This document shows, in pieces, positions 1 through 64,000 of a stretch of 64,000 nucleotides of DNA (position 1 is its first letter; each line of letters begins with the position of its first letter). Origin of the DNA: an uncultured Verrucomicrobiae bacterium (lineage in GTDB: Bacteria; Verrucomicrobiota; Verrucomicrobiia; Limisphaerales; Palsa-1400). The notes below the pieces were generated by a model. That model did no database searches and was not told the DNA's origin. It saw nothing but the letters and a program-made list of their open reading frames with translations. The stretch spans positions 766,094 through 830,093 of the forward strand of contig CAVPOM010000006.1 of NCBI GenBank assembly GCA_963707025.1, given 5' to 3'. The translations under genes and the position numbers were made by a program.

Positions 1-235
1 ACTTGGCGTCCAGGTACTTGGCGATGATTTGGGAAAAGTCGTCGGTTTCAAATACCACCGTGTGGCCATCCTTGATGATGGGCACCCCGTAATAGCGCTG
101 CCGGCTGAGCCGCCAGACGCGGGAGCGGTCGGAAGGCGCGATATTGGTCGTTTTGAACGGCATGCCGGAGTATTCCAGGATGCGGCGCTGGACCAGACAG
201 AACGGGCTCCATGGAAATTGGATAAGTTCGATCAT
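1..235 (-). CDS. Glutathione S-transferase N-terminal (thioredoxin-like) domain protein, truncated by window edge
   Basis: Manual translation MIELIQFPWSPFCLVQRRILEYSGMPF...YYGVPIIKDG...DFSQIIAKYLD. The SPFC, VP and S-x-x-I-x-x-YL motifs are typical of GST_N. TTGCAA-17-TAGTCT lies upstream. Confidence 0.7.
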   Translation of the reverse strand, partial: MIELIQFPWSPFCLVQRRILEYSGMPFKTTNIAPSDRSRVWRLSRQRYYGVPIIKDGHTVVFETDDFSQIIAKYLDAK

Positions 236-510
236 CTCTGTGGGCTAAACCACCCGGTCAGACTAACGGCGCGCGGCGGCCCTTGCAAGAAAAGTTTGGG
301 CGTAAAGTCCGGTGCCCGCATCCGGGACGGCTTGCCTGGGAGCGGGACCGTCCTCCCGCCGCTGGCAACCAGGGTCTGACACCGGCCAGCTCCCGATTCT
401 CAGTAAATTTCAGTTGATTTCAGGCCTGACCTGCCCAAAAATCCGATCCTCTCAGCGCCGCCATAGTCAAGAATCATGCAACGCCAACCAGATGCTCAGT
501 CCGCCGTTTT

Positions 511-1512
511 ATGGGAACCGCACCAATGAGCCAGCCCAGCCGCATCTCCTTTGCCATGCTTCCGCTGATTCTGGTATTGACTGGATGGCTGCACATGGGC
601 GCGCTGCTGCTCTCGGTGTTGTTTTCCTATTTTGCCATCGCCAAGCTGGATTTCCTCAAGCCCCGGGGCAAATGGCTGGCGGTGGCCCTGTTTCTGGCGC
701 TGCTGGCCGGTCTGGCCTACGGGCTGACCTATTTTATCCAGGCCACCGTCCAGGCCCTGCCCAACATTGCGGAGAAGGCGGTGCCCGCCATCATGCAATG
801 GGCCTCCGACCACAAGATCAAGCTGCCGTTCACCGATCTGGACAGCTTGAAGGACCGGGCCTTCGAGTTCGCGCGCAGCCAGGCGAGCAATCTGGGCAAG
901 TTCGCCGACTTCGCGCGCGGGGCCACCACGCAGTTTGTCTATTTGGTGGTTGGCTGCCTGGTGGCCATCGGATTGTTTCTCAATCCGCGGCTGGAACACG
1001 GTGACCCCGCCGGCGCGCCCGTCCCCAACTTGTACTCCCTGTGTTGCGAAGAAATCAGCCGGCGTTTCGCCACCTTTTACCGCAGCTTTGACATCGTCAT
1101 GAACGCCCAGGTCGCCATCTCCGCCATTGACGCGGTGCTGACGGGCATCTTCATGGCCTGCCAGGGCCTGCCCCACCTGGTGGTCGCGGTCGGAGTCACC
1201 TTTCTTTGCGGCCTGATTCCGGTGGTGGGCAATCTGGTGAGCAACACCCTGGTGGTGGCGGTTGGGTTCATGGTTTCCCCGGCCAAGGGATTGTGGGCCC
1301 TGGCTTTTTTGGTCTTCATCCACCAATTGGAATACCTCCTGCGCAGCAAAATCATCGGCGCCAAAACCCGCACCTCCCTCTGGCTGACGCTGCTGGCTTT
1401 GTTGCTGGGCGAAAGGCTCATGGGCATCACCGGCATGATGCTCGCCCCGGCCGTGCTGCATTACATTCGCATCGAAGCCTCGATAATCACAGTCAATCCT
1501 AATAATGGCTGA
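511..1512 (+). CDS. AI-2E (PerM) family transporter
   Basis: About 330 aa, multi-TM, with GLIPVVG, QLEY..SKIIG and GITGMMLAP motifs. Start may be ATG 526. Confidence 0.85.
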   Translation: MGTAPMSQPSRISFAMLPLILVLTGWLHMGALLLSVLFSYFAIAKLDFLKPRGKWLAVALFLALLAGLAYGLTYFIQATVQALPNIAEKAVPAIMQWASDHKIKLPFTDLDSLKDRAFEFARSQASNLGKFADFARGATTQFVYLVVGCLVAIGLFLNPRLEHGDPAGAPVPNLYSLCCEEISRRFATFYRSFDIVMNAQVAISAIDAVLTGIFMACQGLPHLVVAVGVTFLCGLIPVVGNLVSNTLVVAVGFMVSPAKGLWALAFLVFIHQLEYLLRSKIIGAKTRTSLWLTLLALLLGERLMGITGMMLAPAVLHYIRIEASIITVNPNNG

Positions 1513-1597
1513 GCGCGGGCGGAGCCGCCCCTGGCTTTCCCGGCCGCCCGGCAAAATTTGACTTTGAATCGCGGGGCGGAAAGTCCATTGTGCGCGC

Positions 1598-3188
1598 ATG
1601 GAAGCGGTTGATCAGTTGGACGAAATCCTGAGTTGCCGGCTGGACGCCGGCCGCAGAACGGTCGAGCCTTGCACCATGGTCATCTTCGGCGCCAGCGGCG
1701 ATTTGACCGCGCGCAAACTCATCCCCGCGCTCTACCATCTCTGCGCCGAAAGTCAGATGCCCAATCCTTTCCGCATCGTCGGCTTCGCCCGGCGCGACAA
1801 AACCAGACGAATCCTGGCGGGAGGAATTGCGCCAGGCCACTAGTTTTCCCGCACCCAGCCGGTGGACGAGGCCGCCCAATGGGAGGCCTTCGCGCCCAAT
1901 CTGTTTTATTGCCCGGGCGAGTTTGGCGATGCCGCGGCTTACCAAAAGCTGCGCGCGCAACTGGACGGATTCGGCAGCGAGCCGTTGCGCCGCAACCTGG
2001 TTTTTTATCTGGCCACCTCACCCAGCCAGTTCGGCGAAGTGGCCGAGCAACTGCACGAGGCCGGACTGCTGGCGCGCCACGACGGGGAGGGCAGCGGCCC
2101 GCGGCTCGTGGTGGAGAAACCCTTCGGCCACGACCTGGCCTCGGCCCAGGCGCTGAACCGCGAATTGACGCGCTTCGCCCACGAAAAACAGGTTTGCCGC
2201 ATTGACCATTACCTCGGCAAGGAGACGGTGCAGAACATTTTGATGTTCCGCTTTTCCAATTCCATTTTCGAGCAGCTCTGGAACCGCAATTCCGTGGACC
2301 ACGTGCAGATCACCGTCAGCGAAAAACTCGGCGTGGGCGACCGCGGCGGCTATTACGAGGAAGCCGGCGCGCTGCGCGACATGGTGCAAAACCACATGCT
2401 GCAGGTCCTGTCGCTGGTGGCGATGGAACCGCCCGTGTCGCTGGAAGCCGAATCCGTCCGCGACGAAAAGGTGAAGCTGCTCAAATCCATCCGCGCGCTT
2501 CGACGCCGGACAGACGTGCGCGCGGCAGGTCGTGCGCGGCCAATATTTCGCCGGCACGATCAATGGACGAAGCCGGTGCCCGGCTACCGGCAGGAACCCA
2601 AGGTGAAGCCGGATTCCAATGTGGAAACCTACGTCGCGCTTGAAGCTGTTCATTGACAACTGGCGCTGGTCGGGCGTGCCGTTTTATCTGCGCACCGGCA
2701 AATACCTGCCGCATGAGCGCCAGCGAGGTGCGCATCCAATTTCGTCCCACGCCGCACGTCCTGTTCGCCGCGCAATGCGGGCAGAACCTCGACGCCAATG
2801 CCCTCACGCTGCGCCTCCAGCCGAACGAGGGGATTTATCTGCGGTTCAACGGCAAGGTGCCCGGCATGAGCCTGGGCGTGCGGCCCGGTGCGGATGCATT
2901 TCAGCTACGACGCCGAATTCGGCGCTTACACGCCCGAAGCTTACGAACGGCTGCTGCTGGAAGCCATCGCCGGCGACGCGACGCTCTTCATCCGCCGCGA
3001 CGAGGTGGAGACCGCGTGGCAGAATCGTGGACTCCATCCGCCAGGGCTGGGATGGCAAGCCGCTGACGAACCGCGAATTTTACGCCGCCGGCACCTGGGG
3101 TCCGGTGGCCGCCGACGAAATGCTGGCCGGGCGCAACCACAAGTGGCGGATGACCTCCGACGTTTCAGCCGCTCCCAAGGCGGGCTGA
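1598..3188 (+). CDS. zwf: Glucose-6-phosphate 1-dehydrogenase (several frameshifts, probably assembly indels)
   Basis: [49 protein letters not shown] and Y.AGTWGP motifs are spread over several frames. Confidence 0.95.
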
Positions 3189-3283
3189 GCCGCCCGGCCG
3201 TCGTCGCGCCGCGAAATGGCCGGGGAAGACGCGGGAAGATTTGCGGCTGAAAAATTGATAGAACTTTGAATTGAAGACAGCGT

Positions 3284-4030
3284 ATGAAGAACCTTGAAGT
3301 GATCCACCTTGCCAGCAGCGTTGAACTGGCCGAAACCGCGGCCAAAGACTGGCTGAATTTGATCCCCGGCTCGCCTTCCGCGCATTTGGTGGCGCTGGCC
3401 GGGGGCCGCATTGCCAGCACTTTTTTTGACGCCGTGACCGAGCATGCCGTCGCCTCCGATGTTTCCTTCGACCACGTCCATTTCTTCTGGTCCGATGAAC
3501 GTTGCGTTCCGCCGGACCATCGCGACAGCAATTTCCGCATCGCCTACAAAGAGTTGCTCGGCCCTCTGGGCATTTGCCAGGATAGAATCCACCGCATCAA
3601 AGGCGAATTGAAGCCGGCCCAGGCCGTGACCGAGGCCAACACCGCCATCGGCCTGGTCGCCCCCGCCAACAGTTCGGGCCTGCCCGTGCTGGATTTGGTC
3701 TTTCTCGGCATGGGCGAAGACGGGCACGTCGCCTCGCTCTTCCCCAATGCGCCGGCCTCTGTCATCGAAAGCGAAGCGCCCTACCTGGCCGTGCGCAGTT
3801 CCAGCAAGCCGCCGCCCTTGCGCATCAGCCTGAGCTACGCCGCCATTGCCGCGGCCAGGCAGGTCTGGGTTCTGGTGGCCGGGGCGGGCAAGGAAGAAGT
3901 ATTCCTCCAATCCCTGCGTCCCGGTGGCAAGACCCCGTTGGCGCACATCGTGCAATCGCGTCGTCAAACCCGGATCTATACAGACATTGCCGCCGAACCG
4001 TCCGCGCGTCAGCCGGAGGCAAGGAGATAA
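3284..4030 (+). CDS. pgl: 6-phosphogluconolactonase
   Basis: FWSDERCVPPDHRDSNF and LGMGEDGHVASLFP motifs; follows zwf. Confidence 0.93.
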   Translation: MKNLEVIHLASSVELAETAAKDWLNLIPGSPSAHLVALAGGRIASTFFDAVTEHAVASDVSFDHVHFFWSDERCVPPDHRDSNFRIAYKELLGPLGICQDRIHRIKGELKPAQAVTEANTAIGLVAPANSSGLPVLDLVFLGMGEDGHVASLFPNAPASVIESEAPYLAVRSSSKPPPLRISLSYAAIAAARQVWVLVAGAGKEEVFLQSLRPGGKTPLAHIVQSRRQTRIYTDIAAEPSARQPEARR

Positions 4031-4310
4031 ACAAACCGCGATCAATGTGGCATTACCGGGGCGGCGGGGCGGCGCCACAGCACCACTCGACAGGATAAGG
4101 CAACGATTAGCCAAAACTTCTCGTTCCCGACGCCAATTCTGTCAAATTTGCCGTCCGCAAATCCAGCAGGGCCGATGGTTAAAAAGAGCCACTCTGCTAA
4201 ATTCGCCTCAGCAGAGGCAGGAGCAGGCCGGCTGTTTGGCCCGTAATCTCCTGTGCCTAAATCATTACTACCCATGTTGTTAGAAAGTTGTAAGAGTTTT
4301 TCCAACCCGT

Positions 4311-4326
4311 TGGCATTGAGCTTGCT
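4311..4326 (+). promoter_or_regulatory. sigma54 (-24/-12) promoter of glnK-amtB
   Basis: TGGCATTGAGCTTGCT, GG-N10-GC, upstream of nitrogen-regulated genes. Confidence 0.85.
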
Positions 4327-4446
4327 AGACGGTTCCCATGCCCGATTTCTGATGCGCCTTGTCAGGCAGCCGTAGGCGGGTTTATGCCGGTGAAAGAGGG
4401 GTGATGCCGTCGTCCCGTCCGACAGCGGCCGGGCGCGCGACCGTGA

Positions 4447-4803
<357 letters not shown>

Positions 4804-4829
4804 ACCCAATCCATCCATCCCAAAATCAA

Positions 4830-6359
4830 ATGAATCGAAACCTGAAAAAATCCTGGCTCTGCTTGACACTGCTGGCCTGCCTTTGCGCCAGCCCACTGGC
4901 CGTGCGCGCGGGCGAGGGCGCCCCGCCCAAAAAACTGGCCGAACCGACCGTCGAACAGCGCCTGGAAGACTTGGAAGCCTATATTAACAACGCCGGACGA
5001 CAGGCCGACACCGCCAGCAACAACGTCAGTTCCAAACTGGGCACCTACGACGAGAAGGCCAACACTTTCACCGCCAACCCCGGCCCGGGCCACAACGCCT
5101 GGCAGATGACTTCGGCCGCCTTGGTCCTGTTCATGACCCTGCCCGGACTGGCCCTTTTCTACGGCGGTTTGGTGCGGCGCAAGAATGTCCTCTCCGTCAT
5201 CGCGCAATGCTTCTTCATCACGGGCCTGGTCACCATTCTGTGGTGGCTTTGCGGGTATAGCATGGCGTTTGCCTCGGGCAACACCAACAGCGGATATTCG
5301 ATGTGGGGCAGCCTCACCAAATACGCTTTCTTCAATGGTGTGGATTCCAGCCCGAATACCGATTACTCGGCGTGGGTTTCGCACAACGTCTATGCCATTT
5401 ACCAACTGATGTTTGCCATCATCACCCCGGCGCTGATTATCGGCGCCATTGCCGAGCGCATGAAGTTCTCGGCCATCTGCCTGTTTATGACGCTGTGGAT
5501 GTTCATCGTCTATTTCCCGCAAGCCCACATGATCTGGGGCGTGGATGGGATGATGAACGGGGTGTCCAACGCCAAAGCCAGCATTCACGCCATTGATTTC
5601 GCCGGCGGCACGGTCGTCCACATGACCTCCGGCTGGTCGGCGCTGATTCTGTGCCTGATCCTGGGCAAACGACTGGGCTGGGGCAAAACCAACTTCGCCC
5701 CGCATAGCATGGTGCTGTGCTTCGTCGGCACGGGCATGCTCTGGGTCGGCTGGTACGGCTTCAATGCCGGCAGCGCCGTGGCCGCCAACGTCATCGCCGC
5801 CAACGCCTTCACCACCACCACCCTGGCCACCGCTGTCGCCTCCTTCACATGGCCGATGATGGAATGGATTGTCCGGGGCAAACCGAGCGTGCTCGGCTTC
5901 TGCTCCGGCGCCGTGGCGGGCCTGGTAGTGATCACGCCGGCCTGCGGATTCGTCACGGCCAGCGGCGCGGTCCTCATCGGCATCGCCGCCGGTGTGATAC
6001 CCTGGTTCTTCTGCTACAAAGTGAAAAGATGGTTTGGCTATGACGATGCGCTGGACACCTTCGGCGTCCACGCCATCGGCGGAACCCTCGGCGCGCTCAT
6101 GACCGGCATGCTGGCCAGAAACAGCGCCAATGGGAATCTGGCCAACAACCTGAAGGCTTACGTCACGGATTCCTACTTTCAGCCGCTGGTGGGCCAGCAA
6201 CTCAAGGCCATCGGCGTGACGCTCCTGCTCGCCACCGTGGGCACGACGGTCATCGCCTGCATCGTCAAATTCACCATCGGTCTGCGGCCGAGCGAAGAAG
6301 AGGAAACGCAGGGGCTGGACCTCTCCGGCCACGACGAAGAAGGCTACTCCTCCAGCTAA
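4830..6359 (+). CDS. amtB: Ammonium transporter with signal peptide and N-terminal extension
   Basis: PGLALFYGGLVR, DFAGGTVVH, GWYGFNAGS and DDALDTFGVH motifs. Confidence 0.96.
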   Translation: MNRNLKKSWLCLTLLACLCASPLAVRAGEGAPPKKLAEPTVEQRLEDLEAYINNAGRQADTASNNVSSKLGTYDEKANTFTANPGPGHNAWQMTSAALVLFMTLPGLALFYGGLVRRKNVLSVIAQCFFITGLVTILWWLCGYSMAFASGNTNSGYSMWGSLTKYAFFNGVDSSPNTDYSAWVSHNVYAIYQLMFAIITPALIIGAIAERMKFSAICLFMTLWMFIVYFPQAHMIWGVDGMMNGVSNAKASIHAIDFAGGTVVHMTSGWSALILCLILGKRLGWGKTNFAPHSMVLCFVGTGMLWVGWYGFNAGSAVAANVIAANAFTTTTLATAVASFTWPMMEWIVRGKPSVLGFCSGAVAGLVVITPACGFVTASGAVLIGIAAGVIPWFFCYKVKRWFGYDDALDTFGVHAIGGTLGALMTGMLARNSANGNLANNLKAYVTDSYFQPLVGQQLKAIGVTLLLATVGTTVIACIVKFTIGLRPSEEEETQGLDLSGHDEEGYSSS

Positions 6360-6532
6360 TTCGCGGAGTGGCCGGCGGCATGGACCGGCTTTTTGGATGT
6401 ATCACCTGGTCGCAGGAATCGGCGCGGGCCTCCCGGCTCGCGCCGATTTGTCTGGCGCAGGGAAGCGAAGCCCCGTTTCGATTCCCCGGCCTTTTGCACA
6501 GATCTGCTGCGCCGCACCTGAAACATTTCGCC

Positions 6533-6563
6533 TTGCCCTTTTTGGGCTGTTTTTTTCGCATTG
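6533..6563 (+). promoter_or_regulatory. Candidate ECF-sigma promoter upstream of the kinase
   Basis: TTGCCC-N16-TTCGCATTG; the motif recurs at 10224-10253. Confidence 0.5.
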
Positions 6564-6587
6564 AAGGTTGAATGATCCGATTTGCCC

Positions 6588-9500
6588 ATGCCTGAGCCAT
6601 CTGAACGCGAAATTGAAGTTTTCAACGCGGCGCTGGAATTGCCGGCCGCGGAGCGAGGCGCTTACCTCGACCAGGTCTGCGCTGGCGACGCCGCTCTGCG
6701 TGGGCGCGTCGAGGAACTCCTTCAGGCTGGCGACAAAGCGGGCACCTTCCTCCAAAGCCCGGCCGCCGTTCCCCCAGGACCGGGCGGAACCATACGGCTC
6801 GCGCTGACTCCCGCCGAGAAACCTGGCGACCGGATTGGCCGCTACAAATTGCTCCAACAAATCGGCGAAGGCGGCTGCGGCATGGTCTATATGGCCGAGC
6901 AGGAAGAGCCAGTGCAGCGGCGGGTGGCACTGAAGGTGATCAAGCTGGGGATGGACACCAAGAGTGTCATTGCCCGGTTCGAGGCGGAGCGGCAGGCGCT
7001 GGCCTTGATGGATCATCCGAATATTGCCAAGGTGTTGGACGCGGGCGCGACGGAAACGGGACGCCCGTATTTCGTCATGGAACTGGTGCGCGGCATCAAG
7101 ATCACGGATTACTGCGACCAGAACAATCTCTCCACCCAGGAACGGCTGGAGCTTTTCATGCAGGTTTGCCGCGCCATTCAGCACGCGCACCAGAAAGGCA
7201 TCATTCACCGGGACATCAAACCGTCGAACATTCTGGTGACGATGGACGACGGCGTCGCCCGTGCCCAAGGTGATTGATTTCGGCATTGCCAAAGCGACGC
7301 ACGGCAAATTGACCGATCAAACCCTTTTCACCGCCTTCGAGCAATTCATCGGCACCCCTGCCTACATGAGTCCGGAGCAGGCCGAGATGAGCGCACTGGA
7401 TATTGACACGCGCAGCGACATCTACAGCCTCGGCGTGCTGCTTTACGAACTGCTGACCGGCCAGACCCCGTTTGACGCCAAAGAACTGCTGCAAGCTGGC
7501 CTGGATGAAATCCGCCGCACGATACGTGAGCAGGAACCAGCGCGTCCCTCGACCTGCTTGAGCACGATGCTGGGTGCTGACCTGACCGCGGTCGCCAAAC
7601 ACCGGAAATCCGAGCCGCCTAAGTTGATTCATTTGGTGCGGGGCGACCTGGACTGGATCGTGATGAAGGCGCTGGAGAAGGACCGCACGCGCCGTTACGA
7701 AACGGCCAACGGTCTGGCGATGGACATCCAGCGTCATTTGAGCAACGAACCGGTGGTGGCGCGCCCGCCCAGCGCCGCCTACAAATTTCAGAAAGCATTT
7801 CGCCGCAACAAGCTTATGTTTGCTGCTGGGACGGCGGTGCTCATCGCCTTGGTCGCCGGTTTGGGTTTGGCCGCCATCGGCTGGCATCAGACGCGCCTTG
7901 AAAGGGACAAGGCAGTTCAGGCTCGGGCAGAAGAAGAGGAGCAGCGGAAGGCAGCGCAGTTGGCAGAGAAGGCGGAACAAGCCAGTGAGAAGGAACGGGG
8001 AAGCCTGCGGAGCGTCAATTGGGCGCTGGAAACGGCGGTGCCGGAAATCGAGCAGTTACTCGACAAGGATGATTACACGGGCGCCTTTAAACTGGTCGAG
8101 CAAGCCCGGCCCTTCATGGAAGACAACGCCAGGTTCCAGGCGCTGTCGGCGCGGGTCGTCGGCGCGATCTCGGTCGAGACCACGCCCCCGGGCGCCCAAG
8201 TCTTCATCAGGGATTACAAAGACCTCAGCCCTAATTGGGAGCCTGTCGGCAAGTCTCCCCTCAACGAAATGAGGGTGTCTCAGGGCTTCAAGCGTTGGAA
8301 AATCACGCTGCCCGGATACGAAGTGGCGGAGGGCGCCCTGCCCGCCGGTCCAAAGACCGTTGAGCTCAAGGTTGATTTGGACAAGATTGGAACCATTCCT
8401 CCTGATATGGTGCGGATTAAGGGAGGACGACTTACCCCTAACCTGCAACATCTCGATCGCCAGGCAATGCCGGCGATGAACGTGTCCGAATTTCTGCTGG
8501 ACCGATATGAGGTGTCCAATCGGCGCTATCGAGATTTCGTCCAAGCCGGTGGTTACCGGAAGCCGGAGTACTGGAAACATAAGTTCGTCAAGGACGGTGT
8601 GGAACTCAATTGGCCGGCGGCGATGAAGCTGTTCGTGGATCAGACGGGTCAGCCCGGCCCCGCCACTTGGGAAAACGGGGACTTCCCGAAAGGCCAGGAG
8701 GACTACCCGGTCGCCGGCGTCAGTTGGTACGAGGCTGCCGCCTACGCCGAGTTCGCCGGCAAGCGCCTGCCCAGCATTTACCATTGGAGCTTGGCGGCCG
8801 TAAATCCAAATAATCATGAGCCCAGTTTCATCATCCCTCTAAGCAACTTTGGAGGGAAGGGTCCGGCACCCGTCGGGACCTTCCAGGGAATAACCCGCCA
8901 GGGAGTGTATGACATGGCGGGAAATGTCAAAGCCTGGTGCTTCAATGAGTGTCCTGACGGCTACCGAATCATGACCGGAGGCGCCTGGAATGAACCGCAG
9001 TACCTGTTTAACTATGCCGATAAGTACCCGCCAACTTTCCGCTCGGCGAATTTTGGGTTCCGCTGCATGAAACCGCTCACGGACGACGCTGATTGGGAGC
9101 AGGCGGCTGGTCCGGTTCCCTGGCTTCCTCTTCCAGTCCTGGGCGACCAAAAGCCCTGCTCGGACGAAGTATTCCAAGCCTATCTGAGCTTATATAAGTA
9201 CGATAAATCAGAATTACAACCTGCGATCGAGGCCACCGAAGACCTGGGCATCTATACAAGGCGGGAAAAAGTCGCTTTCAATGCGGCCTCTGGCAACGAA
9301 AGGATGAACGCCTACCTTTATCTCCCCCGCACCGGCAAACCGCCTTTCCAGACCGTGATCTACTTTCCTGGAGCCAACGCCGCGATGGTCTCGTCCTTTA
9401 GTGACACTGACGGAATGCCCGAGCTTTTTGAAAAGCACACGAGGAACGGCCGTGCATTTGTCATTCCTGTTCTGCAGGGAGACTTCGAAAGGAAATCACC

Positions 9501-10038
9501 CCGCCAAAAACAAGGCGAAACCACAGATCGGAGTGTTCCGCAAGGATCCGGACTTCGGAAATTACCCCAGCAAAAACAAGGCGAAACGACAGACCCCGAG
9601 CCTGGAATCCTGTGGGTCAAAGATTTCGAAAGAACCATAGACTACCTGGAAACCCGTCCAGACGAGTTCGACACCCACAAGCTGGCCTATGAAGGAATGA
9701 GCAGGGGAGGCCGCTGGGGCGGCGTTTTGCCTGCCATTGAGACCCGGATTAAGGTCGTGGTCCTGGTTAGCGGCGGCCTGAACGCCGCCATGCCCCCGGA
9801 ATGCAGCCAGGTTAACTTCGCTCCTCGAATCAAGATTCCGATCCTCATGCTGAATGGCAGATGGGATTCAACCTTTCCGCTTGAATCGAGCCAAAAACCC
9901 CTTCTGGGGCTCTTCGGCACGGCGGAAAGGGACAAGCAGCTTAAGATTTACGAAGCCAGCCACAACGTCTGGGCTTTAAACGAAGCCCACAAAGATGAGC
10001 TCGATTTCCTGGACAAATATCTTGGCCCCGTGAAATGA
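6588..10038 (+). CDS. Hanks Ser/Thr kinase + TM + FGE-sulfatase-like domain + alpha/beta hydrolase (frameshift near 7260)
   Basis: IGEGGCG, VALK, HRDIKPSN, DFG and YMSPEQ motifs; a TM segment; PVAGVSWYEAAAYA, DMAGNV and GFRC; GMSRGG nucleophile elbow. Confidence 0.9.
9491..9593 (+). repeat. In-frame direct repeat with 66-bp period inside the kinase C-terminal domain
   Basis: GGAAATCACCCCGCCAAAAACAAGGCGAAACCACAGA (9491) and GGAAATTACCCCAGCAAAAACAAGGCGAAACGACAGA (9557). Confidence 0.85.
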
Positions 10039-10079
10039 GGAACCCCTGGCGATATGACTTACGTGCCCGAAAGCTAAAG

Positions 10080-10160
10080 GACGCCGCCGCAGTGAAACTA
10101 TGGAACTTGGCGAGCGGTCGTAAGGTCATTACTTTTAAGGCCGATATCCCTCTGTTGTAA
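10080..10160 (+). pseudogene. Relic of a single WD40 repeat
   Basis: Translates as DAAAVKLWNLASGRKVITFKADIPLL*, with no plausible gene start. Confidence 0.5.
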
Positions 10161-10223
10161 GATGCTGACCGGCAGGCGGCCGGCATTCCCCCTGCCGGAC
10201 CGAGCTGGATTCAGGCAAATAAT

Positions 10224-10253
10224 TTGCCCCTTTGTCCCCGCCATTTCGCACTG
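10224..10253 (+). promoter_or_regulatory. Candidate ECF-sigma promoter upstream of the secreted protein
   Basis: TTGCCC-N15-TTCGCACTG, matching 6533-6563. Confidence 0.5.
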
Positions 10254-10341
10254 GTTAACGATGGGCAAACTTGTCCACCGATTAAAAATTAAAAACCGGC
10301 CTGCGGGCCCCAACAAAAACAACAAAGTGAAGGAGTAAATT

Positions 10342-11376
10342 ATGAAACAGACAAATGACATCAACAACAGAACACAAACCGGGTCGGCACCGGCGGACGA
10401 AATCGCTGTACTGCCGGTTCGCCACTTGCAGGCGTCCGGTCGAGGATTATTGCCGAAGGCCGGAGTTATCGCCTTGCTGCTGGGGACGGGTTTGCTCACG
10501 GCAATGGGGCAGACGCATCCACCGCAATATCGCTTCATCGAAATCCCGTTGCCCGTTCCGTCGTATGCTGTCGGCATCAACGACGAAGGACTCGTCACGG
10601 GATTCTACCAGGATCCGACCACGGGTGACGTCTTCAGCTTCCAATCGCACCACGGCGACCTGATTACTGGCATCTCTGCCCCCGGAGCCACTTTCACGGC
10701 CATCGGCCCCGCCAACAACTTCGGCTTTGAGGGCGGCAATGTAGGCAGCGAGACGACTTCGCTAGCGGTGCTCTATGACATTCGCCGCGGATCGTATTTC
10801 TACCTTCCCGAAATCCCGGGTATGCCTTACAGCTTGGGCGATGGCGTTAATGACTTCGGCCACGCCTCTGGCATCGCGTACCCAAGCGGCGGTTTTTTTA
10901 CCGGAGGCGTCGGCCTTGGCACGAGTTGGATCTGGGATGGCAAGGATTATACCTTTTTCGATGTCCCGGGCGCGGTCAATGGGACGGTGGCCGGCGGTAT
11001 CAACGATTCGGACCAGGTAGCCGGCTTCTTCATAGACGCCTCGGGCTATCCGCAAGGGTTCGTCAAGCATGGCTCGCACTACACGACCTTTAATGCGCCC
11101 GGAGCGCTCTTGACCGTGGCCTTCGGCATCAACAATCAGGGCTTGGTGGCCGGCCTTTATGTGAACCCGGACGGCAGCCAACACGGTTACATCTGGTCCG
11201 ACGGTAAATTCACCACCGTGGATGTGACCCTCCCAGCCGCGAAGAACGGGACCTTGTGGTACCAAGCCAATGACCAGGGAGACCTGGCCGGTGTTTATTA
11301 CGATTCCACCGGCGCGGAACATGCGATCATCGCCCTGCGCCTGGACGGAGACCGGGACCGGGACGACCGAAAGTAG
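10342..11376 (+). CDS. Secreted beta-repeat (HAF-like) protein
   Basis: Signal-like hydrophobic stretch and repeated GIN(D/N)xGxVxG units. Confidence 0.7.
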   Translation: MKQTNDINNRTQTGSAPADEIAVLPVRHLQASGRGLLPKAGVIALLLGTGLLTAMGQTHPPQYRFIEIPLPVPSYAVGINDEGLVTGFYQDPTTGDVFSFQSHHGDLITGISAPGATFTAIGPANNFGFEGGNVGSETTSLAVLYDIRRGSYFYLPEIPGMPYSLGDGVNDFGHASGIAYPSGGFFTGGVGLGTSWIWDGKDYTFFDVPGAVNGTVAGGINDSDQVAGFFIDASGYPQGFVKHGSHYTTFNAPGALLTVAFGINNQGLVAGLYVNPDGSQHGYIWSDGKFTTVDVTLPAAKNGTLWYQANDQGDLAGVYYDSTGAEHAIIALRLDGDRDRDDRK

Positions 11377-11599
11377 GCTCAATCCGCCAGCGCGCCTCAT
11401 GCTGGCTCCGTCTCACCCTGGGATGCGGCAGCTTTTCAGGCCATGGTCCTGTGGAACAAACCCACAGGGCCATGGTTCTTCACCGGCACTGAAAGGATTT
11501 TCCTGCCCGGCAACGAAATTGCCGACGTGATTTTTTTGTTTGCAGTATTGATGCCAAATTGACTGGCACAAGGCCGGGTAATTTGATAGCAGTCGCTGG

Positions 11600-12160
11600 T
11601 TGAGCGAATTTACCCAGATTCTTGAGTCTGTTGAGCGCGGCGATCCCAAGGCCGCAGATGAACTGCTGCCGCTGGTTTATGGAGAACTGCGCAAGCTGGC
11701 GGCGTCGAAAATGGCCAATGAAGCGCCCAATCAGACTTTGCAGCCCACGGCGCTGGTGCATGAAGTCTGGCTGCGGTTGGTGGGCAGCACGAATCCCAAC
11801 TTCTCTGGCCGGGCTCATTTCTTCGGCGCCGCCGCCGAAGCCATGCGCCGCATTCTCATTGAGAAGGCCCGGCGCAAGCGCGCCCAACGGCATGGCGGGG
11901 ACCAGCAACGCGTGGACCTTGAAAGTATTGAAGTGGCAGGGCCCGGTGACGACGACCAACTCCTCGCAGTAAACGACGCGCTCGACAAGCTCGCCGCCAC
12001 CCACGCCCTCCAGGCCGAGGTGGTCAAGCTGCGCTATTTTGTGGGCATGACCAACCTTGAAGTCGCCCAGACCCTGGGTCTGTCCGAGCGCACCGTCAAG
12101 AATTACTGGACCCACGCCCGCGCCTGGCTCTTCCGCGAGATGCAAGCGCAACGGCCTTGA
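11600..12160 (+). CDS. ECF sigma factor, TIGR02999-type (kinase-associated)
   Basis: LLPLVYGELRKLA, QTLQPTALVHE, HFFGAAAEAMRRIL and WTHARAWL motifs. Confidence 0.93.
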   Translation: MSEFTQILESVERGDPKAADELLPLVYGELRKLAASKMANEAPNQTLQPTALVHEVWLRLVGSTNPNFSGRAHFFGAAAEAMRRILIEKARRKRAQRHGGDQQRVDLESIEVAGPGDDDQLLAVNDALDKLAATHALQAEVVKLRYFVGMTNLEVAQTLGLSERTVKNYWTHARAWLFREMQAQRP

Positions 12161-12275
12161 CCCGGCTTGCCGCGGATCCCCGGAACCATGAAAAATCCGC
12201 CGGGCTTAACAGGGCCTTGCTGATTTCCGACGGTTTACGGAGATTTGGATGCGTCTGCCCCGCCGGGGAGAAGGA

Positions 12276-12911
12276 TCATGGGGCCAGACGGGCGACGTTC
12301 CACGAGCCATCGGGCTGGCGGGTGTAGAGAAAGCGGTCGTGCAAACGGCTGGGCCGGCCCTGCCAGAACTCGATTTCCCGGGGCACGACGCGGTAGCCGC
12401 CCCAAAATGAGGGAAGGGGCACCTGGCCCTGGCCGAATTTGCGCTTCATTTCCTCCCATTTCTGCTCCAGCAGGGAGCGGGTGGTAATGATGGAGCTTTG
12501 CGACGACACCCAGGCGCCCAGTTGGCTGCCGCGCGGGCGGGTGATGAAATAGGCCAGGGTTTCGGCCGTGGAAACCTTCTCCGCCGAGCCGCAGATGATG
12601 ACCTGGCGTTCCAGAGCCAGCCAGGGAAAGAGCAGGGAGACGTTGGGATTGTCCGCCATCTGACGGGCCTTGCGGCTCTGGAAATTAGTGTAAAAAACGA
12701 AGCCGCGCTCATCATAACTTTTCAGCAGGACGGTGCGGACCAATGGACGCTGATCGGCCCCCGTCGTGGCCAGGCTCATGGCGTTTGGCTCGACGACTTT
12801 GGCGTCCATCGCCTGCTGGAACCAAAGGGCAAACTGGTCCAGCGGACTTGGCTTGAGCTGGGCGCGGGCCAATTCACCGCGCGTGTATTCCGAGCGGATT
12901 TCTATGTTCAT
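12276..12911 (-). CDS. pdxH: Pyridoxamine 5'-phosphate oxidase
   Basis: EPNAMSLAT, RTVLLK, FYTNFQSRK, WGGYRV and EFWQGRPSRLHDR motifs. Confidence 0.95.
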   Translation of the reverse strand: MNIEIRSEYTRGELARAQLKPSPLDQFALWFQQAMDAKVVEPNAMSLATTGADQRPLVRTVLLKSYDERGFVFYTNFQSRKARQMADNPNVSLLFPWLALERQVIICGSAEKVSTAETLAYFITRPRGSQLGAWVSSQSSIITTRSLLEQKWEEMKRKFGQGQVPLPSFWGGYRVVPREIEFWQGRPSRLHDRFLYTRQPDGSWNVARLAP

Positions 12912-13010
12912 GGCCTGGTCAATGATTCCGGCATGCGCCACGAGCGTTGCCCCGGGCCGTGAAAATGTCAAAAGGCAAAACGAATCAGGCCGGGCGGGAC
13001 GCAGCAGCCG

Positions 13011-15587
13011 TCATGGGCGCAGAAGCTGTCGGCCGGGAGAGGTGGAATTGGCCTGGGACTGATTTCCAGCGTCACCCGGCCCCCATTTGGCCAGGGGCGG
13101 CAGCGGCGGCAGTTGCGTGCTGAAGCCGTGCTCGACCAGGAAAGGCTTGCTGGACAGGGTGAGAGAGGCCGGCCGCAAAGTGCCGCAGCGCGCACGCACC
13201 GTGACGGCCCCGGCCACCAAGGTGGACCGCACGGCGACGCGGTTGATGCCGCACTCCACATCCAGAAAGGAATTGTTGATGGAGTTGGTTTTGCCGCTGT
13301 TGTAGCCGCCCCGCCAGACGCCGGGCCCGGCGAGGTCAAAATCCACCCGCTCCTGAAAGGTCGGACAACGTTGCCCGCCGGCATCCACCACTTCCACGTC
13401 AATGAGCGCCACGTCCGATCCGTCGGCCTGGAAACCCAGCGGGCCGAGCAGGGGAGTCAAGCGCAGCGCCACGGGCGCGCCCGCCGTCCGCTTGGTTTCG
13501 GAGGCGGCGGGTTGGCGGTTGCGGTAAGCCACTGCTTTGATTTCACCCGCCTCCCAAGTCACGTCCGGAAAGGTGAAAAGGCAGCGCTCGGAAACCTGGC
13601 CGGGGCCGAGCGACCTGCCGTTGAGGAGTAGTTCAACCGACTCGCAGTTGGAGGTGACATAAACCGGTTTTTTCGTGCCGGCCGGGTAATTCCAGTGGCC
13701 GATGATATGGACCTGGGGATCATCCCGGAAGAGGGTGCGGCAAACATAATAGGCCTCCTTGGGCAGCCGCACACCGTCCACTTCGCCGCTGGCGCGCGCC
13801 ACTTCGCAGCCCACCCGGCCGCCGCTGGTGGAATCGGAAAAGATCCAGTTGGCCCCGCCGCAGTGATTGGAGGCGCCCACCTTCTCCATATACTGCGCGA
13901 CCTGGTTGACGGCGTATTGCTCGGAGGTCAATTGATAAGTCTGATCCCTGGCTTCCGGATAGCCGAAATGGGGCGGCGAAAAATCGTCCCACACCCGGCG
14001 CGGCGATTCCTCCCGGTCATACTCCCCCTCCACCACCGGCAAGGCGCGCACTTGCCGCTCGCCCTCGGTGCCGATGTCCACGTTCATAAACTGGCCGGTG
14101 ACTTGATCGGCCCGGCGGTGGGCGTAAGCCCGGCCGCCGTGCGGGTCAAACAAATCCATGGTCGCGCGCAATTCGGCGGCGTGGTCGCGCGTGACTTTTT
14201 GGTTGCCTCCTTCCCAAATGATGATGGAAGGATGGTTGCGGTAGTACACAATCATGTCGCGGAAGGCCGAGGCGCGCAGTTTCCAGGCCTCCCCTTTGGC
14301 GTCGCCCTCGCCGTCCAGGCCGGGTTGATCCACCAGCAGCCCCAGTTGGTCGGCGCCGGTGATCTCCACTGGCGCGCCCGCGCAATGCCCCCAGCGGAGA
14401 AAATTGCCCCCCGCCTCCTTCATCAGGCCCAGGGTGAAATAATGCATCCAGTCCGGCTGGGCCGCGCCCAAGCCCGGCCACTCATCGGTGGGCCGTTGTC
14501 CCCAGCCGTGCAGTTTGAGGTGATGTCCGTTAATGTAAAATCCGGTGTCCAAATCCCACCGCACGCTGCGGATGCCGAAGGGCACTTCCGCAGTATCCGT
14601 CTGCTGCCCCCGCGCCGCCAGGGTGCAGAGGGCCGTGTATAAACTGGGATGCTCCGGCTCCCACAGGCGCGGGCCTTTGAGCGGCCCGGAGACCAGGAAC
14701 ATCTCCTGGGCTCCGGCGGCGATCTTTTGCCGGCCTGTCAGGGAGAGCACCGTTTTGCGGTCGCGGTCGAAAACGACCACGCGCAAGTCCACGGTTTCCG
14801 CGGACAGGCGGTCGTTTTGGACGGGCACTTCCAAATGAACCGTGGCGGACTTGTCGGCCACCTCGGTGCAATAGACATAGGGCCCGGCCGTGCCCAGGCT
14901 GCTGTAAAGCGGCAGGCTGATGTGCAGCGGATCGGTCACATGCAGGAAGACGTTGCGGTAAATGCCCCCGTGCGCCGGATGCCAATGCGGACTGTTCCAC
15001 GGCAGCTCGGTCGCCGCGATTTTCGCCATGTCCGTCTCCAGGGTGAAGCGGTTGTCCGCCATGACCGCCAGCACATTGGAGCCTCCGCCGAAGAGCAGCT
15101 TGCCGGTCAGATCAAAGCCAAAGGGGAGAAAGCCGGTTTTGTTGGTGCCGAGCGGCTGGCCGTTCAAATAGACCTCGGCCACCTGGCGCACCGCCTCGAA
15201 TTCCAAAATGATTTTCCTGTCCCGGTACGAATCGGGCAGGGTGAACGATTTGCGGTACCAGGTTCGCCCCGCCCATTGGTTGGTCTCGCCAATATGACCT
15301 GGCACCGACCGATGATCAAAAGTATCCACGTCGTTGAAGGTGTGGGGCGCGGAAACGCCGGCCCAATCCTGATCGTTGAATCCGGGTTCAAAAGCTCCGG
15401 GCGGGTCGGCCTTGATGAATTTCCAGCCGGGGTTGAAATTTAATTTCACCCGGTCTCCCGGCGCCGCCCGCGCGGGAAAAGGGGCGATGGCCAGCCAGCA
15501 CAGCGCCAGGGCGCAAAGCGTCCACCAGCATGTCCGGCCAAACAGATGGCAGTCTTCGTTCACGGTTCGGATTGGAAGTCGTCCCAT
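13011..15587 (-). CDS. Glycoside hydrolase family 2 (beta-galactosidase-like), secreted
   Basis: Signal peptide, WYRKSF, LEFEAV, GGIYRNV, FGIRSV and RNHPSIIIWEGGN motifs. Confidence 0.88.
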   Translation of the reverse strand: MGRLPIRTVNEDCHLFGRTCWWTLCALALCWLAIAPFPARAAPGDRVKLNFNPGWKFIKADPPGAFEPGFNDQDWAGVSAPHTFNDVDTFDHRSVPGHIGETNQWAGRTWYRKSFTLPDSYRDRKIILEFEAVRQVAEVYLNGQPLGTNKTGFLPFGFDLTGKLLFGGGSNVLAVMADNRFTLETDMAKIAATELPWNSPHWHPAHGGIYRNVFLHVTDPLHISLPLYSSLGTAGPYVYCTEVADKSATVHLEVPVQNDRLSAETVDLRVVVFDRDRKTVLSLTGRQKIAAGAQEMFLVSGPLKGPRLWEPEHPSLYTALCTLAARGQQTDTAEVPFGIRSVRWDLDTGFYINGHHLKLHGWGQRPTDEWPGLGAAQPDWMHYFTLGLMKEAGGNFLRWGHCAGAPVEITGADQLGLLVDQPGLDGEGDAKGEAWKLRASAFRDMIVYYRNHPSIIIWEGGNQKVTRDHAAELRATMDLFDPHGGRAYAHRRADQVTGQFMNVDIGTEGERQVRALPVVEGEYDREESPRRVWDDFSPPHFGYPEARDQTYQLTSEQYAVNQVAQYMEKVGASNHCGGANWIFSDSTSGGRVGCEVARASGEVDGVRLPKEAYYVCRTLFRDDPQVHIIGHWNYPAGTKKPVYVTSNCESVELLLNGRSLGPGQVSERCLFTFPDVTWEAGEIKAVAYRNRQPAASETKRTAGAPVALRLTPLLGPLGFQADGSDVALIDVEVVDAGGQRCPTFQERVDFDLAGPGVWRGGYNSGKTNSINNSFLDVECGINRVAVRSTLVAGAVTVRARCGTLRPASLTLSSKPFLVEHGFSTQLPPLPPLAKWGPGDAGNQSQANSTSPGRQLLRP

Positions 15588-15757
15588 CCGGCTTATCCTC
15601 TCTGAAGGCGCGGCCGAACGCCATTGAACATTCGTTCAATCCCATAAACTGGTGAGCCAAGGCAAGGGCAGGGGAGTGAGGGCCCAGGGAATGGGAAGAA
15701 GGTTTTTCAGGAGGATTCCTCTGAGCAGGATCCGTTGAGGTCACTTTCAGGCCCCGC

Positions 15758-15786
15758 TTGACGCCAGGCCGGGTTGGCCGCATGAT
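15758..15786 (+). promoter_or_regulatory. sigma70-type promoter of apgM
   Basis: TTGACG-N17-CATGAT. Confidence 0.5.
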
Positions 15787-15819
15787 GTGACGGCCGGGTA
15801 ATTTCCACTATCCATTATT

Positions 15820-17043
15820 ATGAGCCTCGACAATCTTTATGCAAAATTGACAGTCAAGACCAAAGCCAAAATCGTCCTGGTGGTCCTGGATGGGTTGGGC
15901 GATCTGGCGACGGCGGAACAGGGTTTTCTCACCCCGCTGGAAGCGGCGCGCACGCCGAACCTGGATCCCCTGGCCCGGCTGGGAGCGCAAGGGCGCATGA
16001 TCCCGGTGGCGCCGGGCATCACCCCGGGCAGCGGGCCGGGGCATCTGGGGTTGTTCGGTTATGATCCCCTGGAATATGAAGTGGGGCGCGGCGTCATTGA
16101 GGCGCTGGGACTGGGGCTGGAGTTGAAGGCGGGCGATATCGCCGCCCGCGCCAATTTTTGTACGCTGGACGAAAAAGGGATCGTGAGCGACCGCCGCGCC
16201 GGACGGATTGAAACCAAAGTCACCGAGGAACTGTGCGCGCGGCTGTCGCGCAAGGTCAAAAAAATCGGCGACGCCCAGGTCATCATCCAGCCGGGCAAGG
16301 GGCATCGCTTCGTGGTCATCTGGCGCGGGCCGGGCTTGGAAGGTCCGCTGACGGACGCGGACCCGAACCGGGAAGGAGCGCCCGTGCCGGTGGCCAGGGC
16401 GGTGGATCCCCAATCGGCCAGGCAACGGAAGACGGCGGAACTGGTGGCGGAATTCTATAAAGCGGTCTTGCCGGTGCTGGCGGGACAGCATCCGGCCAAC
16501 GGTTTTTTGTTGCGCGGCATTGCCCATCGGCCGGCCATCCCGCTCTTTGAGGAGCGCTATCGCCTCAAGCCGGCCTGCCTGGCGGTTTATCCCATGTACA
16601 AGGGGCTGGCCCAACTGGTGGGCATGACCAAGATCGAAGGACCGCAAACCATCGCCGAACAATTCCAGCGCTACCTGGCTGAATACGACCATTACGACTA
16701 TTTTTTCATCCACTACAAGTACACGGACATGTACGGGGAGGACGGCAATTTTGCCGCGAAGAAAAAAGCGATCGAGGAATTCGACGCGGCCCTGCCGGTG
16801 CTCCTGCAAAAGCGGCCCGAGGTTTTGGTCATCACCGGCGATCATTCCACCCCGTGCGCGCTCAAGGGCCACTCCTGGCATCCCCAGCCGGTCCTGCTCG
16901 TCTCGCCGCGCTCCGGTTCGGACAAGCTGGAGCGGTTTACCGAAACGGGCGCGAACCAGGGCTCGCTGGGCGTATTCGAGGCCAAGTATCTCATTCGCCT
17001 CATGCAAGCCAACGCGCTGATGTTTGACAAATTTGGCGCGTGA
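15820..17043 (+). CDS. apgM: 2,3-bisphosphoglycerate-independent phosphoglycerate mutase, ApgM type
   Basis: LDGLGD, TPLEAARTPNLD, PGSGPGHLGLFGYDP, DRRAGRI and TGDHSTP motifs. Confidence 0.92.
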   Translation: MSLDNLYAKLTVKTKAKIVLVVLDGLGDLATAEQGFLTPLEAARTPNLDPLARLGAQGRMIPVAPGITPGSGPGHLGLFGYDPLEYEVGRGVIEALGLGLELKAGDIAARANFCTLDEKGIVSDRRAGRIETKVTEELCARLSRKVKKIGDAQVIIQPGKGHRFVVIWRGPGLEGPLTDADPNREGAPVPVARAVDPQSARQRKTAELVAEFYKAVLPVLAGQHPANGFLLRGIAHRPAIPLFEERYRLKPACLAVYPMYKGLAQLVGMTKIEGPQTIAEQFQRYLAEYDHYDYFFIHYKYTDMYGEDGNFAAKKKAIEEFDAALPVLLQKRPEVLVITGDHSTPCALKGHSWHPQPVLLVSPRSGSDKLERFTETGANQGSLGVFEAKYLIRLMQANALMFDKFGA

Positions 17044-18332
17044 GTCTGCCCGCCCCGCCAGACCCGGAGACCAGCCCTTACGCGGTCCTGCGCAACCGCG
17101 ATTTTCTTTTTTACGCGGTGGGGCGCTTCATCGCCTCCTTCGGGCAGCAGATGCTCACCGTGGCCGTCGGCTGGGAGCTCTACGAGCGGACCCACTCGGC
17201 GCTGGCCCTGGGATTCACGGGGCTGACGCAATTTCTGCCCATGGTGGCCATGACGCTGCCGGCCGGGCACTTCGCCGACACGCGCAGCCGCAAAGGAATC
17301 ATCATGGTGGCGCAAGGGGCGATGGCGGCGGCTTCGCTGGGACTGGCGCTGATTTCGTGGCGGCAGGCGCCCGTTTCCCTGGTCTATCTTTGCCTGCTGC
17401 TTTCCGGCGTGGCGCGCACTTTTCACTGGTCGGCCAGCGCGTCGTTTTTGCCGCTGTTGGTTTCGCGCGAGGAATTTCCCCGCGCCTTGAACTGGTCGTC
17501 CAGCACCTTTCAATTCTCGGCCGTGACCGGTCCGGCGGTGGGCGGCCTGCTCATCGGCTGGCTGGACAGCGCGCTGGTCGTCTATCTGTTCAATGCCGTG
17601 GCGGCACTGGTTTGCCTGATGCTGATCGCCTGCGTGCGGGCCCATCACAAGCCGGTGGTGAAGGAAACACCTTCCCTGAAGGCGCTGCTGGGCGGGTTCG
17701 ATTTTGTGTTCAAGCACCGCATCATTCTGGGGATGATCAGCCTGGACCTTTTTGCGGTTTTGTTCGGCGGGGCGGACATGCTGCTGCCGATTTACGCGAA
17801 GGATATTTTGCACGTCGGCCCGCGCGGACTGGGATGGCTGCGGGCGGCGCTGCCGGCCGGATCGCTGCTTTGCGCGCTGATCGTGGCCCATCTTCCGATC
17901 TTCACCAGGGCTGGGCGCGCCCTGGTTTGGGCGGTGGTGGTGTTCGGCCTGGCCACCATCGGTTTTGGCCTCTCCCGCTTGTTCTGGCTCTCGCTGGCGA
18001 TGCTCTTCATCTGCGGCATGGCCGACACCATCAGCATCCTGGTGCGCCACACTTCGGTGCAATTGCTCACGCCGGACGAGATGCGGGGCCGGGTCTCGTC
18101 AGTCAACAATCTGTTCATCAGCACCTCCAACGACTTGGGCGGGTTTGAGTCCGGTTCGGTCAGCTATTTCTTTGGCCCGGTTTTTTCCGTGGTCTTCGGC
18201 GGCCTGGCCTCCATCGTGGTGGTGGCGGTGGTGTGCTGGCTGCTCCCAGAAATCCCGCGTTACGGCAGGCTGGTGCAACCGGCCCCGCCGTCCCTTCCGG
18301 GTGCGGACGGGCCGGGGGCGAACACGGCTTAA
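17040..18332 (+). CDS. MFS transporter (EntS/MFS_3-like)
   Basis: 12-TM pattern with DLFAVLFGG and TPDEMRGRVSSVN; GTGA overlap with apgM. Confidence 0.88.
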   Translation: MSLPAPPDPETSPYAVLRNRDFLFYAVGRFIASFGQQMLTVAVGWELYERTHSALALGFTGLTQFLPMVAMTLPAGHFADTRSRKGIIMVAQGAMAAASLGLALISWRQAPVSLVYLCLLLSGVARTFHWSASASFLPLLVSREEFPRALNWSSSTFQFSAVTGPAVGGLLIGWLDSALVVYLFNAVAALVCLMLIACVRAHHKPVVKETPSLKALLGGFDFVFKHRIILGMISLDLFAVLFGGADMLLPIYAKDILHVGPRGLGWLRAALPAGSLLCALIVAHLPIFTRAGRALVWAVVVFGLATIGFGLSRLFWLSLAMLFICGMADTISILVRHTSVQLLTPDEMRGRVSSVNNLFISTSNDLGGFESGSVSYFFGPVFSVVFGGLASIVVVAVVCWLLPEIPRYGRLVQPAPPSLPGADGPGANTA

Positions 18333-18355
18333 AAGTGAGAGTGGAACAACCCGGA

Positions 18356-18718
18356 TCAAGCGCCCGCCGCTCCCGCCGCGCCGGCGGAGGCGTCGCCTCC
18401 CGACGATCTCCGGGCGGCCATGGCCGCGAAGGCAGCCGTGGCGGGTGCGGGCGGCCCCCCGGGCAGGCAGATGGAGGCAATTCCGTAACCATATCCTTTG
18501 AGTTCATTGCGCCAGAGGATTTGGCCCGAAAACAAATCAAGGCAGTGAAATTGCCCATGAGCGCAAGCGAAAACGCGGCGGTCATCGCAACTGAGCGTGA
18601 CAAACCCGTCTCCCAGCCCGCCCGGAAGCTCGGTTGTCCAAACCATCTGACCGTCGTTCCTGCCCGGGGCGGCGACGCGATTTTTAAGGCCGAGGAATAC
18701 GAAGTCACTGGCATTCAT
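18356..18718 (-). CDS. Small PQQ-like beta-propeller repeat protein
   Basis: GQMVWTTEL and CLDLFSGQILWRNEL repeats; Ala-rich tail. Confidence 0.7.
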   Translation of the reverse strand: MNASDFVFLGLKNRVAAPGRNDGQMVWTTELPGGLGDGFVTLSCDDRRVFACAHGQFHCLDLFSGQILWRNELKGYGYGIASICLPGGPPAPATAAFAAMAARRSSGGDASAGAAGAAGA

Positions 18719-18740
18719 AACGGCGCCTTGGAGCGAATTG

Positions 18741-21036
18741 CTATGGCTTGGACTTGATGATCACCGTGGTCGAGTTGGTGTCGTTGAGATGGTAGTTCTC
18801 AGGCTGGTTGGTGCCTCTGAGATTGAATTCATCGGAATGGCGGATTACCGGATGGCCGGTTTTTTTGGCTTTTTCGGCATCGTCCTTTTCTTGTTTTGTG
18901 AGGGCTTTGGCGGCCTCGTCGTTGCGCTGGTCTTCATCCCGGCGAATTTCCATCTCCGCCTGTTTGACGGCGGCCATTTTATCCCGTTGTTGGGTGGCAG
19001 CCAGGGCGGCCTCCCGCGGGTCGTTGAGGACGGTGGGCCGCATCAGGACAATCAGCTCGGTGCGGGTGTTTTGCGCGGAGGAGCTTTTAAACAAGTTGCC
19101 GAGCACCGGAATATTCATCAACCAGGGCACGCCGGAGTGGTCCAGGGAGCGGCTGGCGCTGATGAAGCCGCCCAGGATGATGGTTTCCCCGCTCATGACC
19201 TCGACCTTGGCGCCGGCATCGCGTTTGGTGGTGGTGGGAACGTTGCCCGCGCCGGGGATGGCCACGCTGGGCCCCAATTGCTCGATTTCCTGGTCAATGT
19301 CCATGACGACCAGCCCATCCGGGTTGATGAGGGGCAGAACGCGCAGGCGGATGCCGACTTCCATTTGCTGGTAATTAACACTGGGGCCGGAGGAATAGCC
19401 GTAGTTCATGGTGCCGGTGACGTAGGGGACGGTGTTGCCGATGAACAGTTCGGCCTCGACGGCGTGGCAGGTTTGAATCTGCGGGCGGGACAGGACGCTG
19501 ATGCGGCTGTCGCTGGCCACCGCTTCCAGGACGGCGTTGAAGTCGTTGCCATATTTGGCGAAATAACTGAATCCGCCGGGCAAGCTGGGCAGGATGGAGC
19601 TGGCCACGCCCGAGGCCGCGCCATTGGTGCTGGTTGACGTTCCGCTCAAAAACGTAGTGGCGCCTGAACTCAAATTCTGCGAGCCCCCGCGCCGGTGAAT
19701 TGACCGCGGGTGGACTGGTTCTGGAGAAGGCTGAAGTTGAAGTTCTTGCCATCGGTCAGGTTGACTTCCAAGATGATCGCCTCGATGAGGACCTGGGCCA
19801 GAACGACATCCAGTTGCTTAACGATTTTTTTGATCATTTTCATGTCCTCGTCGTTGGCGAAGACGAGCAGGGAATTGGTCCGCTCATCGGCGATGATCTT
19901 GGTCTGGCCGAAGAGGGAAAAACTGCCCGCGCCGCCGGCGGCGCCGTTGACGATGCTGCCCAGCCTGCCGGCAAAATTACTGGGCCGTCCGCCCGCGCCA
20001 CCGCTCAAGCCTGTCTGCGCGGCCTGGCCATAGGCACCCCCTCCCGGCGACATGCCGCCGCCCGTGCCCATGCCCGTGCCGGTGGTGCCGGAGCTGGGTT
20101 TGAAATTCGCCCCGGTCGAGCTGCGGCCCACCGCGCCGCCGCCCTGCGCACCCAACTGGCTCAGGGCGGCGGAAATGTCCTCGGCCAGCGCGTAGCGGAT
20201 GGGGATGACTTCGGATTTGATGGTGAGCGAGGATTCCACGTCCAGTTTCTCCACCATTTCCAGCATGCGCTTGACGTTTTCCGTGTAGTCGCGCAGAATG
20301 AGGCTGGCCGTGCTCGGTATGTAAATGACGCTGGCGGGCGATTTGGCAAACAAACTCAGCGCCCGCACCACCTGGTCGGGGTCGGCGTACTTCAATTGCA
20401 CGATCTCCGTGATGAACTTTCCAAACTCGGGCAACTTGGCGGCCGGGAGGCTGTAAGCCAGGCCGGCGGCCGCGGCCGCGTTGGCGTCGGTGACCACTTT
20501 GAAAAACTTGTCGCCGATGGGGACGACGGTAATGCCGTTCATGCCCATCACGGTTTCCAGCGCCATGATCGCTTCGGACTTGGTCAGGTCGGACTGGGTC
20601 TTGAGGGTCAAAAGCGCGCCTTTGTCAACGGCCAGGCCTCCCGCGGCCGCGCGAAGCGGGGTGCGCCCGATCAGAGGCGCGTAAATCTCGTCGAGCACCT
20701 GTTCGAAGGGCATGGTGAAATTGTAATGGATATCCGCCGGTTCGGGGGGAGCGGCGGGAGCGGGATTGGGCGGCGGCGCCAACGCTTGGGGAGGCAGGGT
20801 TGGGAGGCCGGCAGCATTGGGGGGGGCCGCGGTGGCGGAGGAATCGGGATTGGCCCCCGGCGCCGGGGGCGCGGGCGGGGCGGCGTTATTGGCGGAGGGC
20901 GACAGTCTGGCGGGGCGGGACTGGATGGGCCTTCCGGCCTGCGGCGGACCCAGCCCGGGGGGGCATTGGTTTGCGCGGCGGCCACCAGGGGCAGGGCCGT
21001 GAGCAAGGATAATGAGAAAACGTTTTTGAGTTTCAT
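18741..21036 (-). CDS. gspD: Type II secretion secretin (frameshifts near 19670 and 20800-20960)
   Basis: Signal peptide, Pro-rich N-terminus, and IIADERTNSLLV, QVLIEAIILEV, GETIILGG, GVPWLMNIPVLGNLF and RTELIVLMRP motifs. Confidence 0.9.
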
Positions 21037-21076
21037 AATGTTTTCATGGGTGCATTCGCATCGGCGCGGGTTTCTA

Positions 21077-21913
21077 CTAGTCAACTTCCTTTCCCTGGAC
21101 CGGCGTTCGCGGAGTCCGGCCTGGCACGGGCGGCCCGGCGGATCGGGCTGGCGCAGTCGGCCCGGGCGATCGGGCTGGCACAGGCGGGTTGGTGGGCGGG
21201 GCCAGCGTTTTTTTCGCCGGCGCCCGATTGACATTGGTGGCAGCGGAGGTCGGGCCGGTTCTTTGGGGGACGGACGTTGGAGCCTGGGCGGCGATCTTGG
21301 CGGGAGCGGCCGGTTTGAGCGGGGCTGCATTGGTCGCGACGTTTTTCTGGTAGTCAGCGGTCAAGGTGATGGAGGCGCTGAGTTTATAGCGTTGGGCGAG
21401 GTCCAATGGGTTCAAGGTCAGTTCCCAAACACGAATCATGGCGGGATCATTGCCCACATCGTAGAGGAATTTCACCAAGGCGTCCTCCGTGGCCTGGACG
21501 GCGATTCTGACGGATTGGCGCGCAAAGAATTGATCGGACTGGCTGGACGGCCCAAGAAGCTGAGGGGCGACGTTGTTGATGGTTTGGATAAAAATGCCGT
21601 TGGCCCTGGCCTGGGCCGTCACGGTCTGCTCCAATTGGATTTCCTTGAACGAGACGGCGCCTTCCGGCTGCTTGGACAGATCGCGCAGGATCTTTTTATA
21701 GCCGTCCACCTCATTGGTGTCCTTGAAGATGACGGCGTTGTTCGTGGCGATCTTCGCGCGTGTGGCCGCCAGCTCTTTTTGTAGCTTTCCGTAATCCTGG
21801 AAGTGGGGAACCACCAGCAAAAGATTCAGGACCACGAAGACCACCACGGCAATGGCGACCAGGATCCGCTTTTCCTGCGGGCGCAAATTCATGCTGTCGG
21901 ACATGGCGCTCAT
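21077..21913 (-). CDS. GspM/PilO-like bitopic protein
   Basis: N-terminal TM, coiled coil, LVKFLY..IRV.EL; ATGA-coupled within the operon. Confidence 0.65.
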   Translation of the reverse strand: MSAMSDSMNLRPQEKRILVAIAVVVFVVLNLLLVVPHFQDYGKLQKELAATRAKIATNNAVIFKDTNEVDGYKKILRDLSKQPEGAVSFKEIQLEQTVTAQARANGIFIQTINNVAPQLLGPSSQSDQFFARQSVRIAVQATEDALVKFLYDVGNDPAMIRVWELTLNPLDLAQRYKLSASITLTADYQKNVATNAAPLKPAAPAKIAAQAPTSVPQRTGPTSAATNVNRAPAKKTLAPPTNPPVPARSPGPTAPARSAGPPVPGRTPRTPVQGKEVD

Positions 21914-23283
21914 TGGCTTTCTTTGCTCCTGAGATTGCAAGTGAAACTCCAGGTCGTCCTGTTTCCCTGCACGCGAAGGGTGGGGACGGTGATGTCGGAG
22001 AAGAGCCGTCCGCTGTGGCTGGCATCCTCGGCCTGGCGCAAACCATCGTGGAAGGCATAAACGTCGTCCGGCTGCTCGGCGGCGACGCTGCCGCTCACAT
22101 CAATTCTGGTGCGGTTGAAATAGAAGGTTTCCAACGTCAGGCTCTCGGGCAGATTCTCCGCCACCGCCTTCCAGCAATCCAGGGCGGCATATTTGAGATT
22201 CTGGCGCTGGGTGAGGATTCCGATCTTAAGATTGTCCCCCAGCGCGTTGGTGTACTCGGCCCCAACCCTGGCCAGATCGCGCTGGGCGTCAGTGTAGGTT
22301 TTATTGCAACCGTACAGGACGCCGAAATAGACGAGCGCGCCGAATATATAAACGCCGGCCACCGCCATCAGGCCGCGCATCCAGAGCCGGTCCACCAATT
22401 GCTGGCGGTAACGCTTGCTGAACTCGGGAGGCAGCAAATTGGTGGTGGCGCCATTGTTCCCGGTCCGCTGGGCGCTGCGGGCCGCCAGCTCCGCCGGAGC
22501 CGCCGCAGGCACGACCTCCACGGCGTGATCGGCCCAGGCCGCGAAGAGCGGCTTCCAAGCTTCGGCTTCGCCGGGCTTGGCCACCAGATGGATGCGGGGC
22601 GGTCCGGTCAGCCAGCCCTCCAACTCGCCCGCCCAGGCGATTTGCTCGATGTGTGCCTTGAGTTGCGGGCCGTTCTCCGGGCTTGGCGCCACGGCCAGGA
22701 GCGTCAAATTTTGAATGGCGCCTCCGTAGTGCCAGGCCAGCAACGCCGGTTCGCCCGGTCCGCCGGGAAAGAACCAGAGGCCGTCCCCGTCCATTTTGGC
22801 CGTGAGCAACTGATCCAGCCCGGGGCATTCGATCCGGTCGGCCAGGAAACCCCGCCCCTCCAGTTCGCCCAAAAACTCCTCCACATAGCTGCGCGCGGCT
22901 ATAATGACAATGACCGTCCGCAAAGCGTCCGGCTGGCCGGCGATGCGGGGCATCAAATAAAGGCTCCAGACAATATGAGTGACAGGCAGGGGTGAAAGTT
23001 TTTCCAGTTGCAGTTCCACCATGGAGGCGATTTCCGCCTCGTCGGCGCCGGGCAACTGCACGGCCCGGAAAAACACCTTGTCCGGCGGCAGCCAGGCGAC
23101 GTTGAGCTTGGGGCGGAGGAAGGACTGCCAGCTTTTGCCTACCACGGCGGCCGGGGCCGCCTCCTGCAAGGTCAGCGTCTTGTCCCCGTCAAAGACAAAG
23201 TGGTCCCCCTTGGCGGAAAAGCGCCAAAGGCGGCGCCCGCCGGGCAGGGCTTGCAAAACGTTGGCGGAATACCAGCGCGACAT
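21910..23283 (-). CDS. GspL / PilM-PilN-like protein
   Basis: Cytosolic domain, NLLP motif before a TM, PilN-like C-terminus; follows gspE. Confidence 0.7.
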   Translation of the reverse strand: MSRWYSANVLQALPGGRRLWRFSAKGDHFVFDGDKTLTLQEAAPAAVVGKSWQSFLRPKLNVAWLPPDKVFFRAVQLPGADEAEIASMVELQLEKLSPLPVTHIVWSLYLMPRIAGQPDALRTVIVIIAARSYVEEFLGELEGRGFLADRIECPGLDQLLTAKMDGDGLWFFPGGPGEPALLAWHYGGAIQNLTLLAVAPSPENGPQLKAHIEQIAWAGELEGWLTGPPRIHLVAKPGEAEAWKPLFAAWADHAVEVVPAAAPAELAARSAQRTGNNGATTNLLPPEFSKRYRQQLVDRLWMRGLMAVAGVYIFGALVYFGVLYGCNKTYTDAQRDLARVGAEYTNALGDNLKIGILTQRQNLKYAALDCWKAVAENLPESLTLETFYFNRTRIDVSGSVAAEQPDDVYAFHDGLRQAEDASHSGRLFSDITVPTLRVQGNRTTWSFTCNLRSKESQ

Positions 23284-25037
23284 CAGGGGACCTTCTTGCG
23301 GAGGACTGTTTTCCCGTCTTCCGACAGCGCCATGAGATGCTCCTCGGTTTGGGTGACGCGCAGCACCTCCTCGATGGTGGTCTGGCCCGCCCGGACTTTT
23401 TTCCAGCCGTCGTTGCGCAAGGTGCGCATGCCGCGGGACATGGCCATTTGCGCGATGGTGGAGGAGACGGCCCGGCCCATGATGAGGGGGCGGATGGCCT
23501 CATCCATGAAGAGCAATTCGTAGATGCCCATGCGCCCTTGGTAGCCGAGCATGCGGCAATCCTCGCAGCCGGCCCCTTTGCAAAAGTCGGTGGTGGCGAT
23601 TTCGTGCTCGGGAAAGCCCAGGCTCATCACATAATCGGGCTTCACCGGAATAATGATTTTGCACTTGGGACATATCGTCCGCACCAAGCGCTGGGCCAGC
23701 ACCGCCTCCACCGAGGAGGCCACCAGGAACGGTTCAATCCCCATGTCAATCAACCGGGTAAAGGCGCTGGGGGCGTCGTTGGTGTGGAGGGTGCTGAAGA
23801 CCAGGTGGCCGGTCAAGGCGGCGCGGATGGCGATTTCCGCCGTTTCCAGGTCGCGGATTTCCCCCACCATGATGACGTTGGGGTCCTGGCGGAGGATGTG
23901 GCGCAGCCCCATGGCGAAGGTCAGTCCAATATCCCCGCGCACCGCGATCTGGTTGATTCCCTTCAACTCATATTCCACCGGCTCCTCGATGGTGATGATC
24001 CGTTTGGTCACCGAATTGATCGTGCTGAGAAAGGCATAGAGCGAGGTGGATTTGCCCGACCCGGTCGGCCCGGTCACCAGAAAAATGCCGTGCGGTTTGA
24101 CGATGATTTCGCGGATGTGATCTTCCTCCACTTTGTCAAAGCCCAGCTTTTCCAGGCTGAGGAAAATCTTGCCGCGGGTGAGCAGGCGCAAGGAAACGCT
24201 TTCCCCATAAACGGTCGGCACGGTGGAAACGCGGATGTCTATTTCCTCCCCCTTGATGCGCACGTTGATGCGCCCGTCCTGGGGCAGGCGCTTCTCGGCG
24301 ATGTTCATGCCGGACATGACTTTGATGCGGGAAATCAAGGAGGCCTGGTAACGCTTCAACTGCGCCGGCATGGGCGTCTGATGGAGGATGCCGTCAATGC
24401 GGTAGCGGATGCGCAATTCGTCCTCCGCCGGCTCAAAATGAATGTCGGTGGCCCGGTCCTTGAAGGCCTCCCAGATGATCTGATTGACGAATTTGATGAC
24501 GCTGGCTTCCTGGTCGCTTTCCGTGATCTCCTTGTCCTCCACCAGCAATTCCAACGGCTCGTCCGCCCCGGCCATTTCGTCCAGGGTTTCGGCCCCCACC
24601 CCGTAATACTTCTTCAGCGCTTTCTCCAGCTCGCTCCTGGTGGCCAGGCCAAAATGCACCGGATCGCGCGCGTCAAACTGCACGGCGTTGAGCATGGCCG
24701 TGTCGAAGGGATTGCTCACGGCGACCAGCAGCCGGCCATTGTCGAATTGAGCGGGCAGCACGCCATACTGGAAGGCGACCTTGGTGGAGATTTTTTTGCG
24801 GGCCTCGGGGGTCACCTCCATCTTGCCGATTTCAATAAAGGGCCAGCCCAGCGCCCTGGCCAGGTCCTGCAAAAAAAGGTCTTCGGAAGACCCCCGCTCG
24901 CGCGCCATGAAACTGAGGAGCGATTCCGGCGACCCCCCCTCCACAGCCAGCCGCCACGCCTTGCTCCAGGCCTCAAACTGCTGAGGGCTGGCCAGGTTGT
25001 GCTGCGCCAAAAGGCTTCTGATAGAGACAAGCGCCAT
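23283..25037 (-). CDS. gspE: T2SS/T4P assembly ATPase
   Basis: ATDIHFEP, EKRLPQDGR, GPTGSGKS, TIEEPVEY, LRQDPNVIMVGEIRD and STLHTND motifs; CxxC pairs. Confidence 0.93.
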   Translation of the reverse strand: MALVSIRSLLAQHNLASPQQFEAWSKAWRLAVEGGSPESLLSFMARERGSSEDLFLQDLARALGWPFIEIGKMEVTPEARKKISTKVAFQYGVLPAQFDNGRLLVAVSNPFDTAMLNAVQFDARDPVHFGLATRSELEKALKKYYGVGAETLDEMAGADEPLELLVEDKEITESDQEASVIKFVNQIIWEAFKDRATDIHFEPAEDELRIRYRIDGILHQTPMPAQLKRYQASLISRIKVMSGMNIAEKRLPQDGRINVRIKGEEIDIRVSTVPTVYGESVSLRLLTRGKIFLSLEKLGFDKVEEDHIREIIVKPHGIFLVTGPTGSGKSTSLYAFLSTINSVTKRIITIEEPVEYELKGINQIAVRGDIGLTFAMGLRHILRQDPNVIMVGEIRDLETAEIAIRAALTGHLVFSTLHTNDAPSAFTRLIDMGIEPFLVASSVEAVLAQRLVRTICPKCKIIIPVKPDYVMSLGFPEHEIATTDFCKGAGCEDCRMLGYQGRMGIYELLFMDEAIRPLIMGRAVSSTIAQMAMSRGMRTLRNDGWKKVRAGQTTIEEVLRVTQTEEHLMALSEDGKTVLRKKVP

Positions 25038-25154
25038 GCGTTCCTTTCCAATTCTTAAACAAGGCAGGATATAAAAAGTTTCGGCAAGGTCAAAGGATTT
25101 GCGGCTATTTGCGCGGGTCCGGTATCGCTTTCTCAGGCATCCATCCCCATTCCC

Positions 25155-25190
25155 AATCTTAATCTTAATCTTGATCTTAATCCTCATCTC
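25155..25190. repeat. Degenerate hexamer tandem repeat (AATCTT)n
   Basis: aatctt aatctt aatctt gatctt aatcct catctc. Confidence 0.8.
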
Positions 25191-25419
25191 CTTTGCCCCC
25201 CGGCCGTCAGAACCGTGCCCTCCGATTTAGCTTGCCTGGGGGCCAGGACGGCTTTAGCGTGCCCCCATGCCTTGGGAAAATATGCGCGCCGAAGAACTGG
25301 ATTCTCCCTGGCCGCGCCATGATTTCAGCCAAGTCAATCAGTCCCCGGTGAAGCATCTCGGCCGGCGGCCTGGCAACATCAAAACGCGAGAGATTTAAAG
25401 ACTCCAACCCAAAATTCTT

Positions 25420-26197
25420 ATGAAACGAAATGTGCTCTGTGCCGCCATGGTCCTTATGGCAGGATCGCTCCTGGCGGCCGATAAAGACGACGTCAGCGCC
25501 GCCATCGCCAAGCTGGCCGCGTCGGACAATTATAGCTGGAAAACTTCGACCACAAATATTCCTGCTCCAGGCGCCGATGCCAATGCCGGCGGCGGGCGCC
25601 GCGGGCGGGGCGGATTTGGCGGCGGGGCGGTGAGTGGCAAGGTCCAGAAAGATGGTTTGATCTATGTCTCCATGCCCGGACGCGGAGGCGCGGTGACCCG
25701 AAGGGTATGTCAAAGGCACCAAAGGCGCGATCAAAGCCGGCGACGACGCCGCGTGGACCTCCCTGGCTGACGCGACCGCGGACGACGGCGGCGGCGGATT
25801 CAATATGGCGGCCTTCGCCGCCAGACGCGTGCAGAACACCAAAGCCCCGGCCGATATTGCCAAGGACCTGCTGTCCAAAACCAAGACCGTCAGCAAGACG
25901 GGCGACTTCTATACCGCAGCATTGACTGAGGACGGCGCCAAGGGGTTAATGACCGCCGGCTTTGGCGGTTTCCGCGGCGGTGGCGGCGGCCAAGGCCCGG
26001 ACATCACCGGCGCAAAAGGCACCGTCAAGTTCTGGGTCAAGGATGGCATGCTGAGCAAATATGAGACCGAGGTGCAAGGCTCCATAGACTTTAACGGCAA
26101 TTCCAGGGACATGCATCCTCTTACGACGATTGAAATCAGGGAGGTCGGCACGACGAAGATAGACGTGCCCGCCGAGGCCAAGAAGAGCCTCTCCTGA
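25420..26197 (+). CDS. Secreted hypothetical protein with Gly/Arg-rich linkers (frameshift near 25700)
   Basis: Signal peptide; two ORFs join with consistent codon usage; a terminator follows. Confidence 0.7.
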
Positions 26198-26202
26198 CAA
26201 TT

Positions 26203-26940
26203 CTATTTGACACAGCCGGACGGCTCCCTGCGGAGCTGTCCGGCCTTTTTTGTCTCCGCCGGCGCCGGTTTCCCATCCTCCGCGCAAGCGGCCAGCGTCT
26301 GTTCAACCGCGGCGGGCAGACGGAGAAAGCAGGTCTGGAGAATTTCCTGGCGGGCCGCTTCGGATAAACCCGCCGCGCGCCCCGCTCCCAAGGCCAGTCC
26401 GCAAAGCGTCTCCCGCGCGTAGGTGAAAAGGCCGTGCCGCAGCGGCCGGGAATAAACCGCCAGGGCGAGGCCATAGACCACGGTGTGCCAGCCCGCCGCG
26501 TCCCCCGCCTCCACGGCGGCCAGGTAGCGCTGCACGGTGCGTTCATCGCGCAAGGGCCGCAGCCGCTCCAGTTGGGCGCGGCCAGTCCGGCGGCTGGCGG
26601 AGGCGAAGGCGGGCCAGACCGGTTTGGTCTCCAGCTGCCGGTCCAGCGCGAGCAATTCCCGCAGATGGCCCCGCGCCGCCTGGGCGCGCGCCCGGGTGAT
26701 GGCCGGCATTTCCAGCGGCACCAGAACATGGGTTTGGTAACCTTCCAGAAAATCGCGCAGACCGTTCCCGGCGCGGATGGCGCCCGGCGGCAGCCGCGCC
26801 GCCAGATTCTCCCAAAAGCCGTCCGGCGAGCCGAGCTGGCGCAGCAGGGCGGAAAACTCCCCCGGCAGCAGATCTGCTTCCTCCGGCGCGTTCTCCCGGC
26901 CTGGCGGCCGCGGTAGAGCGCTTGTTTCTGGCGGTCTCAT
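26203..26940 (-). CDS. UreF-like urease accessory family protein
   Basis: Helical protein with ASASRRTGRAQL, GWHTVVYGL and ARQEIL segments that resemble UreF. Confidence 0.55.
   Translation of the reverse strand: MRPPETSALPRPPGRENAPEEADLLPGEFSALLRQLGSPDGFWENLAARLPPGAIRAGNGLRDFLEGYQTHVLVPLEMPAITRARAQAARGHLRELLALDRQLETKPVWPAFASASRRTGRAQLERLRPLRDERTVQRYLAAVEAGDAAGWHTVVYGLALAVYSRPLRHGLFTYARETLCGLALGAGRAAGLSEAARQEILQTCFLRLPAAVEQTLAACAEDGKPAPAETKKAGQLRREPSGCVK
26215..26251 (+). terminator. Intrinsic terminator
   Basis: GCCGGACGGCTCC-ctgc-GGAGCTGTCCGGC followed by a T-tract. Confidence 0.8.
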
Positions 26941-27135
26941 GGGCTTCGCGTTGCCACGAACGTCGCTCAAAATTCCGTTCGCTCTGCCAGAGCCTAGCCG
27001 CCAGGCAGGCCCCGTCCAGCGGTAAAAGCTCAAAAAGAAAAATTTTTAAGTTGCATTTGCGCAAAATCGCAGTCTGCGCCCGGTTGGAAATTCCAGGCTG
27101 GCCAATTCTTTCCAGCCGGGTTAAATAACACGCCC

Positions 27136-27438
27136 ATGACCGGAAAACGTCACTGCCATCGTTGCGGATGGGAATGGACCCTGGCGGGCCAGCCCGGACG
27201 CGGCGATTCCTGCAACCAATGCAACGCCGATTTGCGCGTCTGCCTCAATTGCGTCAGCTTCGATCCCCGCGTCGCCCACCAATGCCGCGACCGGCGGGCC
27301 GAGCCGGTGGAGGAGAAGGAGCGGGGGAATTTCTGCGAGTATTTTGAAATGGCCCGCCGCCCCTTCGTGGCCCGGGCCGGGAACAACCCGCGCGAAGCCG
27401 CCGCCCGCGATTAGTTGAAGAAATTATTCGGCGATTGA
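27136..27438 (+). CDS. Small Cys-rich (zinc-binding) hypothetical protein, with in-frame TAG at 27412
   Basis: CHRC, CNQC, CLNC, C and NFCEYF motifs; the frame continues LKKLFGD* after the TAG. Confidence 0.7.
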
Positions 27439-27439
27439 T

Positions 27440-27700
27440 CCGGCCGGCGCGGCGCTTCCAATACGCGCCGGTGCGCCTGAAGTTCGCGCTGTCCTTGGTG
27501 CGCTTGTTGTCGGCGCGGATGCGGCCGGCCAGGGTCCGGCTGACTGAATGTGCGCTGGTCCGTTTCCAAATGATTTCGTTCTGGAAATTTGTTGGCCCAA
27601 AAATTCCATCCAACAACATTCGCAGATAATGGTTCGCGGTCGGGTCGCCATGGAGATGCAGGCTGCCGGTGGGTTTGAGGACGCGGTCCAATCGCTCGGA
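27440..27700 (-). pseudogene. Fragment of an N6/N4 DNA methyltransferase
   Basis: RVLKPTGSLHLHGDPTANHYLRMLLDGIFGPTNFQNEIIWKRTSAHS, without DPPY or FxGxG motifs. Confidence 0.75.
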
Positions 27701-27844
27701 TGCCGTCCAAGACAAAAGGCCAGTGTTTCCAGTAGTTTCTTCGCTTACCCGCTATCAATCAAGCGATTGGATTCGGCTGCACGGCGGTGCGCAAGGACTG
27801 TAAGCAGCCGGGCAGTGTGAACCGGCCGATTCACGCGCGCTTCA

Positions 27845-28468
27845 TCAACCTTTGGCTGGTGCGCCGGCTTCGGCTTTCTTCGTTACGGCCTGGGCCTGGT
27901 CGAGCGCCACATTCAGCAGCAATACATTGACCCGCGCCTGGCCGAGAAAGCCCCACTGCGGCGGCTCAACGAATCGCTCAGTCAGCTCTTTGACTTTGTC
28001 CTCGCTCATGCCGCGCGAGGCGGCGACGCGGGAGATCTGAAGACGGGCCGCTTCGGGACTGATATGAGGGTCAAGGCCGCTGGCGGAGGCGAAGATCATG
28101 TCGGCCGGCACGATGGTATTCGTCGGCAGGTTGTTCCCGCTGATGAATGCTGCGGCGTTGTTCACGACATTCGTATGCAAGGCCCCGCTGGTGGGTCCCA
28201 GGTTGCTGCCACTGGACGCAGTAATGCCCGTTCCCCCCGTGCCGTAGCTGCAAGCCGACGGCCGCGGCCAGAAATAATTGGTGCCTTGGAACTGCTGCGC
28301 CAACAAGGCGGAGCCAATGAGTTTTCCGTCCTGTTCCACCAGACTTCCATTCGCCTGTTTGGGAAACACGGTCTGGGCGAAGATCGTCATAACCACCGGA
28401 TACATGACTCCGGCCACAATACTCCACAGAATGGTCTGTCTGACTGCTTGGATAATAAGTTTAATCAT
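27845..28468 (-). CDS. kdpC: K+-transporting ATPase subunit C
   Basis: QANGSL, YFWPRPSA, SSGSNLGP, SASGLDPHIS and VNVLLLN motifs. Confidence 0.95.
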   Translation of the reverse strand: MIKLIIQAVRQTILWSIVAGVMYPVVMTIFAQTVFPKQANGSLVEQDGKLIGSALLAQQFQGTNYFWPRPSACSYGTGGTGITASSGSNLGPTSGALHTNVVNNAAAFISGNNLPTNTIVPADMIFASASGLDPHISPEAARLQISRVAASRGMSEDKVKELTERFVEPPQWGFLGQARVNVLLLNVALDQAQAVTKKAEAGAPAKG

Positions 28469-28505
28469 AGTATTTCCTTGTTTGTAACTTTTGGCATGAG
28501 CGGTA

Positions 28506-30697
28506 TCAGGGAGCCAGATGGACTGCCACCAGCAGCACATCAATCAATTTGATGAAAATGAACGGGACGATGATGCCGCCGATTCCGTAAATGAGCATGT
28601 TGTTGCGCAAAATCACCGCGGCGCCCAGCGGACGATATTTCACGCCCTTCAAGGCCAGGGGAATCAGCGCCACGATGATCAAGGCGTTGAAAATGACTGC
28701 CGACAGGATCGCGCTTTGCGGGGAGTGAAGATACATGATATTGAGCTTGTCCAGCGGGCCGCGGCCGCCAACGGTGGTGGCGTAGAGCAGTCCAAACATC
28801 GCCGGAAGAATCGCGAAGTATTTTGACACGTCGTTGGCGATGCTGAACGTGGTCAGCGCGCCGCGCGTCATCAGCAATTGTTTGCCGATTTCCACCACTT
28901 CGATGAGCTTGGTGGGGTTGCTATCCAGGTCCACCATGTTGCCGGCCTCGCGCGCGGCCTGGGTGCCCGTGTTCATGGCCACGCCCACGTCGGCCTGGGC
29001 CAGGGCCGGCGCGTCGTTGGTGCCATCGCCGATCATGGCGATCAATTTGCCGCCTTCCTGCTCCTTGCGGATGCGGGCCAGTTTGTCTTCGGGCTTGGCT
29101 TGGGCGATGAAATCGTCCACGCCCGCCTCGGCGGCGATGGCGGCAGCGGTGAGATTGTTGTCGCCGGTAACCATGATGGTCTTGATGCCCATTTTGCGCA
29201 GCTGGGCGAACCGTTCCTTGATGCCGCCTTTAACGATGTCCTTGAGATGGATGATGCCAAGCGCCTTGCCGCCATCGGCCACGAGCAGCGGGGTCGCGCC
29301 TTGGCGGGAGATTTCGTCAACTTTGTCCATCAGGCTCTTGTGGACCTGGCCGCCGTTCGAGCCGACGTACCGGACGATGGAGTCGGCCGCACCTTTGCGA
29401 ATGGAGCGGATGGGATGCGGAGCTCGCCTCCTTTTCAGTTGTGGCCAGTGCGGACACCGAGGACGAACGCCCGGCGAGAACTGATTCCCCTTTCGCTTTA
29501 AGGGAGGGAGTGTGCAAAACTTGCGGCTCGGCGAAGAGGTCAACGCCGCTCATGCGCGTTTGCGCGGTGAACGGGAACGAAGGTGGCGAAATGTATCGCC
29601 GACCTCCCGGCCGCGCAGGCCGTATCTTTCCTTGGCCAAAACCGCGATGGAGCGGCCTTCCGGCGTTTCGTCGGCCAGGGAGGCGAGTTGGGCGGCTTCG
29701 GCCAGTTCTTCGATCTTGACGCCCGGCGCGGGAATGAATTCGGTGGCCTGGCGATTGCCCAGGGTAATGGTGCCGGTCTTGTCCAGCAGCAGCACGTCCA
29801 CGTCGCCGGCGGCTTCCACGGCCCGTCCGCTGGTGGCCAGGACATTGCGGCGCATCAGCCGGTCAATGCCGGCGATGCCGATGGCGCTCAGCAAGCCGCC
29901 GATGGTCGTGGGAATCAAACAAACGATCAGCGACAGCAGCACAGGAATGGAGGTCAGCACCACTGCCTTCTGCCCGGCCTGGGCTTCGTTGTAATGGGCG
30001 TAGGGCGGCAGCACAAAGACCACCACGATGAACAGCGCCGTCAGGCTGACCAGCACGATGTTCAGCGCGATCTCGTTGGGGGTCTTCTGCCGTCGCGCGC
30101 CTTCAATCATCTCAATCATGCGGTCAAGGAACGAATGGCCGGCCTCTGCGGTGACGCGCACCACGATCCGGTCGCTGAGCACGCGGGTGCCGCCCGTCAC
30201 GGCGCTGCGGTCGCCGCCGCTTTCCCGCACCACGGGCGCGGATTCGCCCGTGATGGCCGATTCATCCACCGTCGCGATGCCCTCGACGATTTCGCCGTCG
30301 GCGGGGATCAACTCCCCGGCTTCGCACACAAACAAGTCGCCCGAATTTCAACTCCGTGCTGGCAGACCTGGACTTCCTTGCCGTTGACCAGCGTGCGGGC
30401 CATGGTCTTGGTGCGCATTTTGCGCAAGGCGTCGGCGTGGGCCTTGCCCCGGCCTTCCGCCATCGCCTCGGCGAAGTTGGCGAACAGGCAGGTGAACCAG
30501 AGCCAGAAGCAAATCTGGACGTTGAACAGGTTGAACTGGCCGGGCAGGAAGAGAATGACGGTCGTCCAGATGGAGCCCAGCCACACGACGAACATGACCA
30601 GGTTCTTGATCTCGTCGCGCGGGTGCAGCTTCTTGAAAGCGTCAATCACCGCCTGGCGGAACAACTCCTTGTAATTGAATTCGACTTTAGTGCTCAT
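28506..30697 (-). CDS. kdpB: K+-transporting ATPase subunit B (frameshifted, with N-domain insertion)
   Basis: [35 protein letters not shown] and [10 protein letters not shown] motifs. Confidence 0.95.
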
Positions 30698-30729
30698 AAT
30701 AGATTTTGCTAAACAGCATTGGACTGAGC

Positions 30730-32646
30730 TTAGAACGCTCGGCCCGCCAGCATCAACCCGTGCTCGACAATGGGCCCCAGGCAAAGCGCCGGGAAGAAGG
30801 TCAGCGCGGCGACGACGATGATCACGCCCGTCAAGCGTCAGGCCGAAGGTCCAGCCGTGGGTGGGCAGGGTGCCCGAGGAGGCTTCGACGGTCTTCTTGG
30901 AGGCCAGCCTGCCCGACGATAGCCAGCGCGGCAATAATAGGGATGAATCGTCCAATCCAAATGACAATGCCGGCGCCGATATTGTAGAAGGGCGTGTTGG
31001 CGTTGAGGCCGGCAAAAGCGCTGCCGTTGTTGTTGGCCGCCTCGCCAAAGCAGTAAAGGACCTCGGTCAATCCGTGCGGACCGCCGTTGTTCATGCTGGA
31101 CAGGCCTTGCGGCATCATCACGGCCAGAGCCGTCGGGATCAGAGCAGGCGACGTTTGGAATCAGAACGCCGATGACCGCCCAGGTGGCACACCAGGCGTC
31201 GAGTTTCTTGCCCAGATACTCCGGCGTTCGGCCGATCATCAGCCCGGCGATAAACACCGTGATGAGCACATGGAACAACATGCAATACATGCCGCAGCCG
31301 ATGCCGCCGAACAGAATCTCGCCAATCAGGATGTTCCACAGCGGCATCATGCCAGCCAGCGGCATCCAGCTATCGTGCATCGAATTGACCGAGCCGTTGT
31401 CAATCGCGGTGCAGGAGGTGCCCCACAGGACGCTGTTCATCACTCCGATCCGTTGTTCCTTGCCTTCCATGTTCGGCATCGCGCCCGCCAGTGACTGGAT
31501 TGGGCCGCGTCTCGAAATACCACGCCACTCACGAAGGAGAGCACATACAGCGCGAGCATCACGTAGAACAGGCACCAGGCGTGCTTCTTGTTGCCGACCA
31601 GCAAGCCGAACATGTAAACCTGCGCCATCGGCACGACGATGATCGCCAGCATCTCCAGGAAGTTGCGTCAACGGCGTGGGATTCTCAAACGGATGCGAGC
31701 TGTTGACGTTGAACCAGCCGCCGCCATTGGTGAAGAGCTGCTTGATGGCCTCGAAGCGAGGCCACGCGGCCCGAGCGGGATGGGCTGGGTCGTCCACTTT
31801 CGCATCCACCATGACGGGCGCGTTGGTCATGATCGGCTGCGCCTTTCGCATCCACCTGCGGCACATCCACCATCACGGCCACGCCGTTGGTCAGGACCGG
31901 CTTGCCGTTCGCGTCCAGCTTCGGCGACTGACACGACCAGTTGGATATTGGTCGTCACGTTGTTGCCCTTGTCATCGGTCTTTTGCACCTGGGTGGTGTA
32001 CGGCTCCATCAGATTGGCGGTTTGGTAAGGCTTCCAGGTCTGCGGAACGCCCTGCCAGGCAAGCGGAATGGCCCACAGCGCGCAGAGCGGCATGACGAAA
32101 TAGAGCAGGCCGCGGGTCATGTCCGTCCAGAAATTGCCGATGGTTTTGACCGAGGCGCGTTTCAAGCGCCCGCCCCACCGCCACCAGCACCGCCAGCCCC
32201 GCCGCGCCGCTGAGAAACTGATGCACCATGATGGCGAAGATTTGCGAAGAAGTAACTCATGGTGGTTTCGCCCGCATAAGACTGCCAATCGGCGTTGCAA
32301 GTGAAACTCCAGGCCTGCATGAACGCCAGGTGCCAGGAGCAGTTGTCCAGACTCCTGCGGATTGAGCGGACGGCCATTTCTGCGTCATGAAGATGGCCAT
32401 GTCCGCCACAAAGCCGACTGCCGGCGAAAAGCAGCACCGCCCAGAAGTATTGCAACCAGGTCATCTCCTCCGCTGGGATCAATCCCCGTCAGCCGGTAAA
32501 TCAGCTTCTCGATCGGGCGGAAGAATGGGCTGGAGAAACGTTCTCTCGCCCGTATAGACCTTATACATGAAGCGCCCCACCGGCGGCGTCAGCGCGATGC
32601 CCAGTCCGAAAAATAGCACGATCTGGATAATTTCAATTGTTGTCAT
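30730..32646 (-). CDS. kdpA: K+-transporting ATPase subunit A (many frameshifts)
   Basis: [41 protein letters not shown] and NNGSAFAG motifs. Confidence 0.93.
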
Positions 32647-32688
32647 AATTCAAGTTGCTCAATGTCATTTCAACTGCGGCCAACACCT

Positions 32689-32704
32689 TGCACACGCCGT
32701 GCCA
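32689..32704 (-). promoter_or_regulatory. sigma54 promoter of kdpABC
   Basis: TGGCACGGCGTGTGCA (GG-N10-GC), about 40 bp upstream of the kdpA ATG. Confidence 0.75.
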
Positions 32705-32943
32705 ACCTGGTTCGAAATGTGATAATCAGCTATGAGACAGCCGATTTTTGCATTGGATTCACAGTGCCGCCAGAGGGATTGCGCGGCTATCCGTGGTCAA
32801 AATGCTTAAATTTCAACACGGGTGGCCATGAAGAAACTCAAAGAACCCGTGGAAGTATCAAAATTCCATTAACGCGCCCGCCCGTTCGCGGCGAATAAAC
32901 GCTTTTGCAGTGAAGTTCAACTGGAACAGAGGCGGGATTCTGC

Positions 32944-33686
32944 TCAGGCAGCGGCGCTTATCATTGCCGGCGAAGCGGATTCGGGCGAGGTATTCTGGCC
33001 ATTCATCGGAAGAAGGAGACGATAGCCGGCGCTGCCTTCGGTTTGGATCGCACTTTCGTTGCCGGCTCCGTTCAACTTTCGGCGGAGACTGCGGATATAG
33101 ACGTGAAGATCGTGAAGTTTGTGTTCCGAGTCTATTCCCCAAACGCAACGGAGCAGATGTTTGCATGTGACCAGTTTTCCGGCATGCCGGGTGAGTATGT
33201 AAAGCACGGCCTCTTCGGTCGGTGTAAGATCCACTCGGCGACCCCCAAGGGCGACCCGATGGGACATAACGTCCACTTCCAGGCCGCCGTTTATGAACAG
33301 AGGGCCGTCGGGCTCACACGGCATCGAACGCTGGAGGACGCGCAGACGCGCCAGCAATTCAGAAGCGCCGAAGGGTTTGGTCATATAGTCATTCGCCCCG
33401 CTGTCCAGCCCCGCCACCTTGGTGCTCTCGTCGTCCCGGGCCGACAGAATCAGGACCGGAGCCGGTTCCATTCGCGCAATTGCAGCAGCACGGTGAGGCC
33501 GTCTATATCCGGCAAAGCCAGGTCCAAAATGATCACATCCGGTCGCCGCGCTACTGCTTCTTTAATCCCAGTCTGGCCACACTCGGCTTCATAGACTTTG
33601 TAATGGTGCGGTTCCAGGACGGCGCGCAGCAGGCGTCGGATCGGACGGTCCGCATCTATAAGCAAGGCGGTCGGATTGGGTTTCAT
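32944..33686 (-). CDS. kdpE: KdpE-like OmpR-family response regulator (frameshift near 33465)
   Basis: PDVIILDLALPD, DYMTKPF, LTPTE, LHVYIRSLRRKL and GYRL motifs. Confidence 0.75.
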
Positions 33687-33786
33687 TGGGCATCCTTCAT
33701 GGCGCTTCGCGGGACAGTCATTCGCGGCGTGTAGATTCACACGCCATGGCCCAGTTCGGCGCGGCTGAAACTTCTTTCATGTCACA

Positions 33787-33852
33787 AATATGAAGCTGCT
33801 TGATCCCGACGGCTAGTAAAAAGCAAAGCAAATCCCGTAAAAAAATTGTAAA
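33787..33852 (-). promoter_or_regulatory. KdpE-type box plus -10 element, facing the regulator gene
   Basis: TTTACA-N5-TTTACG, then 43 nt, then CATATT. Confidence 0.65.
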
Positions 33853-33891
33853 AAAGCCGAAAGGACCAGGAGGTCAACACTATCCCGGCTC

Positions 33892-33957
33892 TTGATATTC
33901 TTTTTACGCCCTTTGCCCCGCTTTTAATTACCCCGGAAACTGCTCGTGTGACATAGT
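33892..33957 (+). promoter_or_regulatory. KdpE-type box plus -10 element, facing the kinase gene
   Basis: TTGATA-N5-TTTACG, then 43 nt, then CATAGT. Confidence 0.65.
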
Positions 33958-33963
33958 GCATGC

Positions 33964-35091
33964 ATGAAAAACGCGATGAGCATTTGCAGCACAGAGGAGC
34001 GGTTGGCGGTTGCCGCCCCTTTGAGGCAACCATCGCGTTTTCATGAAGGAACGGCAACACCTGCATTCGGAGTCGAAAACAACCAGGCATCCTCAACCTG
34101 TCCTGCCTCTTTTTCCATGACGAACGACCTTCAGGTTGGCCAGGTGTTGGATGATCGTTTCAAGATTTTGGCTGTCATCAATCGCGGTGGAATGGCCTGG
34201 ATCTACGAGGCCCTGGATCGTCAGACCGGACGATCCGTGGCTCTGAAAGTTCCATTCCTTGAGATGGAATGCGATCCAGGCTTCCTTTCCCGGTTTCAAC
34301 GCGAAGAGAATATCGGCCTTACCTTGGACCACCCCTGTATTGTGCATGTTCTGCCTGCCGCGGAAAAGAGCCGGCCCTACATCGTGATGGAACACCTCGC
34401 AGGCCAGACCCTGGCCGCCGTTCTTCGCGAAAAAGCCCCCTTGCCTGAAAGCGAAGCCGTGCGCATCGTCAGCCGGATTTGCGAGGGGCTTGAGTACCTG
34501 CACCGGAAAGGAGTGGTGCATCGGGACTTGAAGCCGGACAACGTCATCCTCTGCAAGGATGGCACCATTCGCATCATGGATTTTGGCATTGCCAAATCCG
34601 AACATGTGCGGCGTCTCACGGTTGTCAACTTCCTGGCTGCGATGGGTACGCCCGACTACATCGCGCCGGAGCAGGTCCAGGGAAAGCGCGGTGATGCCCG
34701 GACCGACATTTATGCGCTGGGAGCGATGCTCTACGAAATGACCACGGGCTATCCTCCCTACGACGGCGACAACCCTTATGTCATCATGAATGCCCGCCTC
34801 GCCGGGGATCCCGAAGCGCCCCGCCACCGAAACCCGCGATTATCCCCCGAAATTGAGGAGATTATTTTACACGCCCTTGAACGCAACCCGTCGAAGCGAT
34901 TCCCATCCGCTGCCTCCATGAGGGAGGAGTTGAACAACTACAGCGAGGTCCATTTGACGGAACGATCCAAAAGGCTGCTATCTCCCCAACTTTGGAAAGC
35001 ACGTTTCCCATGGTTGCCGACAATCGCTGTTTTTGTTGCTCTCCAAATTGCGGTTTTCTTTCTTCTCTCCAGTCTCCTGAGTCAGAAATAG
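33964..35091 (+). CDS. Hanks Ser/Thr kinase with C-terminal TM anchor
   Basis: RGGMA, VALK, HRDLKPDN, DFG and GTPDYIAPEQ motifs; alternative start at 34117. Confidence 0.92.
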   Translation: MKNAMSICSTEERLAVAAPLRQPSRFHEGTATPAFGVENNQASSTCPASFSMTNDLQVGQVLDDRFKILAVINRGGMAWIYEALDRQTGRSVALKVPFLEMECDPGFLSRFQREENIGLTLDHPCIVHVLPAAEKSRPYIVMEHLAGQTLAAVLREKAPLPESEAVRIVSRICEGLEYLHRKGVVHRDLKPDNVILCKDGTIRIMDFGIAKSEHVRRLTVVNFLAAMGTPDYIAPEQVQGKRGDARTDIYALGAMLYEMTTGYPPYDGDNPYVIMNARLAGDPEAPRHRNPRLSPEIEEIILHALERNPSKRFPSAASMREELNNYSEVHLTERSKRLLSPQLWKARFPWLPTIAVFVALQIAVFFLLSSLLSQK

Positions 35092-35109
35092 ATTGCATAA
35101 ATCATCCAG

Positions 35110-35308
35110 ACTCCAGAATCGCTTTGGCGCCGAAACCGCCCGCCCCTTCGCCGTCGTCATTATTGGCGGCCTCATCACCGGCACCGTCCTTACTCTGTTT
35201 ATCCTGCCATTGCTCTTTCCTTTCTTTGAATCGAAAGAGGATCAGAGCATGTCCTTGGTCAACCTGGAAGAGCAACGCCGGGTCAACCCAGGAACCTCGC
35301 CCGCATAA
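35110..35308 (+). pseudogene. C-terminal relic of a CusA/CzcA RND permease
   Basis: GAETARPFAVVIIGGLITGTVLTLFILP matches the last TM of RND pumps; no upstream gene body. Confidence 0.7.
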
Positions 35309-35390
35309 CCCGGCCTGTGCCACAAAAAAGCCCATCGGCCAATGCGCCTCCGCTACCTGCGCCGAAAACGGCAGGCCCGGCCGCCCAGCA

Positions 35391-37190
35391 TCAATGCCCG
35401 TGCTTTTTGGCGGTGCTGAGGTACCACCAGAGCAGGAGAAAGAGGAGGATGTTCAGCAGGACCAGGCCGGCGACAATGGGCACCATGCGGTAGCGCGTTT
35501 TCCAGATTTGCGGAGGCTGGAGCCGCCGCCAGCGCTCCGTCAAGGGCACCTTTTCGTAATCGTCCAAGTCGGCTTTCATGGCGGCGGCGGATGGGTAACG
35601 GTTGGCCGGGTTGCGCTCCAGGGCGTGGAGGATGATTTCCTCCAGGACGGGGGTGAGTTTGGGGTTGACTTTGCGCGGCGGGGCGGGATCGCCGGTGAGC
35701 CGGGAGTTCATCACCACGTAGGGATTCTCACCCTCGAAGAGAGTCGAGCCGGTGGCCATTTCATAGAGAATGGCGCCCAGGCTGTAAATATCGGTGCGCT
35801 CGTCGCCGCGTTTGCCCTGGACTTGTTCGGGGGCCATGTAATCGGGGGTGCCCATGGCCGGGGTGAACCCGACGAAGGTCATGCGCCGGGCCTGGGCGGA
35901 CTTGGCGATGCCAAAATCCATGATGCGAATGGAGCCGTCCCGGCAGAGCATGATGTTTTGGGGCTTGAGATCCCGATGCACCACCTTCTGCTGGTGCAGG
36001 TATTCCAAGGCCTCGCAGATGCGGCTGGCAATGGCCACGGCATCGGCCTCGGGCAGCGGTTTGACTTCCTTGAGCAGGTCGGCCAAGGTGCGGCCTTCCA
36101 GGTACTCCATGACAATGTAGGGCCGGCTTTTTTGCTCCTCCACCGGAATGATTTTCAGCACCAAAGGGTGGCGGAGGGTCTGGCCGATTTCCTCCTCGCG
36201 CTCGAAGCGGGTGGACCCGGCCACATCGCTCTCGAACTGCATGTGCGGCACTTTGATGGCGACGGTTTGGCCGGTTTTGCGGTCGCGCGCCTTGTAAATG
36301 CAGGCCATGCCGCTGCGGCTGACGCACTCCGCGATTTCAAACCGGTTGTCGAGCACGGCGCCCGCGCTGTATTCTGCTTTGGCTTCCACAGTATGATTTT
36401 TCAGATAACCGGTCTGGACACCGCGAAAAAAAATGGCCCGATGCACCTGGTTGATGCGGATGACCTGAATGGAGATGTTATCCTCGCCGTTGCGTTTCTC
36501 AACCAATTTCAACAGGAGCCGGGCGGCTTCGGCCGGCTCGTGATGGCTGACCAAGTCCAGGATTTCCACGTCGGTGGCGAAGCCGTAGAGGCCGTCGGTG
36601 CAGAGCACAATGGTGTCCTGCGGATAGACTTCGCGCTTGATGAAATCCAGGCGGCAAATCGGTTCGCCGCCCAGGCTGCGGGTCAGGAGGGAACGGTCGG
36701 GGCTGGTCATGGCGTCGTTCTCCCGGATCAAGCCGTATTTGAGGCGAAAACCAACCTGGTTGTGATCGGTGGTCAGTTGTTCGATGCGGCGGCGGCGAAC
36801 CAGATAGGCGCGGGTGTCGCCCACGAAGCCGATGGTCACTTCGTTATGACGGAAAACCGCCGCCGTCAGCGTGGTACACATCTGGCCCAGTTCGGGGTTT
36901 TTCAGGGAGTCGTCATAAATGGCCTTGCTGGCTAAATCAAAGGCCTGGCGGATGACCCGGCGCGGATCCGGGGCGGAATTGGCCGTGCAGAATACATCCA
37001 GGGCGCTTTGCACGGCCAGGGCGCTGGCGATTTCGCCGCGGCGGCTCCCGCCCACGCCGTCCGCCATCACCGCGATGGCACCGTGGTCCCGCCGGTCCTC
37101 GGCGGTGTCCGGCTGCCAGAAACCGACCTGATCCTCGTTGTTGGAACGCACCGGACCGGGGACGCAAATTTCAGCGTAAGTCAGTTCCAT
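35391..37190 (-). CDS. Bifunctional PP2C phosphatase - Ser/Thr kinase with C-terminal TM
   Basis: RSNNED, ADGVGG, VGDTRAY, LCTDGL and EDNIS, followed by HRDLKPQN, DFG and APEQ. Confidence 0.93.
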   Translation of the reverse strand: MELTYAEICVPGPVRSNNEDQVGFWQPDTAEDRRDHGAIAVMADGVGGSRRGEIASALAVQSALDVFCTANSAPDPRRVIRQAFDLASKAIYDDSLKNPELGQMCTTLTAAVFRHNEVTIGFVGDTRAYLVRRRRIEQLTTDHNQVGFRLKYGLIRENDAMTSPDRSLLTRSLGGEPICRLDFIKREVYPQDTIVLCTDGLYGFATDVEILDLVSHHEPAEAARLLLKLVEKRNGEDNISIQVIRINQVHRAIFFRGVQTGYLKNHTVEAKAEYSAGAVLDNRFEIAECVSRSGMACIYKARDRKTGQTVAIKVPHMQFESDVAGSTRFEREEEIGQTLRHPLVLKIIPVEEQKSRPYIVMEYLEGRTLADLLKEVKPLPEADAVAIASRICEALEYLHQQKVVHRDLKPQNIMLCRDGSIRIMDFGIAKSAQARRMTFVGFTPAMGTPDYMAPEQVQGKRGDERTDIYSLGAILYEMATGSTLFEGENPYVVMNSRLTGDPAPPRKVNPKLTPVLEEIILHALERNPANRYPSAAAMKADLDDYEKVPLTERWRRLQPPQIWKTRYRMVPIVAGLVLLNILLFLLLWWYLSTAKKHGH

Positions 37191-37279
37191 CGTTTGCCTT
37201 GGTAACGACAAATGCGGCTGGCCTTCCATTCACGGGTCAAGGCCAGCCGCACCGGGAGGAAAAACTCCCGCAAGTTGAC

Positions 37280-39307
37280 TCAGACGGTTTGAGGTTTTGA
37301 GGTGAGAATGATTTCCTTTCCTTTGGACTTGCTGCTCATGAAGAAGTAAACGGTGCCGATAATGACCCAGACCGCCACCCCAAGGAGAGCGAGGTAAGGC
37401 GCCTTTGGATCCATACCTGCGACGAAGGACGGGCCGAGCACATAAAACAACATGCAACCCAAGTTGGCCAGGAGTCCGAAGGCCGGGACGAACATGTGCT
37501 TGAAGCCGTTGAAGGTGTGGTGCTCGCGGAAGGCTATAATGGCCACGATGCAGGTGGTCATATAGAGCAGGAACGTGCCGAAGTTGCTGATCAGCGTGAT
37601 GATCAGCACGCTGTTGGGCAGGCTCACGTAAGAATGCGGCGAGAAGATGCCGACGCTATACCAGAAAGTGTGCTCAAATTGTTTTTCCAACGGCGCCAAG
37701 TCCGCGCTTTGGCCGCCCAGATAGACCACGGTGGTCAGAATGCCGATGATGATGGAAATCCCGGCCAGGAACCAGACCGAGCGATGCGGGGTGAGGTTCT
37801 TGCCGTGCAACATGCCAAACTGGGTTGGAACTTCCTCATCGCGGCCCATGGCATAAGTCACCCGCGCCCCCGTGTTCATGCACGACAGGGTCGTGCCGAT
37901 CAAAGCCAGAAAGACCGTGAACGCCTCGATGAGCATGAAGGCCTTGCCCGCCGAATAGCTGCCAAAAGCCCAGGTGCCCACCAGAATCATCATGTCCCCG
38001 ATGGGCGCTCCGGAAGCGCCGGCGTTGGTGGTCGTGTAACCGCTGTTTAGGAAATAATTGGCGGCGAAATACTCGAACAGGTAACAGATCGCCCCTTGAA
38101 TCACCAGCGAGAGCAGGATGGCCCGCCCAATGTCCTTCTTCGGATTCTTGGCCTCTTCACCCATGGACGACACCGATTCGAAGCCCACCAGCAGCAGAAT
38201 CGCCACGCACGCCTGAATCAGGACCGAACCGAATCCATGCGGCGCCACGACCGAAGCGGCGTTCGTGTGGAAATTAAACGTGGTCGGGTCTTTATCCGTG
38301 CCCGCGCCGGTGACAGCATCCGCCGGCTTGTAGCTCATGATGAAGGGATCGGCGGTGGGTTTGCCATCCTTGTCCAAAATCACGTTGCCTTTGTCGTCCT
38401 GCTTCCAAGCCGGATAAGGGTCGCCTTCGCCCAAGCCCATGGCGGTCAGGCCGACCAGATCAACGGCATTGGTGTTCTTGGCCTTGTCCAGGTCGTCCTT
38501 GGCCACCATGCGGTCCTGTTGCTTGTAAATGGGCTGGCCCTTGGCGTCCACTTTGGGTGTGCTGGCTTTGTCGGCCCAAGTGTCCTGGACCGGCTTGCCC
38601 TTGTCGTCGGTGACGTTGACCTGGGCCACATTATAGTTGATTGGCGCTCCACCGGAAAGATGCAAGCCGACTTTGCCGTCGCCGTGGCTGGAGCGATAGG
38701 CGATGGCCATGATGGAGAAGGCGATCAAGGCGGTAATCTGGATGACGTTGATCCCCATGTTGACGGCCGTCGTGCCATTGACCCCGCGATAGGCGATGTA
38801 ACCGACGCCGAGGGAGAACACAATGCAGAACAGCCACATGAAGAGGGGACTGTTGTAGGTGCCGCTGAAGGTGGAGGGGAAGACCTGTCCGGCCAGCCAG
38901 CCGGCGAGGATGGCGGTGACGCCGACCATCAGCCCGGTATAAATCCAGTAATACAGGTGGCTGTTCCAGCCGGTGAAAAACTTGACCACGCGCGCCCACT
39001 TGAAGGCGCGGGTTTTGGAGAGGAAGGCCTGCTCGGCGAACAGGTAGGAGGAGCCGGCGCCGGGATACAACTTGGAGAGTTCCGCGTAGCTGACGGCCGT
39101 GGCAAAGCACAAGAGCAACGCAAACACCAAGCCCAGCCACATGCCGGCGGCAGCCAGCGGCGCCCCGTACAAGGACTGCTCCTGATAGGTGAGCCAGAGA
39201 AACGCTCCGGGGGCGATCAGCGCCATGGCGTTGATCGTCAGGCCGGTCAGGCCCAGTGTCGGCTTCATCGTGGTCGGTTTTTCCGAGGGTGAGTTAGCGG
39301 ATGCCAT
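37280..39307 (-). CDS. APC family permease with a large periplasmic insertion
   Basis: YAELSKLYPGAGSSY, GFESVSSMGEEAKNPKK and ARVTYAMGRD motifs; about 12 TMs. Confidence 0.9.
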   Translation of the reverse strand: MASANSPSEKPTTMKPTLGLTGLTINAMALIAPGAFLWLTYQEQSLYGAPLAAAGMWLGLVFALLLCFATAVSYAELSKLYPGAGSSYLFAEQAFLSKTRAFKWARVVKFFTGWNSHLYYWIYTGLMVGVTAILAGWLAGQVFPSTFSGTYNSPLFMWLFCIVFSLGVGYIAYRGVNGTTAVNMGINVIQITALIAFSIMAIAYRSSHGDGKVGLHLSGGAPINYNVAQVNVTDDKGKPVQDTWADKASTPKVDAKGQPIYKQQDRMVAKDDLDKAKNTNAVDLVGLTAMGLGEGDPYPAWKQDDKGNVILDKDGKPTADPFIMSYKPADAVTGAGTDKDPTTFNFHTNAASVVAPHGFGSVLIQACVAILLLVGFESVSSMGEEAKNPKKDIGRAILLSLVIQGAICYLFEYFAANYFLNSGYTTTNAGASGAPIGDMMILVGTWAFGSYSAGKAFMLIEAFTVFLALIGTTLSCMNTGARVTYAMGRDEEVPTQFGMLHGKNLTPHRSVWFLAGISIIIGILTTVVYLGGQSADLAPLEKQFEHTFWYSVGIFSPHSYVSLPNSVLIITLISNFGTFLLYMTTCIVAIIAFREHHTFNGFKHMFVPAFGLLANLGCMLFYVLGPSFVAGMDPKAPYLALLGVAVWVIIGTVYFFMSSKSKGKEIILTSKPQTV

Positions 39308-39463
39308 ACTTTTGTTTTTTATGTTTTATTGTTTGTTGTTATTAAGGGTTTTGATTCCGGGAAGGCGGTTTTGCATTGCGCGACCAGCGCATTTCCGCCA
39401 GCGATCCCAACTCGGAACCACTTCCAACTGTCTTTTCAGGGCTTGTGCCATTAACATTCCATT

Positions 39464-39479
39464 AGCAAAGTCAGTGCCA
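39464..39479 (-). promoter_or_regulatory. sigma54 promoter of the APC permease / PP2C-kinase operon
   Basis: TGGCACTGACTTTGCT, a near-perfect consensus. Confidence 0.85.
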
Positions 39480-39546
39480 ACGGTTTAAGCGGGCAGCGAA
39501 TAACATCCTGAGCCATAATGTATTACGAATTAAAAAATTTATAATC

Positions 39547-39584
39547 TTACAAATTCATTACAAGTACAATACAATTTTTAACAT
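39547..39584 (+). promoter_or_regulatory. Phased hexamer repeats (OmpR-family-like boxes)
   Basis: TTACAA 39547, TTACAA 39558, ATACAA 39569, TAACAT 39579. Confidence 0.4.
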
Positions 39585-39712
39585 TGTGTTAACCTTGCGA
39601 TTGGTTCATTTTGGTCAGATTGCCACTTTCCAAACATCTTCTGGCCAAATATTAAGGCAGAATTAAAAAGGGGGCGGTTGCCATCACAAATCCATTAAAT
39701 AGTAAGCCGTTC

Positions 39713-40500
39713 GTGGACAACGCAGCCACGTTTGTGGTACAGGACTTGCAGTCGGAATTCCATCTTAACGGAACCCATGCGATTGAGCCGGAGACAACAG
39801 ACAGCACCGAGGCTGACGAAAAAGTCAAAAACGGCATTCGTTACCTCGGCGTGAGGGAGCGCGCCGACAAATCTGTCGTGGCGCTCATCATTGATGGTGA
39901 ACGGCAAATGCGCAGCCTTCTGCGCATGATACTGGAACCCCAGGGCTACCGGGTTTATGAAGCCAAAACCGGGCAGGAGGGGTTGACCCACGCCGTGCAA
40001 TGCCGCCCGGAAATCATCATACTTGATCTGGGCCTGCCGGACATGGAAGGTACGGAGGTCTTGTTGCGATTCCGCGAATGTAGCTCCGTTCCGGTGGTAG
40101 TCTTGTCCCTGCGCGACCGGGAGGAGGACAAGGTGGCGGCGCTGGACGCGGGGGCGGATGATTTCGTGACCAAACCATTTGCCACCAATGAACTGCTGGC
40201 GCGACTGCGCGTGGCCCAACGACATGCGCGGCCGGGAATGCGCAGGCCCTTTTTAAAAGCGGGCCGCTGACGGTGGACCTGGCTTCGCGCAGCGTCATAG
40301 TCAACCGCAAACTGGTGAAGCTGACCGGGACGGAGTACGCGCTGCTCCGGCTGTTTGTCCGCAATGCCGGCAAGGTGCTCACCCATCCTCAAATCATGGA
40401 AGCGGTCCCCGGCAAGCCTGCCTTGCTGTTGACGGAGGCGAGGCGGGGGGGGTACCGGTTGAACGTTGAATCCCCCGCCCAGCCTGGAGTGGAGCGTCCG
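39713..40500 (+). pseudogene. Second KdpE-like response regulator; frameshift near 40240 and recognition helix missing (3' end uncertain)
   Basis: ILDLGLPD, LDAGADDFVTKPF and LTGTEY motifs; GKVLTHPQIMEAV is joined directly to PGKPALLLTE. Confidence 0.7.
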
Positions 40501-40565
40501 CCAGTCAAAGCCGCCACGACGCTGGCTGCCGGCGCCGCTCCCGCGCCAAAGGAGAAATCATATTT

Positions 40566-40902
40566 ATGCCTGACCAACCCGATCTCAAAACACCTCTTCT
40601 TGAGCCTCTGGAAACGGCCGTCGTTCCCGCCACCACGCCGCCGCTCGTCATCCAGGATTTCTTCAAAAAGAACACCGGGGTGAAATTCGCCATCATTTTT
40701 GGCGAATTCAAGACCCGGTTCTTCGAGAAGACCGAAAACCCGGTTCCGGAGGCGACCTACCGCAAATACAAGCTGCTGCGCCCTTCGCATTGGCTGGGCC
40801 GGCGATGGCTGGGTGATGGATGCCATTTCCGTGCAGGACCCCCTGGCCTGGAATGGCAAACACGAAGTATTCTGTCCGCTCGCCGGCACGGAGCGCCCTT
40901 GA
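40566..40902 (+). CDS. Hypothetical protein (frameshifted, possibly internally deleted)
   Basis: SD-like GGAG before the ATG; coding-like sequence that switches frame near 40790. Confidence 0.45.
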
Positions 40903-40949
40903 AAAGGGGGAATCCGGCCAGGGGCGCGCCAGTCCATCCCCGCGTTCAA

Positions 40950-40982
40950 TAAAAAGCCCCTCCCGTTTTTTGCGGGAGGGGC
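40950..40982 (-). terminator. Intrinsic terminator of the porin gene
   Basis: GCCCCTCCCG/CGGGAGGGGC stem with a T-tract on the minus strand. Confidence 0.75.
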
Positions 40983-41001
40983 CGAATGATTCCAAGTTAA
41001 C

Positions 41002-42258
41002 TTAGAATTTGTAGATGACGTTGGCCGCGATCGTGATGTCGTTGTGCTTGGTCGGGGTTCCTGGCACAGTGCCGCCGAAGTGAGGACTTCCGTCAGCGGA
41101 AGTATCCCAACGGAACTCCAACCGGCTGATCACGTTGTCCCACAGTTGGTACTGAACGGTTTCGGTCAGCGCCATCACTTTGGCTTCCTGCGGAACGCCA
41201 TTGGCCGCAAGATAGGCTCCATTCTCAGCGAACATGCTGTCAAACGCCGAGCCGTGGGCATATTCGGCGCGAGAGTTGAGGGTGAGTTTATCCGTCGCCT
41301 TGTACGACAGGTAGGCAGCCACCGTCGAGGCATAGCCTTCCACCGGGCCCAAGTCCGAATTATTGACCGTGTCCCAAGCCGCGCCCAAGGTCAGGCCTGT
41401 GACTGGGGTGTTGACGGTCGCGCCGACATATAGATGGGTCTTATCCACCACATGAGAATTCGCTGCCGGGGTGAAATAAGTGCCGGGCGCGGGATGGCTA
41501 TAGGCATTACCAGGACCGTAATCCAAGCCGACATAAAGGCCGGAGCCTTTGAGAGAACCCCAACTGTCGGGCGCGGTCAGACTGAGCAAGCTGACGATCG
41601 CTTTTTTGCTTTCAATGGTCGAAGGCACAACCCCTTCATCAAAGATCGGAGTGCCGCCGCTCATATTGCGGTTGAAACCGGCTGTCAACTCATTGGCGAC
41701 GCCTACTTGCAAGGAGACGCAGTCACTGAATTTATAGGACGCCAAAATGCCGATGTGTTCGGTGGGTTCGATGGTGTAGCCGTAAGAACGCGTAAAGTTC
41801 GGGTTCTTGTAGCTGTCGGTGGATTCGTAGCCAATGAGATTGTCCCACTGGCCAATCTGGAAGTCCAAGCCGTTGCCAACCGGGGCGCGCAAGGCGACGT
41901 AGGCTTGGCGAATCGGCGCGAAATCGCCCAGAGCGGCAAAAGAATCCGGGCCGTAATTCAGTTCGGCGGTGTAACCGGCCGACCATTGTCCCTCGTCCAA
42001 GGGTTTGGAGAGTTTAATGTCAACCATGTTCACGTTGAATCCGTCCTGTTTGCCGCCGTTGAACGAGTAGGGCGCGGGATTGCCGTTGCCCGTGCCCGGG
42101 TTCCATACGGCCGACGTGTCAACGTAGCCACTGATGGTGGTTGCCGACAACGCGGTCACCGGTATCGGGGTCGGCGCGGCCATTTGGGCGCGCAGACCAG
42201 GGGCGAGGCTGACCAACCCGACGGCGGCCAAACCTAATGTCCATTTATTCATTTTCAT
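41002..42258 (-). CDS. Outer-membrane beta-barrel porin (putative porin-2 / DUF1597-like)
   Basis: Signal peptide, ISGYVD, IRQAYV, IGYE and NFTRSY motifs; terminal YKF. Confidence 0.8.
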   Translation of the reverse strand: MKMNKWTLGLAAVGLVSLAPGLRAQMAAPTPIPVTALSATTISGYVDTSAVWNPGTGNGNPAPYSFNGGKQDGFNVNMVDIKLSKPLDEGQWSAGYTAELNYGPDSFAALGDFAPIRQAYVALRAPVGNGLDFQIGQWDNLIGYESTDSYKNPNFTRSYGYTIEPTEHIGILASYKFSDCVSLQVGVANELTAGFNRNMSGGTPIFDEGVVPSTIESKKAIVSLLSLTAPDSWGSLKGSGLYVGLDYGPGNAYSHPAPGTYFTPAANSHVVDKTHLYVGATVNTPVTGLTLGAAWDTVNNSDLGPVEGYASTVAAYLSYKATDKLTLNSRAEYAHGSAFDSMFAENGAYLAANGVPQEAKVMALTETVQYQLWDNVISRLEFRWDTSADGSPHFGGTVPGTPTKHNDITIAANVIYKF

Positions 42259-42362
42259 CAATCAGTTCCTCCTGCATTGTTGTTGTTGATTCGTTTCTAT
42301 GCGTCTTTTTTGGGGGTAAAAGACAGTTTACCCACCCGCACCAAAACGGTGCATTAAGGCGG

Positions 42363-42391
42363 ACAATAGGCAAAACCGCCCCGTTTGACAA
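42363..42391 (-). promoter_or_regulatory. sigma70-type promoter of the porin
   Basis: TTGTCA-N17-TATTGT. Confidence 0.5.
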
Positions 42392-42698
42392 CAAGTTTTT
42401 TCGCTATTTTTGGACTTTTTTTCATTTTTTTGCGCAAGTCATTTACAGTAAACCACTTACAATATGTCAAAATCGTCACTTTTACTTGTAAGAATCAGGC
42501 GTTTCGGCTCCAAACTACAGCTTTCCCATCTTGACTGGCTCAAATCTGGGCATCCCACAGGATGTGTCCTTTGCCCCCGCACCCACAGTCCATTGTATGG
42601 TCAAGCAAACTTTGGCGGTGCATTCTCTCAGGAAAAACCAGGCAGAATGATGAAGGGCAACAGCATCAGTTCAATCCGCCAGGCGCCATGCCCAATTC

Positions 42699-43637
42699 TC
42701 AGAACACGATCGGGACGCCTTCCTGGAGGATTTTCAAGTGTTGGCTCAAGCCGTGGGCGACGGCCAATTGGCGAAGCCAGCGCGGCGGTTCATCCATGTC
42801 TTCAAAAGAAAGCCGGAAGGTCCCGTAGTGCATAGGCACCAGCCACTGGGCTTTGAGATCGCGGAAGGCCTGGATGGCTTCGTCGGGCCCCATGTGAACA
42901 TGACGAAAGCTATCCGGATAGTAGGCTCCAATGGGCAGCATGGCCACTTCCGGCGGGCTGGTTTGGCCGATTTCCCTGAAACCGCCGAAGTAAGCGCTGT
43001 CCCCCGCGTGATAAATGCGTCGGCCCTGATGCTCCAGCAAAAAGCCGCCGTATCCCCGGTGGTCATCCCGCAGAATCCGCGCGCCCCAGTGTTTGGAAGG
43101 CGTCAGGGTGACTTTCCAGCCCTGATGCGAAAAACTCTCCCACCATTGCAGTTCAATGATGCGCCCGAACCCCAGATTCCGGGCCAAATCGCCCACGCCC
43201 CACGGCACAATGGCGATTTTTGGAGAGTGCAACCGGCGCAGGGTAGGACGATGGAAATGATCGAAGTGGGCGTGGGTGAGCAAGACCAGATCAATGGGCG
43301 GCAGGTCTTGGATTTTCAGCCCAGCCCGCCGCACGCGCTTCAAGAGAAAGAGCCAGTTGGCGAAATTCGGATCAATCAGCACGTTCAAATCGGTGAACTG
43401 CGCCAGAAACGAAGCGTGCCCGATCCAGGTCAGGGCCGCCTGCCCGCGCGCCAACTTGGGAAATCTGGGCCGGACGTTTTCGCCCGTGCGCCGTGTCAAC
43501 AGCGCCTTCCAGACCAGCTCGTAGAAAAAGGTCCGCGGATTGAAATGCCTGCTGGGCGTGAAGTCCTTGAAGGAGCGCGGCAGCGGCTTTCTCCGGCGCT
43601 TGGGTTTGGGCGCGCGGCCCGTCTCATCTTTTGCCAT
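42699..43637 (-). CDS. MBL-fold metallo-hydrolase (NAPE-PLD-like)
   Basis: WIGHAS, THAHFDH, AGDSAY, LPIGAY and PMHYGTF motifs. Confidence 0.9.
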   Translation of the reverse strand: MAKDETGRAPKPKRRRKPLPRSFKDFTPSRHFNPRTFFYELVWKALLTRRTGENVRPRFPKLARGQAALTWIGHASFLAQFTDLNVLIDPNFANWLFLLKRVRRAGLKIQDLPPIDLVLLTHAHFDHFHRPTLRRLHSPKIAIVPWGVGDLARNLGFGRIIELQWWESFSHQGWKVTLTPSKHWGARILRDDHRGYGGFLLEHQGRRIYHAGDSAYFGGFREIGQTSPPEVAMLPIGAYYPDSFRHVHMGPDEAIQAFRDLKAQWLVPMHYGTFRLSFEDMDEPPRWLRQLAVAHGLSQHLKILQEGVPIVF

Positions 43638-43751
43638 AACGCGGCTCGGTTTTAATTTTTGCGTTTCAAAATCTCAAGCTGTTCAGTAACATCCCCGCCC
43701 GGTCCGGCCCAGGCGCGAGCCGTCGAACCGTTTAACATTACACGCCAAACT

Positions 43752-44405
43752 GTGAAAATATCAAGCCAACTCGCCCGCCAGCTCGACACTTTCCTGCGCA
43801 AAAAACCGGTGTTGGGCAAAAATGTTTACATCGCCCAGGGCGCGGTGGTGCTCGGCGACGTCACGCTGGGCCAGGCCGCCAGCGTCTGGTACCATGCCGT
43901 TTTGCGCGGCGACATCAACCGCATTGTCGTCGGCCACCATAGCAATATCCAGGACAACGCCGTCCTGCATCTGGCCGATGATTTTCCGTGCCTGGTGGGT
44001 CATTACGTCACCGTCGGCCATGGCGCCATCGTTCACGCCTGTACCGTGGGCGACGAGTGCCTCATCGGCATGGGCGCGGTCATTTTGGACGGAGCGGAGT
44101 TGGGGGCGCAATGCGTGGTCGGAGCCGGGGCGCTGGTGACGCAACACACCAAAATTCCGCCAGGCTCGCTCGTCCTGGGCGTCCCCGCCAAAGTCGTGCG
44201 CGTCCTGAGCCTGGCCGAACGCGCCAACCTGAAATCCTGGGCCGAAAAATACGCCGCCAACGGAGCCTATTGTTTAAAGCACAAAATCAACCTCGGCGGG
44301 CCGTTGCCAGCGGCGGAGCACGTCCGGGCTGGGCGGAACAAATGGCAGCGACCGAAGCTTCCCAAGCCGGCGGGCGCTCACTTTCCTGGCTTCCCCGCCT
44401 TGTAA
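43752..44405 (+). CDS. Gamma carbonic anhydrase family protein
   Basis: VLRGD, NIQDNAVLH and VTVGHGAIVHAC hexapeptide repeats. Confidence 0.9.
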   Translation: MKISSQLARQLDTFLRKKPVLGKNVYIAQGAVVLGDVTLGQAASVWYHAVLRGDINRIVVGHHSNIQDNAVLHLADDFPCLVGHYVTVGHGAIVHACTVGDECLIGMGAVILDGAELGAQCVVGAGALVTQHTKIPPGSLVLGVPAKVVRVLSLAERANLKSWAEKYAANGAYCLKHKINLGGPLPAAEHVRAGRNKWQRPKLPKPAGAHFPGFPAL

Positions 44406-45151
44406 ATGGTGAAGATTTCCTCCGCGGAAAGGGCATGGCTGAAAAGCTGCAATTCCGCCGCAGACCCGCTGTAGGGGCGGGTGCCGTCGCTGCCCTGGCA
44501 GACGCTTTGGCCCAACACCAGCGGGGTTGTGTTTTGCACGTCCGTGACAGAGGAGTGGCTGGCGGTGTTATTGAGCGCTCCATCCACATAGACCAGATAA
44601 GTGACGCTCCCGGAACTGGTGGACTGCCGCACCCAGGCCAGATGATGCCAGGCCCCGTCATTGAGAGGGATGGTCGTAACGAAAGAAACAAACCCCTCCA
44701 GCGTGCCATCATCTATTTCCATATTCACGATGCCCGCCTCAGGCGGATTTCCAGTACCCACCCGGATGTCCCACCAATTCCCGAGGTTGCAAATGGGGCG
44801 CTTGCCCAAAAAGGCCGTGGGATGATAAGGGGAGGTCGTTTTCATCCAATAAGCGATGGTGAAATCCCGCGCGCCAAAGTTTCCCGCGGCGGGGCCAAAG
44901 TCCACCTCCGAACTGCCGCCATTAAACTCGAACGCCTGCCCGGTCAGGCCCGGCCCATAACGCAACCCTCCTGAAACCTCGCCGTCGGAGTGCCCGGCGC
45001 TGTCCTTGGCGTTGCCATTGCCGGACCACCGCGCCACCAGCCCGTCGGTCACCGGCGCCTGGCCAAAACAAATCATGCCAAAGCCGGCCAAAAACAAAAT
45101 CCCCGTCCCAAACCAAACCGGCACTCGTAAGAATGGTGTTTCTCTTCCCAT
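44378..45151 (-). CDS. Secreted LamG-like jellyroll protein
   Basis: GNAKDSAG, GQAFEFNG, DGAWHHLA, YVDG and ALSAEEI motifs. Confidence 0.85.
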   Translation of the reverse strand: MGRETPFLRVPVWFGTGILFLAGFGMICFGQAPVTDGLVARWSGNGNAKDSAGHSDGEVSGGLRYGPGLTGQAFEFNGGSSEVDFGPAAGNFGARDFTIAYWMKTTSPYHPTAFLGKRPICNLGNWWDIRVGTGNPPEAGIVNMEIDDGTLEGFVSFVTTIPLNDGAWHHLAWVRQSTSSGSVTYLVYVDGALNNTASHSSVTDVQNTTPLVLGQSVCQGSDGTRPYSGSAAELQLFSHALSAEEIFTIYKAGKPGK

Positions 45152-45163
45152 GTCATTGATGCA

Positions 45164-45409
45164 TCAAGCGACTTTGCGCAATGGCCTCCGCCTTGTCGGC
45201 TCAATACGAAGGATGTGATCGGGGGCGAGCAGAACGATGTCTCTCGCCACGCCAGTCCCGGCATCCACACCGGCCCCGACCGCGACCAACGCCTCGCTGA
45301 TAATGATGGATTCAGGATGATCAATATAAACCACCCGGCCATCCGAGGTATAGAAATTCATGGGCGGTTTGAGGGCAAAGATCGTCTGGCGGATCATTTC
45401 CGTTTTCAT
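45164..45409 (-). CDS. Small hypothetical protein
   Basis: 81 aa with an SDGR...HPE motif; co-oriented downstream of ffh. Confidence 0.65.
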   Translation of the reverse strand: MKTEMIRQTIFALKPPMNFYTSDGRVVYIDHPESIIISEALVAVGAGVDAGTGVARDIVLLAPDHILRIEPTRRRPLRKVA

Positions 45410-45451
45410 TGTAATAGACCTAAAACATCAGCCGCAGCTTGTAAAGCGATC

Positions 45452-46789
45452 TCAACCCTTGAATCCCGGCATCCCTCCCATCCGCCCCATCATCTTTTGA
45501 AATTTGCCCATTTTCTTCATGGCCTGCTGCATTTGGCTGAAATGGTTGAGCAAATTGTTGACTTCGGACACCTGCACGCCGCTGCCCTTGGCAATGCGGA
45601 TGCGTCGTTTGGCGTTGAGGATTTGCGGCGCGCGCCGCTCCTGCAAGGTCATCGCGCAAATAATCCCCTCCATCCGCTTGAGTTCCTTCTCCTTTTTGTT
45701 CAGGTCCACCCGTTTGACCGCCTCGGCCCCGCCCGGCATCATCCCCACCAGGCTCTCCAGCGAGCCGAGCTTCTTCATGGCCCGCATTTGCTCCAGAAAG
45801 TCATCCAGGGTAAACTGGCCCTTGCGCATTTTTTCCTCCAGGCGCCTGGCCTCGTCCATATCCACCGCCTCGGCCGCCCGCTCCACCAGGCTGACCACGT
45901 CGCCCATGCCCAGAATGCGCGACGCCATCCGCTCCGGGTGAAACGGCTCGAATTCGTCCAGCTTTTCCCCGGTCCCCATGAATTTAATCGGCTTGCCGGT
46001 GACCGCCTTCAAACTCAGCGCCGCCCCGCCCCGCGCGTCGCCATCCAGCTTGGTCAGGATCGCCCCGGTGATCTGCAGGGCCTGGTCAAAGTGCGTCGCC
46101 ACATTGACGGCTTCCTGCCCCGTGGCCGCGTCCAGCACCAGCAGGATTTCCTGCGGCTGGATCAAGTCGCGCAACCGCACCAGTTCCTGCACCAGCGGCT
46201 GGTCAATTTGCAACCGCCCGGCCGTGTCGAAAATGAGCGTGTCGCGGTGGTTTTGCCGGGCGAAATCGAGCGCCTGGCGGGCGATCTTCAAGACATCCGT
46301 TTCCCCCTTCAGGGCAAAGACCGGCACCTGGATTTGCCTGCCCAAAGTTTCCAATTGATCCATCGCCGCCAGCCGGTAAACGTCGGCCGCCACCAGCAAA
46401 GTCTGCCGCGCCTGCTTTTGCAGCCAGCGGGCCAGCTTGGCGCTGGAAGTCGTTTTGCCCGAACCGTGCAGGCCGGCCAGCAGGAGGCAGCTCGGATTGC
46501 CGCTCAACCCCAGCCCCGCATGGGTCGAGCCGAGCAGCTTGACCAACTCGTCATGTATAATTTTGATGATCTGCTGCCCCGGCTGGATGCTTTGCACCAC
46601 CTCCTGCCCCAGCGCCTTGCGTTTGACCTCCTCGATGAAATCGCGCGCCACCTGGAAATTGACATCCGCGTCCAGCAGCGCCAGGCGCACCTCGCGCAGG
46701 GCCTCCCCCGCGTTGGCCTCGGAGATTTTGCCCAGCCCGCGGAGATTGCGGAAGGCGTTCTGCAGCTTTTGGCTCAAAGAATCGAACAT
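45452..46789 (-). CDS. ffh: Signal recognition particle protein
   Basis: ALLDADVN, GSGKTT, DTAGRL, TKLDGDARGGAALS and RIAKGSG motifs. Confidence 0.97.
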   Translation of the reverse strand: MFDSLSQKLQNAFRNLRGLGKISEANAGEALREVRLALLDADVNFQVARDFIEEVKRKALGQEVVQSIQPGQQIIKIIHDELVKLLGSTHAGLGLSGNPSCLLLAGLHGSGKTTSSAKLARWLQKQARQTLLVAADVYRLAAMDQLETLGRQIQVPVFALKGETDVLKIARQALDFARQNHRDTLIFDTAGRLQIDQPLVQELVRLRDLIQPQEILLVLDAATGQEAVNVATHFDQALQITGAILTKLDGDARGGAALSLKAVTGKPIKFMGTGEKLDEFEPFHPERMASRILGMGDVVSLVERAAEAVDMDEARRLEEKMRKGQFTLDDFLEQMRAMKKLGSLESLVGMMPGGAEAVKRVDLNKKEKELKRMEGIICAMTLQERRAPQILNAKRRIRIAKGSGVQVSEVNNLLNHFSQMQQAMKKMGKFQKMMGRMGGMPGFKG

Positions 46790-46881
46790 GCCCGCAATCT
46801 AAAGTTGAACCTCCGTCTTGCAAAGCCCAAAGACAGGGGAGACACAGTGGCAGGCGCAAGACAAAGCTCTTCAACTCATTG

Positions 46882-46908
46882 GTCCCATGCGTCCCATGCG
46901 TCCTATTC
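46882..46908. repeat. 9-mer tandem repeat
   Basis: gtcccatgc gtcccatgc gtcctattc. Confidence 0.7.
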
Positions 46909-46956
46909 TTCGCCAATCCAACCCAGGGCTGATTTTTGGCCCGCGCCGCGCTGCCC

Positions 46957-49543
46957 TCACGGCGTCGCCGCCGGTTTGCGGATTTTCAACCGCTCTTCCA
47001 GCAGCCGGACGCGGGTGCCGCCGCCGACAAATAAACTCTCTGGGAACTGGTAAGTGCTGGTGAGGTCGTTGAGTATTTTGCTTTCCTGATAGGTGTTCAA
47101 CGCCAGGCCGGCCAGATACTGCAGACGCAGGTTGCGGTCGGTGTTGATTTGGGCGTCGCTCATCCAATCGCCCAGATCGGCCGCGCGGGCGGCGTAAGTG
47201 GCCAGCAAATCCACCGCGTTGTGGAAGCCGACCTCCTCCAGCGATTGCCGCACCGCGGCATTTTCCGGCCGGTCCAATCGCGCCTGCCACTGGTCCACGT
47301 CAATCACCGTCGGCTCGACCTGCCCGAACAAGACCGCGTCATAACCCGATCCGTTTTCGTCGTTGCTCCAGACAATCCCGTTGGGGAACACCTTGAAGAA
47401 AGTGGCCAGCACGCTTTTGATCGTGTCCGAATTGCTCTCATAGAACGGAATCCACAAGGACATGACGCCGCCGGGGTTCAGGTGCGCCTTGCACATCTGG
47501 TAATACTCCACCGTGTTGAGCGCGGCGCAGCCTTTGACCCAGGGATCAATCGGGTCCGAGGTGATGACGTCGAATTTCTCCTTCGTCGTTCGGATATAAT
47601 GGCGCCCGTCGTCATGCACCACCTCCACCCGCTTGTTATCCACCACGCTGTAATTCTCCTTGCTGAACCTGGGCGTGACATGATCGGGCACCAGCGGTTC
47701 GATGTCGCAAATGACAATGCGCTGGATATTGGTGTGGGGGATAAACGAGCCGGCCGTGACCCCCGCGCCGCACGCGACCACCAGGACATTGGTGGGATTG
47801 GGGAAGGCCAGCGCGGAAATGTGCCCGAGCATCCGCTGCAGCCGCATGTCGCGCGGGTCGTTGGAGGCCTGCACTTTGCCCGCCGAGTGGAAGCTGCGCA
47901 CCCCGTCCGTTCGCATCGTCACTGCGACCGTGCCGTTGAGCCCTTCGCCAACATACTCGCAATAGGTGTTGAAGCCGGTCCCTCCTTGCGGGACCTTGTC
48001 TTCCTCGATAATGCCCGGCGCCAACTGGCCGCCATAGGTCGCCACAAAACGCCCATAAGCAACCACCCCCCACGGCAACACGCCCACATGCCACGCCAGC
48101 AAAATCGCCAGCGCCAGCGCGCCGCTCATTCCCAACGCGCCCCCCGCACCGAGCGCAGCTTCCGGCGCCGGCCCGGCGGACGGGGTTTTGCGCCAGAGCA
48201 GTGGCGCCAGCACCACCAGCCCGGACACAGAGGACAATAAAATCAACACCCGCTGGGCCGCCTGCGTGCCGGCCAGGGGAATCAAGAGCAGGCTGAAACC
48301 CAGCGCGCCCAAAATCGCACCAACGGTGTTGGCCGCATAAACTCCCCCCACCAGCCGGCCCGGATCCTGCCCCCGCGATGACACAGACGCCAAGGCCAGG
48401 GGAAAACTCGCGCCCCACAAAAGCGGCGCGGGCAAAATGGCCCACAGACAACACGCCAGATCCAACTGAAAGATGTACCACGGACCGGAGCCGGGCATAT
48501 CCAGTCTGATCGGCCAGTTCGGCAGCGAGCCGGTAATCATCCAGGCGGTCCAGGCCACCGCCCCGGCCAGGAGCAATTGGCAAATGCCAAATGCCAGGCG
48601 CGGCCGCGCCGTCAAGCGCGCCACCACCGACCCCAGGCTGCTGCCCAGTCCCAGCCCCGCCAGGAAGACGGCCAGGATAATCGAAAACGTATAAACCGTC
48701 GCTCCCAACATCAGGGCCAGGAGCCGCGTCCAAACCACCTCCGCGCCCAGGGCCGCCAGGCCGGACAAGGCGATGGCGAGATAAACCGCCCCAAATCCCT
48801 TCATCGCCGCCCCGGCAGGGCGAGACTCCGTTCGAGCCGCGAGTAACGGCCGCCTCTGCCGCCGGTTTGAAAGAAGTCAGCGCCGCCAAACCAAGCGCCA
48901 GCGCAGCGACCGCGGCATTGATGCTGGCGGCCACGAAGGTCGCAAAGGCCATGTCGTGGACGCGCAACAGGTAAAAACCGGCGAGCAGACAGCCGAAAAC
49001 CGCGCCGGCAATGTTGCCTCCGTAAAAAAATCCGAGCCAGGAAATTCCTCGCGGCGTGGTCTCGACCCAGCGCGACATGGCGGGCAGCGTCGCCCCCATC
49101 AGCAAGGTGGGAGGCACCAAACAGACCCCGGCCACCACACAACGGACGACGATTCCCCCGAAACCGCTCCCGCCCACGGCCGTGTAGATTTGGGTGACCC
49201 AGGGCATCCCGAACAAAATGGCGATGCCGATGGCGCCGATCCCCAACTCGAGCACGGCATAGACGCGCAGGGGATGATGCCGTCCCGAAACCAGGCGGGG
49301 AAGCAGATAACTGCCCAGGCACATTCCTCCCATGTAGGCGCCGAGCAAAACGCCCAGGGAAACCGTGGTCAGGCCGATGACCAATTGCAGAAGTTGCAGC
49401 CAGATAATTTCATAGATCAGCGCGGCGCAACCGCTGCCGATGAACAGAAGCAGCATCGCCGGCAGAAACCGGCGCGATGCCAGCAGGCCGTCAGGTTCGT
49501 TTGGTTCTTGATCGCTCAAAATGATGAATATTTCCGGGAGCAC
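46957..49543 (-). CDS. Fused membrane domain / spermidine-synthase-like methyltransferase (frameshift near 48810)
   Basis: SGCAALIYEIIW, LMGATLP, YAANTVGAI, GAGVTAG, DDGRHYI and DVITSDP motifs. Confidence 0.85.
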
Positions 49544-49841
49544 ACTGCCGCATCCCCCTTGGTTTCAAAAGCTAATTCGTTCACGATTTCGTTCCCGGAT
49601 AATGACGTTTGCCAACCCGCGCGGGTTACACCCCTGCAAAACGACGTCCGGAACTTCACCAGCGGCGGGAATCGGTTCTCAGCGGGGGGCATCTCCTCGA
49701 AAAAATCCGTCCGTCTGCGCGAAGAACACGACCAATTGGGTTGACTAATAACTTGGATTAGGCTTTAATGGACATGTGCCGAAAGACCGGTGCATTGAAA
49801 CCTGAACAGGTCGCGCGCCTTTTGAGGAGGCCAAATCACTC

Positions 49842-52800
49842 ATGAAAACGACTCGGTTCCTTATGGTGCTGTTGTTTCTGACCGCTCCGGCGGCGCAGGC
49901 GCAATTCAATTTTATTACCAACAATGGCGGGGCCATCATTACGGGCTACACGGGGCCGGGCGGGGCGGTGAGCATCCCGGGCATCCTTGGCGGGCTGCCG
50001 GTGACGGAGATCCAAGGCTCCGGATTCGAAGACAAGGGGATCACGAGCGTCGCCATTCCCGCCAGCGTGACGAACATCCAGGCGCAGGAGTTCGCGCCCA
50101 ATGACTCGCTGACATCGTTTACGGTGGATTCCAGCAACCCGGCGTATAGCAGCGCCGGCGGGGTGTTGTTCGATAAGAGCGGGACGACGCTGGTGGAGTA
50201 TCCGCCCGGGGTGAGCGGGAGCTACACGATTCCAGGGAGCGTGAGCAGCGTCGGAGAGAGCGCCTTTGCGGCGTGTTACTACTTGAGCGGTGTGACGATT
50301 CCCGGCAGCGTGACCAATATCGGGGCGACGGGATTTGGATTTTGCTTCGGCCTGACCAACGTGACGATTCCCGCCAGCGTGACGGGCATCGGGCCCGATG
50401 CGTTCATTAATTGCTACAACCTGCCGGCCATCACGGTGGCGGCGGGGAATCCGTCTTTCACCAGCGCGGGCGGAGTGTTGTTCGACAAAAACCAGACGAC
50501 GCTGCTGGATTATCCGGCGGGACTGGACGGAACCTACGCGATTCCGAGCGGGGTGATGGTCATTGGGACGAACGCCTTCTTTTTGTGCGATGGCCTGACC
50601 GGGGTCACCTTCCCAGCCAGCGTCACGAGCCTCCAAGACGGCGCGTTCTCGGATTGCGCCGGGCTGACCAACGTGACACTGGGCGCCGGAGTGAACTACA
50701 TTTCCACGTCGGCCTTCGCCGGCTGCGGCCAGTTGACGGCGATCAACGTGGATCCAGGCAATGCGTTCTTGAGCTCTCTCAACGGCGTGGTCTTCGACAA
50801 GAGCCAAACGATGCTGATTCGATTCCCGCCCGGCTTCAAGGGGGGCTACACCATTCCGGGCACGGTGACGAGCATCGCAGGCTATGCCTTCGAGGACTGC
50901 GACCTGAGCGGCGTCATTATTTCCAGCAATGTCGCCAGCATTGGATTCCTTTCCTTTCAAGGCTGCGGCAGTCTGACCAACGTGACCATGTCCAACGGCG
51001 TCGCCAGCATTGGCGAGCTTGCCTTTGCCGACTGCTCCAAACTGGCGACCGTGACCATTCCCGCCACCGTTGGGGATCTCCCGACCGATGTGTTCGCCTA
51101 TTGCGGCCTGACCAGCGTTTATTTCGAGGGTAATAAGCCCATGTCGGATGCGATGGCCTTCCTGGGCGACAGTGCAACTGTTTATTATTTGGCCGGGACC
51201 AGCGGGTGGGGCTCCACGTTTGATGGTCTCACCACGGTGATAGAGGACGCGCCGAGTCCAAATGGCTCGCTGCAGGTCACGATCCTGCCCCCCGGCGCGG
51301 TGGCCGCCGGGGCGCAATTCCAAGTGGATGGCGGGGTTCTTCAGCCGGGCGGGGCGACGGTTTTGGGCCTGTCGGTGGGGACACACACGGTGAGTTTCAC
51401 GACGGTCAACGGGTGGACGGCGCCAAGCAATCAAATGGTTTCCGTCACCGCCGCTGTCACCAACTCGGCCTCGGGCACCTATAGCGTGGAAGCCGCGCCG
51501 GCGTCGGATTTTACTTTTGTGACCAACGCGGGCAGCATCACGATCACCGGATACACGGGGCCGGGGGGCGCGGTGGGGATTCCCCCGACGATCACCGGCC
51601 TGCCGGTGACAGGAATCGTCCAGCCGGGGTTTTCCAGTCTCAGCACCGTCACGAGCGTCACGATTCCAGACAGCGTAACGAACCTTGGGGATTTTACTTT
51701 CGTTTCCTGCTCGGGCCTGGCCGAGGTGACGATTTCGCAGAACGTCACCAACATCGGAGTGGGGGTGTTCGAGGACTGCTTCAGCCTGAGCGAAGTGACG
51801 TTTCGCGGCGCCGTGACGAGCATTGACGACGATGCCTTCGCCTCGTGTCATGATCTGATTCTGACGATTCCTGACAGCGTGACCAACCTGGGGCAATATG
51901 CGTTTTTCGGCAGCAGCTTGACTAACGTGCTGATCCCCGCCGGGCTGACCAGCATCGGTGAGGCGGCGTTTCTGGATTGCGACCTTCTGCCGGCGATCAT
52001 GGTGGATCCGGCCAATCCGGCCTACGCGAGCGTGGGGGGAGTGTTGTGCAACAAAAGCCAGACGGAGCTGGTGCAATACCCGGATGGCAACCCGGCAACG
52101 TCGTACACGATTTCCAACAGCATCACGAGCATTGGAGATCTGGCGTTTTCGTACTGCCATCTGACCAGTATCAGCATCCCGGCCAGCGTGACGAATATCG
52201 GGAACTATTCCTTCGACAGTTGCAGCTTGCTGACGGGCGTGACCATTCCAGACAGCGTCACGAGCATTGGAAATGATGCCTTCGCTCTTTGCGGCGCCTT
52301 GCCCGGCATAACCCTCCCGGCCAGCGTGACCAACCTGGGGTCGGTTCCGTTTGCCAACTGTGACATCATGACGGCGATCACGGTGGCGGCGGGAAATCCG
52401 GCTTATAGCAGCGTCAATGGCGTGCTCTACAACAAGACGGGAACGCAACTGGTGGAATATCCGGGCGGCCTGGGCGGCAGTTTCACCGTTCCGGACGGCG
52501 TCGCTGACATCGGTTCGGAGGCGTGCGGGGGCTGCTTGATCACCAGCGTGACGATTCCAGGCAGCGTGACCAACATCGAGTTTAGCGGATTCTTCAACTG
52601 CATCAACCTGCAGAGCGTGACCATGATGGAGGGGCTGACGGCCATCGGGGCGGGGGCGTTTGAGAGTTGTTATGCGCTGACCAATTTCGTGCTGCCGGGG
52701 AGCTTGACGAGCATCGGGTTTTCCGCGTTCGGAAGCTGTGGCGCGCTGACGACCGTCATCATCCCGAGCACAGTAACGAGCGTGGGGGATTATGCGTTTG

Positions 52801-53888
52801 CCTACTCCAGCAGCCTGGCGGCGGCCTATTTCGAGGGGAATGCGCCGCCGGATGATGCCACGGTGTTCGCCAGTGACAGCCAAGCGACGGTTTACTATTT
52901 GCCGGGCGCGACCGGGTGGGCCTCGACATTCGGGACCGCGCCGACGAAGGCGTTGACAGGGATTGCCATCACGGCCCATCCGGGCAGCGGCGATGTCCCG
53001 CTGCCAGTAAGCTTCACGGCGGCGGCGGTGGATGGCGCCACCAATCCGGTGGTGAATTGGAATTGGAACTTTGGGGACGGTTCGACCAGCGCGGCGCAGA
53101 ACCCGTCGCACACCTACGCCGCCTTCGGCCATTTCACGGCGGCCTTGGTGGAAACCAACAGCGCGGGCCTCCCGGTCGCCGGAGCGGCGATATCGCTCAC
53201 CGTGGCGCCGGTGCCGGTATATTCGGGGCTGGCGGAAAACGGCGGGTTTGAGACGGGGGATTTCACGGGATGGGATCTGTTCGGCGGCGATCCGGGAGAT
53301 AATTTTGTCACCAACGCCGTGAACGGGACTCTTCCCCATTCTGGGGCTTATTGTGCGGCGTTGGGGTCAGCCGGGACCGCCCTCAGCTATCTTTCGCAAA
53401 CGCTGGCGACGACCGCGGGCGAGCCGTATATGATCTCGTTGTGGCTGAACAGCCCGGATGGCTTGGGCCCGAATGAGTTTCTGGTGTCGTGGAATGGAAC
53501 GACCTTGTTTGACCAAACCAATATTGCGGCGATCGGATGGACCAACCTGCAGTTTACAGTGTCGGCGACGGGAACTAACACCGTGTTGGAGTTGGGATTC
53601 CGGGACGACCCGAGTTTTCTCGAGCTGGACGACATCAGTGTTTATCCCGAGCAGCCGGGCATCGCCGGCCTGAGCGTGGCGGGGTCAAATCTTGTGCTTG
53701 ACGGAACCAACGGGCAGTCCGGCCACACCTATATCGTGCTGACGAGCACGAATCTGGCCCTGCCCTTGAGCCAATGGACGCCGGCGGCGACCAATCTCTT
53801 GAGCGCGAGCGGGAATTTCTCCATCACCGTTACCAACACGGTGAGCGTGGGGCATCCGCAACGGTTTTACATTCTCCAAACGCAATGA
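49842..53888 (+). CDS. BspA-like leucine-rich-repeat surface protein with PKD and carbohydrate-binding-like domains
   Basis: Signal peptide, many VTIPxSVTxIGxxAF repeats, WNWNFGDG, NGGFETG and terminal RFYILQ. Confidence 0.9.
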   Translation: MKTTRFLMVLLFLTAPAAQAQFNFITNNGGAIITGYTGPGGAVSIPGILGGLPVTEIQGSGFEDKGITSVAIPASVTNIQAQEFAPNDSLTSFTVDSSNPAYSSAGGVLFDKSGTTLVEYPPGVSGSYTIPGSVSSVGESAFAACYYLSGVTIPGSVTNIGATGFGFCFGLTNVTIPASVTGIGPDAFINCYNLPAITVAAGNPSFTSAGGVLFDKNQTTLLDYPAGLDGTYAIPSGVMVIGTNAFFLCDGLTGVTFPASVTSLQDGAFSDCAGLTNVTLGAGVNYISTSAFAGCGQLTAINVDPGNAFLSSLNGVVFDKSQTMLIRFPPGFKGGYTIPGTVTSIAGYAFEDCDLSGVIISSNVASIGFLSFQGCGSLTNVTMSNGVASIGELAFADCSKLATVTIPATVGDLPTDVFAYCGLTSVYFEGNKPMSDAMAFLGDSATVYYLAGTSGWGSTFDGLTTVIEDAPSPNGSLQVTILPPGAVAAGAQFQVDGGVLQPGGATVLGLSVGTHTVSFTTVNGWTAPSNQMVSVTAAVTNSASGTYSVEAAPASDFTFVTNAGSITITGYTGPGGAVGIPPTITGLPVTGIVQPGFSSLSTVTSVTIPDSVTNLGDFTFVSCSGLAEVTISQNVTNIGVGVFEDCFSLSEVTFRGAVTSIDDDAFASCHDLILTIPDSVTNLGQYAFFGSSLTNVLIPAGLTSIGEAAFLDCDLLPAIMVDPANPAYASVGGVLCNKSQTELVQYPDGNPATSYTISNSITSIGDLAFSYCHLTSISIPASVTNIGNYSFDSCSLLTGVTIPDSVTSIGNDAFALCGALPGITLPASVTNLGSVPFANCDIMTAITVAAGNPAYSSVNGVLYNKTGTQLVEYPGGLGGSFTVPDGVADIGSEACGGCLITSVTIPGSVTNIEFSGFFNCINLQSVTMMEGLTAIGAGAFESCYALTNFVLPGSLTSIGFSAFGSCGALTTVIIPSTVTSVGDYAFAYSSSLAAAYFEGNAPPDDATVFASDSQATVYYLPGATGWASTFGTAPTKALTGIAITAHPGSGDVPLPVSFTAAAVDGATNPVVNWNWNFGDGSTSAAQNPSHTYAAFGHFTAALVETNSAGLPVAGAAISLTVAPVPVYSGLAENGGFETGDFTGWDLFGGDPGDNFVTNAVNGTLPHSGAYCAALGSAGTALSYLSQTLATTAGEPYMISLWLNSPDGLGPNEFLVSWNGTTLFDQTNIAAIGWTNLQFTVSATGTNTVLELGFRDDPSFLELDDISVYPEQPGIAGLSVAGSNLVLDGTNGQSGHTYIVLTSTNLALPLSQWTPAATNLLSASGNFSITVTNTVSVGHPQRFYILQTQ

Positions 53889-53956
53889 GCGAATTCGGCG
53901 CTATTTTGGCCCAAAACGCTTCCGCAATAGTTTGCGCAGCTCGTTGATGACAGGAA

Positions 53957-53983
53957 TGGTGGAGCCGGGGGGATTCGAACCCC
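53957..53983 (-). mobile_element. att-like duplicated 3' end of tmRNA or tRNA-Ala
   Basis: GGGGTTCGAATCCCCCCGGCTCCACCA: T-arm plus acceptor 3' strand only. Confidence 0.75.
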
Positions 53984-54002
53984 ATGTAAAGCCCCGGATT
54001 CA

Positions 54003-54164
54003 TTGGGGAAAACTGAGGACTACACTGGAAAAGACACTGGATTTTCAATCGTTCTGGGTCACGACCTGTCACGCGTAGTCACTGCCTGGGCTGAACTGCC
54101 TGCCGCACTCAAGGCCGCAATCCTCGCGATTGTTGACACGGCCACGAAGGAGGGGGGCCAGTGA
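54003..54164 (+). CDS. Short att-adjacent peptide (start uncertain)
   Basis: DLSRVVTAWAELPAALKAAILAIV; its TGA overlaps the GTG of the next ORF. Confidence 0.45.
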   Translation: MGKTEDYTGKDTGFSIVLGHDLSRVVTAWAELPAALKAAILAIVDTATKEGGQ

Positions 54165-55012
54165 TACAGGAGCGGCACGGCGGCGAAGTAGAACGAGCAG
54201 AACCGATGCTGCGAGCCACCAGCTCGTCGGTTCTGCGGTCGAATGTTGTCTCAATTGGCGAGGCGGAAGGGGCGAGGGCGGTGCGGCCCGCCAGGGCCGC
54301 CCGCCCCGCCCTTCCTTGTCTATTGAGTAATAATTGCACCACAGAGGAGAAAACTGAACCTCTCAACATCCTCAAGGGCGGTCACAAACGCATGGCCCAA
54401 GTCCTCTTTTTGGAGATCATGGCGCTGGTCGCGCTTTACGGCATCGAACGAATTGGCTTTTTTACGCTCACCTTCGCGGACCACGTTACCAGCCTCCGGG
54501 AAGCGCAACGCCGTTTCCGCTCCATTCGCGCTCACGTCATCGTCAAACGCTATGAGCGGGCCATTGTGGTTTGGGAACGGCATGAATCCGGGAGAATCCA
54601 CTTTCACCTGGTCGTTGTCCTGGCCGATGATATTCGCACGGGCGCGAATTTCGCGGCCTTCAAATGCAAAGATTACCGGAGCGCAAACCGGGCGTTGCGG
54701 GCGGAGTGGGCTTTCTGGCGGAACACCTGCCCGGAATACCGCTTTGGACGGCATGAACTGATGCCCATTAAATCCAACGCCAAGGGCATTGCCCGTTACG
54801 TCGGCAAATACATCGGCAAGCCGAGGCGGAAGTGCCGCGTGCCCGGTTTGGCGACAGTCCGACAGCTACCGTCACGCAGGCGGCAACACCACCCGGCGCA
54901 ACCGATGGTTCAGAACTTCAAAAGAGGTACAGAAAAGGTGCGGTTGAGATTTGTTGGGCGGAATTTCAGGCAGTGCAAAACTCACATAACATACTTAACG
55001 CCACAACTTTAA
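54161..55012 (+). pseudogene. HUH rolling-circle replication initiator, probably truncated
   Basis: FFTLTF (motif I), IHFHLVV (HUH) and YVGKYIGK (motif III). Confidence 0.7.
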
Positions 55013-55016
55013 GAAG

Positions 55017-55092
<76 letters not shown>

Positions 55093-55183
55093 TAACCAAT
55101 TGCAAATACGTTACTTGCACGCTGATTTTTAGATGCAAATTTTCTTGTTGCATCCCACCGTTGTATCCCGTATATTAAACTCG

Positions 55184-56344
55184 ATGAAAGCGATATACGA
55201 AACTACGTCGGCGGAACGAGAAAGCATCCCGGCACCAAAGCGCGACCCGCACCTGTCCACGGATGGCAAGTGGCGCTCATTCCCGAAAGTCCCGAATTTG
55301 CTGCAATACGTCATTGCGGGAACATATTACGCTCGCTGTAAGGTCAATGGCAAGCCCGTACGTTCAAGTCTCGAAACCGACGTGTTTTCAGTGGCCAAGG
55401 TTCGACTCCCGGACAAACTCAAGGAGTTGCGGAAGCCCAAAGCAGTGGTCGGCACGTTCACCGATGGGCGCGTGCAATTCGAACAACAAACCAAGTGCGA
55501 CCACACCCTGGCGGAATTGTCGAAGGTTTATCGTCTTCGCTGCATTGAATGCCTCTTGCGCTCGTGGCCGGAACTGGACGCCAAAAAGGTGGACACCATT
55601 ACAGAACCGGAATGCCGTCAATGGGCGCAACGCTACGCCGAAAAATATGCTCCGCAATTCTTCAACAATACGCTCAACGTATTCCGCCAGGTTCTCGGGC
55701 TCGCCGGTCTTGGGCATGACGCGAATCCCGTTTTCAAAATCAAACGTCTGGGAGTGCGGTCAAAACCCTTGGAGCTTCCGACGACGGAGCAATTTGAGCG
55801 GCTGGTGGAAGTGATCGCCACATCCGGCGCTGGCCAGTCGAAAGACTGCGCTGACTTGGTGAGTTTCTTGAGTTTCACCGGCTGCCGCATCGCCGAGATG
55901 AAACAAGCCCATTGGCGAGATGTTGATTGGGACCGCAACGAAATCACCATCCAATGCGTGAAACGCCGTGCAACCAGCAATGCGTCGCTTACAAGGGTCA
56001 TTCCTTTGATTCCGGCGTTGCGCCAGTTGCTCGAACGGTTGAAACAGAAACAGCAGCCCCAGGCCGACGACAGGATTTGCCAAGTCTCAGAATGTCAAAA
56101 ATCGTTGACACGGGCCTGCCGCATTGTCGGTTGCGCCCGGCTCACCCACCATTCCTTGCGACACCTTTTTGCGACGCGCTGCGTTGAAAGCGGTATTGAT
56201 ATTCCGACTGTCGCTCGTTGGCTTGGACACAGTGATGGCGGAATGCTGGCGCTCAAAATTTATGGTCATTTGCGCCGGGAACATTCGCAAAGCATGGCCG
56301 CAAAAGTGACCTTCGGAACCAATGGCGCAGCGACAAATGGTTAA
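55184..56344 (+). CDS. Tyrosine recombinase / integrase
   Basis: TGCRIAE, HSLRH, LGH and IYGH catalytic residues; TTGCAT-17-TATATT promoter at 55148-55176. Confidence 0.93.
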   Translation: MKAIYETTSAERESIPAPKRDPHLSTDGKWRSFPKVPNLLQYVIAGTYYARCKVNGKPVRSSLETDVFSVAKVRLPDKLKELRKPKAVVGTFTDGRVQFEQQTKCDHTLAELSKVYRLRCIECLLRSWPELDAKKVDTITEPECRQWAQRYAEKYAPQFFNNTLNVFRQVLGLAGLGHDANPVFKIKRLGVRSKPLELPTTEQFERLVEVIATSGAGQSKDCADLVSFLSFTGCRIAEMKQAHWRDVDWDRNEITIQCVKRRATSNASLTRVIPLIPALRQLLERLKQKQQPQADDRICQVSECQKSLTRACRIVGCARLTHHSLRHLFATRCVESGIDIPTVARWLGHSDGGMLALKIYGHLRREHSQSMAAKVTFGTNGAATNG

Positions 56345-56624
56345 GGTCACAAAGACGCGCGAGCAAACCGTCTTGTTCAAATCCCGCTCGCTGGCCACTT
56401 GACCCGCCTTCGCCAGAGTCCTGACGGAAATAATTAAATCACAAGGTTTAGATTCGTGAAGAACGATCAGCTTTGCCCGCCGTACCGAGGTGAAAACCGC
56501 CTCAACTGGATTCTTCCATGTTTTGTCTGGTCTAATTGGACATTCCTGCTACCGTCTCAGTCGTTTAGAACTACGATTCAAAGAAACAGTTTTTTATGTG
56601 TGACACTGCAAGCAGTGAGATTTT

Positions 56625-56816
56625 ATGAAAGAACGTTGGCTGTCAGTTCAACAAATTGCGACGCATTTGGGCGTCAACCCGGATACGATCTACAAATGGA
56701 TCGAACGAAAGAAACTCCCGGCGCATAAAGTAGGACGCCTCTGGAAATTTCTGGCCTCCGAGGTTGACGAGTGGGTCAAAGGCGGCAAAGCGGGTCAGAA
56801 AAAGGAGAAAAAATGA
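56625..56816 (+). CDS. Excisionase-family (HTH_17, Mad1-like) DNA-binding protein
   Basis: RWLSVQQIATHLGV..DTIYKWI...LPAHKVGRLWKF...EVDEWV. Confidence 0.88.
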   Translation: MKERWLSVQQIATHLGVNPDTIYKWIERKKLPAHKVGRLWKFLASEVDEWVKGGKAGQKKEKK

Positions 56817-56852
56817 CGACCTCAACGAATCATCCCAAACAACCGGGTCATT

Positions 56853-58208
56853 ATGAATAGCGAATCTGCACCCGAAACCCGCGTGTCCGCTGCTCCGGGC
56901 GCTGTCATTAAACCGTGGTTGAGCGCCGTTTTGATTTTCGCACTGGCGGGCAACGTGCTCCTCTCGGCGATACTCATCATAAAACTGAGTGGCTTCGAGG
57001 GCATGAAAAGACGGGCTGATGAGACTGAGGCCGAAGCAGCAAAGAACCGCACGGCATTAGCGTCGCTTCAAGCTGATGTGGATTCGCTGAGTAAGCAGAA
57101 AGACGCTTTGGCACCAACAGTGGCGGACTGGGAAAAGCGCCTCAAAGAAAAAGCTGTCGCGGAAGCTGCTTTAGCGAATATGGAAGGGAAGCGACAGCAG
57201 GCAGAGTTGGATATTGCTCAAGCAGGCAAACATCTGGAAGAAATCAGTCGGAACGTGCTTGAGTCAGAAAAGCAAAAAGCCGAACTTGACTCGGCCATCG
57301 AAAGGCTCAAATCGGAACTGGTGTCTCTGACAAAAACGAACACGGACGCCAAAGCCTTGTTAACCCTCGCTTCGGAAGCAGAGCGACGGCTTGATGACGC
57401 AACGAATGCCCTCGCCAGTACCAACGCGCGTCGCAAGCAATTTGACGCTGATGCCACCGCAGCGCAGACACGCCTCGACCAACTCCAAAAAGAAGCCGAC
57501 GACCTGCGCCAGACGCGGGAAAAGTCAAATACTGAGTCGGCCACATTGCGTCAACAAATTCAGTCCTTCAAAGACCAACTCGCCACGTTCGATCAGCAGG
57601 CGGCAGATTTAAAAGCGCGTCAGGCCGCTGTCGGGCAGGAGGAACAAAAACTTGCGAAACTCCAGCAGCAAGTCGCGGGGGCTGAGGCTCGTGCCACGGA
57701 GATAGAAGCCCGGCAACAGCAGGCTACATCGGAACTCGCGCTGTTGACCAATCGCGTGGACCAGGCCCGGAGCCAAGCCGCCGATTGGGAAACCAAACGC
57801 GATATAAACCAACAGGCTGGAACCAAAGCCGCACAGGACCTGGCGGCTGCGCAAAAGATTCTTTTCGAGACCCAAGCCTCACAAGATCAACTCTCCCGCG
57901 ACCAGGCCAAGCTCATCGCTCAAATCGCTGCATCGAAATTGGACTTGGAGCAATCGCGCAAAGATGCCGCCGAGGCGGAGGTGCGCCTGGAAACTGTGAA
58001 GGGCGCATTTCAGAAGGCCGACGCTGACCTGGCTGCGACCCGCAAATTATCGCAGGAGTTCTCTGCCAAGCAGGGCGAATTGACGCGCGAAGTTGCGGGA
58101 TTGGAGGCGACCATTGAACGCCTGAAAAAGGAGAAGGAGGCGTTGGAGAAAGAACTCGGCAAGCTGGAAAGTCAGAAACCGAAGGCCCCGGCGGAGGGAA
58201 ATAAATGA
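56853..58208 (+). CDS. Membrane-anchored long coiled-coil protein
   Basis: N-terminal hydrophobic helix followed by about 400 aa of E/K/Q/A/L heptads. Confidence 0.8.
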   Translation: MNSESAPETRVSAAPGAVIKPWLSAVLIFALAGNVLLSAILIIKLSGFEGMKRRADETEAEAAKNRTALASLQADVDSLSKQKDALAPTVADWEKRLKEKAVAEAALANMEGKRQQAELDIAQAGKHLEEISRNVLESEKQKAELDSAIERLKSELVSLTKTNTDAKALLTLASEAERRLDDATNALASTNARRKQFDADATAAQTRLDQLQKEADDLRQTREKSNTESATLRQQIQSFKDQLATFDQQAADLKARQAAVGQEEQKLAKLQQQVAGAEARATEIEARQQQATSELALLTNRVDQARSQAADWETKRDINQQAGTKAAQDLAAAQKILFETQASQDQLSRDQAKLIAQIAASKLDLEQSRKDAAEAEVRLETVKGAFQKADADLAATRKLSQEFSAKQGELTREVAGLEATIERLKKEKEALEKELGKLESQKPKAPAEGNK

Positions 58209-58226
58209 AACATTTTTTAGGAGGAA

Positions 58227-60396
58227 ATGATGCCTGACACACAACTAATCCAATGGTCTCTCTGGGGACTCTCGCTGTTGGCTGGCGTAGGGGCGATTCT
58301 CGCCTTATTTAAGCTCCGATTTGCCGAGCGATTCCTGCCACAGTGGAACCAACTCAAGGAGTTGGACGCCACGTTGCCGCTTCGCCAGGAAGAATTGCGG
58401 CAGGCGACAGACGGCATAGACAAGTGCCGCGCAGAAATCGGTCAACTTGAGGCAACGGTCGGGGCACCTGCGTATTCTCAAAGAGTGGCAGAATGCCAAC
58501 CCGGAAGCCCCAGCGCGCATTCAGCAAATGATGACCGACCTTGAACGGTGCAAATCCGAACTGGCCGCTGTCCAGCAGAAGCTCGCGCAGGACGAGCAGC
58601 GCCTCAACGAGGTCGCTCAAGAGACGAAGCTATTCAGTCAGGAGAAAGCCCAACTTACGCAGGAGACCGGCACGCTCCGCGACCAACTCGCAGGGCTTCA
58701 CAAGCAAAAGGCCGAACTTGAAAAATCCTTGCGCGACCTCGACGACCAGCGGCGGCAGTCCGAAATCAAACTTTCGACCATGAGAGAGCAAGTCGCGGCG
58801 AACGAGGCTGAATTGACACGACTGCGGACGCAACTTGACCAAGTACTCCGAGAGAAGCGAGAGGCTATTGCTGAACGGGATCAAGTCGTTGCCGGACGAG
58901 ACGCCGCAAAATCGGAACTTGCACTCTTGACCAAACGGGTCGAAGGGGCGCAACAGGAACTGAAACAACTTCGCGATTTAGCCGACGCAAAGTCAAAAGA
59001 AAAACGCCAGTTGGAGGATGAAATTGCGGCTCTAACACGGAAGCGAGATACCATCGCCAGTGATTCTCTCAAGGCCGAGGAGGAACTTCGGAAGCTGAGG
59101 GGCCAGCTTGACCAGTTGAGCCGGGAACGCCATGCGGCGGTTACAGAACGCGACAAGGCGTTTTCGGACCGGGACGCCGCGCGCACAGAATTGGAAGGTT
59201 TGAAGAAGTCCGTCGAAACCTACAAGGCGCTTGTGGACAACCTTAATATGCGATTGAAACAAGCCGACGTTGGCCACACGGACATGGCCAAGGCGCTTGA
59301 GGACTTGGCTCAACCCGCGCTCAAGTTCGCATTCAATCGCGGCGCCAACCTGGATGAAAGCGCGGCACTACGCCATTTGGCCGAACACTTGCGCGCAAAA
59401 GGGCTTCACTACCCCGATCGCATTCAACTCGCGTTTCACACCAGTCTCAAGGCGGCTCACATCAATCCGCTGGTCGTACTGGCGGGGGTTAGCGGCACTG
59501 GTAAAAGCGCACTGCCGATGGCCTACGCCGAGGCACTTGGAATGAATTTCCTCAGTTTGGCGGTGCAACCCGGCTGGTCTGGGCCGCAAGACTTGCTCGG
59601 GTTTTACAACTACCTCGAACGAAAATACAAAGCCACCGAACTGGCCCGCGCGCTCGCTCAAATGTCGCGGTTCTCGGCGGAGGATCTGCCGGGCCTTACA
59701 GTCCAGCCGCGAAAGGATCAGATGCTTCTGCTCTTGCTGGACGAAATGAATCTTGCCCGCATCGAGTATTATTTTTCGGACTTCCTCAGCCGATTAGAAC
59801 AACGCCGTGGGCGAAACATTCAGGACACACAACGCCGTCGTGAAGTGTCGCTTTTGGTGGATGCAGGCAGCTTGCCGGCTGGCGAAATACCGCGCTTTAT
59901 CTTCCCGGACTTCAACGTTCTTTTTGTCGGAACGATGAACGAGGACGAGTCAACGCAGTCACTTTCAGACAAGGTGATTGATCGGGCGAACGTGCTTCGT
60001 TTCGGCGCGCCCAAAGAACTCATGGCCGCACACGCTTCGCCTGATGCGCCGACCACGGAATTCCTGCCTCACGCCAAATGGGAGCAGTGGATACGGTCTT
60101 TCGACGGAACTGCGTTCGATGACGAACGAAAGACACTCAACCAGTTAAATCAGACTTTAGAGACTGTGAACCGGCCGTTTGGCTTCCGGGTCTATCGAGC
60201 GATCCTCGACTACATTGCCAACTATCCCAATGCCGCCACGGATGCGGCCCGTCGTCGCAACGCGTTCGCAGACCAGATTGAACAAAAAATCATTCCAAAA
60301 CTGCGTGGACTTGATACGCAGGACGATACTGTGGGCGGCGGCGAGGACGGGATGCAAAACGGGCGGTTGACAACGGATCGGTTGTTGCATGATTAA
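58227..60396 (+). CDS. TM + coiled-coil + McrB-like AAA+ GTPase, NxD type (frameshift near 58465; C-terminus may be truncated)
   Basis: GVSGTGKS, VQPGW..PQDLLG, LLDEMNLARIEYYFSDFLS, GTMNEDE, LSDKVIDRA and PKLRG motifs. Confidence 0.85.
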
Positions 60397-60410
60397 AAGG
60401 GTAACATTAT

Positions 60411-60725
60411 ATGCTCACGTTTGCTCAAGCGTTGGAGTTGGCCGAGACCTGGATTAGGATCGTCACGGGAGATCAGGCTATTGTGGTCAAAGAGGACACG
60501 CTCAAACGACCCTACGGGTGGGTTTTCTTTTACCAGAGTCGTAAATACTTGGCCTCTGGCGAGACGCGGGATAGGCTGGCAGGGAACGCGCCCATTTTAA
60601 TTGATCGAGTGAACGCCGAGCTTCGAGTCACTGGCACGGCGCACTCGATTGAGAAGTATTTGGCGGACTACGAAGCGACGATCCCGGCGGCGCGGAAGCA
60701 AATGAGCCCACCGAAAGAGCCGTGA
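60411..60725 (+). CDS. YrhB / Imm35-like immunity protein
   Basis: YGWVFFYQS..YL.SG...L.GNAPILIDR...GTA pattern. Confidence 0.75.
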   Translation: MLTFAQALELAETWIRIVTGDQAIVVKEDTLKRPYGWVFFYQSRKYLASGETRDRLAGNAPILIDRVNAELRVTGTAHSIEKYLADYEATIPAARKQMSPPKEP

Positions 60726-60735
60726 GTGCGGGATG

Positions 60736-61479
60736 TTAGGGTGTTTCGATCTGATCCTTCATACGGTAACTCCGGCCTTCCACGATCACCGTTTCGGCGT
60801 GGTGCAGGAGCCGGTCCAGCACGGCGCTGGTCAGGGTGCTGTCGTTGTTGAAGATTTTGGGCCAGTTTTTATAGGGCTGGTTGGTCGTGACGATGGTCGA
60901 ACCGGTCTCGTAACGCTGGCTGAAGACTTGGAAGAGCAAATCGGCGCCGGTTTTATTGATCGGCAAATATCCAAGCTCGTCAATACAAATTATGCTGGGG
61001 CTCATGTATTTCTTGAGTTCGGCTTTGAGGCGGTGGGTGGATTGGGCCGCCGCCAGAGTGTTGACGATGTTGATGGCGGTGGTGAACAGCACCGTGTGGC
61101 CGGCCAGACAGCCCTCATAGGCCAGCGCGGTCGCCAAGTGGCTCTTTCCGAGGCCGGCGCCGCCCATGAAAATGACATTGGCCTTGGCCTTGAGGAAGGA
61201 GAGGCGGAAGAGATTTTGCACTTGGGTTCGATTGATTTTCTTGGGCCAAGTCCAGTTGAACTGTTCGAGGGTTTTAATGACCGGAAAGCGCGCCGCCTGG
61301 ATGCGGCGCTGGGTCGCCCGGTCCTTCCGCCGGAGGGCTTCGCCTTCGGCCAGGCGGCTTAGAAAGTCCAGTTGCGTCCAGTTTTTCTCCGCCGCCTCTT
61401 GGGCCAGGGCTTGGTGGTGCTCCTGAAAATAGGAGAGTTTGAGGTAAAACAAATGCGTCACAAGTTGATCGTCGTTCAT
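60736..61479 (-). CDS. istB: IS21 helper ATPase
   Basis: ARFP..KTL..F, GGAGLGKSHLA, IDELGYLP, RYE.GS..TTN and DRLLHH motifs. Confidence 0.95.
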   Translation of the reverse strand: MNDDQLVTHLFYLKLSYFQEHHQALAQEAAEKNWTQLDFLSRLAEGEALRRKDRATQRRIQAARFPVIKTLEQFNWTWPKKINRTQVQNLFRLSFLKAKANVIFMGGAGLGKSHLATALAYEGCLAGHTVLFTTAINIVNTLAAAQSTHRLKAELKKYMSPSIICIDELGYLPINKTGADLLFQVFSQRYETGSTIVTTNQPYKNWPKIFNNDSTLTSAVLDRLLHHAETVIVEGRSYRMKDQIETP

Positions 61480-62954
61480 GGGTTGGGTGGAGAGTCGGGT
61501 TGGTTCTTGGAGTCGTAAAGAGAGAGGTCTGGCGCGGGCAGATCCAACTCCAGCAGGTCTTGTTGCCGAGTCAGGTGCAACGCGCCGGGTTCCTCGGGCG
61601 GATGCTGGCGTTGCTGTAAAAGGTTGGCGATGTATTCGCAGGAAAAAGCCTGATAGGTGAAGGCGTCTTCCATGGCGCGAGCGACCGCTTCGACGCCATA
61701 AAGCTCGCTCAAGGCGACGATCTTCTGGACGTGATGTTTGGGATTGAGACGCCGCTGTTCCAGTTGCTGATAGTAATCGTCGGCCTTGGGGCACAGGGCC
61801 AAAAAGCGCAGGTAGAGCTTTTGCTCGCGTGCCTTTTTACGGTGCAAGAGCAAGGGCGCCACATGGTCGGGCAACTCGTAGTCCTGGTTGCGGTCGTAAC
61901 GGCGCACATGTTCGGCCACCAGCTTCTCCTGGTCATAAACCAGGAGCCGGTCGGCGAACCGTTTCAAGGTGAGCTGGCTCGACGCATACTGGCAGGGGAC
62001 CGAATAACGGTTGCCATCAACGATGATGCGGAACTGACTGTTGACCCGGACGGGGCCTACGACGGCCGCCTCATAAGGCAGCGGATGGAGGGGCTTGAGG
62101 TTTTCCTGGGTGAAGAGTTCCTGGGGCGTTTTTTGGGTCTGACCGTGAACCCGGATATTGGCCACCGTGTCCAACCAATAGCGCGCCGCCGGATTAACGG
62201 CTTGAAAATCCGAGAGTTGCAGACCGTTGAGGAAGTTCTTTTTGACATATCCCACGCCATTCTCGACGCGCCCTTTTTCCTGGGGCTGAGATGGGCCACA
62301 GGCTCTGATTTGAAAACCGTGATGGTTGGCAAAATCCAAGTAACGCGGGTTGAACGTGATCGAGGTGCCGACCCGGCTCAAGACGGCGACCTTGCAGTTA
62401 TTGACCCAAACCTGGCACACCACCCCACCGAAGTATTCCAGGGCGTGCTGGTGGCAGGCCAGAAAATGCTCCATCGTTTCGGCCAGCGTGAACTCCAGAT
62501 ACATTTTGCGGCTGAAGGCCAGCACCATGATAAAAAAGGACAGGCGGCGCTGGGTGGATCCCACCGGGACCGAACCGGCGCATCCCCAGTCCACTTGGGC
62601 GCACTCTCCGGGTTCAAAGTGGAGCGTCAGGAAAGCCGGCCGCGGTTTGGGGCGCACCTGGCGCACGAACTCCTTGAGGATGGTGTAGCGTCCCTGGAAG
62701 CCCCGCTCCTTGAGTTGCTGGAAAATCTGCTGGGCCGAGTAAGCATGTTGTTCCAACAGGCGGACGATGTCGCCCTTGAACGGATCAAGTTTGCTGGGGC
62801 GCTGAGGGATGGCGGCGGGCTTAAAACTCTCCCGCCCGGCCCATTTGCGGACGGTGTTCAAACCCAGTTTGAGTTCGCGGGCGATCTGCCGCAGGCCCAG
62901 CTTCTTTTCGGTGAACAACTGCCGAATCTGGCAATAGGTTTGATAATCGATCAT
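61476..62954 (-). CDS. istA: IS21 transposase
   Basis: N-terminal HTH, SKLDPF, PGECAQVDWG, EKGRVE, RVHGQT and NRYSVP motifs. Confidence 0.95.
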   Translation of the reverse strand: MIDYQTYCQIRQLFTEKKLGLRQIARELKLGLNTVRKWAGRESFKPAAIPQRPSKLDPFKGDIVRLLEQHAYSAQQIFQQLKERGFQGRYTILKEFVRQVRPKPRPAFLTLHFEPGECAQVDWGCAGSVPVGSTQRRLSFFIMVLAFSRKMYLEFTLAETMEHFLACHQHALEYFGGVVCQVWVNNCKVAVLSRVGTSITFNPRYLDFANHHGFQIRACGPSQPQEKGRVENGVGYVKKNFLNGLQLSDFQAVNPAARYWLDTVANIRVHGQTQKTPQELFTQENLKPLHPLPYEAAVVGPVRVNSQFRIIVDGNRYSVPCQYASSQLTLKRFADRLLVYDQEKLVAEHVRRYDRNQDYELPDHVAPLLLHRKKAREQKLYLRFLALCPKADDYYQQLEQRRLNPKHHVQKIVALSELYGVEAVARAMEDAFTYQAFSCEYIANLLQQRQHPPEEPGALHLTRQQDLLELDLPAPDLSLYDSKNQPDSPPNP

Positions 62955-63322
62955 GCCGCACCTCCCAGCGCCTTGCGCAAAATGTCCCCCACGCTGACCG
63001 GGCCCGACCGGTCTCCGCTGACGGGTTCCAAGCTCAGGACCTGGTAAAGAGGTTTTTCATAGGCAATCAGCCCGGCTTGGACCAATTGCTGGCGGCTGGC
63101 CGAAAGACCCACCTGATCTATTTTCAAGCGCCGCATCAGCGAGGCGTCGGAGTAGTAGCTCAGTCCCTCAACGTTGGCCACGCTGGTCAGGAACAGGTAG
63201 AGCGCCCAAGCCGCGTGATCACACCGGAGGAAGTAGTTTTCCCGCACCAGCCGGTGATCGATCCAGCTGAACTGGGGCGGGACTTTCCGGAGCCGCTCCG
63301 GATTGAGGACACGTTTTTTCAT
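62951..63322 (-). CDS. Predicted winged-helix protein coupled to istA
   Basis: FSWIDHRL, ALYLFL, GLSYYSD and L.QAGLI motifs; ATGA overlap with istA. Confidence 0.7.
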   Translation of the reverse strand: MKKRVLNPERLRKVPPQFSWIDHRLVRENYFLRCDHAAWALYLFLTSVANVEGLSYYSDASLMRRLKIDQVGLSASRQQLVQAGLIAYEKPLYQVLSLEPVSGDRSGPVSVGDILRKALGGAA

Positions 63323-63818
63323 GCAATAATCTTTCAAGGTTCATGCCGGGCACCATGCCCAGAATGTCGTGTCCCTTGCTTACCAAGCGCCGGGCACTGG
63401 TGGCGATGTCGTCTTGCAAGGTACTGCCGACGAACATGGAGATAAGCCCCACAAACAGAGGCACTTGCATCGAACAGAGGTCTTGTAAGGTACAGTCGGG
63501 AGCATTTTTCGCAACTTCTTGTGGCGCAGGAACTTGCTGCGAACAGCCGTCTTGTAAGGTACGGCACCGGTAGCGAGCGGTGTTTTTCCAGTAGCCCGGG
63601 TGCTCCTTCTGCCAGTCGCGGGCTCGCTGGGCGTTCTCCTCATCCCGGAAGTAATTTTCGTTCTCCGGCTTGGCCAGCCATGCCCGCATGAGCTCGCGTT
63701 TTCTGGCCTTGCGGCAGTCGGGTTTGAGGCAATAGCACTGGCGTTGTCCACCCCGGTAATCGGGAAGAAAAAGTTCGTTGCAGTGCAAGCACTTGCGTCG
63801 GGGTTGCGGCGGCTTCAT
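63219..63818 (-). CDS. Cys-rich basic hypothetical protein heading the IS21 operon
   Basis: CLHC and YCLKPDC motifs, Trp/Arg-rich helices, three TLQD repeats. Confidence 0.7.
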   Translation of the reverse strand: MKPPQPRRKCLHCNELFLPDYRGGQRQCYCLKPDCRKARKRELMRAWLAKPENENYFRDEENAQRARDWQKEHPGYWKNTARYRCRTLQDGCSQQVPAPQEVAKNAPDCTLQDLCSMQVPLFVGLISMFVGSTLQDDIATSARRLVSKGHDILGMVPGMNLERLLHEKTCPQSGAAPESPAPVQLDRSPAGAGKLLPPV

Positions 63819-64000
63819 CGGTTCCAAAATCAAAAGGAACCAGTATCGGAAAACGGAGCCGAAGAACGGAAGAAAATCCAGCCGCAAGAAAAATCAAAGG
63901 GGAGAAGAAGGAAGAAGATTTTTCAGCGAATCCTCCGAAGAAAATCCACAGGAAGAAGATCCCATTCTAAACCGCCCGTTTTGCATCCATTCGACTTCGC

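Follow-up and report, generated by a model that had tools for sequence, protein, structure and literature searches.

A Kdp-type pump with a rewritten KdpA selectivity filter and predicted nitrogen-type promoters in an uncultured Verrucomicrobiae bacterium: a candidate ammonium importer

The known dedicated route for ammonium uptake is that of the Amt proteins. The Kdp complex of Escherichia coli is the closest described relative of the pump considered here, and S343 of its KdpA subunit lines the S4 site (bioRxiv 2021.01.09.426067). Wild-type Kdp does not move NH4+, a G232D mutant of KdpA does, and KdpB is promiscuous (PMC12629597). None of the E. coli filter mutants described in PMC8385062 passes Na+; the only ions to get through are Rb+ and NH4+. 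The K+ affinity of the E. coli pump rises with additional negative charge close to the vestibule, and its apparent affinity falls with E370Q (PMC12629597). The KdpD domain is the published kinase of KdpB S162, the serine of the TGES motif (PMC11018627), and an ordinary K+ Kdp under the control of sigma-54 is also known (PMC3333781). Our literature search turned up neither an ATP-driven ammonium pump nor the variant KdpA clade reported below and, within the accessible literature, no tested E. coli equivalent of its specific substitutions.

We analyzed a stretch of 64,000 nucleotides (the window) from an uncultured Verrucomicrobiae bacterium. A first-pass annotation of positions 27845 to 42258, made from the letters and their open reading frames, had listed kdpA, kdpB and kdpC, two KdpE-like regulators, two related membrane-anchored Ser/Thr kinases, one of them fused to a PP2C phosphatase, an APC permease and a porin. 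Our searches bore out this gene content, and the kinase parts of the two kinases are 62% identical. The porin is of the BBP2 family according to a profile search (41002..42261, minus strand). The rewritten KdpA filter and the predicted sigma-54 promoters ahead of kdpA and the APC gene had been overlooked in that annotation. The locus consists of two modules, kdp with the standalone kinase and the APC permease with the PP2C-kinase.

The variant kdpA (30730..32646, minus strand) matches PF03814, and its filter was located by aligning an intact relative (L031) with both E. coli KdpA and the window. In E. coli numbering, the substitutions are G229F, S343D, S462E and T113A, plus A342I, N114D and T111C. 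All four motifs lie on the minus strand: FTCNADWQ (E. coli FVTNTNWQ; T113A, N114D) at 32282..32305, LFTNGGG (LGTNGGG; G229F) at 31717..31737, CTAIDNG (TTAASCG; A342I, and S343D at the S4 site) at 31393..31413, and GEAANNNG (SSAANNNG; S462E in the pore helix) at 31023..31046. The canonical motifs NTNWQ, GTNGGG, S-x-G and S-x-x-x-NNG are not found in this protein. Among its 120 best relatives, xCNADWQ occurs in 119, FTNGGG in all, Glu at 462 in 119 and TAIDNG in at least 115 (two were not parsed). By contrast, a second KdpA copy, on contig C17 of the same genome, has 120 best relatives that are canonical in the filter. Of 150 KdpA cluster representatives, none has F229, one has D343 and one, a fragment of the variant clade, has E462; N114D is common (26/150). 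Outside Verrucomicrobiota, an exact DNA pattern of the variant motif had no match in 301 genomes from the phylum to which G810 belongs, nor in five handles. The SKT/Kdp fold is retained, as indicated by PF03814 and by a model of L031 KdpA that matches 7NNP, 6HRA and 5MRW (E 6e-34; TM-score 0.87 and 40% identity to the solved chain); the mean pLDDT of this model is 67, with low confidence in the filter loops. The variant keeps E370, which is Cys in the sister canonical copy (E370C), and carboxylates occupy three positions at its filter or behind it.

The variant KdpA is an addition to the canonical copy, not a replacement for it. The copy on C17 belongs to an intact, canonical kdpABC accompanied by a kinase of the same family as that in the window, and a canonical copy is also present in seven of the eight variant-bearing genomes found among 301 of the order. 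In one genome (G568) and in 5/9 genomes of another order, a single kdpBC is common to both A subunits. In the window, kdpB (28506..30697, minus strand) had to be read in pieces due to single-base insertions; its TGES motif (30240-30254, minus strand), reported in the first-pass annotation, was confirmed, and DKTGT (29769-29783, minus strand), CLIPTT and the D583/K586 motifs are also present. TGES, CLIPTT and DKTGT are retained in 48/48 KdpB sequences from variant operons. Comparison with only six canonical KdpB sequences revealed no co-evolved change specific to the variant, the differences tracking lineage. The kdpC gene is intact (27845..28468, minus strand; PF02669, E 3.6e-65). No kdpF is present in the window, as annotated earlier: no small frame ahead of kdpA fits, and a PF09604 search of the genome, which is 88% complete, gave no match.

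Sigma-54 sites in this study are motif matches only, scored on a 13-position consensus. The predicted -24/-12 promoter of kdpABC (32689..32705, minus strand; 12/13 positions) is located about 59 bases before the start, with the same spacing in relatives. A motif model places a predicted enhancer 114 bases upstream of it (32802..32819). Further upstream lies a conserved box (32856..32872, minus strand), KdpE-type by resemblance, that belongs to a likely second promoter of the sigma-70 type. The 18-base enhancer model was trained on 45 PII, APC, amt and glnA promoters, with loci carrying a variant kdp excluded. At 10 bits or more, the enhancer was found in 20/32 variant promoters bearing a sigma-54 site, mostly at -110 to -115, versus 2/49 variant promoters without such a site; in controls of the first enhancer model, it occurred in 3% of shuffles and 0/37 canonical regions. 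In this genome the enhancer lies 100-140 bases ahead of seven sites, five of which precede glnK-amt, glnK-KUP-like, APC, regulator 2 and the kdpA of the window. The last of these is modest (10.6-12.1 bits, a level similar to that at 17/410 genomic sigma-54-like sites) and overlaps a possible -10 box.

The classical NtrC palindrome was found in 0/25 kdpA, 0/30 PII and 1/27 APC regions, a different dyad being found instead; near the porin gene of the window lies an NtrC-like palindrome (42337-42353). The best score for the NtrC model TIGR01818 in the genome is 487 against a cut-off of 558.6, and neither a sigma-54 activator nor a split KdpD was found among the genes of the window locus. A candidate activator is encoded on contig C6 (145337-146752). 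With its three amt genes, the genome is already equipped for ammonium uptake, which speaks against the importer reading below.

A sigma-54-like site within 300 bases was found at 17/71 variant loci versus 0/40 canonical loci, and a PII gene within the locus at 16/80 versus 1/40. In nine of the 80 variant loci the PII gene lies at most 120 bases upstream, and the PII-bearing loci fall into four separate subclades; one canonical operon (L265) also has PII inside. The nitrogen wiring is only a feature of the sublineage that includes the window, in which a PII gene often comes first in the operon: 49/81 variant promoters are without a sigma-54 site, and in the tandem operons a separate KdpE-type promoter precedes every kdpA, kdpDE comes after them, and PII is absent in 9/9. 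These counts come from kin of the window locus.

We favor, with evenly balanced confidence, the reading that the variant Kdp may be a nitrogen-regulated, ATP-driven ammonium importer, because its filter is rewritten and its predicted promoter matches those of ammonium-uptake genes. A duplication yielded canonical KdpA and the variant (F229, D343, E462, A113), both of which are kept, with KdpB and KdpC unchanged at the motifs checked. An activator of the nitrogen regulon acting with sigma-54 is predicted to turn on glnK-amt jointly with kdpABC and the APC/PP2C-kinase operon. As the E. coli mutants suggest, the altered filter would admit NH4+ and KdpB would pump it; under nitrogen shortage the cell would thus spend ATP to import ammonium, either by itself or together with K+. 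The pump may be tuned or closed by the PII protein from the same transcript, by the standalone kinase and by the orphan regulators, and TGES would still be phosphorylated by KdpD from elsewhere in the genome. Slightly more tentatively, we propose a natural primary-active NH4+ importer in which a K+-channel-type filter has evolved to select NH4+, within the nitrogen regulon and with a PII gene at the head of its operon, and in other genomes as an interchangeable second A subunit sharing one motor; the fused kinase-phosphatase would switch a partner nitrogen carrier. Ammonium carriers of plants and fungi are switched in this manner.

K+ and glutamate pools are linked, and the main alternative, a serious one that we nevertheless consider clearly less probable, is that the variant still pumps K+, with higher affinity or another pH optimum, and forms a pair with a canonical subunit of lower affinity, one sublineage having added nitrogen control to match K+ to the glutamate pools. 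The retention of E370 together with the gain of two carboxylates, set against E370C in the sister copy, is consistent with this, given the effects of E370Q and of vestibule charge in E. coli (PMC12629597); so are the tandem operons with KdpE-type promoters and kdpDE, the unchanged KdpB sites and the PII gene in a canonical operon. However, a K+ pump leaves unexplained the fixation of F229 and A113 beside the K+-binding sites, and the gain by a second pump of a promoter like that of glnK-amt and of a PII gene at the head of the operon, both of which canonical pumps in the order almost never have (0/40 and 1/40 loci, respectively).

The first-pass annotation had suggested a K+/osmolyte uptake system in which a dedicated kinase/phosphatase pair, and not KdpD alone, would be in control. 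Taken as one system, this would have the Hanks kinases and the PP2C domain replace KdpD and toggle KdpB at the TGES serine. The K+/osmolyte theme is probably wrong, because the promoters and the neighbors indicate nitrogen. The standalone kinase (33964..35091, plus strand; PF00069) has a C-terminal membrane anchor and is without an outer sensor domain; catalytic Lys, HRDLKPxN, DFG and GTPxYxxPE are present in both window kinases. Divergent from it is the KdpE-like response regulator 1 (32944..33686, minus strand); regulator 2 (39713..40470, plus strand, end approximate) lies beyond the APC gene. Both are orphans, an adjacent kdpD with a cognate kdpE not being found at the window locus, and in 17/41 such regulators Glu replaces the phosphoacceptor Asp. 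Complete catalytic motifs and a retained TGES would suit the kinase/phosphatase proposal, as would the neighborhoods: the standalone kinase adjoins 45/80 variant but 0/40 canonical loci, with the order kinase, regulator, kdpABC recurring in relatives, and kdpD lies beside 15/80 variant versus 33/40 canonical loci. We nevertheless consider the proposal improbable. The reported absence of kdpD holds for the window and fails for the genome, where the whole-genome check revealed three KdpD-domain genes on other contigs, each near kdpE, and the one on C3 is full-length with intact Walker motifs. In addition, KdpD is already the published S162 kinase (PMC11018627), and in 7/9 genomes of another order the operon itself holds the standalone kinase, flanked by kdpC and kdpD. 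Of the suggested co-occurrence with kdp, the part concerning the standalone kinase stood; the PP2C-kinase has a full kdpABC beside it in 1/80 loci and tracks APC and nitrogen genes instead. The orphan regulators are equally plausible targets of the kinase, and replacement of KdpD at TGES is not supported.

The PP2C-kinase (35391..37229, minus strand; profile search) has a membrane anchor and the metal-binding Asp motifs NED, DG..GG, TDG and EDN. It follows the APC permease gene (37280..39307, minus strand), whose product has a large periplasmic insertion, and the operon has a predicted sigma-54 promoter (39464..39480, minus strand; 12/13 positions). A predicted enhancer of 18.9 bits (39601..39618) lies between this promoter and the divergent sigma-54-like site of regulator 2 (39734..39750, plus strand; 11/13 positions). 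In 55/80 relatives the PP2C-kinase accompanies an APC permease, and also nitrogen genes; the module occurs with nitrogen genes across several phyla and, in G237, together with PII beside a canonical kdp. The permease matches the AA_permease families and is below the cut-off of every NCBIfam model. A fold search gave 11-16% identity to many APCs, the nearest solved sequence is GkApcT (E 1.6e-6), and the fold, Atlas, plasmid and solved-sequence searches named no close relative. We read the permease and the PP2C-kinase as a separate nitrogen-scavenging module, likely a carrier of an amine or of ammonium that would be switched by the kinase/phosphatase encoded with it.

Two other roles were considered for this module and rejected. 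A KimA-like or KUP permease, whose K+ site is presumably a first-helix Asp/Tyr, did not fit: no KUP family matched, KimA ranked 34 with 13% identity, and the first helix is without Asp. A separate KUP-like gene is located on C18. Replacement of GlnD on PII by the PP2C-kinase found no support either: a GlnD-domain gene is present in the genome and PII is near in just 19/80 loci.

The three carboxylates might point to a filter for some other cation, be it Na+, a small amine or a divalent ion, but this is very unlikely, since the KdpB ion-site motifs are unchanged and the published filter mutants never pass Na+ (PMC8385062). Relative to an 88%-identical relative, the window kdpA has 18 single-base insertions and kdpB several; regulator 1 has one frameshift, and regulator 2 has a frameshift and a DNA-binding domain about 25 residues shorter than that of the other copy in the genome. 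Because the breaks in kdpA are single-base insertions, this is a long-read error pattern, and the kdpA frameshifts look like sequencing errors. Least probable of all is that these frameshifts and the internal deletion in regulator 2 mark a decayed kdp in a chance mix of unrelated genes, since every one of the 18 kdpA breaks is such an insertion, amt, kdpD and kdpE on another contig of the same genome are also frameshifted, the gene order and promoter are found again intact in relatives, and the family would be intact elsewhere even were this copy dead.

If the variant is indeed an ammonium importer, soil Verrucomicrobiota could gather scarce ammonium against a gradient. The natural variant opens a direct way to study how K+ is told from NH4+ by a filter of the K+-channel type: the four or five substitutions are transferable into E. 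coli KdpA, and some genomes have both filters on one motor. Even as a K+ pump, it would be a hitherto undescribed Kdp that combines two filters with a kinase of its own, and the APC and PP2C-kinase module is a second uncharacterized system.

In comparison with known systems, the window pump resembles E. coli KdpFABC (5MRW, 6HRA, 7NNP) in the KdpA fold, the catalytic and ion-site motifs of KdpB, TGES, KdpC, E370 and R493. It differs in the filter (G229F, A342I, S343D, S462E, T113A, T111C), in a periplasmic insertion in KdpA, in having neither a detected KdpF nor an adjacent kdpD, and in its predicted sigma-54 promoter with a nitrogen-type enhancer. As in the E. coli G232D mutant, which shows that the pump can move NH4+ (PMC12629597, PMC8385062), a changed filter sits on an unchanged KdpB; G232D is artificial, of low affinity and at another position, whereas the variant, known from sequence, combines several natural, conserved changes. 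The glnK-amtB operon, which is under sigma-54/NtrC-type control, likewise has a PII gene first and a sigma-54 promoter, and the predicted enhancer is common to the PII-amt and glnA promoters of this lineage, but here a P-type ATPase complex takes the place of the Amt trimer. Like DVU3334-3339 of Desulfovibrio vulgaris (Rajeev et al. 2011, PMC3333781), the locus has several regulators on kdp and no plain KdpDE layout; unlike that K+-responsive system with its operon-encoded regulator, it is without such an activator and shares its predicted enhancer with nitrogen genes. The TGES serine and a Walker-motif KdpD are kept as in the tandem serine/histidine kinase system of KdpD (Silberberg et al. 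2024, PMC11018627), with a Hanks kinase and orphan KdpE-like regulators added beside the pump. The kinases and the PP2C share catalytic motifs with PknB/PstP and PrkC/PrpC; unlike these, the phosphatase is fused to a kinase, without PASTA or another outer sensor, and is tied to an APC permease. That permease has the APC fold of the amino-acid and polyamine carriers GkApcT and AdiC, but it is under all NCBIfam cut-offs and has APG in its first helix where GkApcT has GTG.

The genes listed in the first-pass annotation were borne out by the ORF list and Pfam scan: kdpABC, a pair of KdpE-like regulators, a Hanks kinase with a membrane anchor, the PP2C-kinase fusion, the APC permease, and the porin, which is of the BBP2 type. 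The kdpA and kdpB open frames are fragmented in the window. Compared with a relative of 88% DNA identity, kdpA is broken 18 times, each time by one inserted base, which looks like long-read error. The reported absence of kdpD is true at the locus but not genome-wide, as three KdpD-domain genes are found on contigs C3, C7, and C18, each with kdpE nearby; KdpF was sought in the source genome and was not found. A second, intact kdpABC, with a kinase of the same family upstream, is on contig C17; a Cys-rich small open frame of about 130 residues, read by eye, lies between that kinase and the canonical kdpA (L005:9580-9990). Just downstream of the window kdpC is a solitary UreF-like urease accessory gene (26203-27033), and a mobile region (54161-62954) encodes Rep (ORF2/G2P), a phage integrase, an AAA protein, and an IS21-like transposase with its helper.

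To read the KdpA filter motifs, the intact L031 sequence, a relative, was aligned with both the E. coli protein and the window; E. coli residue numbers were counted along the alignment. The window-type KdpA (the variant) has FTCNADWQ where E. coli has FVTNTNWQ, LFTNGGG where E. coli has LGTNGGG, CTAIDNG where E. coli has TTAASCG, and GEAANNNG where E. coli has SSAANNNG; the filter of the C17 copy is canonical. The variant motifs hardly vary among the 120 top-ranked relatives of the window KdpA and are missing from the 120 top-ranked relatives of the C17 copy. In the 150 best-ranked KdpA representatives at 50% identity, F229 is seen in none, A113 in three, and D343 and E462 in one each, this case being a fragment of the variant clade; D114 occurs in 26 and, being so common, is not diagnostic. 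A FastTree phylogeny of 138 sequences groups the variant into a single clade, with a support of 0.945 and a stem of 0.28, and places the C17 type as its sister. KdpB from 48 variant operons has TGES, CLIPTT, and DKTGT in 48/48 and the D583/K586 motif in 47/48. According to the cited papers, four side chains lie at the S4 site, that of S343 among them (bioRxiv 2021.01.09.426067); selectivity of E. coli Kdp is set by the filter, the wild type does not transport NH4+, G232D moves NH4+, and KdpB is promiscuous (PMC12629597); filter mutants let in only Rb+ and NH4+ (PMC8385062, PMC6255902); and NH4+ influx via Kdp was suggested earlier (cited by PMC2877888). Periplasmic insertions in KdpA (31800-32010) and the APC permease (38300-38700) are rich in DDKG/DAKG turns and were modelled as putative beta hairpins; the canonical C17 KdpA carries the same insertion.

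Of 301 genomes from the order, 8 carry the variant (identity at least 75%, source genome included), and seven of these also have a canonical kdpA; in the class it was found in 11 of 351 genomes, nine of these in one family of another order. It was sought by exact DNA pattern in 301 genomes of another phylum and was not found. In genome G568 (L200:5474-12091) and five of the nine other-order genomes (L220, L221, L223, L224, and L226), a canonical kdpA and a variant one are placed in tandem ahead of a single shared kdpBC; each has its own KdpE-type promoter, and none has a sigma-54 site. Upstream of one variant operon lies a very divergent extra kdp set (L227:4339-9300), with 30-40% identity for its two kdpA-like pieces and 47% for its kdpB.

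We set the 80 best of 247 metagenome loci that carry the variant, averaging 13.4 kb, against 40 canonical loci of the same order, averaging 17.9 kb. In these counts, which are not independent trials because the loci are kin, the family kinase was found in 45/80 variant loci (16 of the 22 with wide flanks) versus 0/40 canonical loci, PII in 16/80 versus 1/40, a KdpD domain in 15/80 versus 33/40, and a sigma-54-like site within 300 bases in 17/71 versus 0/40. The PII-adjacent variants fall into four subclades within one crown group of the tree, and in eight of them PII is directly behind the promoter module that stands before kdpA in the window. In the lone canonical locus with PII (L265:8600-9160, genome G549), the gene lies between a kdpF-like small gene and kdpA. 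The phosphoacceptor Asp is replaced by Glu in 17/41 orphan regulators beside the variant and kept in 10/10 cognate regulators. PII proteins heading the variant operon in L097, L104, L114, L115, and L125 have altered T-loops (e.g. HIEIFRGSEY) compared with other PII copies. A small YnfA/UPF0060-like membrane gene, present in 14 variant loci, lies between the kinase and kdpD at L225:15785-16135.

In a survey of 80 loci with PP2C-kinase relatives, which span several phyla (the top 80 among 211 relatives, two containing the kinase part only), full kdpABC was found in one. The APC permease was present in 55 of these loci, directly upstream in 49 (42/62 with room), and nitrogen genes in 37 (amt 29, PII 19, glutamine synthetase 4, urea carboxylase 5). 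PII precedes APC in 10 loci, which include two pairs from identical or almost identical genomes. Sigma-54-like sites were found upstream of 15/47 APC genes (reverse strand 2) and 19/32 PII genes (reverse strand 1), and upstream of 0/41 kinase and 0/14 kdpD genes. No close solved or named relative of the APC permease was found. The APC/PP2C-kinase pair is a putative nitrogen-scavenging unit, separate and in its own right. The complete genome G237 (L206) has canonical kdpABC, kdpD, APC, PP2C-kinase, a headless KdpD-like kinase, kdpE, PII, and kdpE as one run.

A dyad recurring in promoter lists prompted an enhancer model, which was seeded with five PII/APC promoters and refined on 51 PII, APC, amt, and glnA sigma-54 promoters unlinked to variant kdpA (consensus CTGGnCAAAAnnnGnCAG; 34/51 at 10 bits or more with one locus left out at a time). 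With a training set of 45 promoters from loci without variant kdp, 20/32 sigma-54-bearing variant promoters reached at least 10 bits, mostly 110-115 bases upstream, versus 2/49 without a sigma-54 site; controls run with the first model gave 3% for shuffles and 0/37 for canonical regions. In the window, the predicted enhancers score 12.1 bits for kdpA and 18.9 bits for APC. In the source genome, 17/410 sigma-54-like sites pass the model, near the chance level; five of the seven enhancers at 100-140 bases precede glnK-amt, glnK-KUP-like, APC, regulator 2, and window kdpA. The glnK-amt operon (4175-6359; sigma-54 site 4310, predicted enhancer 4175, 15.5 bits) is 21 kb from the kdp locus. A cluster on C18 (L008:4101-14996) encodes a KUP/KimA-like carrier that ends in a Usp tail and whose first helix reads YGDWGTSKAY. 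The cluster also holds amt, kdpE, two PII genes, a CitMHS_2 carrier gene, and a kdpD whose N-terminal domain is divergent. PII ahead of the KUP-like gene has a nitrogen-type predicted enhancer (19.8 bits); the KUP-like protein is a second relative of K+ carriers under apparent nitrogen control. Among candidate activators, the best TIGR01818 (NtrC) score was 487, below the cut-off of 558.6. The predicted kdpA enhancer overlaps a possible -10 box of a KdpE-type promoter, which could be an alternative source for part of its conservation; the layout resembles that of E. coli glnA p1/p2.

The most likely reading, to which we give about an even chance, is that the nitrogen regulon would switch on variant kdp together with its other members and that the induced pump would bring in NH4+. 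Its main rival, a K+ pump with altered affinity or pH optimum, is appreciably less probable; it is favored by E370, which is kept in the variant with charge added and is E370C in the sister type, by KdpE-type promoters standing alone at most variant loci, and by the PII gene or APC module found beside canonical pumps too. That the kinase/PP2C pair replaces KdpD, as the first-pass annotation proposed, is very unlikely: the tie of the kinase to the variant kdp type stood, but the genome encodes KdpD domains elsewhere, and the KdpD domain is itself the published kinase of the KdpB TGES serine (PMC11018627, PMC7535926), so that step needs no additional kinase.

Neither the variant KdpA clade nor an ATP-driven ammonium pump was found described in the accessible parts of the literature searched, most subscription journals being outside its scope, and within it the clade is previously undescribed. 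The kdp of Desulfovibrio is a precedent for sigma-54-type rewiring, but with a dedicated regulator there (PMC3333781). Compared with KdpFABC, the window pump would work alike, yet it lacks the canonical filter and an adjacent kdpD, and no KdpF was found.
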